NCBI GenBank assembly: GCA_011109175.1 | Contig: RDEW01000013.1 | Coordinates: 1,122,767 to 1,186,766, forward strand | DNA length: 64,000 nucleotides | Direction of reading: 5' to 3' | Source of the DNA: Dicyema japonicum | Taxonomy: Eukaryota > Animalia > Dicyemida | Shown here: piece after piece, positions 1-64,000 of the stretch | How positions within the stretch are numbered: position 1 is the first letter of the stretch | Layout of the letters: each line of letters starts with the position of its first letter | Made by a program: the position numbers and the translations under genes | Notes under the pieces: generated by a model | What the model saw: the letters and a program-made list of their open reading frames with translations, nothing else | Database searches by the model: none | What the model was told of the DNA's origin: nothing

Positions 1-849
1 CCTTCCTTTGAGGTCGAACCTTACAAAAAATGGGGTCGTCCCACTTTCCAGACAGTTTTGCGAGATCGACATGTTAAATGTATTAAATCTGCTCGTTCTT
101 TCTTGGATCAGACCTAATTCGACGTCCTGAATTCAATGGACATATCGGTCGCCCGCGTAGACCTTCCTTTGAGGTCGAACCTTACAAAAAATGGGTCGTC
201 CCACTTTCCAGACAGTTTTTGCGAGATCGACATGTTAAATGTATTAAATCTGCTCGTTCTTTCTTGGATCAGACCTAATTCGACGTCCTGAATTCAATGG
301 ACATATCGGTCGCCCGGGTAGACCTTCCTTTGAGGTCGAACCTTACAAAAAATGGGGGTCGTCCCACTTTCCAGACAGTTTTGCGAGATCGACATGTTAA
401 ATGTATTAAATCTGCTCGTTCTTTCTTGGATCCGACCTAATTCGACGTCCTGAATTCAATGGACATATCGGTCGCCCGGGTAGGCCTTCCTTTGAGGTCG
501 AACCTTACAAAAAAATGGGGTCGTCCCACTTTCCAGACAGTTTTGCGAGATCGACATGTTAAATGTATTAAATCTGCTCGTTCTTTTTTGGATCGGACCT
601 AATTCGACGTCCTGAATTCAATGGACATATCGGTCGCCCGGTAGGCCTTCCTTTTGAGGTCGAACCTTACAAAAAATGGGGTCGTCCCACTTTCCAGACA
701 GTTTTGCGAGATCGACATGTTAAATGTATTAAATCTGCTCGTTCTTTCTTGGATCCGACCTTATTCGACGTCCTGAATTCAATGGACATATCGGTCGCCC
801 GGGTAGGCCTTCCTTTGAGGTCGAACCTTACAAAAAATGGGGTCGTCCA
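1..849 (+). repeat. Tandem array of ~161-bp units (5 full plus a partial unit, runs off the window start), unit derived from a LINE RT segment
   Basis: Unit start CCTTCCTTT at 1, 162, 323, 485, 646, 808. The unit translates as ...RPTFQTVLRDRHVKCIKSAR-FLG..FD..LNF.GHI, an RT domain 6-7 pattern, and abuts the LINE continuation at 850. Confidence 0.9.
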
Positions 850-1290
850 CATATATTGTTCTGAAGTGCGAGAAGAAAATCAATGTATTGAAATGTTTAT
901 CTGGAATATGGAAGATCGGTACCCACCCGGTCTTGATGAACATCTACAAACAATACATTGAACCATGCCTATCGTACGCGTGTGCTTCGTGGGGACCTTC
1001 ATTAGCATTGACGAATATCAAGAAAATCGAGGACGTACAAAAGAAGGCTTTCAGAGTCACGGAGCGGTGGACTTGTGGGTGACACAGAACCGGACCGACT
1101 ACTCTGGAGACCCTCATAAAACTAAACTCCGGCATGCGGGAAGGTGACCCTGCAAATACAGTCAGCCGCCCAGTACGAGCTTGTGTGGGCACGAAAGAGG
1201 AGCACCGGGAAAGAATGAGGATTTTACTGGAACGCATCGGGATCACGTGATAGTTTGGTTTTACCGTGGTCTAGGATGTTAAATAAATAA
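850..1290 (+). mobile_element. 3' fragment of I/Jockey-like LINE (post-RT region)
   Basis: KCEKKINVLKCLSG...LMNIYKQYIEPCLSYACASWGP...KIEDVQKKAFR; related fragment at 40700-41130; ends in an A-rich (TAAA)n tail. Confidence 0.8.
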
Positions 1291-1299
1291 AATAAATCG

Positions 1300-1848
1300 G
1301 TGAAATTTTCCGTGAACTTGAAAATGAATTTACTGTTTTTCGATCACATTTTACTGCAAATATTGATCAATTTCCAGCCAGCTTACAACTGGAGATTATT
1401 GATTTGAATTGTGACTCAGATCTTAAAATAAATTCATCATGGTGGGCTTATGCAGCTTTTATAAAAACCTCTAGCCGAAATATCCCAACTTAACAGCCCT
1501 AGCTGCAAAGATTTTGTCCATGTTTGGGAGTGCATATCTATGTGAATAACTGTTTTCTTTAATGAACATAAAACAAGATTTCGTTGAAGGCTCACACTCA
1601 TCTAAATGAAATTCTAAGATTGACGGTAACTCAGGATTTTACACCAGAATTTGACGCTATTATGAAGAAAAAAAGATGTCAAGTTTCAGGGACATATTTT
1701 AATTATGAAAATTAATAAATGTGTTGTTAAATGTTTTTAAATTATAAAAAAATTCAAAATATTATAAAAATCATAGTATGAATCAAATATTCTGTTACAT
1801 CAAAAATTAATAGTCCGACCCGCGGAAGAAATGAGTTTGACACCCCTG
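1300..1848 (+). mobile_element. 3' fragment of SPIN/Charlie-like hAT transposon with right TIR
   Basis: Degraded LQLEIIDL.CD...YP.L..LAAKILSMFGSAYLCE.LFS...KRCQVSG (hAT C-terminal dimerisation region), then GAGTTTGACACCCCTG at 1833-1848. Confidence 0.8.
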
Positions 1849-1984
1849 AATTAAGCCTTGTTAATTACAACGAGAAGCCTAAACACATGGTAAAATTTTT
1901 AGCTTTACATTTTTATTTTTTAATAAAATAATCGAAAAAGATTAGTAAAAATAAATTTTATGTTTTTAAAAATATAAGAGAAAG

Positions 1985-2170
1985 AGTTAGCTTCTTCCAG
2001 GCTTTTCTGTTCTTAGCCAGATCCCTTAGTGTGTCCAGGTCAGCAGATGCCAATGTTTTTTTTCGCGCTTTTCAGATCCCCTTGTAAAACGACCGGGAGG
2101 GTTGTTCTTGGTCTTCCACGAAAGCGTTTTACATGGGAGGAGTAGAAATCTTCCATGGCAATATTCTGGG
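1985..2170 (-). mobile_element. RTE-clade LINE 3' fragment
   Basis: Minus strand KRFRGRPRTT...DLDTLRDLAKNRKAWKKL, matching the C-terminus of the RTE at 33315-34698 (RFRGRPRTTL...NRRKWMKL). Confidence 0.7.
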
Positions 2171-2284
2171 GGATGTCGGTTGATTCATAGTTTCAAACAA
2201 AATAATTTAAACGGTGTTTTTTGGTTCAATAAATTAACACATTTTAAAAGTAACAATTAATTAAATTAACATAGCCATCCATCT

Positions 2285-2880
2285 AAAGTGGTCCCCGCCG
2301 ACATTATCGATGTTGCGTTGCCTCTCACGATTGCAACAAAGAAGCCACCGGGTCTCACGTGCGTCGCTGCTTTTTAGTGTAGCTAGGCTTTAGGAAGCGA
2401 ACCGACTTTCCACTTATTCCTCCAGTTGTCTCGATCACAATGGAATAGAACGCGAATCGGTCGCGTATTCTTCTTCGTATTTCTTCTCCTTTGCCCTCAT
2501 CGTTTTTTCCACGGCATGCAGTTTGTCTACTGCGCTCCCGACAATGTTGGATGGGCAAAGGGGATCGACACAAGCTTCCCAAACCAAAGGTTTCCCTTTC
2601 TCGAATGGGAAAATTGTGATTCTGTCAAACCGTTTTCCGCCTCCTCTGTCCAAGCCAACAGGTTCAAGTATGGCGGGGTATCCCGCAGACTCCAGGGCTC
2701 ATTTGACAATTCCGTTGATCGCCTTATGTCTTGGAAATCGTCCTGCACTTTTTCGACAAGAGAGGGCATAGTCCATAACAGTCGACGGTGCTGCCACACC
2801 GGCATTTGTGAGTCTGACTAATCCTCAGTCCAAGTCTGGTGGAGATGCTGACAGTGTCGTCCGACACTACCTAAGGGAGG
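2285..2880 (-). mobile_element. CRE-clade non-LTR 3' fragment (restriction-like endonuclease region)
   Basis: Minus strand LDRGGGKRFDRITIFPFEKGKPLVW...FYSIVIETTGG...AIVRGNA, frameshifted. Confidence 0.75.
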
Positions 2881-3310
2881 ACATTGATCCAAGCGCCACT
2901 CCATTCGCATCTTCAAGTGACTAGACAGGCACTAATTGAGTACGCCCGATTGGGGAGACACTGCCAAAGTTCATACATAGCGGAATCGCATCAATTCAAA
3001 CCTCCAAGTAATGTAAGGAATTATTCAATGGTTGAATTATATTTTTTACGTCGCCATGGAAACGCACATTTCTTGGGCCACATGATACGACCTAATATCA
3101 AGAAAAATTCAGGAAAAAACTCATTCACTTTGTTTCCAAATCTTAAACTAGTAACTTTATTCTTGATAAGTCTTTGATACAACAGAGAATAAATTGTGAT
3201 GTTTCACTAACTTGAACCTTGTCCTCGTGGCCCTTACATCGAATTTCTTAAATAAAGTACGAGTTCTGGCTAAGGTGGGTTTAAGTAATGGAAACATTAC
3301 CTACTCCTTG

Positions 3311-4145
3311 NNNNNNNNNNNNNNNNNNNNNNNNNNNNNNNNNNNNNNNNNNNNNNNNNNNNNNNNNNNNNNNNNNNNNNNNNNNNNNNNNNNNNNNNNN
3401 NNNNNNNNNNNNNNNNNNNNNNNNNNNNNNNNNNNNNNNNNNNNNNNNNNNNNNNNNNNNNNNNNNNNNNNNNNNNNNNNNNNNNNNNNNNNNNNNNNNN
3501 NNNNNNNNNNNNNNNNNNNNNNNNNNNNNNNNNNNNNNNNNNNNNNNNNNNNNNNNNNNNNNNNNNNNNNNNNNNNNNNNNNNNNNNNNNNNNNNNNNNN
3601 NNNNNNNNNNNNNNNNNNNNNNNNNNNNNNNNNNNNNNNNNNNNNNNNNNNNNNNNNNNNNNNNNNNNNNNNNNNNNNNNNNNNNNNNNNNNNNNNNNNN
3701 NNNNNNNNNNNNNNNNNNNNNNNNNNNNNNNNNNNNNNNNNNNNNNNNNNNNNNNNNNNNNNNNNNNNNNNNNNNNNNNNNNNNNNNNNNNNNNNNNNNN
3801 NNNNNNNNNNNNNNNNNNNNNNNNNNNNNNNNNNNNNNNNNNNNNNNNNNNNNNNNNNNNNNNNNNNNNNNNNNNNNNNNNNNNNNNNNNNNNNNNNNNN
3901 NNNNNNNNNNNNNNNNNNNNNNNNNNNNNNNNNNNNNNNNNNNNNNNNNNNNNNNNNNNNNNNNNNNNNNNNNNNNNNNNNNNNNNNNNNNNNNNNNNNN
4001 NNNNNNNNNNNNNNNNNNNNNNNNNNNNNNNNNNNNNNNNNNNNNNNNNNNNNNNNNNNNNNNNNNNNNNNNNNNNNNNNNNNNNNNNNNNNNNNNNNNN
4101 NNNNNNNNNNNNNNNNNNNNNNNNNNNNNNNNNNNNNNNNNNNNN
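3311..4145. other. Assembly gap (N run)
   Basis: 835 consecutive N. Confidence 1.
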
Positions 4146-4256
4146 TAATAGTTACAAAAATATTTTCCGGTCAACAATCGCCTCTCAACGACACATGTGA
4201 GGTTCGCAAAAATCAATACCAATTCTGAGATTCTCGTCGACCTAAAATATTTAGAC

Positions 4257-4283
4257 CAGGCATGTCAAACACGCGACCCGCTC
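4257..4283 (+). mobile_element. Isolated hAT-like left TIR relic
   Basis: CAGGCATGTCAAAC...CGCGACCCGC resembles the reverse complement of the right end at 1815-1848. Confidence 0.45.
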
Positions 4284-4334
4284 AAAGAATTTGTAAATAG
4301 TCGACGACATTGGACGTTTTCCTCCCGTCATCAA

Positions 4335-4400
4335 AGTGTCCTGCCTATGCGGAGCTATAAATACTAAGGCTCTTGTGAAAAGGTTATTATCATTAAAAGG
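4335..4400 (+). mobile_element. Isolated 3' tail of the SINE family
   Basis: GTGTCCTGCCTATGCGGAGCTATA...GTGAAAAGGTTATTAT matches the SINE tail at 61004-61063. Confidence 0.7.
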
Positions 4401-4439
4401 CCTATTTTTACATGGTAATAAAAAAACTACGGTTCTTTG

Positions 4440-4850
4440 TGAAGAAAACAGGAATTATTGCAAAAAATAGAAGTATACCTTAAAGTCACAATTTATTAGT
4501 CAGAACATAACTATAATCACTTCGGTAGAGATTGACTATTTTCAAAATGCGGCAGAAGTATTACGGGTTTGATAGTGATCTGATTGTTACAGTTATCTCA
4601 AATTGTGTATTTCATTAGATATTTTTTGCTTTTTATTTCCACAGGCAAAGAAATTACTGAACACGAAATTGTCTATAACACCGATCTTACCTAGAAAGCC
4701 AAGGGATCTCAATATTGCTGACTTAATAGACCTCAGGAGATACTCAGAAATAAATGATGCATATTCATGGGTATGATTTCTGATATTAAAGTGTAGATTT
4801 TTGTTGTTGTGGATTCTTTCTAAATATGTTATGACTAAAATTAATTTTAC
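4440..4850 (+). pseudogene. Ginger-like (Gypsy-integrase-related) transposase relic with tiny introns
   Basis: SEHNYNHFGRD..., IADLIDLRRYSEINDAYSW|FVVVDSF; GT-AG introns at 4473-4499 (27 nt) and 4771-4796 (26 nt) lie at the same protein positions as in the 56.4-kb copy; stops and frameshifts. Confidence 0.75.
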
Positions 4851-5439
4851 AATTCCTTAATAGATGAATTGTCCAGAAAATATTCCATAGCGTATAACAG
4901 TACGTTATAATTTTGTAGATTTAATCAACATATTAAACGTTGAATGTCTTCGGCATCCTCGATTCTGAAAATTGAAAAAACAAGTAAACGAGTAACTGAT
5001 ATTATACTATCTGGATATTTTTTTTATAGAAAAATATACTCAAAAAATGATAACGTTGTCCCTATTCCATGGCTAATCAAGAAGATTGTGTTGTAAATAA
5101 TCTGAGGACTAATCTAAGGAGATGCGTAGACCCACAGGACCGCTTAGTCTTGTCTCACAAAATCGGCAAACTACAAAATCGAGCCATTCAACGTCGGTGG
5201 TCTCCCATTTTCCCACTACAGTACGAAAAAGCCTTCTCTCATCCCTGCAGAGGAATCCGATTAGGGAGAAACCAATCGACTTTCTATTGGCTTGGATAGG
5301 CCAAACGGGTAATCATCTTTCTTACACCAGTTTGAGGGCCCATCATAAATAGTTTTTCGATATATTAAATTGAGTTTGTGGACCGTAGTCTCTGATTTAA
5401 AATTTAAGTCAATTTATTAAGAAAAAAACTAACCTATCT

Positions 5440-5710
5440 AAAATAATAAAGGATACGCATGTAAAATCTTGGGATCTAACCTTTCTGCAACGAATTTGGA
5501 CAAGATATGCAACAGTGAAGGCAGCAAACATACTAAGGAAATACACCCGAGTGGAAATCCTCCCTAGAAACCTAGAAAATATGATAGAGGCCACTGGATC
5601 AGTGCCCCTGCTAAGGACTCGAGTATGCGGACCCCGTCAATATCGGAAATGCGCAGGAAAGCAGTCGGAACACCGAGAAAATATCCGAAGACTGTTGAGG
5701 GAGGCGGTTA
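5440..5710 (+). mobile_element. I/Jockey-like LINE 3' fragment
   Basis: SATNLDKI...ENMIEATGSVPLLRTR resembles the post-RT segments of the other LINEs in the window. Confidence 0.5.
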
Positions 5711-6719
5711 TGACGGTTTTTAAAATTTTGTTTATTTTGGTTATGACGGTGGTTTTCTGGTTCAATATTTTCTAGGTGATATTTTTTGATATCTCTTAAT
5801 TTTAAACCTATTTCAGCGTTCTTAGTGAAATAACTACTTCGAAACACTATTCTTGTTCATCAATGGATATGGTCTTTCCTCTTGATCTCTTTTTCAGAAT
5901 AATCAATTTTAATAATTTTTTGTCTCAATAGGTTCATAAATATCCGTTTTGGAAACGATTTCATCTGCTATGTTTAAATTATTAAGCTGTAATTACTTTC
6001 TGTTATTTTAGATGACAGTTGGAAATTGTTTTCGATGATTCATCCACGTTTTTGTTAAATTTATTTAAAAATACATAGGAATTTTTAAAATAAGTTAGCG
6101 AAAGTTCTATTTTCAAAAAATTCTGCCTTATTTAAAATTCAACCATAGTTCAATAAAATTAGATTAATAGTGTACTTTTGGATTCTAATGAATTCATTCA
6201 CGCTACCAATTTTTTATCAAGATCGGGGAATTTTAACTTTACAAAAAATTTTAATTTAGGATTTCTGATTTGAACTGAGACAAGAGGGATTCTCTATCCA
6301 TTAAATTTGCATTGACGGTTCTTGATGTTTTTTTTGAAGAGAAAAGAAAATCTGTCATTTATCGTAGGACATATAAAGTTTTTTTAAATATTTAAAAAAT
6401 AGAGTTATTTTTTTCCAACATCGCTTCCAACCCCAATGATCGGAGTCGTCTAAAACAGATACACGATTTTGTTTCTACGAGAAGCATCCGAAAACTCGAT
6501 GATAATTAAATACTACACTGACCCCCTCCTCCAATAGACCAATCAGAATCCTTTTTTCCGAGGCGCTGGAACATATTAGGAAGGGTGGGAAAAGGAGGCG
6601 TTGGAATTTTAATTTTTTAATTATTGTAAATATCTGCATTATGTTTTATAAATCATTAACCACTTGCTTTTCTAATTAATTCTACTTTTCTTGTGTGTAC
6701 TTTTCTAAAATAATAATAA

Positions 6720-6920
6720 CACTAGAGACCACGGTTCCACAAACTAACTAAACACATGATCCCAGCACGCTCTAGCAGGACCTTTTTCGAGTTTGGCCTT
6801 CTCCGCCTTGATGCGAACTCATGAAGATTGTTCGGGGCGAACGTGTCTGTACATGTCACGTCCCAAACAAGTGGTTTCCCGGTCTGGTCGTTTCCTGTCA
6901 CTTCTGCATAACTTGAGCGG
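6720..6920 (-). mobile_element. CRE-clade 3' fragment
   Basis: Minus strand KPLVWDVTCTDTFAP...AEKAKLEK. Confidence 0.65.
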
Positions 6921-7114
6921 TATATTTATAAATATTTTCTAATTGTATTTAATGTTTTATAAATGTGTAATAAAAAAGTAAAACGACGTATATATTTGGA
7001 TGAATATTTAAAATTTGGAGTGATACTCACGAGCATAACAAACTAATTCCTATGTGTCTTATGTGTTAGAAAATCTTTACAATTGAAGGAATGAAGCCAT
7101 CAAGAATTGTTAAT

Positions 7115-7600
7115 TTAATAGCCCCGAAAAAAGAACACCAAGAAAGAAGGAGTAAACCAACTAATTAAGTGATCCCGGTACGCCTCAACGGGATCGACAG
7201 GTTTTTTCTATGTTCCTCCAGAGTACCCACAGCTTTCCTGTATAGACGACGATCATTTTCATTAGAGTTTAAAGAGGAGTGGGTTTTTTCCCCAAATTTC
7301 GTGTATTTGAGGCCTCTAGCCTTAAATGAAAGAAACGACTTGTTTCTTGACCACACAGACCGTTTAAGCCGGATTCGTTATTTTTGATTGCGGTGTGGTC
7401 AAGCATTTAAGGGGAGGGGAAGATCGGGGGTAGATTCGTTAGACCTGCAAGTTTTCCTGTTAGGGAGTTGATCTTGCAGGAATTAGATATTGAAGCTCCA
7501 TAGGCCTATAAGGCACAAGCATACTCTACCATCGGTTTTAGAAGTTGATTGAACAAAACGACAGCGCTCAAGAATGTCAATCATCTTAAGATTTTTCATG
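7115..7600 (-). mobile_element. I/Jockey-like LINE 3' end fragment
   Basis: Ends in TTCTTTCTTGGTGTTCT...CGGGGCTATTAAA, the 3' terminal motif shared with 10170-10200 and other copies. Confidence 0.55.
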
Positions 7601-7769
7601 CCAAGAAACTTGATGCAGATGTTAGTTAATTTTATAATCTGAAATAACCGTTTACTCTCTTATCTTTAATAAAAATTGAATTACTTTAAAAAAATCTGAA
7701 GTATAATTATGAAAATGGCTGGCAGTGTTAATTTAATTACATTAATTAAATTAAATATAGTCTATTAAC

Positions 7770-7910
7770 TAAAGTTGCGAGAACTCGGAGGATTGCTTGC
7801 CAGAAAGAAAAGGGATCAACGAGAAGAGTGATGGCTAAGACAAAAGATTGGAATAGCCATACTCCGAGGGAACTCGTTCGCAATCCACGCAGCAGGTTTC
7901 CTCAATATTA
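7770..7910 (+). mobile_element. CRE-clade extreme 3' fragment
   Basis: LRELGGLLARKKRDQREE*WLRQKIGIAILRGNSFAI, the CRE C-terminal IAI.RGN motif. Confidence 0.65.
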
Positions 7911-8344
7911 ACTAAATAAAATAAAAAAATGATTTACTTTAACAAAAAAAAATTATGAAAATCGTCTTTTGATTAATCAAACATTACAAAAAATTCTAAT
8001 ATGCTTGAAAAAGGCCTAATGACATCATAAAAATTACGCGATTAATATCAAAATCAGGAAAACCTCAAAACGAAATTGTTTCTCGATTGAAGGAATAGTT
8101 GGATCATTTTTAATGCTGGCCAGACAGTGGTCGCCTCCTGAGCAAGGTGGATCCAATGGCGTCATCAGACAGATGGAAGAGAAATTTTTCAACCAAATAG
8201 CCATATTGCACCATGTAGCTCCAAGTGGCCTTAATTTTTTTTAAATAGATATTAATAACTTTATTTTGAAATTTTTTAATTTGTGGAGAAATACTTAAAA
8301 ATTATAGTTTTATTATAAATTAAGCCTTCTCCATAGTGCTTTGA

Positions 8345-10210
8345 TTCCGAAAACAAAGAGACCGGCTGAAGAGATGCCATCTGTTGGACATGAAGTCTTT
8401 GACAGCCCTCAGACAACTGAATAAAAGGATCTGTCAGAGCATAAAAGAACACAAGGACAAGAGATGGCAGCATCTAGTTAACCACCTCGACAGGAAAAGT
8501 ACATCCCGACATTTCTGGAAAACTCTTAAACAAGTCAAGTCGGAGCTGGATGATGCAGACGGAACCGGAAAGTCTTCTCCTGAACACTCATGACACCTAC
8601 ATCCTAACACCCTTATGAAACATTACGCTGGAATTAGCTTCAAACCATTCTCGAAACACCTGGACATTAAGGTGCGTGCCCATAAACCGAAGAAGGAACC
8701 TTATCACGAACTATTCACAGATGACCAAGTCTTGGATGTGATCACCAGATTAAAGAGCTCACGGGCGTGCGGGCCTGACAAAGTATCTTCTATTCACCTA
8801 AAACACCTAAGCCACTACGCAATTGGCTACCTCACGCATATATACAATCTGTCCATTAACTATAATATTATTCCTAAGATTTGGAAGAATTCTATCATCA
8901 GACCGATATTGAAGGCTGGGAAACCAGAGACAGAACCTGCATCCTACAGGCCTATTTCCGTTACCAGCACACTGTCAAAAATTATGGAGAAACTTGTATT
9001 ATCAGTCATTATTCCGTATCTTCCGCGTCCTATATTTCAACATGGTTTCCTCCGCGGTAGGTCCACCGCTACATACTTGGCAACTTTATCGCAGTTCATT
9101 GCCGACGGTTTTAACACCCATCCTCCGCCTCACAAACGCACAATCTTGGTTTCTATTGACATCAACAAAGCCTTTGACACTGTTTCGAGGAAAATCTGGT
9201 TGGAAAAACCTGGTTGGTAACTAATATTTCGTCAATAATTATGCTGGCCAACTTGTCTGGAAGACGTGGAAGAGTAGTCAGTGGTGATCTCAGATCTAGA
9301 TCACGATTACTACCGAACGGGGTACCTCAGAGGTCTCCACTTTCACTAATTCTATTCAACCTATTCCTACACGACCTACCTAATGATGGAGACGAAGATT
9401 TCCTGCTATTATCCTACGCAGACGATGTAGTCATTGCAATAGGAACCGCTCGACGTAAGTCAAAACTCAGACAAAATTGAACAGTCTCCACGATTGGATT
9501 GTTGGCAATCGACTAACGATTTCTGCAACTAAGTCCATCTGTTTCACTTTCACTTCGGACCGTCGTTCCAAGGATGAACCGAGTATCTTTATTGGTCCCA
9601 TTCGGTATCCAGTGACAAGGTCCCCCATTCTCCTTGGAGTCAAGTACGACAGTCTTCTCAATTTCGACTCCCACGCAACAGACATGATTACAAAGGGCCT
9701 CCAGAAAGTTAACGTTATACGCACTCTTGTTCGGAGGACCACGAGGAACATGGAATTTTCCGTTTTTACCCTCTACCAACAAACAATCGAGTATGTATGC
9801 CTCCGTTGCATGGAGATTCGGGCTATCAGTCTATGGTCCAAAGAATCAACTCGATATACCGGAAAACAATCAGTATGCTTTGCCCACGTAATAGATCAAC
9901 AGTCGATCCACTACTCATAGAAGCTAAGATCCGTAGTCGTGGCTCCGGATTTCTTCGCGTCTGTGAGGAAGATGGAAATCCGCTTCGCCTGATCCTTCCC
10001 ATGGCAAGAAAAACCGATTGGATAAGAAATTCCCTTCCCCGATCGAATTTTTATGCAAGACCGAGAGAAGGCTCTTCCGGAAAGTAGTGGGGACGATGGA
10101 AGATCACAGACGTCGAATGGCACAATTGATTGCGAGGACTGGGATCACCTAACTGTTTAGCTCTTTTGTCTTTCTTTCTCGGTGTTCCCGGGTTATTAAA
10201 AAAAGGAAGC
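8345..10210 (+). mobile_element. 5'-truncated I/Jockey-like LINE, RT ORF broken by frameshifts
   Basis: ACGPDKV, YRPISVTSTLSKIMEKLV, QHGFLRGRST, DINKAFDTV, GVPQRSPLS, YADD, LLGVKYD; 3' end TTTCTCGGTGTTCCCGGGTTATTAAAAAA. Confidence 0.92.
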
Positions 10211-11329
10211 AATATTAACCGGTAATTTGCATGTATTACATTGAGTCCATTTTTTATTTTAGTCTCCTGAAGGAGCATACAGAACCCTGCTATTTCTCAA
10301 CATCGGAACATAGAAGCTGCTTCTTAGCAACGTTATTCAGGCTTCTGACATTGAAGGTTAGGATAGTCAGGTTATTAATTGTTCTGAATCCTTTGTAGAC
10401 ATAGGAGCAAGAGAGGCACGCCACCACCTCAACCAAAAACTGGGATTAGTCATAGTTGGTAAATTAGCCGTAGTTTGTAAATAATATTTCCATAATTTTT
10501 ATATGTAACTTTTAAAATAAGTGAATTAAATGTATAACTTCACCAAATAATAAATCGGGTATGCTTATTCCAAAACCACAAAAATAAATTAAAATCTGCG
10601 GAAATTAATTATTACAGAGCAAAGCGAAAATTTTGTTAGAATATGAAATAATAAACAAGAGCTAATTAATGACACACGTGTTGGCATAGAAATTAAAATT
10701 TATGTAATTGGCTTATTATTAGCCATTAACTATCATCCCGTACGCGCAGCTTCTGATGATAGGCCAAGTACGTGAATTTTAGGCCGAAATTTAAATTACT
10801 AACCTACATGCACTCAACACTTGTTTTGCTCAGGACTTCGGATTTCAAATGTTTTCCTAGTCTTCATCTCGCTATGTTCATAGAAAGAAAAAGACAAGGG
10901 GTTCTATTCATAGTGAAACTAAGCAGACATTCTGTGCAATAGAGGTACGTCATCACCTCAACTTCCGACCAATTAACCACTTGGTTAAGTGGTAATTCGC
11001 TTATCTTTAAAATATTGATTTATTTCCTTATCAGCCAGTTCGTATGATATATCGTTTATTAATGATGTACGCTATAAGTTCCAGTTTTATGAAGATTCTA
11101 TTTATAATGCTAGTTTTAACTGCATTTACTGGTTTTGCGTTTAAATATTGTAGCTTTAATTGAGATATGTCCAACTCAGCCAAATAGTACCCATTTGCTT
11201 AAAATTTAGTCGAAATTTCAAACATTTTTCCGCTCTGTAAATTTATTTGTAATTTGCCTAGCCGAATGCGACATTAAATTTGTCAAATATACTGGTTCAC
11301 TGTTTGCTTACTATTTTAGGAGGATACGG

Positions 11330-11960
11330 AAAATTTGAAGATTGGAATAAAGCTCAGTCATCTGCAAGATTTGTCTTATGATATTGATTGACGTTGTAAT
11401 AAAGTGTTGACTGATTTACCATGGAAATATTAACATTGACAGTTTAATAAGACATTCATTGAAAAATTGAAAAAAATCATTTAAATTTTAATATCAATTT
11501 AGGCCAAATTCTTTACTCCCACTGACTTAATCGTCGCTAAGTAGCCTCCCATGCTTTCTGAGTGTGGTCAGACGTCCAGGTAAGACAAAAACTTCCTATA
11601 GCTCGACTTGTATCAATAGCGAAGAATGTGAATCTCCCTAAAACTCCATAGTATTTCTTATTGGATAATGTCTTACCGCGTTTCCACTAATGTTAGCAGG
11701 GAATTTAATATAAAAATAGCTCACTATGACTGATTTAAATAACTTAGAGAATTTCAATATCCAACTCCATTCAAATGACGACCAATAATTATTTCTTGTT
11801 TCTAACTATGGATCCCCTGAGGCATAATTGAAGCGTTATTGTCTCTCACGATAGAAATAGAAGTCAACAGGAGGAACCACAGGATATCACTGACTTCATA
11901 GCTTCTAAATGCATGTAGACGTCGATGTTCTCTTAGGAAAAAGAATAATTCCCAGTTTAT
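11330..11960 (-). mobile_element. Highly degraded LINE RT fragment
   Basis: Minus-strand PQGS (near 11810) and LADD (near 11360) relics. Confidence 0.4.
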
Positions 11961-12754
11961 CCAACCAGTTGTGTCGACTGCGATTGTGTGGATTGTGAAC
12001 TGGTTATAAATGGAAAATTAAAAAAATTCCTTACCGATTCAATGTAATAAAACACTTAAATAAAATAGTATGTTGGTTGAGTGGTTGACATCTCCCTAAT
12101 AATGTCTATGTGTTTACCGTACGATCAGTCTGTCTATTCTTCCACGTTTACGATTGCACCTTTCAACGTCAGAGCACTCTCTTAGAGCACTAAACCATGA
12201 GACCTTATTATTCGATAAACTGCGGAGACGTGCGAGGAGGAATGTTGCATGGATAAAACTGGTAGAGAGCAACTCGAAGTATTCATATGCTTGTGGGTAA
12301 CGCAGGAGTGAATCTAACTAATTCAACTTAAATGAAGTATACCTTGTCGAATCTTTCGGAAAATAACGAAATCAAAGGATGTTTTTCCTCAAAAAAATAC
12401 TTGTTAAGTTACTGTAAAAATAGTTGTTAAGTTTTGTCAAATTAATTAAATTATTTCAAAGATCAAGAAACCTCATCCAAGCACAGTGATCCAGAGAGCG
12501 ATGTCCGAGGAGCTGAGGTCAATTCCATAACTAGTCTCCAGGGAGAGAAATTTTCTCACAATGGAATTTAATTGATGGATCCTTTTGAATGCCTTCTAGG
12601 CATTGGGCGTCCCTGAGTGAGATGGATCCAATGACGCACCAGAGAGAAGGAAGAGAAAGCTTCAATCAGGTGCCATATGGCACCACGTGGCAGCACTCGA
12701 CCATTTAAATACTCTTTTTTATTTTATTTTTTATTTATTAAATTTATTTATTTA

Positions 12755-13065
12755 TTAACCCCGGATACACCGAGAAAGAAGTTAAAGTAAACAACTAATT
12801 AAGTGTATCCAGTTTCCACTTCTACAGAAACAGAGTCCATCCGGAATCAGCATGAAAGACGTCCATTACATGCAGTTGTGGAACCCCTCCAGTGGAGTGG
12901 GGGAAAGCAAATGATCCTTTTTCGTGCCGGCCTGGCACTGGGCATCACCTAGACAGATGGATCACATGACGCCACTCTAATAGGAAGAGAGAAAAGGAAG
13001 AGACAAGCAAGCAGAAAACTTCAACAGATTAACTACGCATCACTACATGGCGCTACGCGGCTCTT
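12755..13065 (-). mobile_element. Orphan LINE 3'-UTR module
   Basis: Similar to 37790-38055 and 18300-18645; terminates in TTCTTTCTCGGTGTATCCGGGGTTAATAA. Confidence 0.65.
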
Positions 13066-13293
13066 TTTCGATTTATTGAATAAATTTGTAGAATCCGATA
13101 ATCTTTAAGAATTGTGAAATAAACAAAAAATAGTTTAAATATCGATCGTCATGTGCTTTGCTGATTTTTGAGCCGCCAACTGTGGAATTAATCACACAAT
13201 GAAAAGGATCATTTGTCACCCTAATCCAAAAAGAATATTTTTCTTGGACGGCTCTTTCTGTATTTCTCATCTAACCTGTTAAGCACGTATTAA

Positions 13294-15340
13294 ATCATCT
13301 CTGAAGACATCGAACCTAATCAGGTACCAGCGAAATCTCTTTCCATAATTCAACTCATCATAAATGGAGTGAGAGGAAAGACAATCGAGCTCAGAACTTT
13401 CTTAAAGAAGTACGACGTCGACGTGTGCCTTCTACAGGAGACGAAACTGACGCACTCTTCCAGTCCAATACTTATGGGATACATTGTTATCAGAAAGGAT
13501 ATTCAGTTTAGCCGTGGAGGACCTCATTACTCTCGTCAAAAGAGAGATCGGGCAAACAATAACGCCTTCGCATTATGATCATCCATCTCCCATCAAATCA
13601 TCGGGATCTCCATTCGAACAAACATCGAAAATATAACAACTGTCAACATTACATTCCCCCTCTTACCCAAAGGGGTCTACTTTCCCCCTGGATGTGTTAC
13701 ATCAATAACAACATTTGTTCACCCAACGACTTCATCTGATTTACCCTAGCCCCCCTACATTGCTTCTCTTTCCAACCAGTCTGTGATTTATAACTTCCGG
13801 AGCGACCGCAATCCTATTTCTTTCAGATGAAGCCAAGCTCATCTATGAAAAATGACGAAACGCTGTGCTGGATTACAGAAACGTTAATTGCACAGATTTT
13901 GCTCAAAATTTGTGCACAAACAGATTTCGATGCAGCACGGTTCAATTCATTTTATAATGCAGTTTCCCATGTTAACAGATCCAGAAAGCAATGAAGGTAT
14001 TTATCAGAGAATGGTCTATCAAATCCTAAAATAAATGTTTTGCCCACAAAACGAAGAAGATTATGAATGAACAATCGTCTCAAAATCATCCAAAGAGCAT
14101 TCCAGAAATTAGAGACCGGATTCGAGTGCTGGATAGGTAAATACAAAACATCTCTTAGAAAAAGGAATTGGATGAATTGAAAAAAATCACCTCCGCATTT
14201 AACAAGCAGAGCCATGTCAATTATGTGGAAGACTCTCTCAAAGATCAAAAACCCTGAGAAGAGAAACAGTCCTGAATTCAGCAAAAAGAACTCTATAGAA
14301 TTATGAAGTTCTACTCTCACATCTTTATTATGGGGACTTAAGTCAAAGCCTAGGCACTCCAAAACTCTATTGTGCTCGATTGACATCCGCAAGGCTTTTG
14401 ACTCGACACCCAAAAAAATCTTAACAAAGAAGATCTACTGCTGCTCAGAATACCCCGGTATTTTCATAGATGGCTCAGGAAATTTCTCATTGGTAGAAGA
14501 GGAAAAGTCGTAACATAATCCTGCCAATCGGTCTCAAAATATCTCCCAAACGGCGTGATACAGGGTTCACCTATGCGTCGCTTTTTAACTTATTCTTGCA
14601 CGATATTCCAATCGGTTCGGACGAAAATTCTATAACTCTAGCGTATGTCGATGGCATCTGCAACTTCTCTGGAAAGACTTCATGAATGGTTGAACACATA
14701 CCCAATGCTCACGTACACAGTGAAAGTCTTCGGCTTCTCTTTTTACGTTGAATAGAAGGCTATCACGTTATTCCGCTGAACTATTTTTGAATGGTGAACA
14801 AATCCCACACAAGAAACAAGCTTTGATTCTAAAAGTAAATTAGACAACATCATGACATCAGCACACACGTGTCAAACATCATGACCATCCTCAGTGCTTC
14901 GGCACGAAAGTTTAACTTCGTCAAGGTAGTCGTTTCAAAACTTAAAGGTTCCTTAAACCAGTCATTATCAACGTTGTACACCCAATTCGTCAAAACAACT
15001 ATAAGTTATGGATGTCCCGCTTGGAGAACAAAACTTGCCAGAACAAATATGGAAAAGATCAACTTTGCTCAATCCGGTATCAACAAAACAATCTCTCGAA
15101 TCATAGGACTACCAATAAGGGAGACCCTATTTGAGGTCCTTGTGAGGAAGTCGAGCGCCATATTCACCCAAAATGAAAACCACCAGAAGAACAGTGTTAT
15201 CGAAAATGTGTCGGTTCCTGAGAGCAACACCAGGAAAAGATGAAAAAATTGCTCAGAGAACTTAGGATCACCTCATGGTCATTCTTTTAATTAGTGTTTA
15301 CCTGGAGATTTTTGGCTTATTAATAATAATAATAAAAAAA
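13294..15340 (+). mobile_element. Degraded APE-RT LINE (I/Jockey-like) with N-terminal 2A-like motif and (TAA)n tail
   Basis: IISEDIEPNQVP, then APE motifs (SIIQL.INGVRGK, DVCLLQETKL), RT relics (DIRKAFDS, IQGSP, YVD) and TAATAATAATAA at ~15320. Confidence 0.82.
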
Positions 15341-15393
15341 TTAATTTAATAAATTTTTTTCAATAACTAAAATTAATTAAATTTAAATTTGAT

Positions 15394-16729
15394 TCAAAAA
15401 TTGTCTCCAATCAGAATGAAAGAAATTCTCGCCTTGTAATTCATCAAATTCAAAATGGAATACCACGTGTCTAAAATAACATCAGTTCAAACTTGCTGGA
15501 ACAATAAAGTAATCGCCTCCCTTCAAAGTTCTATAGGGAGAATTGTTTAACGAGACTCCCACACGGCCACTTCGAACTGTGAGAATCTAAATATATATTG
15601 GAGTTTAGTTAACCATCACTGAGTCACGGACAAAAGTAAATGACTTTTCAAGTTTCGGTTTTATAATAAATTCTCCGCATTTCAAATTTCCCATCGAAGC
15701 CGATTCAGGGTTTAGTTGGTCAAATCTCGTCTCGCAAAAATAATTCCCGTGGTCATATATGGTTGCATTCGCAAGTCCAATACATTCTGAAATATTTTTA
15801 ATCTCTTACCCTTTTTTGAATTTGGCTCACGACATACAGTAAAATCTGACCGCAGTTGTCTCCGATTTGACTTCTTGTTCCTTCTTGGGCCATCTTCAAT
15901 TTTTATTAGCAAAACTACCAGTAACAAAGCTTCTAACGATTCCCTTGATTTTTTGATCTTTGAATGAACATAAATTTAAAACATTTATCATAGACAATCC
16001 TCTCTCCAACACAGTTGTCTCTCCCAGAGATACGAGTTCTTGACGACCTTCTCACTCCCAGAGGTGATGGATTCGGAACAACTTAAATAAAATTCAAATG
16101 TGACTAATTCTTCCTTGAATGTTTGGATGACTGTAAACCTTCGCATTTGCTATTTTGTCATCAGTACACCTGATAAGAACTTAGAGTAAATACTATCTTT
16201 ACATTTTTCTTCCTCATCCTTGCGAATATCGGATTCGTCCGAATATTGGCTTTTTTGAGATCTCATGACGGGGAAAAAAGGTGTGCTCACCCTCTCATCA
16301 AAGTCTTCAACCATAGAAGACTTGAGTATCCCATTGGTCAAATGGTCGGATAAACTCAAATCTGTGATATTTAATTTTTATAAAACCTGAGGTGTTCCCT
16401 TTCAGAGAAGAAAAAGCTCCACACGATGAAAGAGACCCAAACGGGATGTCGCATATGTCCTCGAATGGCTGATGGATTGCCTTGTTGATAAATTCTTGGC
16501 CGAGTTGAAAGCTATTTTGTAAGATTTTTGAGTTCTCTTCGTGCACTAAAACTAAGATTGAGAGTTTTACATTCTCTTCGGATCGTAAAATCTGGAATGT
16601 TCTAAGAGTAATCAAAACAGTTACATTCATTATCACATTATTCAAGTTTTGATACTGGTCGTATATATTTTGCCAAATAAGGTTGAAGCAGTTGGATATG
16701 AAGTCGTGCATGGTCTTTGGTTCTTCCAT
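15394..16729 (-). CDS. CENPC: Centromere protein C (CENP-C/Mif2), ~364 aa, 10 introns of 22-27 nt
   Basis: Removing GT-AG introns of 23,25,25,23,23,25,25,23,27,22 nt leaves a stop-free 1095-nt CDS. It contains the motif VRRSSRTRISGRDNCVGERIVY (15990-16055) and a C-terminal cupin LKCGEFIIKPKLEK...ILTVRSGRVGVSLNNSPYRTLKGGDYFIVPANTWYSILNLMNYKARISFILIG. The 5' end and first two introns are less certain. Confidence 0.85.
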
Positions 16730-16959
16730 TCCAAAAATTCAAAAATATACGGGAGTTGACTAATTTAAGGATTTTTTGTATCCTTTTTTAGAAAGTTAAA
16801 ATCATTCGAGTTCCGATAGTATTATTTCTTAAACGAGACAATTCAGTAAATTTTTACTTCCTCATGAAATATTCAACAGAAAATTACATTTTTTTGTTAT
16901 TTCAAATTTTATTTTTTAATTTGTTTTTTAATAAAAATTAGGTTTTAGAAATTAAAAGT

Positions 16960-17260
16960 TATGGAACTCGAATGCCCATACTGTTTCTTCTGACGATAGC
17001 TATTGAGATACGCTCTCAAAGATATCCAGTCTTACGAGGATCCTTGGTGACTCTTTGAATCATTGAGCTGATCAGACAGACTAGAACTTCAACTTGTGAG
17101 ACAAGGATTTATCACCTCTCAACAGCAAATAGACAAAATGTGATCCTCTTTAATGTTTCGGTACTTTCTTCTCTTCTGATCCTAGGCTTTATTAGTAGCG
17201 TGACATGGGTCCGAGACTGATACAATCAATCCGGTTTTGTGCTTATTTTATTTAATCAAA
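16960..17260 (-). mobile_element. CRE-clade 3' fragment
   Basis: Minus strand ...AEEKKV...ERISIAIVRRNSMGI. Confidence 0.6.
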
Positions 17261-17329
17261 TAACTAAACCCTTCATTTTAAGGCTTTAAACTAGGCATTA
17301 CCAACTCTCTAACACTTAGTATGACTTCA

Positions 17330-17480
17330 AAGACAGTCAGTTATTTAAGTAAAGAACAGTTCCGCAGTGAAATGTTCACTGTTTAAGGCGTCACTTTTAA
17401 AGGCAGGGCATCGTAGATGCGTGGAACCTTGAGCCAGAATTTACGGTAGAGAGATTCAAACCAGGATCCATCAGACTTTT
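17330..17480 (-). mobile_element. Partial SINE copy (core)
   Basis: GCATCGTAGATGCGTGGAACC and TTCCGCAGTGA match the SINE core. Confidence 0.75.
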
Positions 17481-17789
17481 TTGACATTTTGTCATGCCGG
17501 CAGTATTTTGTTTACTAAAGAACGATAATATGACTCTCAGTTTTCTTGTCAGTCAAAGATAGCTGAGCTAATGACGTAAGTCTTTTGTACAGCAGGGTAT
17601 GGCGAACATATTGAATAAAAAAATTAAAGTTTAGATCCTGTCATGTGGATAGAAGGAATAACCATGAACTGTGTATATATTTTTAATAGCTCAGGATATT
17701 CCTGAAAAAAGTTTTATTCACGTCTGTTCCAAGTATCCGCTACTACGTAAACCTCTCCATTATAATTTGGAAAAAAGGAATTATTTTTA

Positions 17790-18256
17790 AATGTCGGCCA
17801 CGTATCAGGCGTCTTCTCAGAGGAAATTATTGATGCTGAAAAAGGAGAGATTATTATATAGAACTTTCGCTGCTCTATGAATGCCAAGTGAAGATTATTC
17901 CAGTGGTTTTGACATGGGATGGAGTTGTTTCAAGATGCTTCAAGAATCATATGGATAAATTATCTATTGAAGAATCAACGAGGACTTACATCCAATCGGT
18001 TGTACTGAAGAGAACGCTCGAAAGTATGCTCATTGAACATAAGCATGGGATGAAGGTATACGATGAAGAGTACGCCTCTGCTACCTCCCAACTTGTGGAA
18101 CTGGCATGCCGTGAAGACAGCCCACTGGACTCAAACGGAGATATTTTGACTGAATCTGATGTGGAGATGCGGAGTAACAGGGAGGTTATGGCACACTCTT
18201 CTTCTAAGAGAAGAAGAGGGATTACCAACAATCTGGATCAAAATACGCTTAATTAA
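17790..18256 (+). mobile_element. R4/NeSL-like non-LTR 3' fragment (REL endonuclease C-terminus)
   Basis: ELSLLYECQVKIIPVVLTWDGVVSRCFKNHMDKLSIEESTRTYIQSVVLKRTLESM: the K-I-I-P-x-V-x-T-W-D-G end of an RLE domain. Confidence 0.65.
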
Positions 18257-18299
18257 TTAATTAGTTAATTTATTCGTTATTATTTTATTCGATTATTGA

Positions 18300-18645
18300 A
18301 AACATAAATACATGTGGTGCTACAGCTAATTGGTTGAGGTTTTGTGCTTGTTTAGTCTGTCCCTGCTCTTCCCTTCCTACTAGAGTGGCGTCGTGTGATC
18401 CACCTCTCAGGTGGCGCTCAGTGCTAGGCTGGCCTAAAAAGGATCATTTTCTCTCCCCCACTCCACCGGAAGGGTTTCCACAACTTCAAGGAATGGGTGT
18501 CTATTACCTTTTATGCTGGTTCTGTATGGATCTGTGTAACGTTGAAGACTGTTTCTGTAACAGTGGGAACTGGATACTCTTAACTAGTTGTTTACAGTTA
18601 ACTTCTATCTCGCTGTATCCGGGGTTAATAATTAAAATTAAATAA
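18300..18645 (+). mobile_element. Orphan LINE 3'-UTR module
   Basis: Diverged copy of 37790-38055, ending CGCTGTATCCGGGGTTAATAA. Confidence 0.6.
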
Positions 18646-19412
18646 ATTAGTATGTAAAAGGAAATAAAGTGTTAAGTCCAACAAATTCGTGGCTAAGTTG
18701 TTAGTAAAGTTGTTAGTGGCGCTATTAACTATGGACCCGATTCCTATAACAGTACATTCTTAATGGAAAGATTTCCTTTCTTATTGACTCACTGTGTTAA
18801 ATTTTGTGCTTTTTTGGCTAATTATTGGCAGCATACATGTAATCATATCGATTATCATTTACAGTTTTAGACAGATGATTTCCCATGTTTTTACAACTTT
18901 GGGCTGAATAAGATTTGGATAGAGAGACTTCCTCTCTTTGTTCAGAAGTCGGGTTTTGATGTCTTTTAAGTGAATCACTTTGTCTACGATCATGATAAAA
19001 AGAAAGATGCCAACACTTCCTTCCTCCCTTCAGTACTTTGGGTTTTAGATGCATTTTGTGTTTATCTCCTCATCCACGCTTACAAGAAAAAAGAAACAAA
19101 GAATTTCTTCCATCATGAAATAAAGTATAGATTCAGAGCAATAGAAGTACATCACCACAATCTTCTGACCAATTAACCGCTTGGTTGACTTATCTACAGT
19201 GAGGTTGAGAATAGATGTCTTCCACCAAGAATATCCTCCTAGGAGAATTATTATTTAATTATTACGAAATAAATAATACTACAAATAGTTAAATAATTTT
19301 TTTAAACAACGAGAATCAAATCTGAACTTATTTAATCTCGTAAACTTTAAGGGGGAAAAAGCGTTAAAACAAAAATTTAGTAGAGTCGTGTCATCAGTAA
19401 ATAAGGATGATT

Positions 19413-19484
19413 GGTCCCATAGTGTAGTGGTTATCACATCGGACTCTGAATCCGGTAACCCGAGTTCGAATCTCGGTGGGACCT
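19413..19484 (+). tRNA. trnQ-CUG: tRNA-Gln (anticodon CTG)
   Basis: GGTCCCA/TGGGACC acceptor stem, anticodon arm TCGGA-CTCTGAA-TCCGG, T loop GTTCGAATC; 72 nt; no encoded CCA. Confidence 0.97.
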
Positions 19485-20559
19485 TGGTAGTTTCTAAAAA
19501 TATTTTTATGTATTTTTGCAGATAATATAAAACGACTAAAAATCACTGGCAATCTCTAATGTTTTCGCAATGACTCAAAAATCGGTAATGCTTGTCTCTC
19601 TTGGAACCTAGTTCCTAATTTGTTCCTAAAATTTTTGTCAGATGCGTTTGTCTTATGCAATGTGTCTTTGGTTTAAGTCTAAGTGAACGAGAATGGAGTA
19701 GTAAATGTTGCAAACCCAATTTATCCACATCAAAAACATGATATTTCCTTATGAGGATTGAAGGTTTGACTGTCGATTGTAGTTTGCTCAATTCTATTTC
19801 TGCGAATTTCGATGAGCACTTTCAGAACATATTTCGATCCAGAAATGAAATTATCTAGTTTCTTGCGTTGAATTCAACAAGATATGACCCAATTGGAACG
19901 AAGAACGAATGGTTTTTTGAAGAGATTTCTGGACATCTTTTAGACAAGAAAATTACACTAATCATGTATGAAGATAGAACTGAGCAATGAGCAAGAACAT
20001 TCGAATAAGTATCCTGAGGAAAGGAATTGAAACTATGATGATTAAAATTCCCTAGTTATAAAAAGAATAATTAAATTAAAAATATTTAAATTTAAATCAT
20101 CGTCAAAAAAGACGTTTTATTGTAAAATTATATATTACTAATTAATTAATAATTAAATTAAATAATTTCAAAAATAAATAAATTTTTTTGAAATACGACA
20201 TTTTAGTATTTGTTGCAAACATGAGTCTTAACGAAAAACAATAATAATAATAACGAAAAACTAACAAATCCTTACATTTTAAAATACTAGAAAAACTAAA
20301 ATCATATGGAACAGAAATCCTGATGGAACAATCAACTGAATGTTACTACAACAACAAAATCTCCATCTTTGGGAATAATCGAAAAGATCAGGAAGGAACA
20401 TTATCCAAAGTAACTTGTATTAGCAATAAACTAGCACATATATGTTTTATCAGACAAATTATTATTTTCGATAAATTCCAAAATTATAATGTTATATTCT
20501 TTCAGACTTAACATTATTTCATAGCACAGCCCTTTGATATGCGATAGTGCACACATGGC

Positions 20560-23360
20560 AAATTTTGATCATTTTATATTTGATTTAATATATAATATGT
20601 ATAATTACAAAGATCACAAAATAATTAATAATATTTAAAATTTACGTTGAATTTTAAATCAACGAGTTAATGTTGCGATCTGGTTGAACAAAATATTACA
20701 AGCGCATGATCGCATTTAAATATTACTTTAATAACTTCATTTTATATTGAGTAAAATCATTAGCATTTTATGAGAAAATTAATTAACTTTTTCTCAATTA
20801 TTCGGATTAGCAATTTGGTGCCACTTAATGACCAAATACATAATAAGAATATTAACTCAATTGAATATGTATTCCAAAAGTTAATATCACTTAAATATTA
20901 ACGTATAATATTGCGATCTGTAATCAGAAATTAGAGTGTAATTTCCAAGGTAGAAGACCGCATTTAAATATTACTTTTATTACCTCGTACCTCAATATTC
21001 CGAAATTGTGCTATTAAAGTGAATCAATTCTATTAAATTATATTAATCNTATCATATAAAATAAATTTATGTTGAATTTTATATTCAATTCGCTTAAGAT
21101 CACTCAAATATTAACGTATAATATTGCGATCTGTAATCAGAAATTAGACTGTAATTTCCAAGGCAGAAGACCGCATTTAAATATTACTTTTATTACTTCG
21201 TACCTCAATATTCTGAAATCGTGCTATTAAAGTGAATCAATTCTATTATATTATATTCATCATATTTTTATGTTAACATTTTTTAGTTACCATTTTTACT
21301 GGTGGATAACCGTCTTTTAAATACAAATTAATCATATTAGTAAATGTATCTTGAAGTATATTTGCAAATCATTTAATATCACATAAATATAAACATGTGT
21401 TGAATGCTGTATTAAAAAGGTTAATGACGACTTCCAAAACTGGAAATAGAGTAATTTCTTTGTTGGATGACATATAAATACTATTTTTTACTATCTGACG
21501 TAAATTGTCAAAAAATTGACTCTAAAATGTAATATAAATTTTACCTTTTTTCGATATTTGGATCAACATTTTTTGTAGACCAATTATCTTTTTTTAAATA
21601 TAAATTTAATTGAATAAATTAAATGTCTGTTGAAATTTATATTCAACTTGTTTAATATCACTCAAATATTAAACTTATGTTGAACTTTAAATTCAACGTG
21701 TTAATATCACACAAATATTAACGTTTAATGTTGCGACCTTTGTTCAGAAATTACAAGTAATTTCCACGTGAAATCGCATATAAATATTTCCTTAATAATT
21801 TTAATTTATATTTTGTGTCACACATCATAATATTGTAAAGAACCAGTCTTATCAGAAATAGCCTATATATTGTTAAAAAAATAATTTTTTCCGGGTTCAG
21901 AAAGATAATAATGCTTTCCCTTATTTGAATATTTTTCAAGTGCATATAAATTTAGCTGAAGTTATCATCCAACTTGTTTGATATCTCTAAAAATTAAACT
22001 ATGTTGATATACCCAAATGTTAACGTTTAATGTTTTCGAAAAATATCAAATGTTACACAGTAATTTCCAATTGAGATCACATTAAATATTATTTAAATAT
22101 TTTGAAATTTGTAATGGCTAAAATCGGCTTAATTCTATGATGTTGTATAAGTTTCACATTTTTTAAATTATTGTCAACAATTATGTCGAAGGTCAATTAT
22201 TATTTTTCAACTACAATATAATATTACAAAATGTTTGTCGAATTTTATATTCAACCGGTTTAATATCACTCAAAAATTAAACTAATGTTGAACTTTTANA
22301 AATATTGTTTCAATATTTTGAAATTTGTAATGCCTAAAATCGGCTTAATTCTATGATTTTATATAATTTTCACATTTTTTAATTTATTGTCAACAATTAT
22401 GTCAAAGGTCAATTATTATTTTTCAACTACAAAATAATATTACAAAATGTTTGTCGAATTTTATATTCAACCGGATTAATATCACTCAAAAATTAAACTA
22501 ATGTTGAACTTTTATTCAACGTGTCAATGTTGCGATAGACTCTCAGAAATTACAGTGTAATTTCCAATTTAAATCGCATATAAATACTAATTTAATAACC
22601 TGAAGTCATGTAATTGCAAAAACTTCACAAATTGAATTAATTCATAATATTATATAAATTTCACATTTTTTATGTCAACAGTTCTATTTTTTGTGTCAAT
22701 TATTATTATTTATCTACAAAATAATAATAAAAAATGTGTTGAATTTTTTATTCAACTTGTTTAATATTACTCAAAAATTAAACTCATGTTGAACTTTAAT
22801 TCAACGTGTGAATATCACTCAAATATCAAAGTTTAATGTTGCGATAGACTCTCAGAAATTACAGAGTAATTTCCAATTTAGATCGCATATAAATACTACT
22901 TTAATAACCTGAAGTCATGTAATGGCAAAAACGTCAAATACATTGAATTAATTCATAATATTATATAAATTTCATATTTTTTGCTTTTTTATTTCAACAT
23001 CAATTATTATTATTTATCTACAAAATAATAATTAAAATTGTGTTGAATTGTATATTCAACTTGTTAAATATTACTCAAATGTTAACGTTTAATGTTGCGA
23101 CCGCAGTTCAGAAATTACAGAGTAATCACTACGTTAGATCGCAAATGATATTACTTTGATTTTAATTTATGTTCTCTTTTAGAGTATCGTAATATAGTAA
23201 AGAATCAGCCACATAAGAAATAATCTATAATATTGTTTGAAATTTACCTTTCTAAGCAGTTTGAATTATAATAATGTTTTTCATTATTTCAATATTTTAA
23301 AAAATATAGATTTAGCTGAAGTTACTAAACAACTTTTTAAAATTTGAGTTGCAAGTGATT
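20560..23360. repeat. Degenerate AT-rich satellite built from palindromic modules
   Basis: Recurrent GTTGAA-N5-7-TTCAAC, TTAATAT-cactcaa-ATATTAA and GCGAT...GAAATTAC-N3-GTAATTTC...ATCGC modules, in roughly 200-300 bp higher-order units. Confidence 0.85.
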
Positions 23361-23421
23361 TCGATCAGAAATCTTTTGTGAATGTATCTTTGATTACCTT
23401 AATTAGTATTCTGAATATCTT

Positions 23422-24239
23422 NNNNNNNNNNNNNNNNNNNNNNNNNNNNNNNNNNNNNNNNNNNNNNNNNNNNNNNNNNNNNNNNNNNNNNNNNNNNNNN
23501 NNNNNNNNNNNNNNNNNNNNNNNNNNNNNNNNNNNNNNNNNNNNNNNNNNNNNNNNNNNNNNNNNNNNNNNNNNNNNNNNNNNNNNNNNNNNNNNNNNNN
23601 NNNNNNNNNNNNNNNNNNNNNNNNNNNNNNNNNNNNNNNNNNNNNNNNNNNNNNNNNNNNNNNNNNNNNNNNNNNNNNNNNNNNNNNNNNNNNNNNNNNN
23701 NNNNNNNNNNNNNNNNNNNNNNNNNNNNNNNNNNNNNNNNNNNNNNNNNNNNNNNNNNNNNNNNNNNNNNNNNNNNNNNNNNNNNNNNNNNNNNNNNNNN
23801 NNNNNNNNNNNNNNNNNNNNNNNNNNNNNNNNNNNNNNNNNNNNNNNNNNNNNNNNNNNNNNNNNNNNNNNNNNNNNNNNNNNNNNNNNNNNNNNNNNNN
23901 NNNNNNNNNNNNNNNNNNNNNNNNNNNNNNNNNNNNNNNNNNNNNNNNNNNNNNNNNNNNNNNNNNNNNNNNNNNNNNNNNNNNNNNNNNNNNNNNNNNN
24001 NNNNNNNNNNNNNNNNNNNNNNNNNNNNNNNNNNNNNNNNNNNNNNNNNNNNNNNNNNNNNNNNNNNNNNNNNNNNNNNNNNNNNNNNNNNNNNNNNNNN
24101 NNNNNNNNNNNNNNNNNNNNNNNNNNNNNNNNNNNNNNNNNNNNNNNNNNNNNNNNNNNNNNNNNNNNNNNNNNNNNNNNNNNNNNNNNNNNNNNNNNNN
24201 NNNNNNNNNNNNNNNNNNNNNNNNNNNNNNNNNNNNNNN
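23422..24239. other. Assembly gap (N run)
   Basis: 818 consecutive N. Confidence 1.
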
Positions 24240-24545
24240 TTTTAAGCACTACCGCGTTGCCATAAGCACGTAAAATGCCTAGGGTTTGGCTCGTACAGAA
24301 CACACACTTTATTTAAGTAAAGAACAGTTACTATAACTGATCGTAGAGGGAGAACCAAGGAATGCTCTTCACTTCCTTTTTTTGTGTGTATGTCCTTTTG
24401 ACTAACCAGTTCCGCAGTGAATCTCCACTGATGACAGCGTCACTCGTCAAGCCCTTTCCGCATCGTAGATGCGTGGAACCTTCCACCAGGTGAACAGAGC
24501 GAGAACCGAACCCGTGACCTAACCACTATGCCACCCGGCAGTGTC
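24240..24545 (-). mobile_element. tRNA-derived SINE (shortened head, RTE-like tail)
   Basis: Minus strand A box TGGCATAGTGG, B box GGTTCG, core GTTCCACGCATCTACGATGC...GTCATCAGTGG; the tail differs from the other copies. Confidence 0.85.
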
Positions 24546-25199
24546 TTCAATTCAGAATATATATTTTCAGTCGTTTCACTCCCATTATTGGCAAATACAT
24601 AAAATCTATTAGATATCATCTTATATTGCCCAAACGTAGGGTTACCTATGAGACCTGGTTGTGTAAACTCATTCGTTTGATTTGAAAAGCAAGACATGAG
24701 CGTCATCTAACATGAAGATTAGCAAGTACGGGATAACCTCAATAATCTATTCAATCAAATATAAATCCAATCAGAAATTTCATTTTTCAATTCTAAACCA
24801 ATTTGAGCTGTTAAACTTCAATTAAAACGTAAAGTTAGCATAATAACCTTAGCAGCTAGAGCACGTGCTTTCAAAAACCGAGGTAGCACATAGTTCACGA
24901 CAATCAGCTGTTGAGGAAGACAATATTGCTTGTAAACCGGAATTTCTTGTTTTGCTGAGTACGAATCCTAGAAGCATCTGCGTCGGAAACATGTCGGACA
25001 ACCTCGGCGGCCGTTCGATTTGGGTTTTCTTTACTCAATTCGGCACAGAAGTCCGCATAATCCGATAAATTTAGATGGTTCTATCAACAAAACCATTAAC
25101 GTGTTTTTTTAATATTAAATAAATTATTATTTGTCATTATTTACTCACAATAATTTATTAATTTAATTTAGCGCCCTTAACTTGGTGTCTTGTCACTTA

Positions 25200-26905
25200 C
25201 TCGAAAAGGTTTCACCCATTGCGGAAAGGAACGAAAAGAGCCATCAACTTTTCTCCACCACTTGGGGCTTCCCGTAACTATGTGCTTCCGACTACGTCTG
25301 GTGTCATAATTGTTCTGGACTATTGATCCTTCTATGTGGCGACATTGAAACAAAGCCTGGTATACGTGGCGACTTAATTATAAGGAAGATTCTGGAACTT
25401 TGAGCTCTTCTCTCCGCAAATCGAGCTGACCTTGCTAACATCCTCCACGCCAACATTTTTCTTCCAAGAATACATAGTGATCCGTAAGGACAATCAGGGA
25501 AGACCAGGTGAAGGACTACTCGATTATAAAGAACGACATACCTTTCATTGACGTGAGTTGACGGACCTCCGATCCTTTGAGCTCAGACAATACCATGGAG
25601 CAGATCACCTTCAACATGGAGCTGTTCTTGTTTTTTGGATTAATTTGATTAACCCATACATCCTACCAAAAGCATCCTGTCCAAAATCCAACACCTCACA
25701 CATACCCCGCCTCTCAGTATTAAAGAACATTTTAATATGCGGCGACCTAAATGCCCGACACCCCGTTAGGCTTCCTTCACAATTTCTGACAGCTGAGGCG
25801 AGTTCATCGCAAATAGTCTTGTTAATATAATTATCCTGTATGACTCTAAATTAGACACAAGAATCCCAATCCCATCCTCCTTATGTTAAGAAGATTTCGG
25901 AGACTCCGGACATTGCAGACAGAAGCGAAAAGTTTCAAGAACTATAAGAAGGTTGGCTGGCATTGCATCTCTAACTTCGTTGATATGGAATTGGTCAATC
26001 AGAAGATTTCGGAGACTCCGGACATTGCAGACAGAAGCGAAAAGTTTCAAGAACTATAAGAAGGTTTGCTGGCATGGCATCTCTAACTTCGTTGATATGG
26101 AATTGTTCAAAAGACTATCATCATATATACGTTCAATAAATGAAGCTGCAAAATCATAAGTGTGGCCTTTCAAAGGCTGACAACATATTTATTCCTCTTT
26201 TTTATACCTACCCTCAATTTCCGGACACTTACACTCATAAAACGAAAAAACCTTATGAAAAAATGCCATCCGACAGAGTTAAATTCCATCAGAAAACAAA
26301 ATAAAAGTATCAACAAGAACATAATAGATCACTAGGCTCAGAGATGGTGTCACCTGGTCAATCGCATAAATGGAAAAAGTACATCCCATCAATTCTGGAC
26401 TACACTAAAACAAATTAAATCGAGTTGGAGGATGCACATGGAACCGGTAACCATTCAATGAAACAAGTAATTTGTAACATACACCCTAACCTACTTATGA
26501 AACATTACACTGCGATCAGCTTTAAAGCATTCTCTAAACACCTGGATATCAAAGTACGTGCCATTAAACCGAAGAAAGAACCTTACAAAAAACTATCCTC
26601 ATGCAAGCAGGTATCAGAGGTTATGGCCGGACTAAAGAACTCAAGGGCTTGCGGCTCTGACTTAGTATCTTCGATTCACCTGAAACACCAAAGCGAATAC
26701 GCAATTGACTACCTCATGCATGTGAGCAACGTGTCTATTAACTACAAAATTATTCCCAAGATTTCAAAGAACTTTGTTATCAAACGAGTCTTGAAGGCTG
26801 GCAAATCGGAGGGAGAACCTGCTTTGTACAGGCCGATCTCCATAACCAGCACATTATCAAAACCTCTTGAAAAACTCGTACTATCCATTATTAAAACTTT
26901 CTGAA
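25200..26905 (+). mobile_element. Degraded APE-RT LINE with 2A-like motif (internally deleted)
   Basis: LLILLCGDIETKPG (~25320-25361), IRKDNQGRPGEGLL, LICGDLNARHP, RACGSD, YRPISITSTLSKPLEKLV. Confidence 0.85.
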
Positions 26906-27149
26906 AAATAGTAAAACCCAAAAAGCTAGTTGCAGCAAACATTACTGTTTTTACGTTCAATTTCAGATGTCTAATCAAAGTTTTGAAAAAAAACTCTGTG
27001 TGAAGACCTAAAGAAATATAAAGTCGGGATCAGATGCCTTTAAGATACTAAACGGCTAATAGACCTGAAGAACTTCATGGAAACTATAACCTAATTTTCT
27101 TGTCTGGTGAATTGAAACACTACGGCTTAAAGTCTCAACCCAGTATGTG

Positions 27150-27420
27150 AACATGAAGATCCTTAAAGTCGCTACTTGGAACCGCGTAGAGGAACCTTCA
27201 TAGGAAGAAAAGTACGGGAGAAGAAACATGCCAGAAACCTTACTTGCTAATTTCTTTCAGGCGGATGATTTATTCATCTGCAACACTGCATGCATGCACC
27301 AAGTAGACTACATGAATTTGGCGTGACAAGAGCAATTGGAGGAGGATGAAGCTGATGCTAGTTTCTCTGTTCATATAATACTTTGCAATGACACCAACTT
27401 TAAGTTATGGTACCACCAGA
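27150..27420 (+). mobile_element. RTE-type APE endonuclease fragment
   Basis: YGRRN...LANFFQADDLFICNT relic. Confidence 0.5.
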
Positions 27421-27899
27421 AGGCATCCAATGAACCTAGAAAAAGGACCATTCTCCCTACACTGTTTCAACTCTTTACAAATAACACAAAATGAAATATT
27501 CTCATACAGAATTAAAAAATCATTGGGGACAAGGTTTATTTTATAAGTGACGATCGAAAGAGGGGAAGAAAATAGTTCCAGGTTGTTTGAAGATAATTTT
27601 CTGTGGTTCATCAAAAGTAATCTTATTTGCTGACAATGAATTCCCGCATAATTTTATCGCAAATAAGAAGGTAAGTAACATTTGAAGATTCCGATCTAAC
27701 GCTTAATGAGGGTCTTTTTGGTTTCTTGTAACATAGTTCTTCCATAGCTTGGATAGCACAAAACATCGATCGACTACTGGATATTTTTGGTATTCAAAAT
27801 TCTAGATGGATAGCTTTACACAATTGCTGTCAGATCGCTTCATGGCCGTTTGAGACAGAAAACAAAGAGAAGTTAGTTTTAATAATAATTTTTGATTTT

Positions 27900-30875
27900 A
27901 GAATGTAGCAGTTGTGGGAAAGATTATTCCAGTTGTGGAAGGAGTGCAAATACTCATTATTGATGCTATCCTGGCACTGGACGTCTATTTAGACAAGTAT
28001 AGATCACACAACGCCTCACTAATAAAACGTGGAAAAAATGAACGGAGAAACTTTGACCAAGTAGACAATGGGCTGGATCACATATACAGAGTACATCACT
28101 GGAAAATAACATATTAAGAAATTAAAATTATTTGATGACTCATAGCTTTATTACATGATAGAGGACGCAATGAGAATTACCTCTCATGATCGCGAGTCCA
28201 ATATTCTGGAGAAGACATCGCGTCATTCTTGGCCGGGGTATCAAACATGTTGACTCACCCTCTTCATCCAGAACCAAGAAAAGGGATTTTCGCAGAGAGA
28301 TAAACAAGAAGATCATGGTCGGGGACATTCGGGGAGCCCTACGTATACTCTCCAGCAGCGACAAAGTTCTTTCACCAAGCAAAGAAACCTTAGACCAGTT
28401 AGTTCAGAAACATCCGCCCGCACCAGCTGATCTACGTGATACGAAAATTCAAAATGATGTCCCACAACTAAATGCCACCCCTGATGATATTAAATGGTCT
28501 ATTCGTGCATTTCCTGGAAGCAGCGGCGCCGGTCTGGACGGCATACGCCCAAGCCACATAAAAGACCTCACCTCTGTAACAACCGTCGACACAGGGGACT
28601 CCCTCATCGTCTCATTGAATGCTCTTACGAACCACGTTTTTCGGCAGATATCTCGGAATATGCTCGAGAACTCCTCTTCGCTTCAAGGTTGGTGGCCTTC
28701 AAGAAGCCTTGCGGCGGGATAAGACCCATCGCCATTGGTAACGTCCTTAGGCGCCTATCGTCGAAGATCGCTGCCAGAGCAGCCACCAAGACTTTAAATG
28801 CCGAACTTAGTCGTGTCCAACTCGGAGTTGGAGTACCTAATGGATGTGAAGCAGTAATACATTCAATCCGGAATTTTGTTGCAGCCCTCCTGACGCGCAG
28901 GATTTAATTATAGTCAAACTGGACATACATAATGCATTCAATAGCATCCGAAGGGATAGAATCATAGAAGATAGTGTCTCTAGGATTCCTGAGATCAGCA
29001 GGATGGTCAGACTCTCATATGGTTTCCCGTGTACGCTGATCTTCGGACAACACGCCATCAAGTCCAAGACTGGACTCTCACAAGGAGACTTACTTGGCCC
29101 TCTACTCTGCTTTGAGTATCGACTGCGTATCATCTGCGATCAAAACTTCTTTGAACTTATGGTACCTTGATGACGCGACCATTGGGTGGAGTTGGGAAAT
29201 TGTTGTGGAAGAAGTTAAACGCGTCATCCCTGCCCTCGGGGCACTCGGATTGGAGCTGAATCCATCGAAGTGCGAAGTTATTAACGTGACCTGTGGAGAG
29301 AACACCTTTGAACTCGCAATAACGACCATTTCTACTTGCCTCCAGGACATCAAAGTCACCCGACTAGAAAAAGCGATTTTCCTCGGATCTCCTCTGTATG
29401 ATATGTCAACTGTTATGGAGGAGGAGTGAATCTGTACAGCTGCTCACGCACAATCTAAAGGCTTTGGACTCCCACATTTCTCTTTTCATCCTCAAGAATT
29501 TTCACCTTACACCACGACTTCTTTTTTTTCTACGGACATCCCCATGTTTCACAGACATGGATTTCTTGAGAGTTATCGATAAGAAGCTGAGGACCTCTGT
29601 CAAAGAAACACTTAACATCTCTCTGGATAAAGCATGGTGGACCCAATGCAAGTTACCACTTCGTTATGGAAGAATTGGGATACGCTCGGCACTTGAACTC
29701 GCCCTCCCAGCCTTTCTGTTTTCGACATATGCTTCCCGTGGTCTAGTTCACCAGATCTTACGATACATTAACGGATAGGACACTGAACCAATGGCATGCA
29801 TGGCTCACGATGTTTGGATTGGACTTAATTTGGGACTCCCGAAAAACTTCAACTTTAACAAACAACGAGACTGGAACGAACTTGTATGTTCGAGGACCAT
29901 CGATGAGCTAAAACCACAACTCGACCAGCAACGTCTGGTTCGTCTGGCTACCGCATCAACAAACGTAAGTGGTGCATGTCTCATAGCATTCCCGTGCATT
30001 TCACTCGGAACTTTTCTGGACGATTACTCCACGAGGATTGGGGTTTGCGTCCGCCTCGGAATCGATGTTTGCGCAATCAATCGCTGTAGATGTGGAGTAA
30101 TAGTCGACGCGAAAGGACTCCACGCACTTTCCTGCCGAAGGAGCACTGGAAGGAGCCTGAGACATAGTGCAATCAACAAGGTTATTGCGTGGGGACTAGA
30201 AGCTGCCGGATTCCCTGTCCAGATAGAGCCCCTAGGACTTGCCACGGCAAACAGAATGCAGGATGGAGCGACTCTGTTCCCGTGGGATGCTGGGAAGTAC
30301 CTGGCCTGGGATGCCACCTGCGTAGATAGCTTCTCCCTTTCCAATATTACAATGAGTGCGACAAATCCAGGATCAGCTGCAGAGAAAGCAGAAATACTTA
30401 AGGCAAAGAAGTACACATGCCTCGGCGAGCAGTACACATTTGAACCAGTCGCTGTCGAAACTTCGGGAATCATAGGAAGCAGTTCGTTAGCCCTGCTCAA
30501 CAAAATTNAGGATGGAGCGACTCTGTTCCCGTGGGATGCTGGGAAGTACCTGGCCTGGGATGCCACCTGCGTAGATAGCTTCTCCCTTTCCAATATTACA
30601 ATGAGTGCGACAAATCCAGGATCAGCTGCAGAGAAAGCAGAAATACTTAAGGCAAAGAAGTACACATGCCTCGGCGAGCAGTACACATTTGAACCAGTCG
30701 CTGTCGAAACTTCGGGAGTCATAGGAAGCAGTTCGTTAGCCCTGCTCAACAAAATTAGATCGTTAGTCGCTAAAAAAAGGAGGGATGAGAGAAGAGCTGG
30801 CTCATTGAGCGCATCTTTTTACAGATCGTAAGGAGAAATGCGCTCTCAATCCTAAGAGCGGCTAGTAGCCTTTAA
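27900..30875 (+). mobile_element. Near full-length CRE-clade non-LTR retrotransposon (RT plus REL endonuclease), frameshifted
   Basis: SSGAGLDGIRP, LVAFKKPCGGIRPIAIGNVLRRL, QLGVGVPNGCE, LDIHNAFNS, QGDLLGP, YLDD (~29163), CRCG..HALSC zinc knuckle, DGATL..WDATCVD, FEPVAVETSG. Confidence 0.93.
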
Positions 30876-31100
30876 CTATTTGGTTTTATTCTTCAATAAA
30901 TTGTTATTATCAAAAAGAATTAACACGAATTTAGCCTTGAACACGTCTCTGGCTCATTGAGCGCATCTTTTTACAGATCGTAAGGAGAAATGCGCTCTCA
31001 ATCCTAAGAGCGGCTAGTAGCCTTTAACTATTTGGTTTTATTCTTCAATAAATTGTTATTATCAAAAAGAATTAACACGAATTTAGCCTTGAACACGTCT
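30797..31100 (+). repeat. 152-bp tandem duplication of the CRE 3' end and flank
   Basis: 30797-30948 repeats at 30949-31100. Confidence 0.85.
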
Positions 31101-31614
31101 TCAACATTTAATTCAACATGTAAACTTCTCAATGCGAAGCCACCGACAGAAAAAGTTTTCATTGACATGAAAAAGCATTCGACACTGCGTCGATTAAACA
31201 TCTCATTGCCTAAAACTACTCCACTACCAAAATCAGATTAAGATCGATATTGACCCAGAACTCCCACTCTCCAATATGTAACCTGTTCATCTGAGAAATT
31301 GCAGTCGCGAAAAGATTTATACTTTCCGAGACGCAACGTGCAAATTTTAATAAGCTAAAAAAAAAGTTTTCTTTTTAGCGGGTCTAATCAACACTAGGAA
31401 TCATAGTGAACGCGAAAGTCTGCGTATCATAATTAGCTTTTTCTTAAATTCGAAATATTGACCCGCACATGTGACGTTGTAAAGAAATCTCTCGTTTTAG
31501 GCATAATGAACTGCAATAAATTTATGGTTTCGCGTTTTGTATTTTCTGACTATTCGAACTTTCCTGATAAATTTACTAAAAAAATTATTTTGATGTCTAT
31601 AATATGACTAAATT

Positions 31615-31927
31615 GTATGATATCGTACTTTCCGAAGAACCATGTCAGTTATCGCTCCCCACAGGCAGAACACACACTTTATTGAAGCAAAGAACAGTAA
31701 TAATAGCTAATCGAGGGAGGATCAAGGTCTTCACTTTTTTGTTTTTCTTGGGTATGTACTTTTAAACTATCCAGTTGCACAGTGTTTGTCTACTGATGAA
31801 GGCGTCACTTGTCAAGCCCTTTTTAGCATCGTAGATGCGTGGAACATTCCACCAGGTGAACAACAGCGAGAATCGAACTCGTGACCAAAGCCACTTTGCC
31901 CGACACCTAACCAGTATGCCACCTGAC
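31615..31927 (-). mobile_element. tRNA-derived SINE
   Basis: Minus strand GGTGGCATACTGGTTAGG...GAGTTCGATTCTC plus the conserved core and tail. Confidence 0.85.
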
Positions 31928-32322
31928 TAAATTGTATAATCGCATTAATGAAATTTGCTAATAAAAAGCCAAATGATAAACAGGTCATTTAGTGAAATAT
32001 ACATTCAATCTTAGAAAGCATTAATAGAATAATTAGTCATTATTTTGCCTATAATACAAACATTTATATAATAAATAGTAATTATGCGTGTGACCAAAAT
32101 AGTTATATGTTTATCGAAATACAAAGTTTAGTCACTATCATTCTCAAAATATTTTGACGTCTGGCTAATTTCAGAAGCTATGTTTTCCTTTAGTCGATCA
32201 TCGTGGATATTTAGCGAAAGAACTCATCGTCAATTACTCGACAGGGATCAAAACTACATGAATTATAAACTAAATATTAGTCGACTAATGAATTTGTAAG
32301 TCATTATTATAATGGAATAATA

Positions 32323-33169
32323 TTAATAATTGAATTTGCCAATCGCTAAAGAATAATAACGTTTTCTTCTTTTATATTGTAGTATGAAAGCGATAGCAAT
32401 GATCAGGATAATAACACAAATTCCTATTAAATATTTGATTTCTAAATTAAAATTATTATTACTGAGAGGATGAGAGTTTATTTTATTTAAAGTAACATGA
32501 GTTGTTCTATAACTTTGAGTTGTAGTTGTAGTTAATTTTTTATTCAAATGAAGTGTTGACTTGAATCGAAGATCTCTTTCAAAATCACACCCGTGGGCTA
32601 AATGTCAGATACAATAATAACCTTTTCCAGTAAATATTGTATTATTATCTGTTTTAAATAGTTGCATTTTCATATCTTTTATTTTTATAGTTCCGTAATT
32701 TGGAATTGTTACAACTATTTCACTGCAGTTATAATAACCGTTATTTAAAATTTTCGAAGCTGGAGTATACATAAATGTATGACGTGAAATCAATGTTAAT
32801 TCCCAGAAAACAAATATTTTATTCGATACAATGTTAAATAATATTCTGAATCTTATATCATTTTTAATCCATTTAAGGTGACCAAATAAATGTTCACTAA
32901 AATAATAATCAAATGATGCGTCGATTAAATTATCATTTTTATTCTTTTATTAAATAAAATGTGATTACAGTATTATTAATTTTGTGTTCAACTTCTATTA
33001 TTCCACTGAATAACGATACAACTTTATCGTTCTTTACTCCACCCCACAAAGGTACATCATCATACAACTTTTCAAAAGTATCAACATTCCTCAACACATC
33101 TGTATTGCATACTAAACACGTATATATTCCTATTATTAATTTATTTTGTAAACCTAGTAATTGGAACAT
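32323..33169 (-). CDS. LAMP-like type I membrane glycoprotein, class A (257 aa), copy 1
   Basis: Introns 33130-33153, 32944-32968, 32598-32621 (24/25/24 nt) give a 774-nt open CDS: hydrophobic N-terminus MFQLLGIYTCLVC, LAMP-like GYYNC...IKDMKMQLF...FTGKAHGCD, Thr-rich stalk, TM helix, tail KRRKRYYSLAIGKFNY. The gene model is better supported than the LAMP assignment. Confidence 0.78.
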
Positions 33170-33314
33170 TCTCACAGCAATTGTTCTAATTTAAATCAAA
33201 AATTATTTAAATTAAATAGAAACAAATTTAAATAAAATAAAGATTAATTTTTAATTGTTTGATAAATATTATGTGACATACTGGATTGATTAAGAAATGA
33301 ATATTTATATGCAG

Positions 33315-34698
33315 AGTTTTTCAATCAGAAGGGACCCTAGAATTCAAAGAGTATCTTGATACCTGTACAGAAGGCGAATAAACCAAGATCTAAGGTGGAG
33401 AACCTCCGTCCGGTCATATTAATGAATTCACTTCGGAAAATTCTGGCGAACATAACATTACAAAGGATGGAAGGACGCCTAGATACTTTTCTGTCGCTAT
33501 ACCACAGCGGATTCCGAAAAGGAAGATCTACTTCCGATGTTTTGTGGTCCCACAAGTGGAGATCTGCGGCCGTTCAAAAGTTCAAAATATCTACAACCAT
33601 CCTCGGAATCGACATTTCGAGGGCCTTCGACTCTGTCGACAGACGGAGGCTAATACTGGTTTTGGAAAGTTTCCTATACGCTTCCACTGTCAGAATGGCC
33701 ACCACCCTCCTAGCTGATACTTGGCTCACTGTATGAGTCGGGGGAGCCTTGTCTCGCCGATTTGAGACGACTGCTGGCACTCCACAGGGAGACCCATTAT
33801 CACCTATACTTATTGTCATATACCTCGATGCTGCTTTACGGAAGGCAAAACCGATAATGGGTGAAAAGACAAACATTATTGCGTATGCTGACGACGTAGA
33901 CTTTATTTCAAACGACAAAATACCGCTCACCCGCTTGATGGAAGAAGTGTCCGGAAGACTAGCCGAATGGTTCCTAACAGTAAATCCGGACAAGACTGAC
34001 GAAACTGAACTCAAGAGGGAAAAAACAAGGACGGAGGAGTACTGGCGCAAATGCAAAAAGCTTGGCTCCCTCCTAGGAGACCATGAAGAAATTACGAGAA
34101 GGAAAACCCTACCACAAACTGCCCTCTCCAGATTAAAGAACACCTGGCTCCACAAAAAGGGCCTTGACATTATAACAAAAACTCGATTATACAACTCGCT
34201 AGTGAAACCCATACTACTATATAACGCTGGTACTTGGGCCTGCTCAAGAAATGAACTGAAGAGGCTTAATGCGTTTCATAGAGACCAACTACGGCATATG
34301 ATGTTCGAAAGAAGTGATACGAGGATGTCATCTAATCTTTTTTATAAGAGGACGAAGACCTCAGAAATTTCTAATGAGATTCTGGATACACGATGGAGGC
34401 TTTTCGGCCATATTCTGCGACTGGACCTAGATGCCCCCGCGAACGTAGCCATGGAGGATTACTTCATGTTGGAGGCCCCCCGTTTCCGTGGTCGCCCAAG
34501 GACGACACTGGCAGTCGTTCTCGACGAGGACCTCAAAGAAATGGGACGGCATCTTGGAAGTGGAGAGGATCTTGACTGGTTGCGCACTGCGGCTTTGAAT
34601 AGGAGGAAGTGGATGAAACTAACCAGTGATTTGCTAACTCGTGTTGCACATGCTTTGTCAAGTCCTATGACATAGCGATAAGTGCTTATAATAATAAT
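33315..34698 (+). mobile_element. 5'-truncated RTE-clade LINE with (TAA)n tail and 15-bp TSD
   Basis: NLRPVILMNSLRKILA, GFRKGRST, DISRAFDSV, GTPQGDPLSP, YADD; TSD AATATTTATATGCAG at 33300-33314 and 34699-34713. Confidence 0.95.
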
Positions 34699-35099
34699 AA
34701 TATTTATATGCAGGCATCAGCTATTGTATTCATTTCAAATTAGGGTTAAAGATTAGGATTGTGTTATGCATTGGGTATTAAGATAAGTCCACATGTCAGA
34801 TAATACTGTCTCAAATATTGTAGATGATTTAATATAAACATAGAATAAAAGTAACGTCAATATAAATGACGTTGTGACGTTTTGTTTAATCTGTTTCTGT
34901 AGAAGTGGAAACTGGATACAATTAACTAGTTTTTTTCTTTCACTTCTTTCTCAGTTTATCTTGGGTTAATAAATAATTTAAATTCATCGGTTCTGAAGGT
35001 TTATTTTAAATGAGTTTTAGGATTTCGAAAAATTAGCAGAATGGTGAAACTTCCATTTCGTTCCCCATGCACGCTTGAGATATTGTGGAGCAGTAGAGA

Positions 35100-36250
35100 A
35101 TTGAGATATTATAGCAGCAGTTGTAGAGTCAGCTATCTCAGCACTATCAGCACATGGGTTAGAACCGATTCCGTATGAATGTGAAATCATAAACGTTGCT
35201 CGGGCAGAGACGATATTGTCCGTGCTGAGGCTACGATTTTTATTTTCTCCTGGATCTCTTGATCACCCGAATCGAAATCGCAATTTCTTTCTGGTATCCT
35301 CTATACGGTAGTAACATATCCAACCCTGGAAAAGAAAAATGCATTTTTTGATGACTGCCTTTCTATCTTCGACATAAGCTTCCAGTCTTCTCACACGGCA
35401 GATCCTAAGCTATTTTTTCTGATCGGACGCTGAACCAGTGGCATGCATGGCTCGGAAAGTCTGGACGCGATTGAGTGTTAGATTCCCTAAGAACGCTAAT
35501 AAAAAACGAGAATGGGACAAGCTTTTATTATCAAAGATCATAGAAGAGATAAAACCTGTGTTTGATCAGCATCTACTGGCTTGTCTGGATTCTGCATCGA
35601 CGAACGAAAGTAGTGTCTGTTTCAGTATTACCATGCACTTCACTTGGGACACTTTTGGATGACGACGCAAACGAGGGTTGGGGATTTCGTACGCCTCGAA
35701 ATAGATGTTTGCACGATACATCGCTGAAAATTTGAAAGAATGGTCCACACGAAAAGTCTTCAGCTATTTCCTGCCGGAGGAGTGCTAGAAGGAGTCCAAT
35801 ACACGCTGCAATCTACGAAGCTATTGTTGGGGAATTGATGCTGCTGGATCTCCTGTCCAATTAAAGCCACCCGGACTCGACCCATCCAACCAAAGACCGG
35901 ACGAAACAACTCTTTTCCCATGGGAATGCTGTAGATACCAAGGACGCCACCTCTGTGGATAGCATCTCTCTTCAATTTTGTTATGCCAGCAACTAACCCA
36001 GGCTTTTCTTTGGAGAAGGCTGAAATCCTAAAGATGAGGAAATACGTATGTCTCTGTTAACAGTTTATCTTTGAACCAGTGGCTGTGGGAACGTCAGGAA
36101 TCATAGGTAGCAGGTCACTTGTCCTATTTAACAGAATCGGTTCCCTCATTGCAAAAAATAATTGGAGACAAAAGAGCTGGCACATTGAGCGCACTTTTTT
36201 TGCAGATCATCAGGGGAATTGCTTTCTCGATTATAAGAGCACCAGTAGTT
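35100..36250 (+). mobile_element. Old CRE-clade 3' relic (also at ~44080-44770 and ~49380-50560)
   Basis: Homologous to 29250-30870, e.g. CTGAACCAGTGGCATGCATGGCTC and TTTGAACCAGTGGCTGTGG. Confidence 0.8.
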
Positions 36251-36391
36251 GTTAACTGTTAGTTTTTGCATTAACCTGTTTTTATTTAAAAAAGAATGAA
36301 GTCACTTAATTAGTCCAGCTAATATGAAAAAATAGTGAATGAACCCAATATTATTAAAACCCAAAATACCCGATAATTAATTATGAAGTAA

Positions 36392-37299
36392 CTATAATTG
36401 AGAATATCTTCTGTTATATTTAAACGAGAAAATAATAGTAACAATCAATGAGAATGAAACAGTTACAACTAGAGCTATTATATATTTGTTTTCTAAATTT
36501 AAATTAATATTACTGAAGGCATCAAAGTATGTTAAAATTCGAGTACTATGAGTCGTAATAGTCTTTAATTTCGTACTTAAAGGAACATGTGATGTTAATT
36601 TTTTTGATTTGAATTCTACAAATTATATTTTATAGTACTTCTTATATGACTATGAGTTGTAGTTAATTCTGTATTCAAAAGGAGTGGTGAATTGAATCGG
36701 AGATCTCTTTCAAAATCACATCCCTGGGCTAAATATCAGTTAAAATAATTACCATTTCCTGTAAATATTTTATTATTATCTGTTTTAAAAAGTTGCATTT
36801 TCATATTTTTATTTTTATAGTTCCGTAATTAGGAATTGTTACAACTATTTCACTGCAGTTATAATAACCGTTATTTAAAATTTTCGAAGATGGAGTAAAC
36901 ATAAATGTACGACGTGATATCAATGTTAATTCCCAGGAAACAGATATTTTATTCGATACAATGTTAAATAATATTCTGAAACTTATATCATTTTTAATCC
37001 ATCTAAGGTGACCAAATAAATGTTCACTAATATAAAAATCAAAAGATGCGTCGATTAAATTATCATTTTTAATCTTTTATTAAATAAAATGTGATTACAG
37101 TATTATTAATTTTGTGTTCAACTTCTATTATTCCACTGAATAACGCTACAACTTTATCGTTCTTTACTCCACCCCACAAAGGTACATCATCATACAACTT
37201 TTCAAAAGTATCAACATTCCACAACACATCAGTATTGCATACTAAACACGTATATATTCCTATTATTAATTTATTTTGTAAACCTAGTAATTGGAACAT
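36392..37299 (-). pseudogene. LAMP-like gene copy 2 (A-type 5' half, B-type 3' half), apparent 1-nt deletion in exon 3
   Basis: Same intron set plus a 23-nt fourth intron; tail KYNRRYSQL*. ATAAAAATATGA near 36805 versus ATAAAAGATATG in the other copies gives a premature TGA (could be an assembly error). Confidence 0.72.
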
Positions 37300-37789
37300 T
37301 CTCACAGCAATTGTTCTAATTATAAATCAAAAAATTATTTAAATTAAATAGAAACAAATTTAAGATTAATTTTTAATTGTTTTGATAAATATTATGTGAC
37401 ATACTGGATTGATTAAGAAATGAAAATTTATATGTAGGCATCAGCTATTGTATTCATTTTAAATTAGAGTTAAAGATTAGGATTGTGTTATGCATTAGGT
37501 TTTTAGAAAAGTCCACATGTCAGATAATATTGTCTAAAATATTGTAGATGATTTAATATAAACAAAATAAAAGTAACGTCATTATAAATGACGTTGTGAC
37601 GTTTTGTTTAATCTGTTTCTGTAGAAGTGGAAATTGGATACAAATAACTAGTTTTTTTCTTTCACATTTTCTCAGTTTATCTTGGGTTAATAAATAAATT
37701 AAATTCATCGGTTCTGAAATTTTATTTTAATTGAGTTTTAGGATTTCGAAAATTAGCAGAATGGTAAAACTTTCATTGATGAAGTTTTC

Positions 37790-38055
37790 TGCTTGCTTGT
37801 CTGTTCCTCCTCTCTCTTCCTATTAGAGTGGCGTCATGTGATTCACCTGTCTAGGTGACGCCCAGTCCCAGGCCGGCACAAAAAATGATCATTTGATCTT
37901 CCCTCTCCACTGGAGGGGTTTCCACAACTACATGTAATGGACGTCTTACCTTTTATGCTGATTCCAGATGGACTCTGTCTCTGTAGATGTGGAAACTGAA
38001 TACACTTAATTAGTAGTTTACTTTAACTTCTTTCTTGGTGTATCCGGTGTTAATA
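37790..38055 (+). mobile_element. Orphan LINE 3'-UTR module
   Basis: Reverse-complement match to 12755-13030. Confidence 0.65.
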
Positions 38056-38059
38056 AATT

Positions 38060-39170
38060 AAATTAACTTTGTGTCTTGTCGAATACTCGAAAAGGTTTCA
38101 CCCATTGCGGAAAGGAACGAAAAGAGCTATCAACTTTTCTCCACCTCTTGGGGCTTCCAGTAACTATGTGCTTCCGACTACGTCTGGTGTCATAATTGTT
38201 TTGGACTTTTGATCCTTCTATGTGGCGACATTGAAACAAAGCCATGGAGACTTAATTATAAGGAAGATTCTCGAACTTTGAGCTCTTCTCTCCGCAAATC
38301 GAGCTGACCTTGCTAACATCCTCCACGCCAACATTTTTCTTCCAAGAATACATAGTGATCCGTAAGGACAATCAGGGAAGACCAGGTGAAGGACTACTCG
38401 ATTATAAAGAACGGCATACTTTTCATTGACGTGAGTTGACGGACCTCCGATCCTTTGAGCTCAGACAATACCATGGAGCAGATCACCTTCAACATGGAGC
38501 TGTTCCCGTTTTTTGGATTAATTTGATTAACCCATACATCCTACCAAAAGCATCCTGTCCAAAATCCAACACCTCAAACATACCCCGCCTCTCAGTATTA
38601 AAGAACATTTTAATATGCGGCGACCTAAATGCCCGACACCCCGTTAGGCTTGCTTCACAATTTCTGACAGCTGAGGCGAGTTCATCGCAAATGGTCTTGT
38701 TAATATAATTATCCTGAATGACTTTAAATTAGACACAAGAATCCCAATCCCATCGTCCTTTTTAAGAAGATTTCGGAGACTCCGGACATTGCAGACAGAA
38801 ACGAAAAGTTTCAAGAACTATAAGAAGGTTGACTGGCATGGCATCTCTAACTTCGTTGATATGGAATTGGTCAACGGGCTACCATCCCATAAACGGTTCA
38901 ATAGATGAAGCCGCAAAAATCAAAAGTGTGGTTATTCAAAGGCATACAACATATTTATTCCTCTCTTTTATACCTACCCTCAATTTCCGGAGACTTACAC
39001 TCATAATACGAAAAAACCTTATGAAAACATGCTATCCGACGGAGTTGAAATCTATCGGAAAACAAAATAAAAGTATCAACAAAAACATAATAGATCACTA
39101 GGCTCAGAGATGGTGTCTGTCATCAAATGAGTCTTGAAGGCTCGAAAACCGGAGGGAGAAACTGCTTCGT
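38060..39170 (+). mobile_element. Second copy of the 2A-like/APE LINE 5' region
   Basis: Near-identical to 25185-26350 (LILLCGDIETKP, LICGDLNARHP). Confidence 0.85.
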
Positions 39171-39189
39171 ACTTGCAGAAAATATTATT

Positions 39190-39992
39190 TGTCAAGACAC
39201 CCGCACTTGTTTAAAAATATTTCATTGACCAAAAGCACAGTTGCTGAACACATTAATAAAATGTCTTTGAATTTGAAAAACCAATTAAAGGCTGAATTGT
39301 TAAAATTTGACTATTTCATTCAATTGTCGACTTTGTTGGAATTGTACAATTTGCAATCCTTTTAGAGACTGTGATTCAGATTTTAACATTAATGTAGAAT
39401 TTCTCGAACTGAGACCAATTCACGAGACTACGACAAGTTAAGACATCTTTGTTAAACTACTAAAAATTCTTTGTATATGGGCTTGATTTGAAGAAGCCTG
39501 TACGTCTTTGCTCTTAGTAAACTGCTGATATTAATAATCAGTTCAGCGAAATTCCTTTTTATACTCGATTCCTCTGGTTATCATTTCAGAAAGTTGTTAA
39601 AAGATTTTATTTGTTGGAATACTTGCTTTCCTTTCATATCTTCCTGGAAAGTTTAAAAAAATTCAAAAATTTGCGACGAAAAATAATACTATGTTGGGTT
39701 CGACATATGTTTTTGTACAACTTCTATTTATGAAATTGACAAAAACTGGTCAAAAAGCAAGACTCACTGATGAAAAATTTATCCGCTTAATAAAAGTCGG
39801 AACCACACGAATGGCTGCGCCCGACATATCAAAAATTGTATCCAAAAAAAAAATTAAAGGGTGTTGATTAAATAATTAAGTTTCTCTTATTTTGTTTTTT
39901 ATTAAAATATATTTTAATACATATCAGAACTAATCTTCCCTTGATAAGAAATTATTATAAATGCGGCCCTCGAAGAAAATGAGTTTGACACC
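39190..39992 (+). mobile_element. Internally deleted SPIN/Charlie-like hAT relic with right TIR
   Basis: LKNQLKAE..KFDYF..., FLELRPIHETT, MLGSTY..., RLTD; GCGGCCCTCGAAGAAAATGAGTTTGACACC end at 39963-39992. Confidence 0.7.
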
Positions 39993-40699
39993 TTTTTTAG
40001 GCTCATTCTTCGCAGGTCCTGAAAGCCGCCGATTAACTGAAAAACTCAAACATGTCGGGCCATAATTCTCGATGTCTCAACAGAGATTGGCTGAAAACCG
40101 ACGGGTACTTGCTCTTTGGAATCTTTCAACAAGAAAGTCATCTTAGAACTCACGCGCAACGATGAATGACGCACTTTAACTATCCATGTTGAAACTATTT
40201 TTGTCCAACAACAGCCTGCCGCCAAGAGTAGTCATGTATTCATCAGTTAAAAAACAGCCTGGGCAGAACTCACACTTTATCCAAGGCATTGAAAATGTTC
40301 TTGACTTCTCGTTTTTTCTTTTTTGCTTGTGTGTGAGTGCTAAGACAATCAGCTACAGCAGTGATGAAACACTGATGACGGCATCACTTGTCAGCCCACT
40401 CGTTCTCTGTCCAATCAAGAATAAATATCCTTAATCCCTTTATTAAGCTTAACACCAGACTGTAGAACATCGACTTCGTTTCTACACGAGACAATCATAA
40501 AGTCCAGAGTTTTTTGAACTAAATTAATTTTAATTTTTTTTATTTAAAAAGTAAGTATTTTTTTATTTAAATTTATAACAGTTATTGCACGTTGCGTGTG
40601 TTTTTTAGGGATCAAGACTTCCAGGCAACGACGAGAGTAGAACATTTCCTGAACTGTTTGCTTTTGTGGCTGAACGAAATACGAAGGACTATCAGCCGT

Positions 40700-41130
40700 T
40701 AGAAATCCGTTAAATTCCTATTCACCAAAATGTTAAACAAGTCAATTGAAGCTAAACAATGTGATAAAAGGATTAACCTACTGAAAAGATTAATGAATCA
40801 ATGGAAAATCAGGAACGATCCCGTACATAAAACGCTTTACATTGAGCCATTCATTTCATATGCATGTGCCACACGGGGACCCTACATCGGACTAATTTTA
40901 GAAATCGTGACTATTCAAAATGGCTTTTTGGGGAGTCAGAGAAATGGTCTACAGACAAAAAGAACATGATACCGACAACCTTGAGGGAATAACAGAAGAG
41001 GCTTGATCAACGTGATCGGGAGACAACCTGACCTAAACGAAGCTGTTTAGGATTAACAGAAGAAAATCAATTCTACCTGAGATTTTGTCGAGATCATATA
41101 GTTTGTTTTTTAGTTTAACGATGGTCTTTG
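40700..41130 (+). mobile_element. I/Jockey-like LINE 3' fragment
   Basis: CDKRINLLKRL...YIEPFISYACATRGP; same family as 850-1290. Confidence 0.7.
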
Positions 41131-41929
41131 AATGCAGTAGTCTATTAATTTATTTTTACTTGTTTTCCATGAAAATTCATTCATGACAACGATGAAATTA
41201 AAAATTCTGTGTTATTCGCTCGATTTAGGTAGTGAGTGAAGAAATGATTGTGTCTAGACATTAAGCCAGCAGTAGGTATTGGGAGGAAAATTTTTTATGT
41301 TTCTTCATGGAAATAATTACACGGTGGCAACGCTTACTATAGCGAAAACGGACAATGTCCCCTGAGAACGTCCGTCATTGGTAGCTACGTTCCTGTTAGC
41401 CACCAGCTTCTGTCACATTGATAGGACTTGTTGGTAAATAAAGACAATATAGAAGTTGGTTTAGTCTTACATCCGAATGTTGACGAGGATATTCGACAAT
41501 AGTCTTTAAAATATCGGTTTCATACATGTGAGTGTCAATCATCTTATATTTGATTCCCTGTAGATAAACTTCAGAATTTTTAAAATTGTGTTGTTTGCAC
41601 CATCTTACATCGGTATGTTAAAAATTTAAATTTTTGAAGCATTTCTCTTTACATAAATCATGATACAGATTATTTAGCACTGAACTGAAACTTAATCACA
41701 AGAAATATGTTAGATTTAATTATAATTGGAAGAAGTAAAGAAAAGTACGGTGATGCGATCAACAAAATCGTCCTTGAGTTTCTTGTACTTATTAGTCCAT
41801 GGGAATCCGCTATTAACAATTTCCTAAGAGAAATGTCGTCAGTCACTTAGCAAACCAAAAATTATATATTTTTGTTCGTTATTGACCAAAGAACGTTTTA
41901 TTAACTAAGGTCCCGTTTGCCACACGTTT

Positions 41930-43140
41930 AGAAAATTGCTTCACTAGGCGTCTGCTTTGCGCATCTGTCCGTAGATCTTCTAGGTCTTCTGCAGATTTAA
42001 GTTTTCCTCCAATTCCATTAAGATCCTTCTTTAGAGCATGGGGAGGGTGCTTCTAGGCCTTCCTCTGAAAGATGGTTTGTTCTCATTGTTAAAGTAATTG
42101 TACATTATTATATTTGCAGAGGCGTTTATGTCCATTCTAAGCACGTGCCCAAACAATCTCCTCTTGATTTAATAATGTCGATGCTTATTGGCCTCGATTG
42201 TACCTCAGAGTATAATTTCTTACTTGAAATCTTCCTGGATAAACCTAGGCCCATTAAATTGCGTAATTGTATTCGATGAAATATATCCATTTTCTTGAGA
42301 TCTATCTTTGTGACCCCCCATGTACCCAAGTTGTACATAAGCACCGAGTTTATTTATGAATTCTATAGTCTTAATCTTAGCATTGTTTTTATTAGTTTTC
42401 GTCCTCTCAAAATCTTCTGCAATTTCTTATACATGGCAGTGGCTAGAACTCTTCGATACATCCTCACTATCACCAAATAAGGATCCCAATTTCCTTTTTT
42501 TCCTCCAACTTTCGTCAATATATTTTGATTCCCTTCTGATTCTTGTGTTTTCAGTCTTTTCCTGATTAACTCGCAGACCAATTCTTAAATTTGCCAGGGA
42601 TTTTCACTAAAGAAAGTCCAAGTTCCAGATCATTTTCTGACAAAAAATCTATGTCATCTGCACATATAATCTCCATCCGCATGCATCCTTCACATTTTGT
42701 TCTAGAGCTCTCAATGCCGCTTCCAGGTATACGACGAATGACCATCTTCCCTTATGTAGTCAAAAAATCATTATGTTGGAAAGGATTTAGTTCACTGGAC
42801 TATATGAACCAGTCTTTACTGAACACGTATATATTACTATTATTATTAAATCTAGGATCCATAATATTTACCACCTCCCAAATACCATTATTCAAGATTA
42901 CTCAATTGGTCTCAATGGTGTTGGCTTAGGCACTTTAATTACATATCAAAACACGTTTCTTGATCCCTCGCTGTGTTCACCTTCTATTATCACAACGACT
43001 AACTGGAATGTCAGATATGATCTAGCTCATGACGACAACAAAATCATCATTGCTCTATCGTCCCTCATACAATGAGGCAGACCTTTGTTAGCTATAAAAA
43101 GGCGAAATAGGAAGTTTTGAGGCAAAGTCCAATAATTGGA
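41930..43140 (-). mobile_element. Degraded RTE-clade LINE (second subfamily), internally deleted
   Basis: Minus strand ICADDI (~42660) and LMYNLGTWGVTKIDLKKMDIFHRIQLR; its 5' part matches 51830-52240. Confidence 0.7.
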
Positions 43141-44897
43141 CCAGTAGAATAGAATAATTGAATAGAATAGAATAATTGGAATAGAATGGAATAATTGGAC
43201 CAGTAGCAGTTGGCCTGCCAATATTTGGTGGACGTGGAGGTGGTGCCACTGGTGCTACTTTCATGTTCTCAAGTCGAAGGAGTTTAAAGGAGAAGATCCA
43301 CATTACAAGGGCTATATTACAAGACGAAGGAACCTATTGACTGCAAGGGATTTTTTTCAAGGCGAAGAAACGTATTACAAGTCGAATGAACTTATTCTAC
43401 AAGACGAAGGAACATATTACAACGTGGAGAAACATACTACAGGCCGATTGGACATATTCTACAAAAACGAAGGAACCTTTTGGAGGACGCAGTAGCCAAA
43501 GGGTCAAAACTCCAGATATTTTCCAAGTTGGACCTAGAACCCACACCAATTGATCCCTACATTCGTATCCGGGTCTACACGGGACTTTGTTATCCATGCC
43601 ATTGATCCTTACAGGACCTGGGACTACTGTGGATGTCATACTAGAGTGGGACTTACAGGGGGTACTCACACCATTTGTTCCCTACATTCGAATTGGGATC
43701 TACACAGGACTTTATTAACCACATCATCGGTCCCTGCAGGACGGTTTAGGACCACCGTGGAATAACATAATGGGGAAAGGGCCTACAAAAGGAGAACTAA
43801 CAGGAGATGGGCGTACTGGCTTTGTACCTACAACGTTCTGAAGATAAATTAGTAATTGGATGAAAATCAAGGATAAGTGTACCCGGATGAACAGTCCAGG
43901 CCAACCGGCGGACTGGTGAACAGTCCAGTTACCTATTCCATAACTTGTTGTTTAATTTATTTTCATTTTATTTTTTGAGGCAAAATGGAAAAATCCTTAA
44001 ATTACTTATCTATAATAAATTACTTCCACAGATATTAGTGGGCTTTTTTTTACTCTTATATTGTCGACTAACAAGAAATTAATACCCAAAGGATATATCT
44101 AGGACGAACGAAAGTGGTGTTTGTCTTTGCATTACCATGCACCTCACTTGGGACACTATTGGATGACGACGCAAACAAGGGTTGGGGTTTCCGACCGCCT
44201 CGAAATAGATGTTTGCACGATACATCGCTGTAAATTTGAAAGAATGGTCCACACGAAAAGTCGTCACGCTATTTCCTGCCAGAGGAGTGCTAGAAAAAGT
44301 CCAATACACGCTGCAATCTACGAAGTTATTGTTGGGGAATTGATGCTGCTGGATTTCCTGTTCAATTGTAGCCATTCGGACTCGACCCATTTAACGAAAG
44401 ACCGGACGAAACTACTCTCTTCCCATGGGAATGCTGTAGATACCAAGGACGCCACCTCTGTGGATAGCATCTCTCTTCAATTTTGTTTTGCCAGCAACTA
44501 ACCCAGGCTTTTCTTCGGAGAAAGCTGGGATCCCAAAGATGAGGAAATACGTATGTCTCTGTTAACAGTTTATCTTTGAACCATTGGCTGTGGGAACGTC
44601 AGGAATCATAGGAAGCAGGTTACTTGTCCTACTAAACAGAATCGGTTCCGTCATTGCAAAAAAATAATTGGAGACAAAAGAACTGGCACATTGAGCACAC
44701 TTTTTTTGCAGATCATCAGGGGAATTGCTTTCTCGATTATAAGAGTACCAGTAGTTGTTAACTGTTAGTTTTTGCATTAACCTGTTTTTATTTAAAAAAG
44801 AATGTAGTCACTTAATTAGTCCAGCTAATATGAAAAAATAGTGAATGAACCCAATATTATTAAAACCCAAAATAACCGATAATTTATTATGAAGTAA

Positions 44898-45571
44898 CTA
44901 TAATTGAGAATATCTTCTGTTATATTTAAACAAGAAAATAATAGTAACAATCAATGAGAATGAAGCAGTTACAACTACAGCCATTATATATTTGTTTTCT
45001 AAATTTAAATTAATATTACTGAATGCATCAAAGTATGTTAAACTTCGAGTACTATGAGTCATAATAGTCTTTAATTTCGTACTTAAAGGAACATGTGATG
45101 TTAATTTTTTTGGTTTAAATTCTACAAATTATATTTTATAGTACTTTTTATATGACTATGAGTAGTAGTTAATTTTTTATTCAAAAGGGGTGGTGAATTG
45201 AATCGGAGATCTTTTTCAAAATCACATCCCTGGGCTAAATATTAGTTAAAATAATTACCATTTCCTGTAAATATTTTATTATTATCTGTTTTAAAAAGTT
45301 GCATTTTCATATCTTTTATTTTAATTGTTCCGTAATTAGGTTTTGTTATAACTATTTCACTGCAGTTATAATAACCGTTATTAAAATTTTCGAAGCTGGA
45401 GTATACATAAATGTCTGACGTGAAATCAATCTTAATCCATACGAAACATACATTATATTTGATACAATGTAAAATAATATTTTGAATTCTATATAATTTT
45501 TCTGCCATTTGAGGTAACCAGATAATTGATCACTAATATAAAAATCAAAATATGCGTCGATTAAATTTTCA
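44898..45571 (-). pseudogene. LAMP-like gene copy 3 (class B), 5'-truncated and frameshifted
   Basis: Closely matches copy 5 but lacks exons 1-2 (junction with the duplicated block at ~45572) and has a 1-nt deletion near 45380. Confidence 0.78.
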
Positions 45572-45944
45572 GATTAAGATCGAGATTGACCCAGACCTCC
45601 CACTCTCCAATATGTAACCTGTTCTCTGAGAAATGCTGTCGCGAAAATGATTTACACTTTCCGAGATGGAACGTGCAAATTTAATAAGCTAAATTAAAAA
45701 AGATTTCTTTCTAGCGGGTCTAATCAACACTAGGAATCATGGTGAACGCGAGAGTCTGCGTATCATGATTGCTTTTCTCAGATTCGACGTATTGACCCGC
45801 ACATGTGACGTTTAAAGAAATCTTCGTTTTAGGCGTGAATGAGCATCAATAAATTTACGGTTTCGCGTTTTGTATTTTCTGACTATTCGACTTTGATAAA
45901 TTTACTTAAAAATTATTTTGATGTCCATAATATGACTAAATTGT

Positions 45945-46251
45945 ATAATATCGCACTTTCCGAAGAACCATATCAGTTATCGCTCCCCACAGGCAGAACA
46001 CAGACTTTATTTAAGCAAAGAAAAGTAATAATAGCTAAGCGAGGGAGGATCAAGGCTCTTTACTTTTTGTTTTTTTTCTTGGGTATGTCCTTTTAGACTA
46101 TCCAGTTCCACAGTGAATGTCTACTGATGAAGGCGTCACTTGCAAGCCTTTTTTAGCATCGTAGATGCGTGGAATTCCAAGGTGAACACAGCGAGAATCG
46201 AATTCGTGACCAAAGCCACTTTGCCCGACACCAACCAGTATGCCACCCGAC
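45945..46251 (-). mobile_element. tRNA-derived SINE (duplicate of 31615-31927)
   Basis: Same head, core and tail, inside the segmental duplication. Confidence 0.85.
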
Positions 46252-46630
46252 TAAATTGTATAATCGCATTAATGAAATTTGTTAATAAAAAAGCCAAATA
46301 ATAAACAGGTCATTTAGTGAAATATACATTTAATTTTAAAAAGCAATAATTGAATAATTAGTCATTATTTTACCTATAATACATAGTAATTATGCGTGTG
46401 ACCAGAATAGTTATATGTCTATCGAAATACAAAGTTTAGTCACTATCATTCTCAAAATATTTTGATGCCTGGCTAATTTCAGAAGCTATGTTTTCCTTCA
46501 GTTGATCATTGTGGATATTTAGCGAAAGAACTCATCGTCAATTACTCGACAGGGATCAAAACTACATGAATTATAAACTAAATATTAGTCGAATAATGAA
46601 TTTGTAAGTCATTATTATAATGGAATAATA

Positions 46631-47477
46631 TTAATAATTGAATTTGCCAATCGCTAATGAATAATAACGCCTTCTTCTTTTGTATTGTAGTATGAAAGCG
46701 AAAGCAATGATCAGGATAATAACACAAATTCCTATTAAATATTTGATTTCTAAATTAAAATTATTATTACTGAGAGGATGAGAGTTTATTTTATTTAAAG
46801 TAACATGAGTTGTTCTATAACTTTGAGTTGTAGTTGTAGTTAATTTTTTATTCAAATGAGGTGTTGACTTGAATCGAAGATCTCTTTCAAAATCACACCC
46901 GTGGGCTAAATGTCAGATACAATAATAACCTTTTCCTGTAAATATTGTATTATTATCTGTTTTAAATAGTTGCATTTTCATATCTTTTATTTTTATAATT
47001 CCATAATTAGGAATTGTTACAACTATTTCACTGCAGTTATAATAACCGTTAATTAAAATTTTCGAAGCTGGAGTATACATAAATGTTTGACGTGAAATCA
47101 ATCTTAATTCCCAGAAAACAAATATTTTATTCGATACAATGTTAAATAATATTCTGAAATTTATATCATTTTTAATCCATTTAAGGTGACCAAATAAATG
47201 TTCACTAAAATAATAATTAAAAGATGCGTCGATTAAATTATCATTTTTAATCTTTTATTAAATAAAATGTGATTACAGTATTATTAATTTTGTGTTCAAC
47301 TTCTATTATTCCACTGAATAACGCTACAACTTTATCGTTCTTTACTCCACCCCACAAAGGTACATCATCATACAACTTTTCAAAAGTATCAACATTCCAC
47401 AACACATCAGTATTGCATACTAAACACGTATATATTCCTATTATTAATTTATTTTGTAAACCTAGTAATTGGAACAT
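46631..47477 (-). CDS. LAMP-like type I membrane glycoprotein, class A, copy 4 (257 aa)
   Basis: Same span (847 nt) and intron positions as copy 1; spliced frame open; tail KRRRRYYSLAIGKFNY. Confidence 0.78.
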
Positions 47478-47624
47478 TCTCACAGCAATTGTTCTAATTT
47501 TAAATCAAATAATTATTTAAATTAAATAGAAACAAATTTAAATAAAATAAAGATTAATTTTTAATTGTTTGATAAATATTATGTGACATACTGGATTGAT
47601 TAAGAAATGAATATTTATATGCAG

Positions 47625-49004
47625 AGTTTTTCAATCAGAAGGGACCCTAGAATTCAAAGAGTATCTTGATACCTGTACAGAAGGCGAATAAACCAAGATC
47701 TAAGGTGGAGAACCTCCGTCCGGTCATATTAATGAATTCACTTCGGAAAATTCTGGCGAACATAACATTACAAAGGATGGAAGGACGCCTAGATACTTTT
47801 CTGTCGCTATACCACAGCGGATTCTGAAAAGGAAGATCTACTTCCGATGTTTTGTGGTCCCACAAGTGGAGATCTGCGGCCGTTCAAAAGTTCAAAATAT
47901 CTACAACCATCCTCGGAATCGACATTTCGAGGGCCTTCGACTCTGTCGACAGACGGAGGCTAATACTGGTTTTGGAAAGTTTCCTAGACGCTTCCACTGT
48001 CAGAATGGCCACCACCCTCCTAGCTGATACTTGACTCACTGTATGAGTCGGGGAGCCTTGTCTCGCCGATTTGAGACGACTGCTGGCACTCCAGGGAGAC
48101 CCATTATCACCTATACTTTTTGTCATATACCTTGAAGCTGCTTTACGGAAGGCAAAACCGATAATGGGTGAAAAGACAAACATTATTGCGTATGCTGACG
48201 ACGTAGACTTTATTTCAAACGACAAAATACCGCTCACCCGCTTGATGGAAGAAGTGTCTGGATGACTAGCCGAATGGTTCCTAACAGTAAATCCGGACAA
48301 GACTGACGAAACTGAACTCAAGAGGGAAAAAACAAGGACGGAGGAGTACTGGCGCAAATGCAAAAAGCTTGGCTCCCTCCTAGGAGACCATGAAGAAATT
48401 ACGAGAAGGAAAACCCTAGCACAAACTGCCCTCTCCAGATTAAAGAACACCTGGCTCCACAAAAAGGGCCTTGACATTATAACAAAAACTCGATTATACA
48501 ACTCGCTAGTGAAACCCATACTACTGTATAACGCTGGTACTTGGGCCTGCTCAAGAAATGAACTGAGAGGCTTAATGCGTTTCATAGAGACCAACTACGG
48601 CATATGATGTTCGAAAGAAGTGATACGAGGATGTCATCTAATCTTTTTTATAAGAGGACGAAGACCTCAGAAATTTCTAATGAGATTCTGGATACACGAT
48701 GGAGGCTTTTCGGCCATATTCTGCGACTGGACCTAGATGCCCCGCGAAACGTAGCCATGGAGAATTACTTCATGTTGGAGGCCCCCCGTTTCCGTGGTCG
48801 CCCAAGGACGACACTGGCAGTCGTTCTCGACGAGGACCTCAAAGAAATGGGACGGCATCTTGGAAGTGGAGAGGATCTTGACTGGTTGCGCACTGCGGCT
48901 TTGAATAGGAGGAAGTGGATGAAACTAACCAGTGATTTGCTAACTCGTGTTGCACCTGCTTTGTCAAGTCCTATGACATAGCGATAAGTGTTTATAATAA
49001 TAAT
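47625..49004 (+). mobile_element. Duplicate of the truncated RTE with the same 15-bp TSD
   Basis: TSD AATATTTATATGCAG at 47610-47624 and 49005-49019; a few private stops and indels. Confidence 0.93.
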
Positions 49005-50695
49005 AATATTTATATGCAGGCATCAGCTATTGCATTCATTTCAAATTAGGGTTAAAGATTAGGATTGTGTTATGCATTGGGTATTAAGATAAGTCCACAT
49101 GTCAGATAATACTGTCTCAAATATTGTAGATGATTTAATATAAACATAGAATAAAAGTAACGTCAATATAAATGACGTTGTGACGTTTTGTTTAATCTGT
49201 TTCTGTAGAAGTGGAAACTGGATACAATTAACTAGTTTTTTTCTTTCACTTCTTTCTCAGTTTATCTTGGGTTAATAAATAATTTAAATTCATCGGTTCT
49301 GAAGGTTTATTTTAATGAGTTTTAGGATTTCGAAAATTAGCAGAATGGTGAAACTTCATTTCGTTCCCCATGCACGCTTGAGATATTGTGGAGCAGTGGA
49401 GAATTGAGATATTATAGCAGCAGTTGTAGAGTCAGCTATCTCAGCACTATCAGCACATGGGTTAGAACCGATTCCGTATGAATGTGAAATCATAATCGTT
49501 GCTTGGGCAGAGACGATATTGTCCGTGCTGAGGCTACGATTTTTATTTTCTCCTGGATCTCTTGATCACCCGAATCGAAATTGCAATTTCTTTCTGGTAT
49601 CCTCTATACGGTAGTAACATATCCAACTCTGGAAAAGAAAAATGCATTTTTTGATGACTGCCTTTCTATCTTCGACATAAGCTTCCAGTCTTCTCACACG
49701 GCAGATCCTAAGCTATTTTTTCTGATCGGACGCTGAACCAGTGGCATGCATGGCTCGGAAAGTCTGGACGCGATTGAGTGTTAGATTCCCTAAGAACGCT
49801 AATAAAAAACGAGAATGGGACAAGCTTTTATTATCAAAGATCATAGAAGAGATAAAACCTGTGTTTGATCAGCATCTACTGGCTTGTCTGGATTCTGCAT
49901 CGACGAACGAAAGTAGTGTCTGTTTCAGTATTACCATGCACTTCACTTGGGACACTTTTGGATGACGACGCAAACGAGGGTTGGGGATTTCGTCCGCCTC
50001 GAAATAGATGTTTGCACGATACATCGCTGTAAATTTGAAAGAATGGTCCACACGAAAAGTCTTCACGCTATTTCCTGCCGGAGGAGTGCTAGAAGGAGTC
50101 CAATACACGCTGCAATCTACGAAGCTATTGTTGGGGAATTGATGCTGCTGGATCTCCTGTCCAATTAAAGCCACCCGGACTCGACCCATCCAACCAAAGA
50201 CCGGACGAAACTACTCTTTTCCCATGGGAATGCTGTAGATACCAAGGACGCCACCTCTGTGGATAGCATCTCTCTTCAATTTTGTTATGCCAGCAACTAA
50301 CCCAGGCTTTTCTTTGGAGAAGGCTGAAATCCCAAAGATGAGGAAATACGTATGTCTCTGTTAACAGTTTATCTTTGAACCAGTGGCTATGGGAACGTCA
50401 GGAATCATAGGAAGCAGGTCACTTGTCCAACTAAACAGAATCGGTTCCCTCATTGCAAAAAATAATTAAAGACAAAAGAGCTGGCACATTGAGCGCACTT
50501 TTTTTGCAGATCATCAGGGGAATTGCTTTCTCGATTATAAGAGCACCAGTAGTTGTTAACTGTTAGTTTTTGCATTAACCTGTTTTTATTTAAAAAAGAA
50601 TGAAGTCACTTAATTAGTCCAGCTAATATGAAAAAATAGTGAATGAACCCAATATTATTAAAACCCAAAATACCCGATAATTAATTATGAAGTAA

Positions 50696-51604
50696 CTATA
50701 ATTGAGAATATCTTCTGTTATATTTAAACGAGAAAATAATAGTAACAATCAATGAGAATGAACCAGTTACAACTAGAGCTATTATATATTTGTTTTCTAA
50801 ATTTAAATTAATATTACTGAAGGCATCAAAGTATGTTAAAATTCGAGTACTATGAGTCGTAATAGTCTTTAATTTCGTACTTAAAGGAACATGTGATGTT
50901 AATTTTTTTGATTTGAATTCTACAAATTATATTTTATAGTACTTTTTATATGACTATGAGTTGTAGTTAATTCTGTATTCAAAAGGGGTGGTGAATTGAA
51001 TCGGAGATCTTTTTCAAAATCACATCCCTGGGCTAAATATCAGTTAAAATAATTACCATTTCCTGTAAATATTTTATTATTATCTGTTTTAAAAAGTTGC
51101 ATTTTCATATCTTTTATTTTAATTGTTCCGTAATTAGGTTTTGTTATAACTATTTCACTGCAGTTATAATAACCGTTATTTAAAATTTTCGAAGCTGGAG
51201 TATACATAAATGTCTGACGTGAAATCAATCTTAATCCATACGAAACATACATTATATTTGATACAATGTAAAATAATATTTTGAATTCTATATAATTTTT
51301 CTGCCATTTGAGGTAACCAGATAATTGATCACTAATATAAAAATCAAAATATGCGTCGATTAAATTTTCATTTTTAATCTTTTATAAAATAAAATGTGAT
51401 TACAGTATTATTAAATTTATGTTCAACTTCAATTATTCCACTGAATAACGATACAACTTGATCTTTTTTTAATCCACCCCACAATGGTACATCATCATAC
51501 AACTGTTCAAAAGCATCAATATTCGGCAACACATCTCTATTGCATACTAAATACGTATATATTCCTATTATTAATTTATTTTGTAAACCTAGTAATTGGA
51601 ACAT
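50696..51604 (-). CDS. LAMP-like type I membrane glycoprotein, class B, copy 5 (270 aa)
   Basis: Introns 51565-51588, 51379-51403, 51033-51056, 50920-50942 (24/25/24/23 nt) give an 813-nt open CDS ending in a TM helix plus KYNRRYSQL*, a terminal YxxL typical of LAMP sorting tails. Confidence 0.82.
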
Positions 51605-51829
51605 CTCACAGCAATTGTTCTAATTATGAATTAAATCTTTTATTTAAATAAAATGGTAACTATTATTTTTTATTAAAATAAAGAATATTTTTATATTTTT
51701 TTGCTGCAATGAGATCCTCCGAACATCTTGAGATTTCGAACAAATCTGAATCTACTACTGAACATCAATAGAACTAAACCAAAACACGTGATGTAGACGA
51801 CTTTCGATGTTGTTCTCTGCCATGATGCA

Positions 51830-52240
51830 TAATATTTACTACCTCCCAAATACCAAGATTCATAGACTACTCAATTGGTCTCATGTTGGTTGCTTGGTCA
51901 CTCTTATTCATATATATCTCCCTCTGCAACTATCGCAACCATGTATTTCCAACTCACTTTCTATGACCTCAATGCTAATGACCCACACTGTCAATTGATT
52001 TAGTCCTCGAATGTTAGAACAGAACATCATTTCGTTATGTGTACTCACAATTAACAAAAAAATGTGGGACTGTTCCTGGAAATCCAAACAAGTTTCTTGA
52101 TCTCTCGATGTTTTATTTTTGCATTTAAAACATTGATTAACTTAAATATCATATATGATCTAGAACGTGACGACAACCCGATCATCATTGACATCCTCAT
52201 ACATTCAGATATCTATAAAAAGTCAGAAATTGAAAAAAAA
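51830..52240 (-). mobile_element. RTE-related fragment
   Basis: Matches 42870-43110 (CCTCCCAAATACCA..., GACGACAAC...ATCATCATTG). Confidence 0.55.
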
Positions 52241-53682
52241 TCCTTAATTTACTTCTTCATAAATAATTTACCTTTTTAGATAATTGTGGACTTTATTTTT
52301 CCTTTTTGTCGACTATAGAGAAATTAATATACAAAGGATTTATTGGGACACAATCCTACTTTAATGGTTAAAATGGTTTGATAGTAATTCATCCAAATTC
52401 TTGCTTTAGCCCTAAATGATGAATATTTTCTAGGTAATAAATGTCCTAAAAGTATATAGAATTGACTTTTAACCATCTTTATTTTAACGAACATATATAA
52501 CAACTCTTCACTGAGCCAAGCGAAAATTAATTGCTTTAGAGTGCATGCAGGGCATTCAAACGTCCAATAATAATGTCTAAGGATCCTTACAAAGTTTTTA
52601 TAAGTACTACCATCATTTATGCTTTCCTAGCTGGGTTTATGAATATCGGTCCCTTTCCTGCAGGAGCTACAGAAAAAATCACAATTGAGAACTAAATAGA
52701 GCTGATAAATTTTTTTAATACTTAAAATCAAATCAAAAATACAAGGTAACATTGAAATACGGAATTACAATATCCTCAAAAATCTCTGACCCCAATCTTC
52801 ATAATTTAACTTACTCGAATCCACTAAGAACAAACGTATCCGGAGAACTTTAACTGATATCCAAAAAACACGCAGGAGAATCTCATCTCTACAAAAGGTC
52901 ATAGCTGCATTAAAAATATACACGACTTTATGTCTACGCAGCTATAGGGACCCTCGAAGAGAACAAGATACTGGAAGCAAACCTGAGATTATTGGTTGAA
53001 GAACTGTTACTCAATATGGTTTTCAGTGTGAACTTGCGCGTATACGATAATAGCTGTTTTTTGTTTTTAATTATTATTATATAAAATCGATCTTCTATAA
53101 AAACGTGTATTTACTATGATGAACATTAATCTATTTGCTCATCCTCCTAAAATAAGGTAAATTTAAATTCGGTTTTGTGAACTTAAGTTGAAAGTTTTCG
53201 AATTTTAGAATCATTTTTTGTAATCCATTTCACAAGCAGACTTTGTACAAAACGACATCAGTATTTACTGTCTCGTCGCAAATATCATTTATTTTTTAGA
53301 AAGAAAATAGTTAACAAATAGATAAAGGTTGCTCTTATTTAAAGCCGTTTGTTCCAGAATTGAAAATGCATTTCCACTAAAGAAATGACTTAATAGACAG
53401 ACTACTTTCTCCTTTATTCTATTCTCCTTCCTTCTAAACGAACCAATAAGATTTAGCAGACTTTCTCTCAGAGTTGACTCAAGATGCGTCGCCGTTAGTC
53501 AAAATTGTCGAGACAGAAGCTATTTACACCAGTAGTTACCGGAGAGAAGAATCTGCTATCTCAGAGAGGATAGTTGTCTGGACATATCTTTTGTTTGCTA
53601 AAGCAAGTCTGAGAGATTCCAACCGAATCAGGAATCTTCCAGGTTCCAGTCATCACGCGATTGTAAAATCTGAAAATCACAA

Positions 53683-53768
53683 ATAGCTGTTTGTGTAACT
53701 GCTGCATTCACATTGATTGTCACTACTATTTTTTGTTTAAATCTAACAGAAGATATTCTCAATTATAG
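53683..53768 (+). pseudogene. Inverted 3' fragment of a class B LAMP-like gene
   Basis: IAVCVTAAFTLIVTTIF...NRRYSQL* with a 1-nt deletion, followed by sequence matching the class B 3' flank. Confidence 0.75.
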
Positions 53769-56379
53769 TTACTTCATAATTAATAATCGGATATTTTGGG
53801 TTTTAATATAATATTGGGTTAATTCACTATTTTCTCATTTTATGACGACTAAATCGATTTGTACTTAGTGATTAAACATTTGTTGGTGATGCACGCTGAC
53901 AGTTAATAATTTTATGTTTTAGAAAGAAAATTGCTAACAAATATTTAAAGGTTACTCTTAATCAAAGGCGATTACTCCAGAATTGAAAATGCATTTTTAC
54001 TCATGATTTGTAAAAAAATTTCACTTAAGCGGCCAACTACTTTCTATTTAATTAATTTTCTCCTTCTTGATAAACGATCCAATTTAATTTAGCAGACTTC
54101 CTTCAGGAGGTGATTCAAGATTAGTTCCCGTTAGTTCAAAATTGTATGACAGAAGCCATTTAGAATAGGATTAGGTGCATGGGAACTGTAAAAGTACTAA
54201 CTGAAGGAAAAAAGCCAACAAGTGGGTACTAATGTCGAGAGGTGCCACATTCCCCCAAAACAAAGTAGTACAAGTATTGGATCCATCCAGTATTTTTAAA
54301 GAAATGTTCAGTATTCTCACGCCCATTGCCCTGGAAAAGAAAGGGAAATAGTTGTATGAAATTACAATCATTTGGTTCAATGAGAGGAAACCACTACAAA
54401 AAACATTCATACCAAAAATTAAAGTATTTATATCTCCGTGATCCATTTGAATTTTTCTGAGGTTTTAATTTGTATTGTAATGTCAAGTTATTCGATTTAG
54501 AGCCTAGAAGATTGTCTGTTTCACCAAATTCAGTCCGACCTCGTTTTGGGAAAACTTAAACTACGTGGAAAATCTCAAATTTTGTGAGGTTTATCATTTT
54601 AATAGTAATAATGAAATTTTCTTTAGTATTAAACCCACATATGGGGAAAATTAGTGTACAATTCTAATTTTTAAATTTGTCTTAGAAAATTTTTAGGATT
54701 ATGACCAGGAAATTTAAACAAAATGAAAAAATTAGAATATATTAGAAAATACAGTCAGATCTGTATAAATATGCATTTATTTATGAGAACTATAGCATCT
54801 CTCAAGTAACCCAGACTGAAGGGGAAGAAATCTTATGTGAGGGATGCTAAACGCCAATTTTAATTGGGTACCAATTAAATATTTTGAAAAGTAGTTTTAT
54901 CATACATGGTAGAAAAAGTTGACATTCTTTAACTCTCCAATTTGAATAGGACAATGCTTAATGGAGTTTACATTTTAACTCACGTACATAAATGATGCGT
55001 TCCTGTAATTTTCAATTTATGGGGATATAGTTTTCTTACCAAGAGACTTTGAAGTTTCGATGTCAATCGCTGAAAAATTTACAAAAATAAGAGAACAGAA
55101 AGAAATCTTGGAAAAGTAAGAGAAATATAAGTATTTTCTTTGAGAATAAATACCTGATACTCTGCGATTTTTGAAACACAAAGTAAAATAGTTCCCCCCA
55201 GCCCTGCACATAGTCCATCTAGTATTGAAAAATTCCATTTTTTCTAAAACTTCTTGCGAATTAAAAACCTTTTGCAGAACAGAGAGTTCAGTTTTCTTTT
55301 GTTTTCACATGTTGCATTACATTATCTCCCTTGTTAATTTGGAGACCAAGGTATTTCATAATCATTATCCGTGGTATTTCTTGTAGCCGATCTCCTGCTT
55401 CCAGTTACCTTCAACAGATCAGACTTCTTATAATGACTCGGGTATTCTGAAACAGATACAAGAATTTGTTTCTAAGAGAACCATCCGAAGACTCGATGAT
55501 AAAAAAATACTACCCCGGCCCCTCCTCAAATAGACCAATCAGAATCTTCTATTTCGAAGGACATGATGGTAAACCTGGATCGTCAACGATGTGGACACCA
55601 TCCCTCTCTACTGATGTACGATGTCTTCTGTCCCTTTTGGAACCTCTATGAGTTGACAACAAATCACCTATTTGAATGTCATTAATTAGCACAAAATTCA
55701 TCTACAATGGCTGGACTGACCGAAATATGGAAGCGACCGGTATTTACTGCGTTTTATTTAATACATCCTACAAATTAGTGAGGCCGGAGTTACTTAACTA
55801 ACTAACTTTTGAATATCCTCATGAAGTGATATACGGTTAATTGGCTTTAAATTTCTCTTCCTTCCCTGTGATGTTGTCAATGGATCCATCTTACTCAGGA
55901 GACGCCAAAGCCTGACCGGTATTCAAAAAGTTCCATCTATTCATTCCTCTGGGAGAAAATTTACTTCCCTAGCGAAGAATCAAGGAATTGGTTAGTTCGG
56001 TCTTACCTTTATTATATTATGTCACGGTCTTAGCGTACGTGGTATCAGCCACCACGTGGTCAATGATTTTAATCATTTAATAAAATAATTATATATTTTT
56101 GTTCGTTATTGGATAATGATTAAAAATATATATTTTTATTTTAAAATAATTATTTTTTTAGTTTTTTGAAAAAAAATTGATGAATGGGTACAGTATCAAA
56201 ATACTTAGTTTTTAATATATAAAATGTTTCTTAATAATAATTAATTTAAATTATTAAAAAAAATATTTAGCACGCTTTTATTAAAACGCGACTGATGGTT
56301 TTTGTTCTTAGATTGTTTCCTCACGATCTGAAAATAATTAAGGAATTTAAAGAATTTGACTCGTCCCTTTCGCATCTGG

Positions 56380-58550
56380 CAATATATGATAAGGGGCGTT
56401 ATAAAAGGCTTGCCAGTAGTTTTACGTTTGGAATCGATGTGCCATATATCTACGTATATTTATAATTGCTCATTTGTAGGAAACAAATTATAAATTACGA
56501 TTTTTTGAAACGACGAACTAGAGCTAAAACGATTAAGGTATATTCAATCTTTAAGTTTTTAGTCTGAACACAACAAATCCCACATAGACAGGAACAGACT
56601 TTTTAGTATTTTCAAAAAGCTGTACTACAATGTGACAAAGAACGAAGTTGGAGATATTGTAAAGCGGAGTCCATTTGGTGTGTCTAAGAGGCTTTTGGAA
56701 ACAAAACCTCCGATAACACCAATTGTGGCAAAATACCCACGCGACAGATATATAGCAGATCTGATCGATTTGCAACGTTATTCTGACAAAAACTTGGGTT
56801 ATTCATGGGTATTTTTTCTTACTAATTTTCTGTAGCTTTTGACAGTTGTTGATTGTTTCAGCTAATTTGGTATGGTCGAAACTCTCTATAACAAAAATTC
56901 AAAGGAAGTAGTTGAAACTTTTCAAAAGTTTTTATACATATGGCCCCCCGTTATTATTACACACGGATAACGGAAAAGAATTTAAAAATAAATTGATGAC
57001 CGAAATGTTAATGGAGCTTAAGGTAAAATTTGCCTTTGGGAGACCGCGTGCTCCATGGATACAAGGTCAAGTAGAGAGGTAAAAAAGAAATTATAAATTT
57101 AGATCTAACCAAAAAATATAAAAAGGCACTTCGGTGGTGTGGTGTGATCAACAATAATCTCAGATGGAAAATAAAGAACGAGGAAGAAAACCAGTACGGA
57201 CAAATCGGGTATGTCTTTAATGTGGACAATCGAATAAAAGGAAATTTGGAATAAACTCCACACTATGTGAATCATTCGTCCATTTGTAATACATAAAAAT
57301 GAGTAAAGCTTGCGCCGAGACGCTGTCGAGTTGGCTGTGCCCCTCTTGTATTGGAATGGAGGCCCCCAGGCGGGGAAAAATAGCTCAGCCAAACTTTGCA
57401 CTGCCACATACAGACCACACTCTCTTGAAGATCTCGAACCTCAAAAAGCCATGAAGATCCCAGTAAAAATCCCTAAAGGAGTACGAATTGCAGCAGCAAC
57501 GTGTCTTTCAAATGCCATTCATCACGCACTATCTTCTGACAGTTGGGAATCCTGGCTAAATCTTACATGCTTTGCACCTGTCGCACTCGAATACCTACAA
57601 AGGAATCTGAGGATAGTAATAAAGAAACAATCTCCCGACTCAACTTATCCGGGAAACTGAAACAAAACATAATGAATTTTAGCTGTCATAACATACACGC
57701 AATACTTGAACAGCCACTTAATGTCAATGAGGTCGAAACCAGAGGAGCATACACCAAAGATGCTCCCAACAAACTATGGAGAGAGTAAAACGGAAATTTC
57801 TAGAGGGCGCATTACGGGTTATCGTCCGATGACACAGTACTGTCTTGTTACCCGAGGTCCTTAAATACTTAATACGAAGCACTTAGATGCACCGACTGAC
57901 TATGAAAGTTTTGATCCTGAAGGAATCATTACAGAATCCGAAGTGCGCAACGGAATAACTTCCTTCGCCGCTAGCAGCGGTGGAGGATTGGAAGGCTACT
58001 TCCTGGCCTATGTTAAGACCTTACGTCCCTTACACCTCGGAAGCTGGACGCTGTCTTGTCAAATCAATTACGGATCTAACCAATAAATAAAAAATGGATT
58101 TCCTCCACATCCGCTTTTCAGTGGATAGTTTGGAGTTATGTTTTTCATTTAAAAAAATTGTTTTTGAAATTACAACAATTCGAGACAACGAAACAAATAC
58201 CATTCTTCTTATTTATATGATGTAAGTATCCACAGGAAGCAATTCCGGAGGATTTGTCGAATTTTCTGTCTTATGAAGTGGATGAAGCAACAAGAAGAGA
58301 GGCACGAATATATACGCTAGTAGTAGCACAAATGATGATTGGAAAAAGAAGGTAGAGAACGACGAAGAAACTTTAAAAGTTGGTGACAAGGTCCTTAAAA
58401 AAGGAGATCATGGCGAAAATCCAGCTCATCATACAATGGCACTGTACGATGAGCTTGACTGCACCATCTATGAAGTATCAAAAATGAGGGTGATAATTGT
58501 TTTCTCAATGAAAATGAAAAAATTTCCAGGTCACGAGTTAAAGTGATCGA
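56380..58550 (+). pseudogene. Ginger-like DDE integrase/transposase relic with at least four tiny introns, interrupted by a CRE fragment
   Basis: Introns 56454-56479, 56538-56562, 56809-56835, 57079-57102. Spliced: SEHNKSHIDRNRL, PRDRYIADLIDL, YSW|LLTVVDCFS, LLHTDNGKEF, GRPRAPWIQGQVER|SNQ; later LKVGDKVL. Confidence 0.82.
57300..58060 (+). mobile_element. CRE-clade 5' fragment inside the Ginger-like element
   Basis: SWLCPSC (PHD-like), KIPKGVRIAAA..L...W..LTCFAP, GITSFAASSGGG. Confidence 0.7.
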
Positions 58551-58599
58551 AAACGCTAAATAATTTTAATTAGTAATTTATGTTTAATAATTTTACACT

Positions 58600-59045
58600 T
58601 TTGAAAGGGTTAAGTTTATGTTTTGGGTTTTTAGTAAAAATTGTGTTTATGGGTTTTTGAATAGGGTTTTTGTTAGGTTAATGCTTAGGGTTTTATTAGT
58701 GTTTAAGATTTTTGTTAGGGTTTTTAGTTATGGCTAATGTTTAGGGTTTTTGGTAGGGTTTTTAGTAATTGGCTAATGTTTAGGGTTTTTGGTTAGGGTT
58801 ATTGCTTAGGGCTAATGCTTTAGAGTTTTTTAGTTAGGATTACTGTTTAGGATTTTTTTAGGGTTATTCGTTAGGATTACTGTGAGGGTTTTTGGTTAGG
58901 TGTTTTGGGTTTAGGTTAGGGTTACTGTTTAGGGTTTTTTGGTTACGGTTAGGGTTAATGTTTATGGTTAGTGTCTACGATTTTTGGAAGGGCTAGTATT
59001 TAGCGTTTTGGATGGATTTAATTGTTAGGGTTAGTGTTTAGAATT
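58600..59045 (+). repeat. Degenerate TTAGGG-containing G/T-rich tract
   Basis: Many TTAGGG/TTAGG units interspersed with T runs; almost no C on the + strand. Confidence 0.75.
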
Positions 59046-60240
59046 AAATTTTCATGTATATAGTACGGATTACCATTTCTTTGTGCAATTTGTGGTTTAT
59101 TTTTTAATTTGGATCTATCAATTTTTGCGTTCTAATAATTTTTAATATCGTTGGTAAAACATATTGGGTATATTTAAGTTGATTCTGCTATACAAAATTC
59201 TGTAATTTTATTAGCCTCGACCATATGTGGGCTGAGGCAACGTACGCGCTGTGACACAACACGATACGAATCTGACATTTCTCTTATTCAGAACATTGGT
59301 TTTTAATGATTCTGACTTCGTCTATACTCACGTGAACGAAGACATTCGTTTTGTCCATCATAAACAAAGTCTTAATTGATCGGAAGGTTGAGGGAGTAAC
59401 GTACCTCTATTGCACGTAATGTCTATTTGTATTGTGGTAAAATATAGATAAAAATATAAATCAGTCCATTCTAACCTAATTTTACATCATTCAAAACTCA
59501 TAAGTGGATGAATAGCCTTGAGGTTAAATGCATGTAAGATCTGAATTCGATCTCGGTCAGAAAAAAATGTAAAAAGCTTGGATGACCTGTCGTAAGCTAC
59601 AAATGAATAATAGCTAAAATTTTATTCCACGTCTATGGTGTAGACATAGTCCATCTTGCAGTGGAAAATAAGTTCGAGATTTTTCTTTATATTCGACGCA
59701 AAAAAACCTGAAAGTGGAAACCTCTTGAAGAAACCTGTTTTGTAGAAATACAAAAAAACGGTTGCATTCTACCTGTGAACAAATCAACGTTAACAATTTA
59801 TTTACTTCAACCATAACTAATCGAATAATCCCAAAACGAGATGGCTCATGTTATAAATCCATATGGGACAGAATCTAATCTTGCAGCGATACATCTCAAA
59901 GTTCTGAATAAGGAACTGTTTTATGCACCTATGATCGGAATTCGACGAATTGCATATCATCAGTGAATTGATAGAATCAAAGCCTTAAAAAACTCGAAAA
60001 CACCTTGAAAAGGTTTAAATAACAGGATTTGAATGTGGAGTATATTACGATAAATCTGGGCAATGTGGGATTTCACTGATTGGAGTCTTAGTTTGAGCAT
60101 CTGTATTGGTGACATAATCGTGTTGTCTACATCAGTAAAGATATATTCTCTCAGATGTATCTCATGTGAGAGCGAAATACATTTTTAAATATGCACGTAC
60201 ATTTAATTAATATAAAAGAAACACATACGTCAGCTAATTA

Positions 60241-60681
60241 ATGTTACCTTTAATGATATCAATCGTTTCTTTAGTAATGTCAGGAAAACCACAGGTCCCA
60301 GAGCAAAGAATAGAAAGTAATTTAATTATAGTTGACTTTAATAGTTCAAGAATGTGAAAGGGATGCTCTTTCCGTTCTAATAAAGTATTCAGTTATGTGG
60401 TAGTAACTTAAATGACAGAAAGCATGTTAATGATCTCCTAAGCGAGAACCCGAGATTTGTAATGACGAATATAATAATATTAATGTATTATTATTCACTA
60501 GGGCATCTTCACGAACCTCATGAAAAATTTAAAAAAAGATAACCCAAAGACTTATTGCGAGCAAATTCCTTATATTGAACAAGCACTAGATATGTTAGTC
60601 CAAAACGAGAATGTTTCATCCAAGACATTAAAACTTTACTGGGATTGTTTGAGAAATAACGAGTCTAATCATATGAATTAG
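60241..60681 (+). pseudogene. Frameshifted paralog of the secreted protein at 63006-63446
   Basis: Same 441-nt span; MLPLMISIVSLVM, LIIVD, CERD, ICNDEYNN, YYSLGHL, TYCE, LY.DC are conserved across compensating 1-nt indels. Confidence 0.8.
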
Positions 60682-60757
60682 TTAGCTAATAGATAATTTT
60701 ACTTCCTCGGTTAAAATTGTTATCAATAAATTTTCTTTATTCAGTAAAATATATGGA

Positions 60758-61063
60758 CGTCGGGTGGCGTAGTGGTTAGGTGTCGGGCTAAAGTGACTTA
60801 TGTTACGGGTTCGTTCAACCTGGTGGAAGGTTCCACGCATCTACGATGCCCAAAAAGGTTTGACGAGTGACGCCGTCATCAGTGGATACTCACTGCGGAA
60901 CTGGATTGTCTAGAAAGGACCCACACATAAGAAAAGAAAAAAGAAGTGAAGATCTTGGTTCTGCGATTAGTTAAAATTAACTGTTCTTTACTTAAATAAA
61001 GTGTGTGTCCTGCTTATGCGGAGCTATAGATATTATGGTTCTCGTGAAAAGGCTATTATTATT
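60758..61063 (+). mobile_element. Full-length tRNA-derived SINE with 9-bp TSD and (ATT)n tail
   Basis: A box TGGCGTAGTGG, B box GGTTCG; TSD ATATATGGA at 60749-60757 and 61064-61072; empty site in the paralogous block near 63515-63530. Confidence 0.92.
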
Positions 61064-61700
61064 ATATATGGAATAAAATAATTAGAGTTGCAATAGGAAC
61101 AAATTAGCAACAGCAGGTAGAACGGAGGAAAACACTCATCACTTCGTTTCGTTAATTGTTTTCGAAATTTGAAGAGACTGCAAGCCCTGGTAAACGATTA
61201 ATTTTCTTTGGTAATGCAATTGACATTCAAATTAGAAATTCAGTGTCATTGGTATAGTTTGTTGCAATTCTCAGTGTCCTTCAAGTATAATTAGAGATTA
61301 TAGGCTATTCTTTTCAATTTGTCAGGTTTCTATGAAATTTTATCGCTTTAGCAACTCAAAACATAACATTTTTTAGATTTTTTAATCCCAGATATTCATA
61401 ATCTGATAGTCAATTAAATATTTACAGTAAGATAGCTGCTACCTCTCTATCCATGTTCTACTATATTGGTATGTCATATGATCCATTTCTTTCATAATTC
61501 GTCGAGTCAAAGGTGGCACGAAAAATATCATTTCTAGTTTTAGGATATCCGCAACAGCAGTGCTGAAGGTTTTTTCCCTTTTCATAGTATCTAGATGCTT
61601 TTGAATGTAATATTTGAAGGTCTCCCTTTTCAGACCTTGATAACTTAATAATTGCTTATTATTAACCTTTTCTAAGTTTTCTGGGTTAATGAATTATATA

Positions 61701-61845
61701 TCTAATTATTACCAGTTTTTTTTAATATTACCAGTTATCTAATTATTACCAGTTTTTTTTAATAATATTACCAGTTATCTAATTATTACCAGTTTTTTTT
61801 AATATTACCAGTTATCTAATTATTACCAGTTTTTTTTAATATTAC
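61701..61845. repeat. ~37-bp minisatellite (about 3.7 copies)
   Basis: TCTAATTATTACCAGTTTTTTTTAATATTACCAGTTA repeated. Confidence 0.9.
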
Positions 61846-62229
61846 ATTACTCGTTTTTGGTTTACGATGTGACACCGTCATCAGCATTACATAAGTGCTG
61901 AACTGGGCTGCCTAATGGAACTCACACAGATGCAAATAGTAAAGAACTAGAGGTCAAGATAATTTTCAATATTATGGATTAGTTTGCATAACTGTTCCTC
62001 TTACATTTGTGTTTTGCGTTACTATGGTTCAAATACATAATTTTTTGGTCGATGATCCTCAGTAATCATAAATAGCCATGATAAACTAACATTACAAATC
62101 ATCTAGCTTTGAGAAAACGAAATAAAAAAAGAATTTACGGAGAGTCAAATTAGGATGTTTAAAGACTTAGACATATTATGGATCTTTTATCCATATGGTT
62201 TACTTTCCCTAACAATTTCCTAGGAACAA

Positions 62230-62460
62230 AATCGTCATTCGCTTAGCAAACTCTTCAGCTTTATCATACGAACCAACAGCCGAATATTAGCATTTTCTGA
62301 GCTCATTTATTTGGATCCAAATTTATTTATTTTAATGCCTCAGGATTAACAACTCCGAATGCTTCCATGGCGAAAGAAACAAACGTTACATCCCTGGGAG
62401 TTCAAAGTATTCTCGATGCATTAATATAACAGACTACCAAGAGAATAATTGTAATAAAGA
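62230..62460 (-). mobile_element. Degraded CRE/REL 3' fragment
   Basis: Minus strand FVSFAMEAFGVVNPEAL. Confidence 0.4.
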
Positions 62461-62639
62461 CCCATTCATGTAGAAAATCAATATTTTCCAATTAAATCAA
62501 TTTATTGGAATGACTACAAAATTCAATTATTATAGGGAGATTTTTTTGAATTGCAAAGATCGGTCGCTTTCTACTTGTAAACTAGATAAAAATTAACATT
62601 TTATTTGCTTTAACGATAACTTATTGAATTATCTTTATA

Positions 62640-62790
62640 CCAGGATGGCCCAGTGTTATAAATCCATATGGTTCCAGATTTGAAACTTGCTGCTGTACAT
62701 TCCAAAAAAAGTTTCACGCATCTACAATGCTTAGGGTTTGACGGGTGACATTGTTCACGGTGATTTCTCAAACGACAGGGTTAAAATATC
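62640..62790 (+). mobile_element. Old diverged SINE copy (paralogous relic at ~59840-59970)
   Basis: TGGCCCAGTG head and TTCACGCATCTACAATGC..GGGTTTGACGGGTGAC core. Confidence 0.55.
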
Positions 62791-63005
62791 TCAATATCAC
62801 CTAGTAAAGAGGTTTTAAATGAAGGTTTTTGATTCTCTACAGATTGTAGTCTTAGTCTAATCAACTTGATTTGCGATAATAATCATGTTGTCTACATCAG
62901 TAAAATATATTCTTTTGCCTGTTAGTCGCGTGAGAGCAAAATACATTTTTAAAATATGCATGCACATCTCGTTCAATATATAAGAACACATAAGTCAGCT
63001 AATTA

Positions 63006-63446
63006 ATGTTACCTTTACTGATAACATTTGTTTCTTTAGTAATGCACAGAGGACCATTCGACCAATCTCAAAATTTAGATGGTGAATTAATTATAGTTGA
63101 TTTAACCGAAGAACATTGTAAAAGAAGGTTTCAATCGCTTCGTAGTCAAATAAACGCTTTCAATGAAAGTCACTTTTATTTAAATAGTCATGTTAATGGC
63201 ATCCGAAACAAGAACAAAGATATTTGTAATGATGAATTTAATAATATAATGTATTATGCAACATTAGGACATCTTCGCGAAAATAATGAAAAATATAAGA
63301 GTGCTGACCCACAGACATTTTGCGAGAAAATTTCTTTTGTTAGAAAAGCACTGACAATACTTTCTGAAAGCCAGAATGCTACAACTAATAGATTAGAACT
63401 GTACTTGACTTGTGTGAAGAGCATGTCGTCTAATCGTGAGAATTAG
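63006..63446 (+). CDS. Hypothetical secreted protein, 146 aa, four Cys, apparently intronless
   Basis: Open ATG-TAG frame; hydrophobic N-terminus MLPLLITFVSLVM; sequons NES and NAT; Cys positions conserved in the diverged paralog. Confidence 0.75.
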   Translation: MLPLLITFVSLVMHRGPFDQSQNLDGELIIVDLTEEHCKRRFQSLRSQINAFNESHFYLNSHVNGIRNKNKDICNDEFNNIMYYATLGHLRENNEKYKSADPQTFCEKISFVRKALTILSESQNATTNRLELYLTCVKSMSSNREN

Positions 63447-64000
63447 TCAGCTAATGGATAATTTTACTTTCTCAGTTAAAATCGTTATCAATAAATTTTC
63501 TTTATTCATTAAAATATAGAATGAAAATAATTAGTGTAATTGGGAACGAATTAGGCTAGTGCAGGTCAAAGGAAATAATCATCCCTTGGACATCGTTTGC
63601 TACGTCTAATTGTCTTCGATCTGATTTGTTCTAATTCTTTTGTTCTAACAAGTAAAACAAGCCAAATAAAGTATCTTGTCCAATTTACTAAACTGATCCG
63701 TTGATAGTTAAATTAATCCAAAATTATCATTACATCAGGTATAATTTTAAATTATAGACTTTTTGTTCATTATAAAGTTTTCTTTGTTGTTTTGTATTGT
63801 CGTGAAGTACTAAAATTGCATAAAATAACTTTATCATTTAGGATAGATGTGACCTCCAGTTCTATTCGTGTTAAGTCAACAATATTATTCACTCTTAGAT
63901 TTCGTTTGTGTTCAATATGCTCGAGTCAGAAGGTATTCTTTTCTGTTTATCGAGTTTTATGAATTATTATGGTTTTCGGAAACTCTAAAAATAACATTTT

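Follow-up and report, generated by a model that had tools for sequence, protein, structure and literature searches.

The literature defines the CENP-C family by a conserved sequence, the CENP-C motif (PMC549713). Within the motif, the [Y/F/W]W pair counts as the core, and its mutation weakens binding to CENP-A nucleosomes. [quoted passage not shown] Mutation of R, Y or W in the motif weakens binding (PMC4830207). The locus described here lies in a 64,000-nucleotide stretch of contig RDEW01000013.1 of the dicyemid Dicyema japonicum, a parasite of octopuses (the window), and raises the question of whether an animal can retain a working CENP-C in which the arginine anchor has been kept and the aromatic hook for the CENP-A tail has been lost. 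An earlier note, made from the letters alone, had drawn attention to such a peptide, and the roles that it assigned to the arginine and to the YW pair agree with published work (PMC6776904, PMC4830207).

Gene model, second haplotype and surroundings

The gene occupies 15394..16729 on the minus strand (ATG at 16729, TGA at 15396-15394) and is modelled as 11 exons specifying 364 amino acids: exons 1-4 at 16729-16625, 16601-16571, 16545-16387 and 16361-16203, exons 5-8 at 16179-16105, 16081-15983, 15957-15919 and 15893-15810, and exons 9-11 at 15786-15614, 15586-15493 and 15470-15394. The model was obtained by listing GT..AG stretches of 18-44 nt and joining the open frames between them, so that splice sites are inferred from sequence and frame. 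The ten introns of the model are each GT-AG and 22-27 nt long, and once they are removed the coding sequence is open, as had been claimed. Introns of less than 30 nt have been reported among animals for myxobolid myxozoans and D. japonicum alone (PMC13644364). The least certain exon is exon 5 (16179-16105), which may be skipped within a 121-nt intron with the frame intact to give a product of 339 aa; skipping it leaves the boundaries of the motif-bearing exon in place. An exact look-up with the 140-aa open reading frame at 16310-16729 matched no recorded protein, and the N-terminal exons matched no Pfam family.

The exon that carries the CENP-C motif (15983..16081, minus strand) is 99 bp long and is flanked on both sides by phase-1 introns. 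[quoted passage not shown]

Five sequencing runs matched the window, of which X1-X4 derive from a single 2019 sample and each contain about half of the sampled words; contigs of X1, X2, X3 and X5 were compared with the window, and those of X1-X3 supply a second version of the gene. The X1-X3 contigs that cover the gene are unspliced, and hence represent DNA, and differ from the window by approximately 1.7%. When classified on the gene model, the 26 differences comprise 7 intronic changes, 17 synonymous third positions and two non-synonymous changes (R44K and Y210D), with no frameshift or stop among them, which corresponds to a pN/pS of 0.03 for the coding sequence (binomial P 2.8e-10, with the proportion of synonymous sites as the expectation). 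The gene thus evolves under strong purifying selection, and as 17 of the 19 exonic differences are synonymous the frames of exons 1, 3, 4, 6, 9 and 10 are confirmed. Within the full codons of the motif exon the three differences (16041, 16050 and 16059) are all synonymous third positions, and the codons for N199 and C200 (16011-16016), which are central to the argument below, are the same in the X1-X3 contigs at depths of about 35 to over 700.

These data bear directly on base-call errors, which the earlier note had named as a possible weakness and which have now been checked in the reads of other runs. The scaffold gaps and many repeats nearby might invite the suspicion that the unusual motif reflects a sequencing or assembly error, or a decaying pseudogene. 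However, three runs of one sample carry the same asparagine and cysteine codons, and the coding sequence as a whole contains neither frameshift nor stop; since the second haplotype has the same codons and a pN/pS of 0.03, base-call error and pseudogene status are set aside as far as DNA can show, and we regard this explanation as extremely unlikely.

Some minor features of the haplotype comparison may be recorded here. Synonymous sites in the gene differ by 7.5% between haplotypes, as compared to 2.9% for the mini-introns (7 of 241 nt), in both cases from small numbers, and one mini-intron varies in length, an A being inserted behind 16102 to change it from 23 to 24 nt. Selection may act on the mini-introns in their own right, or the sample may mix two dicyemid lineages. 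In addition, the X1-X3 and X5 contigs break at 16904-16943, approximately 200 bp upstream of the start codon, with long loose ends on both sides, which suggests an insertion or deletion, or a repeat boundary, in the other haplotype.

The published D. japonicum assembly has 36.7% G+C, 4.1% gaps, 49% repeats rich in LINEs and approximately 5,000 predicted genes (PMC6736024), and the supplements of that genome paper make no mention of CENP, centromere or histone. The window is eukaryotic in character, with about 35% G+C, assembly gaps and many LINE fragments, and so agrees well with these figures; the myxozoan Henneguya, with 29% G+C, is a poorer match. Runs of N of approximately 800 bases each are found at about 3300-4130 and about 23400-24240. 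Fragmentary open reading frames resembling the reverse transcriptase or endonuclease of non-LTR retrotransposons are located at 8615-9220, 13369-13578, 17888-18256 and 33749-34675 on the plus strand and at 33574-34212 and 47884-48594 on the minus strand; they include two near-identical antisense frames approximately 14 kb apart, and such fragments lie on both sides of the CENP-C gene. A 346-aa open reading frame at 29791-30831 on the plus strand contains a stretch of approximately 100 aa (DGATLFPWDAGKYLAWDATCVDSF...LALLNKI) twice, with an X between the copies; it looks as if sequence had been duplicated at a gap or ambiguous base, and the frame may therefore stem from misassembly of a repeat element.

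A CENP-C motif with an altered centre

The motif itself, G185-Y207 (GVRRSSRTRISGRDNCVGERIVY; 15990..16058, minus strand), was delimited by translation, by a skeleton pattern and by profile alignment. The minus-strand translation of 15981-16070 reads PSPLGVRRSSRTRISGRDNCVGERIVYDKC, and the peptide first pointed out, at 15990-16055, corresponds exactly to V186..Y207. Two portions of the motif are conserved. The first is the arginine-rich half (RRSSRTR) with the anchor R191-T-R193 (16032..16040, minus strand), which the gap-free alignment places as the equivalent of R717/R719 of rat CENP-C, and the second is the C-terminal half, G202-E-R-I-V-Y207 (15990..16007, minus strand), as seen by translation and by comparison with canonical motifs. 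Between them, at 16011..16025 on the minus strand, translation and alignment place G-R-D-N-C where canonical motifs have P-L-x-[Y/F]-W, and the second haplotype is identical in this segment. Relative to the canonical motif, as read from the gap-free profile alignment, P is thus replaced by G, L by R, Y/F by N and W by C. N199 is encoded by AAC (16016-16014) and C200 by TGT (16013-16011), each a single base from TAC (Y) and TGG (W), respectively, as had been observed.

The spacing of the motif is unchanged, in agreement with the original reading of the peptide. A profile constructed from 19 motif-plus-cupin tails aligns GVRRSSRTRISGRDNCVGERIVYDKYQK without gaps to glRRSkRtRvkPLafWknEkliYeraee, the peptide itself being aligned gap-free, at 7.0 bits, to glRRSkRtRvkPLafWknEkliY. 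When set against the 72 distinct canonical motifs listed, the positions that are free in the search pattern match frequent residues (G1, V2, S5, the last at 86%, G18, I21 and V22), while positions 12, 13, 15 and 16, canonically P, L, Y/F and W, are G, R, N and C, and position 17, canonically K/R, is V. Six of the ten vertebrate identities RxxRxxxxPLxYWxGERxxY (PMC4830207) are kept, namely R, R, G, E, R and Y, and P, L, Y and W are gone. A count by hand gives 9 identities with the 23 positions of the vertebrate consensus NVRRTKRXRLKPLEYWRGERVBY (PMC4830207), but not one within the eight residues of the central LKPLEYWR. The skeleton R..R.R.{8}GER..Y has a single match in the six frames of the window, and 200 block shuffles contained no match.

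In D. japonicum, minimal signals suffice for the splicing of introns as short as 20-27 nt (PMC13644364), and an in-frame GT..AG stretch of 27 nt sits within the motif (16046-16020). It could accordingly be argued that the mRNA differs at the motif, either because this stretch is spliced or because another exon is used, and that GRDNC is never translated. Splicing of 16046-16020 would, however, delete the conserved arginine anchor without restoring a hook, and at 52% A+T the stretch falls below the ten accepted introns, which range from 60 to 84%. Moreover, the haplotype differences in the RRSS codons are synonymous third positions (16041, which the candidate intron would include, and 16050, immediately 5' of that intron), and both flanks of the motif lie in one frame at canonical spacing. 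We therefore judge an artefact of the gene model to be very improbable.

Under the strict definition of the CENP-C motif, R....P..[YFW]W, given by Kato 2013 in the form quoted by Xiao 2017 (PMC5710141), neither the 364-aa model nor the six translated frames of the window gave a match; in particular, no second CENP-C motif with a canonical YW pair, which would have spoken against loss of the hook, occurs in any frame of the 64-kb window. The 364-aa protein also contains no second, central-region module and no WW module. A speculative substitute for the hook is R122-V-S-T-P-F-F128 (16273..16293, minus strand), the sole place outside the cupin where an arginine precedes a pair of aromatic residues, albeit with a spacing that falls three residues short of that in RxSxxPSxWW, the consensus of the central region in vertebrates (PMC4830207).

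Besides the motif, Mif2 reads AT-rich DNA via clusters rich in arginine and lysine (RK clusters) and an AT hook (PMC5710141). By the definition of Xiao et al. 2017 (PMC5710141), the Dicyema protein has a first RK cluster at residues 187-197 (net +5), which overlaps the motif, and a second at residues 204-244 (net +10; exons 6-8, 15829..16001, minus strand), so that RK clusters overlap and adjoin the motif as would be expected of the CENP-C family. An AT hook was not found in the 364-aa model.

Family membership and the C-terminal cupin

As single exons are too short for family libraries, we relied on profile hidden Markov models built in-script. The published motif, written as R-R-x-x-R-x-R-x-x-P-L-x-[YF]-W-x-x-E-[RK]-x-x-[YF], was converted to a degenerate DNA pattern and used to scan metagenome contigs, which returned at least 120 loci (L001-L120), 116 of those listed having an uninterrupted CENP-C-type motif. 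The 19 distinct open tails among the matches listed that extend from motif to stop codon with a visible cupin were aligned to give the motif-plus-cupin profile, and the cupin-only profile was derived from the same alignment by cutting off the motif; locus L003, a metagenome locus with a vertebrate-type motif, was left out of every comparison. All 18 distinct source sequences of the cupin profile match Pfam CENP-C_C (PF11699), with a best E of 1.3e-25 (alignment A1). Judging from motif type and a few source names, this 63-letter pattern drew apparent CENP-C motifs from diatom-, fungus-, plant- and insect-like eukaryotes, and it may offer an inexpensive means of gathering such genes from metagenomic data.

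The cupin-only profile matched residues 272-360 of the spliced model (exons 9-11; 15409..15724, minus strand) with 31.1 bits (E 1.2e-11 for one sequence) and without large gaps, in agreement with the earlier assertion that the cupin is intact. In comparison, 2000 shuffles of the protein scored at most 5.7 bits, and among 1448 open pieces of the window the highest score, 8.5 bits, was that of exon 10 of the cupin itself. The motif-plus-cupin profile gave 40 bits (E 2.1e-14 for one sequence). As we read the alignment, the Dicyema cupin has all four residues (G, K, G and N) that never vary among the reference sequences. The distance from the end of the motif (residue 207) to the core of the cupin (approximately residue 279) is 71 aa, which accords with the vertebrate rule that the motif lies no more than about 100 aa upstream of the cupin (PMC4830207).

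Searches with individual exons were less informative. The best Pfam family for the 31-aa exon 10 was CENP-C_C (E 0.024, 15.3 bits, under the 29-bit cut-off), with Cupin_3 also reported, and when the motif exon and two exons of the cupin were compared with PDB sequences, no relevant match was returned. An exhaustive search with the 57-aa cupin exon yielded neither a self match nor a CENP-C, returning repeat and Ig-like proteins that were judged spurious; the missing self match indicates that the library contains neither the protein described here nor any close relative. A CENP-C orthologue from a related species was not found in the libraries searched. In a feature-based search of the ESM Atlas, exon 9 led to Ig-like clusters and exon 10, weakly, to the cupin clan, with no lead above 0.9.

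A separate observation concerns the Ig-like matches. The first cupin exon contains (15614-15784, minus strand) the sequence GLANATIYDHGNYFCET, similar to the D-x-G-x-Y-x-C pattern of the F strand in Ig domains, and the exon draws weak PDB matches to Fc receptors as well as Ig and repeat proteins and Ig clusters of the Atlas. We judged the Ig resemblance of this segment, just before the cupin, to be due to chance.

It might be proposed from the single-exon searches, in which no Pfam or PDB match is significant and the first cupin exon on its own draws spurious Ig-like and repeat matches, that the gene encodes an unrelated cupin protein with a chance arginine-rich peptide. This is highly unlikely in view of the cupin profile score of 31 bits and the 40 bits for the whole tail, of a motif skeleton that is unique in the window and absent from shuffles, and of the motif-to-cupin distance, exon phase and RK clusters, all of which fit CENP-C. 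Since cupin profile, motif alignment, motif-cupin distance, exon phase and RK clusters point in the same direction, we consider the gene very likely to be a CENP-C, and the grouping with CENP-C/Mif2, on which the earlier note had made its interpretation depend, is borne out by the profile scores (E 2e-14 for the whole tail).

Identity as KNL2/M18BP1 was considered and rejected, as the protein ends in a CENP-C-type cupin and no SANTA or Myb match was obtained on the exons scanned. M18BP1/KNL2 proteins are not known to have a C-terminal CENP-C cupin, and because the Dicyema gene has one it was assigned as CENP-C, not KNL2. What these proteins share with it is a related nucleosome-binding motif (CENPC-k; PMC4830207, PMC11879092).

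Attachment to centromeric chromatin in Dicyema and in other lineages

The reading that best accounts for these results, to which we would assign a probability of roughly 0.7, is that the gene specifies a functional CENP-C/Mif2 orthologue with a degenerate nucleosome-binding motif, in which the aromatic hook has been lost, the arginine anchor, RK clusters and cupin have been kept, and centromere specificity comes from elsewhere. To judge from the sequence, the link between CENP-C and centromeric chromatin has probably been altered in this animal. The protein would be a minimal CENP-C of 364 aa, with an N-terminal region, one motif in the usual mini-exon, RK clusters and a C-terminal dimerising cupin. 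[quoted passage not shown] With the aromatic hook for that tail gone, another source of centromere specificity would be needed, and it could be supplied by a re-shaped contact with CenH3, by DNA, or by a partner protein. A further proposal, which we put forward tentatively and regard as doubtful, is that the dicyemid CENP-C/CenH3 interface has been rewired as such, in that the CenH3 tail is no longer read and attachment relies on acidic-patch and DNA contacts together with a lineage-specific contact or partner. Were this so, Dicyema would represent a natural animal case of an inner kinetochore midway in uncoupling from CENP-A.

The principal alternative in evolutionary terms is that the gene is a subfunctionalised paralogue, in which case another CENP-C would keep the hook and read CenH3, the present copy being accessory in the manner of Plasmodium AKiT9/AKiT10 beside SEA1. 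There is precedent for such an arrangement, as Apicomplexa have CENP-C paralogues without the CENP-A-binding motif while another copy keeps it (PMC9418836). Against this, R....P..[YFW]W is found in no frame of the window, the published genome has only approximately 5,000 predicted genes (PMC6736024), and the Dicyema gene has kept the complete architecture, including the ancestral exon for the motif and the two flanks of the motif, as an orthologue should. We consider a paralogue unlikely.

The functional orthologue with a degenerate motif, which we prefer, resembles the canonical CENP-C/Mif2/Cnp3 proteins (PF11699 and the 24-aa CENPC motif) in having one motif upstream of a C-terminal cupin, an arginine-rich first half and a GERxxY second half of that motif, a motif exon of approximately 100 bp bounded by phase-1 junctions, RK clusters that surround the motif, and strong negative selection. 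It differs in having G-R-D-N-C where these have P-L-x-[Y/F]-W and in its length of 364 aa, as compared to 549-943 aa in the survey of PMC549713. Putative CENP-C proteins of sharks and teleosts (Kral 2016, PMC4830207) likewise bear a cupin and a partial motif, and in the shark the motif position is without tryptophans. These fish candidates, however, keep RxxxxPxxWW, lose most of the remainder and have a central-region WW module, whereas the Dicyema protein shows the reverse, with the flanks kept and the hook lost. AKiT9/AKiT10 of Apicomplexa (PMC9418836) are also inner-kinetochore proteins with a CENP-C cupin and no functional CENP-A-binding motif, but they are entirely without the motif and stand beside a canonical-motif paralogue (SEA1, Toxoplasma CENP-C), while the Dicyema gene keeps both flanks and is not known to have a paralogue of the canonical type. 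In Umbelopsidales fungi CENP-C has been kept after loss of CENP-A (bioRxiv 10.1101/706580), and the pair can thus be uncoupled.

If our preferred reading is correct, the arginine anchor and the aromatic hook, the two halves of the binding mode, have been separated naturally in an animal CENP-C that is under strong purifying selection. The gene would provide a concrete test of the extent to which targeting to centromeres depends on the tail of CenH3, and it fits the wider plasticity of the inner kinetochore in fast-evolving parasites. One diverged motif is not surprising by itself, as dicyemids evolve very fast.

We found no description in the literature of a CENP-C with the flanks kept and the hook lost. 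A word search with the cupin alignment A1 retrieved 84 proteins, mostly diatoms by the few source names given, a sample too narrow for a eukaryote-wide rate of hook loss. The strict motif is missing in 7 of the 21 matches with enough upstream sequence; five of these seven show no motif in the predicted part and may be truncated or mis-predicted models, and the other two, P0039 and P0059, have a recognizable variant of the motif that keeps [Y/F]W. Every identifiable motif in this diatom-rich sample retains [Y/F/W]W though P or L varies, as in FAFWKNER, PIQWWKNER and PIEWWKSER.

Follow-up and report, generated by a model that had tools for sequence, protein, structure and literature searches.

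What kind of protein is encoded by a set of repeated genes that remain invisible until very short introns are removed from them? The question is raised by a 64,000-nucleotide stretch of Dicyema japonicum DNA, referred to here as the window. An original prediction, made from the letters of this DNA, described an expanding cluster of genes for membrane proteins resembling the LAMP lysosomal proteins, with two alternative cytosolic tails and a possible place at the host interface of a parasite.

Genes concealed by very short introns

Exactly five minus-strand copies lie at 32.3-53.8 kb, according to a five-way alignment and to blastn and tblastn searches of the window with copy 1 as query (Table 1). 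The predicted count of five copies and an inverted fragment is borne out, but only three of the five (A1, A2 and B2) are intact genes. B1 is broken by a 1-nt deletion, and B3 by a frameshift and the loss of exon 1, its homology beginning just 3′ of intron 1. The inverted fragment is a relic with 88% identity (143/162) to the class B transmembrane (TM) segment, tail and 3′ flank, and tblastn recovers it as well; the fragment itself was correctly foreseen, but it extends about 75 nt beyond the end that had been given for the cluster. Elsewhere, a tandem pair at 59.8-63.5 kb was compared within the window and is not related to the cluster.

Table 1. Features of the gene cluster, in window coordinates.
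Feature	Coordinates	Strand	Description
A1	32323-33169	-	intact class A gene, 265 aa
A1 exons	33169-32969, 32943-32622, 32597-32323	-	last exon includes the stop
A1 introns	32968-32944, 32621-32598	-	25 nt, 24 nt
A2	46631-47477	-	intact class A gene, 265 aa; 11 residues differ from A1
A2 introns	47276-47252, 46929-46906	-	
B2	50696-51604	-	intact class B gene, 278 aa
B2 exons	51604-51404, 51378-51057, 51032-50943, 50919-50696	-	
B2 introns	51403-51379, 51056-51033, 50942-50920	-	25 nt, 24 nt, 23 nt
B1	36392-37299	-	class B copy; single G lost near 36806; premature stop at about codon 157
B1 introns	37098-37074, 36752-36729, 36638-36616	-	
B3	44898-45573	-	truncated class B pseudogene; 1-nt deletion in exon 2
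B3 introns	45258-45235, 45144-45122	-	
Inverted relic	53682-53842	+	class B 3′ end: TM, NRRYSQL tail, 3′ flank; 1-nt gap
Segmental duplication unit 1	31290-37355		A1 + LINE + B1
Segmental duplication unit 2	45620-51660		A2 + LINE + B2
LINE copy 1	33356-34675	+	degenerate non-LTR reverse-transcriptase ORFs between A1 and B1
LINE copy 2	47647-48981	+	more fragmented reverse-transcriptase element between A2 and B2

As proposed, the copies are hidden by their introns: no frame is open until the GT..AG introns, 25 and 24 nt long and joined in class B alone by one of 23 nt, are taken out. Their removal leaves uninterrupted frames of 265 aa (A1 and A2) and 278 aa (B2), spread over 3 or 4 exons. Intron positions are conserved, with no splice site lost and no intron length changed. 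Both Dicyema japonicum and myxobolids are documented to have introns of 20-27 nt that start with GTa (PMC13644364). The third intron is borne out by comparison, since class A, which lacks it, reads continuously through the NLNLE-KY-TM segment in the same frame, whereas class B reaches this homologous segment only once the 23 nt have been removed.

The open spliced frame is more than a product of chance and is under selection. Shuffled coding sequences were open in 0 of 20,000 trials, and when the 123 substitutions observed between A1 and B2 were placed at random, a stop-free outcome was obtained in 0.045% of simulations. Contigs from four sequencing runs pass through introns and intergenic DNA without a break, which marks these runs as genomic, and their contigs contain no intron-skipping joints. 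The locus is a clean case of 23-25-nt introns concealing genes from ORF-based annotation, in which one paralogue class has intron 3 and the other lacks it.

Protein architecture and the two tail classes

The hydrophobic leader, the Cys-paired domain and the single TM helix that had been described are all present in the spliced proteins. The N-terminus is hydrophobic (LIIGIYTCLVC), and the copies share the motif YYNC...KMQLF...FTG..GCD. Cys140 and Cys178 are the only cysteines of the ectodomain, so that one disulfide is possible at most; the loop between them is 38 residues long and an acidic residue comes next. From the GCDFE motif to the TM helix (class A LIGICVIILIIAIAFIL, class B IIALVVTGSFSLIVTIIFSF) runs a stalk of 47 residues in class A and 68 in class B, in line with the shorter class A stalk of the original prediction. 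The same prediction took the stalk to be rich in Thr and Ser. The stalk exists, but it is only moderately rich in them: Ser and Thr make up 26-28% of it, Lys, Arg and His 21-22%, and Pro is sparse. This composition is not that of a classical mucin stalk. The signal peptide and the glycosylation are predictions from sequence.

Both tail classes are seen. Class B ends in KYNRRYSQL, which places a YxxPhi motif (YSQL), a standard signal for endocytic and lysosomal sorting, at the C-terminus as in LAMPs. Each of the three class B copies, like the relic, keeps NRRYSQL followed by the stop codon. Class A ends in RYYSLAIGKFNY (in a longer C-terminal view, QYKRRKRYYSLAIGKFNY), and its YxxPhi (YYSL) is internal, followed by a 7-aa extension. 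The cytosolic tail is 9 aa long in class B and about 18 aa in class A, and in both the motif lies roughly 6-9 residues from the membrane. The suggestion that class A is re-routed finds little footing here, because both classes keep a YxxPhi at a similar distance from the membrane and internal YxxPhi signals work in many proteins. The motif is short and could also occur fortuitously.

The reading favoured here, held with roughly even confidence, is that of a predicted lineage-specific family of small type I membrane glycoproteins with a YxxPhi tail, encoded by a tandem array under birth and death. Behind a signal-peptide-like leader would come the luminal or extracellular domain, some 155 aa long and predicted to be all-beta, with one C140-C178 disulfide near its C-terminus. 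A flexible, moderately Ser/Thr- and Lys-rich stalk of 47-68 aa would then lead to the single TM helix. If the mu subunits of clathrin adaptors read the YxxPhi of the tail, the proteins would shuttle from the cell surface to the endo-lysosomal system and back, and classes A and B may differ in the efficiency of sorting, not in its kind. In an animal that feeds by endocytosis at its surface, such proteins would line endocytic and lysosomal membranes and act there much as LAMP, CD68 or endolyn do, be they homologous or not. Nutrients reach this extremely reduced parasite by endocytosis at its surface (PMC6736024). Should the genes be expressed, their products would be abundant, lineage-specific membrane proteins and candidates for the coat of endocytic or lysosomal membranes, or for the host interface.

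Comparison with LAMP and endolyn

The LAMP family (LAMP1, LAMP2, LAMP3/DC-LAMP, CD68 and LAMP5; PF01299) is among the closest known systems. Like its members, the cluster proteins would be type I, with one all-beta luminal domain (about 155 aa) whose C-terminal disulfide loop spans about 38 residues, one TM helix and a very short tail that, in class B, ends in YxxPhi (YSQL). LAMP domains measure 150-200 aa, contain two conserved disulfides, the first of them completely conserved, and directly adjoin a TM helix in which one Pro and two Gly are conserved (Wilke et al., 2012; PMC3409847). The domain of the cluster proteins fits this size range. The LAMP-like short tail, which the original prediction had assigned to class B, is likewise there as a sequence motif, C-terminal in class B and internal in class A. 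Three published hallmarks are missing, however. The first disulfide pair is absent from every copy, as had been anticipated; the domain is set apart from the membrane by the stalk, whereas LAMP domains abut the TM helix; and the TM helix of each class has one Gly and no Pro. Unlike LAMP proteins, moreover, the cluster proteins have few N-glycosylation sequons (only 2-3) and no Gly before the Tyr of the tail motif, and they are multi-copy with two tail classes.

Searches for LAMP relatives gave no match. Five pieces from exons 1, 2, 3 and 4, run through hmmscan against Pfam, yielded no Lamp domain (PF01299) at E<=10, and phmmer and hmmsearch with exon pieces found no LAMP chain in the PDB at E<=10; having been run on exon pieces and not on the full spliced protein, these profile and homology searches have limited power. 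With the exon-2 piece, phmmer against 1.84 billion cluster representatives returned 0 hits and did not even recover the piece itself. This library therefore lacks proteins of this genome, and orphan status was gauged with a 107-aa piece at a stringent E-value. A feature search of the ESM Atlas returned random bacterial clusters at low recognition and no LAMP. The LAMP luminal domain is a beta-prism; an AF2 model of the exon-2 piece, built from six aligned pieces, is all-beta, at low confidence (pLDDT 42.7, pTM 0.31). Foldseek searches of the PDB and Swiss-Prot with this model returned no LAMP and no match better than E=0.7, a result to which so poor a model lends no meaning. The only Pfam matches, all below threshold, were to TMEM154, Mid2, podoplanin and Rifin; they came from the stalk-plus-TM piece and were rejected as low-complexity or TM compositional matches. 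None of these sequence searches detected a homologue.

The proteins may nevertheless be true but highly divergent LAMP members that lost the first disulfide, gained a stalk before the TM helix and expanded in the parasite, a reading that we regard as possible but doubtful. Its appeal lies in the type I layout with a single all-beta luminal domain of suitable size, in the 38-residue disulfide loop with the acidic residue behind it and in the class B tail. The spacing around this loop (Y-x-C ... Q-x-F at +21-24 ... aromatic ... C at +37/38 ... D) presumably resembles that of the second-disulfide loop of human LAMP1 and LAMP2. What speaks against membership is the failure of the Pfam, PDB and 1.84-billion searches, together with the three missing hallmarks and the paucity of sequons. 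Somewhat less probable again is the fuller scenario in which a single-copy lysosomal coat protein, stripped of its first disulfide and set on a stalk, was amplified genome-wide into a family that diversifies, carries alternative sorting tails and coats endocytic and surface membranes at the host interface of an endocytosis-feeding dicyemid or myxozoan parasite. LAMP ancestry, the core of the original prediction, is in this light an attractive but unproven link, and as it stands the cluster is an ordinary expanded orphan family.

A second comparison is offered by endolyn (CD164) and other sialomucin-type endo-lysosomal proteins, in which a C-terminal YxxPhi directs traffic from the surface to the lysosome. 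Endolyn is likewise a small type I glycoprotein with a Ser/Thr-containing ectodomain and a short YxxPhi tail. In the cluster proteins, by contrast, a predicted globular beta domain dominates the ectodomain and the stalk is only 26-28% Ser and Thr; the two are likened by architecture.

Duplication, divergence and decay of the array

The cluster arose by segmental duplication of a unit of about 6 kb that comprises an A gene, a LINE and a B gene. Units 1 and 2 are 96-100% identical over most of their length. Single copies are mosaic in addition: B1 is A-like in its 5′ half and B-like in its 3′ half, and B2 resembles B3 in its 5′ half. Such mosaic similarity points to gene conversion. The cluster had been called expanding, and recent duplication agrees with this, but decay has reached two copies out of five, and the relic as well. 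The pattern is thus one of birth-and-death evolution, of which expansion is only half the picture.

In several respects the locus recalls the lineage-specific tandem families of surface or membrane proteins found in parasites, which evolve by birth and death with gene conversion, in that intact genes, pseudogenes and fragments form an array, copies are mosaic, a variable ectodomain segment stands beside a conserved scaffold and transposable elements are interspersed. It differs from them in the small size of its array and in the internalisation motif of the tail.

Selection is uneven along the protein. Between A1 and B2, the Cys-loop block (residues 120-185) is under purifying selection, with pN 0.047 against pS 0.194, a ratio of about 0.24 (Fisher p=0.013). 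Residues 68-119, the stalk, the TM helix and the tail change fast, and overall omega between the classes is 0.6-0.7. For residues 68-119, pN (0.196) exceeds pS (0.136), with 25 nonsynonymous and 4 synonymous differences, an excess that is not significant alone (p=0.79); the ratio of nonsynonymous to synonymous differences does differ between this segment and the Cys-loop block (p=0.01-0.03).

This contrast between a variable segment and an adjoining constrained block might suggest a variable surface coat or host-interface family, located mainly in the outer membrane, with residues 68-119 as a diversifying exposed patch and with conversion and pseudogenes as a reservoir of variation. The mosaic copies, the pseudogenes and the relic would suit such a family, as would the summed read depth and loose contig ends that hint at further copies elsewhere. 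The signal in residues 68-119, however, besides its lack of significance, amounts to one split into two sequence types, and the conserved YxxPhi tail favours internalisation over stable display at the surface, which makes this account unlikely.

It is more improbable still that the cluster is decaying and no longer functional, carried along by LINE-associated segmental duplication. Two broken copies and a relic would fit decay, as would an omega of 0.6-0.9 across much of the protein. The coding sequences of A1 and A2 differ at 21 of 795 nt (2.6%), while the flanking LINE and intergenic DNA is 98-100% identical; being conserved no better than their flanks, these copies do not demonstrate recent constraint. 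Yet 265-278 codons have stayed open in three copies, through 3-4 exons of AT-rich DNA and 123 substitutions between the classes (P ~0.0005), with every splice site and intron length preserved and the Cys-loop block constrained.

A C1q/TNF-like jelly-roll ectodomain is highly improbable: its sole PDB sequence match, adiponectin 4DOU (ITVYMKDVKVSLFKKDKAMLFT aligned with GTIKIKDMKMQLFKTDNNTIFT), is a triple-count artefact that reaches E=0.004-0.014 only since this single-chain trimer counts one 22-residue match three times, each at about 6 bits and a per-domain E-value of 77-170, while ordinary adiponectin chains go unmatched and the exon pieces find no C1q in Pfam.

The transposable elements within the duplicated units are themselves recognisable. 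LINE copy 1 matches Pfam RVT_1 twice (E 4e-15 and 3e-10), and summed read depth is very high at the duplicated LINE copy.

Copies, introns and reading frames

Searching this AT-rich window (GC about 35%) by blastn with the first copy as query recovered five related regions, every one of them on the minus strand. Together with five-way alignment and splicing, they bear out the original prediction of a five-copy cluster with an inverted fragment that becomes readable only without its micro-introns. All five copies are present, but two of class B, the type with a C-terminal YSQL, are broken, giving a tally of three intact genes, two pseudogenes and one fragment; the defect in B1 is possibly an assembly error instead. 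The inverted fragment, a remnant of the class B 3′ end, also exists, yet it runs to 53842, past the limit first assigned to it.

Coordinates and state of the family copies and other features
Feature	Coordinates	Strand	State or content
A1 (class A)	33169-32323	minus	intact, 265 codons after intron removal
A2 (class A)	47477-46631	minus	intact, 265 codons after intron removal
B2 (class B)	51604-50696	minus	intact, 278 codons after intron removal
B1 (class B)	37299-36392	minus	one G lost near 36806; stop at about codon 157
B3 (class B)	45573-44898	minus	starts just past intron 1, no exon 1; further 1-nt deletion
Inverted relic	53682-53842	plus	88% identity to class B TM, tail and 3′ flank
Class A intron 2	32598-32621, 46906-46929		
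6-kb unit	31290-37355, 45620-51660		A gene, degenerate LINE RT, B gene
Degenerate LINE, RVT_1 ORFs	33337-35000, 47647-49290	plus	between each A and B gene
More LINE reverse-transcriptase fragments	8615-9220, 42126-42344	both	
Block directly 3′ of every class B copy	35599-36452, 44103-44958, 49902-50756		about 850 nt; 91-99% identity among the three
Tandem duplication	30250-30747		2 x 249 nt, 98% identity
Tandem duplication	30797-31100		2 x 152 nt, 100% identity
Extremely AT-rich stretch	20000-24000		GC 16-23%
ORFs within AT-rich stretch	23365-24303	both	about 300 codons
‘Cys-conserved secreted protein’ ORF pair	60520-60681, 63006-63446		common motifs …QNENVSSKTLKLYWDCL… and …SQNATTNRLELYLTCV…

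The copies have GT..AG micro-introns at fixed positions: intron 1 (25 nt) follows codon 67, intron 2 (24 nt) interrupts codon 175 and intron 3 (23 nt), confined to class B, lies inside the stalk. GT..AG and the exact lengths are kept across all copies. Dicyema japonicum and myxobolid myxozoans are known to have 20-27-nt introns whose 5′ site is reduced to ‘GTa’ (PMC13644364). In GC content and LINE richness the window agrees more closely with D. japonicum, which has 36.7% GC and 49% repeats (PMC6736024), than with Henneguya salminicola, which has 29% GC. Class A validates intron 3: it has no such intron, and its open frame continues into the homologous NLNLE-KY-TM segment; class B arrives at that segment only once the 23 nt have been removed. 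Shuffled CDS were open in 0 of 20,000 trials, and scattering the 123 observed A1/B2 substitutions left the frame stop-free in only 0.045% of simulations. Contigs of four sequencing runs cross all introns and intergenic DNA ungapped, so the runs are genomic; the support for these predicted gene models is comparative.

If retained, class A intron 2 would read ...FTGK-GYYCI and then a stop, with a Cys at 178 as in the spliced form. Read-through in class B gives GNYFN and a stop without Cys, making the coincidence class-specific, and in class A it is probably due to chance.

Duplication, mosaicism and selection

The two 6-kb units are 96-100% identical over most of their length. Their LINE ORFs match RVT_1 (Pfam), and contig depths that sum to 100-1000 times the level of unique DNA nearby mark the LINE as a very high-copy family; retroelement debris is abundant across the whole window. 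The two tandem duplications are next to each other, shortly upstream of the duplicated unit. The block 3′ of class B contains a 106-aa minus-strand ORF (MGRVRVALIGQEIQ...) and, at about 10 times the depth of unique DNA, may be another repeat.

Similarity among the copies is mosaic. Exons 1-2 of B1 share 94% identity with class A and only 84-91% with B2, while B2 is 98% identical to B3 in exon 2 and 97% identical to B1 in its 3′ part, a pattern that indicates gene conversion or unequal exchange. Between A and B, pS is 0.32 in the 3′ halves and 0.14-0.19 in the 5′ halves, marking the former as old and the latter as homogenised. More copies elsewhere in the genome are hinted at by the summed contig depth over exon 1, a measure that does not give copy number, and by several contigs with loose ends in the TM region.

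Selection between A1 and B2 is uneven by region. The Cys loop (residues 120-185) has pN 0.047 and pS 0.194 (Fisher p=0.013). Residues 68-119 (pN 0.196, pS 0.136) differ from that block at p=0.01-0.03, their own ratio not being significantly above 1, and the stalk, TM and tail show pN 0.295 and pS 0.320. In all, 21 differences separate the CDS of A1 and A2 (omega 0.39, based on small counts), which are no better conserved than their flanks.

Protein architecture and proposed LAMP ancestry

The proteins begin with MFQLLGLQNK and a hydrophobic run, LIIGIYTCLVC, that looks like a signal peptide. An ectodomain of about 155 aa follows, with 2-3 N-glycosylation sequons and C140 (GYYNC) and C178 (GCD) as sole cysteines. 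The predicted Thr/Ser-rich stalk is present (47 aa in class A, 68 aa in class B; 21-22% basic residues) but is not mucin-like, Ser+Thr reaching just 26-28%. Beyond a single strongly hydrophobic helix, class A ends in QYKRRKRYYSLAIGKFNY and class B in KYNRRYSQL; NRRYSQL and its stop are conserved in 3/3 class B copies and the relic. The gene family is real, as is its sorting-type tail with a YxxPhi in both classes, but the proposed LAMP membership is not upheld.

In human LAMP1 and LAMP2, the loop formed by the second disulfide has a spacing that the loop Y-x-C ... Q-x-F ... C-D resembles, which offers no more than a lead. Against the family hallmarks of Wilke et al. 2012 (PMC3409847), domain size and a short cytosolic tail with YxxPhi fit. 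However, the fully conserved first LAMP disulfide is absent, the domain is set apart from the TM helix that the LAMP domain abuts, and the helix lacks LAMP's conserved Pro and two Gly. Searches ran on exon pieces, which limits their power: among these pieces the Pfam Lamp profile had no match, and no LAMP chain was found in the PDB at E<=10 by sequence search. With the exon-2 piece, phmmer gave 0 matches in 1.84 billion cluster representatives. The ESM Atlas search returned nothing. The only PDB match, 22 residues of adiponectin, was counted threefold through a single-chain trimer and was rejected. AlphaFold2 modelled the exon-2 piece as all-beta at low confidence (pLDDT 42.7), so Foldseek output carries no meaning. 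True LAMP ancestry of the cluster genes is considered rather unlikely.

Putative routing and neighbouring features

YxxPhi tyrosine signals are bound by mu subunits of AP complexes, leading to internalisation and endo-lysosomal delivery. The cluster proteins would be membrane-anchored, holding a beta domain on a flexible stalk outside the cell or in a lumen, and the YxxPhi in their tails, separated from the bilayer by about 6-9 residues, would be presented to the same mu subunits, with the same outcome. The suggestion that class A is re-routed to the surface finds no support, as its YxxPhi is kept at a similar membrane distance; routing differences between the classes are therefore expected to be of degree rather than category. 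The variable residues 68-119, beside the constrained Cys-loop scaffold, may form an exposed, fast-evolving face.

The ‘Cys-conserved secreted protein’ ORF pair has no similarity to this membrane-protein family. The AT-rich stretch with its long ORFs is most likely low-complexity repeat DNA.
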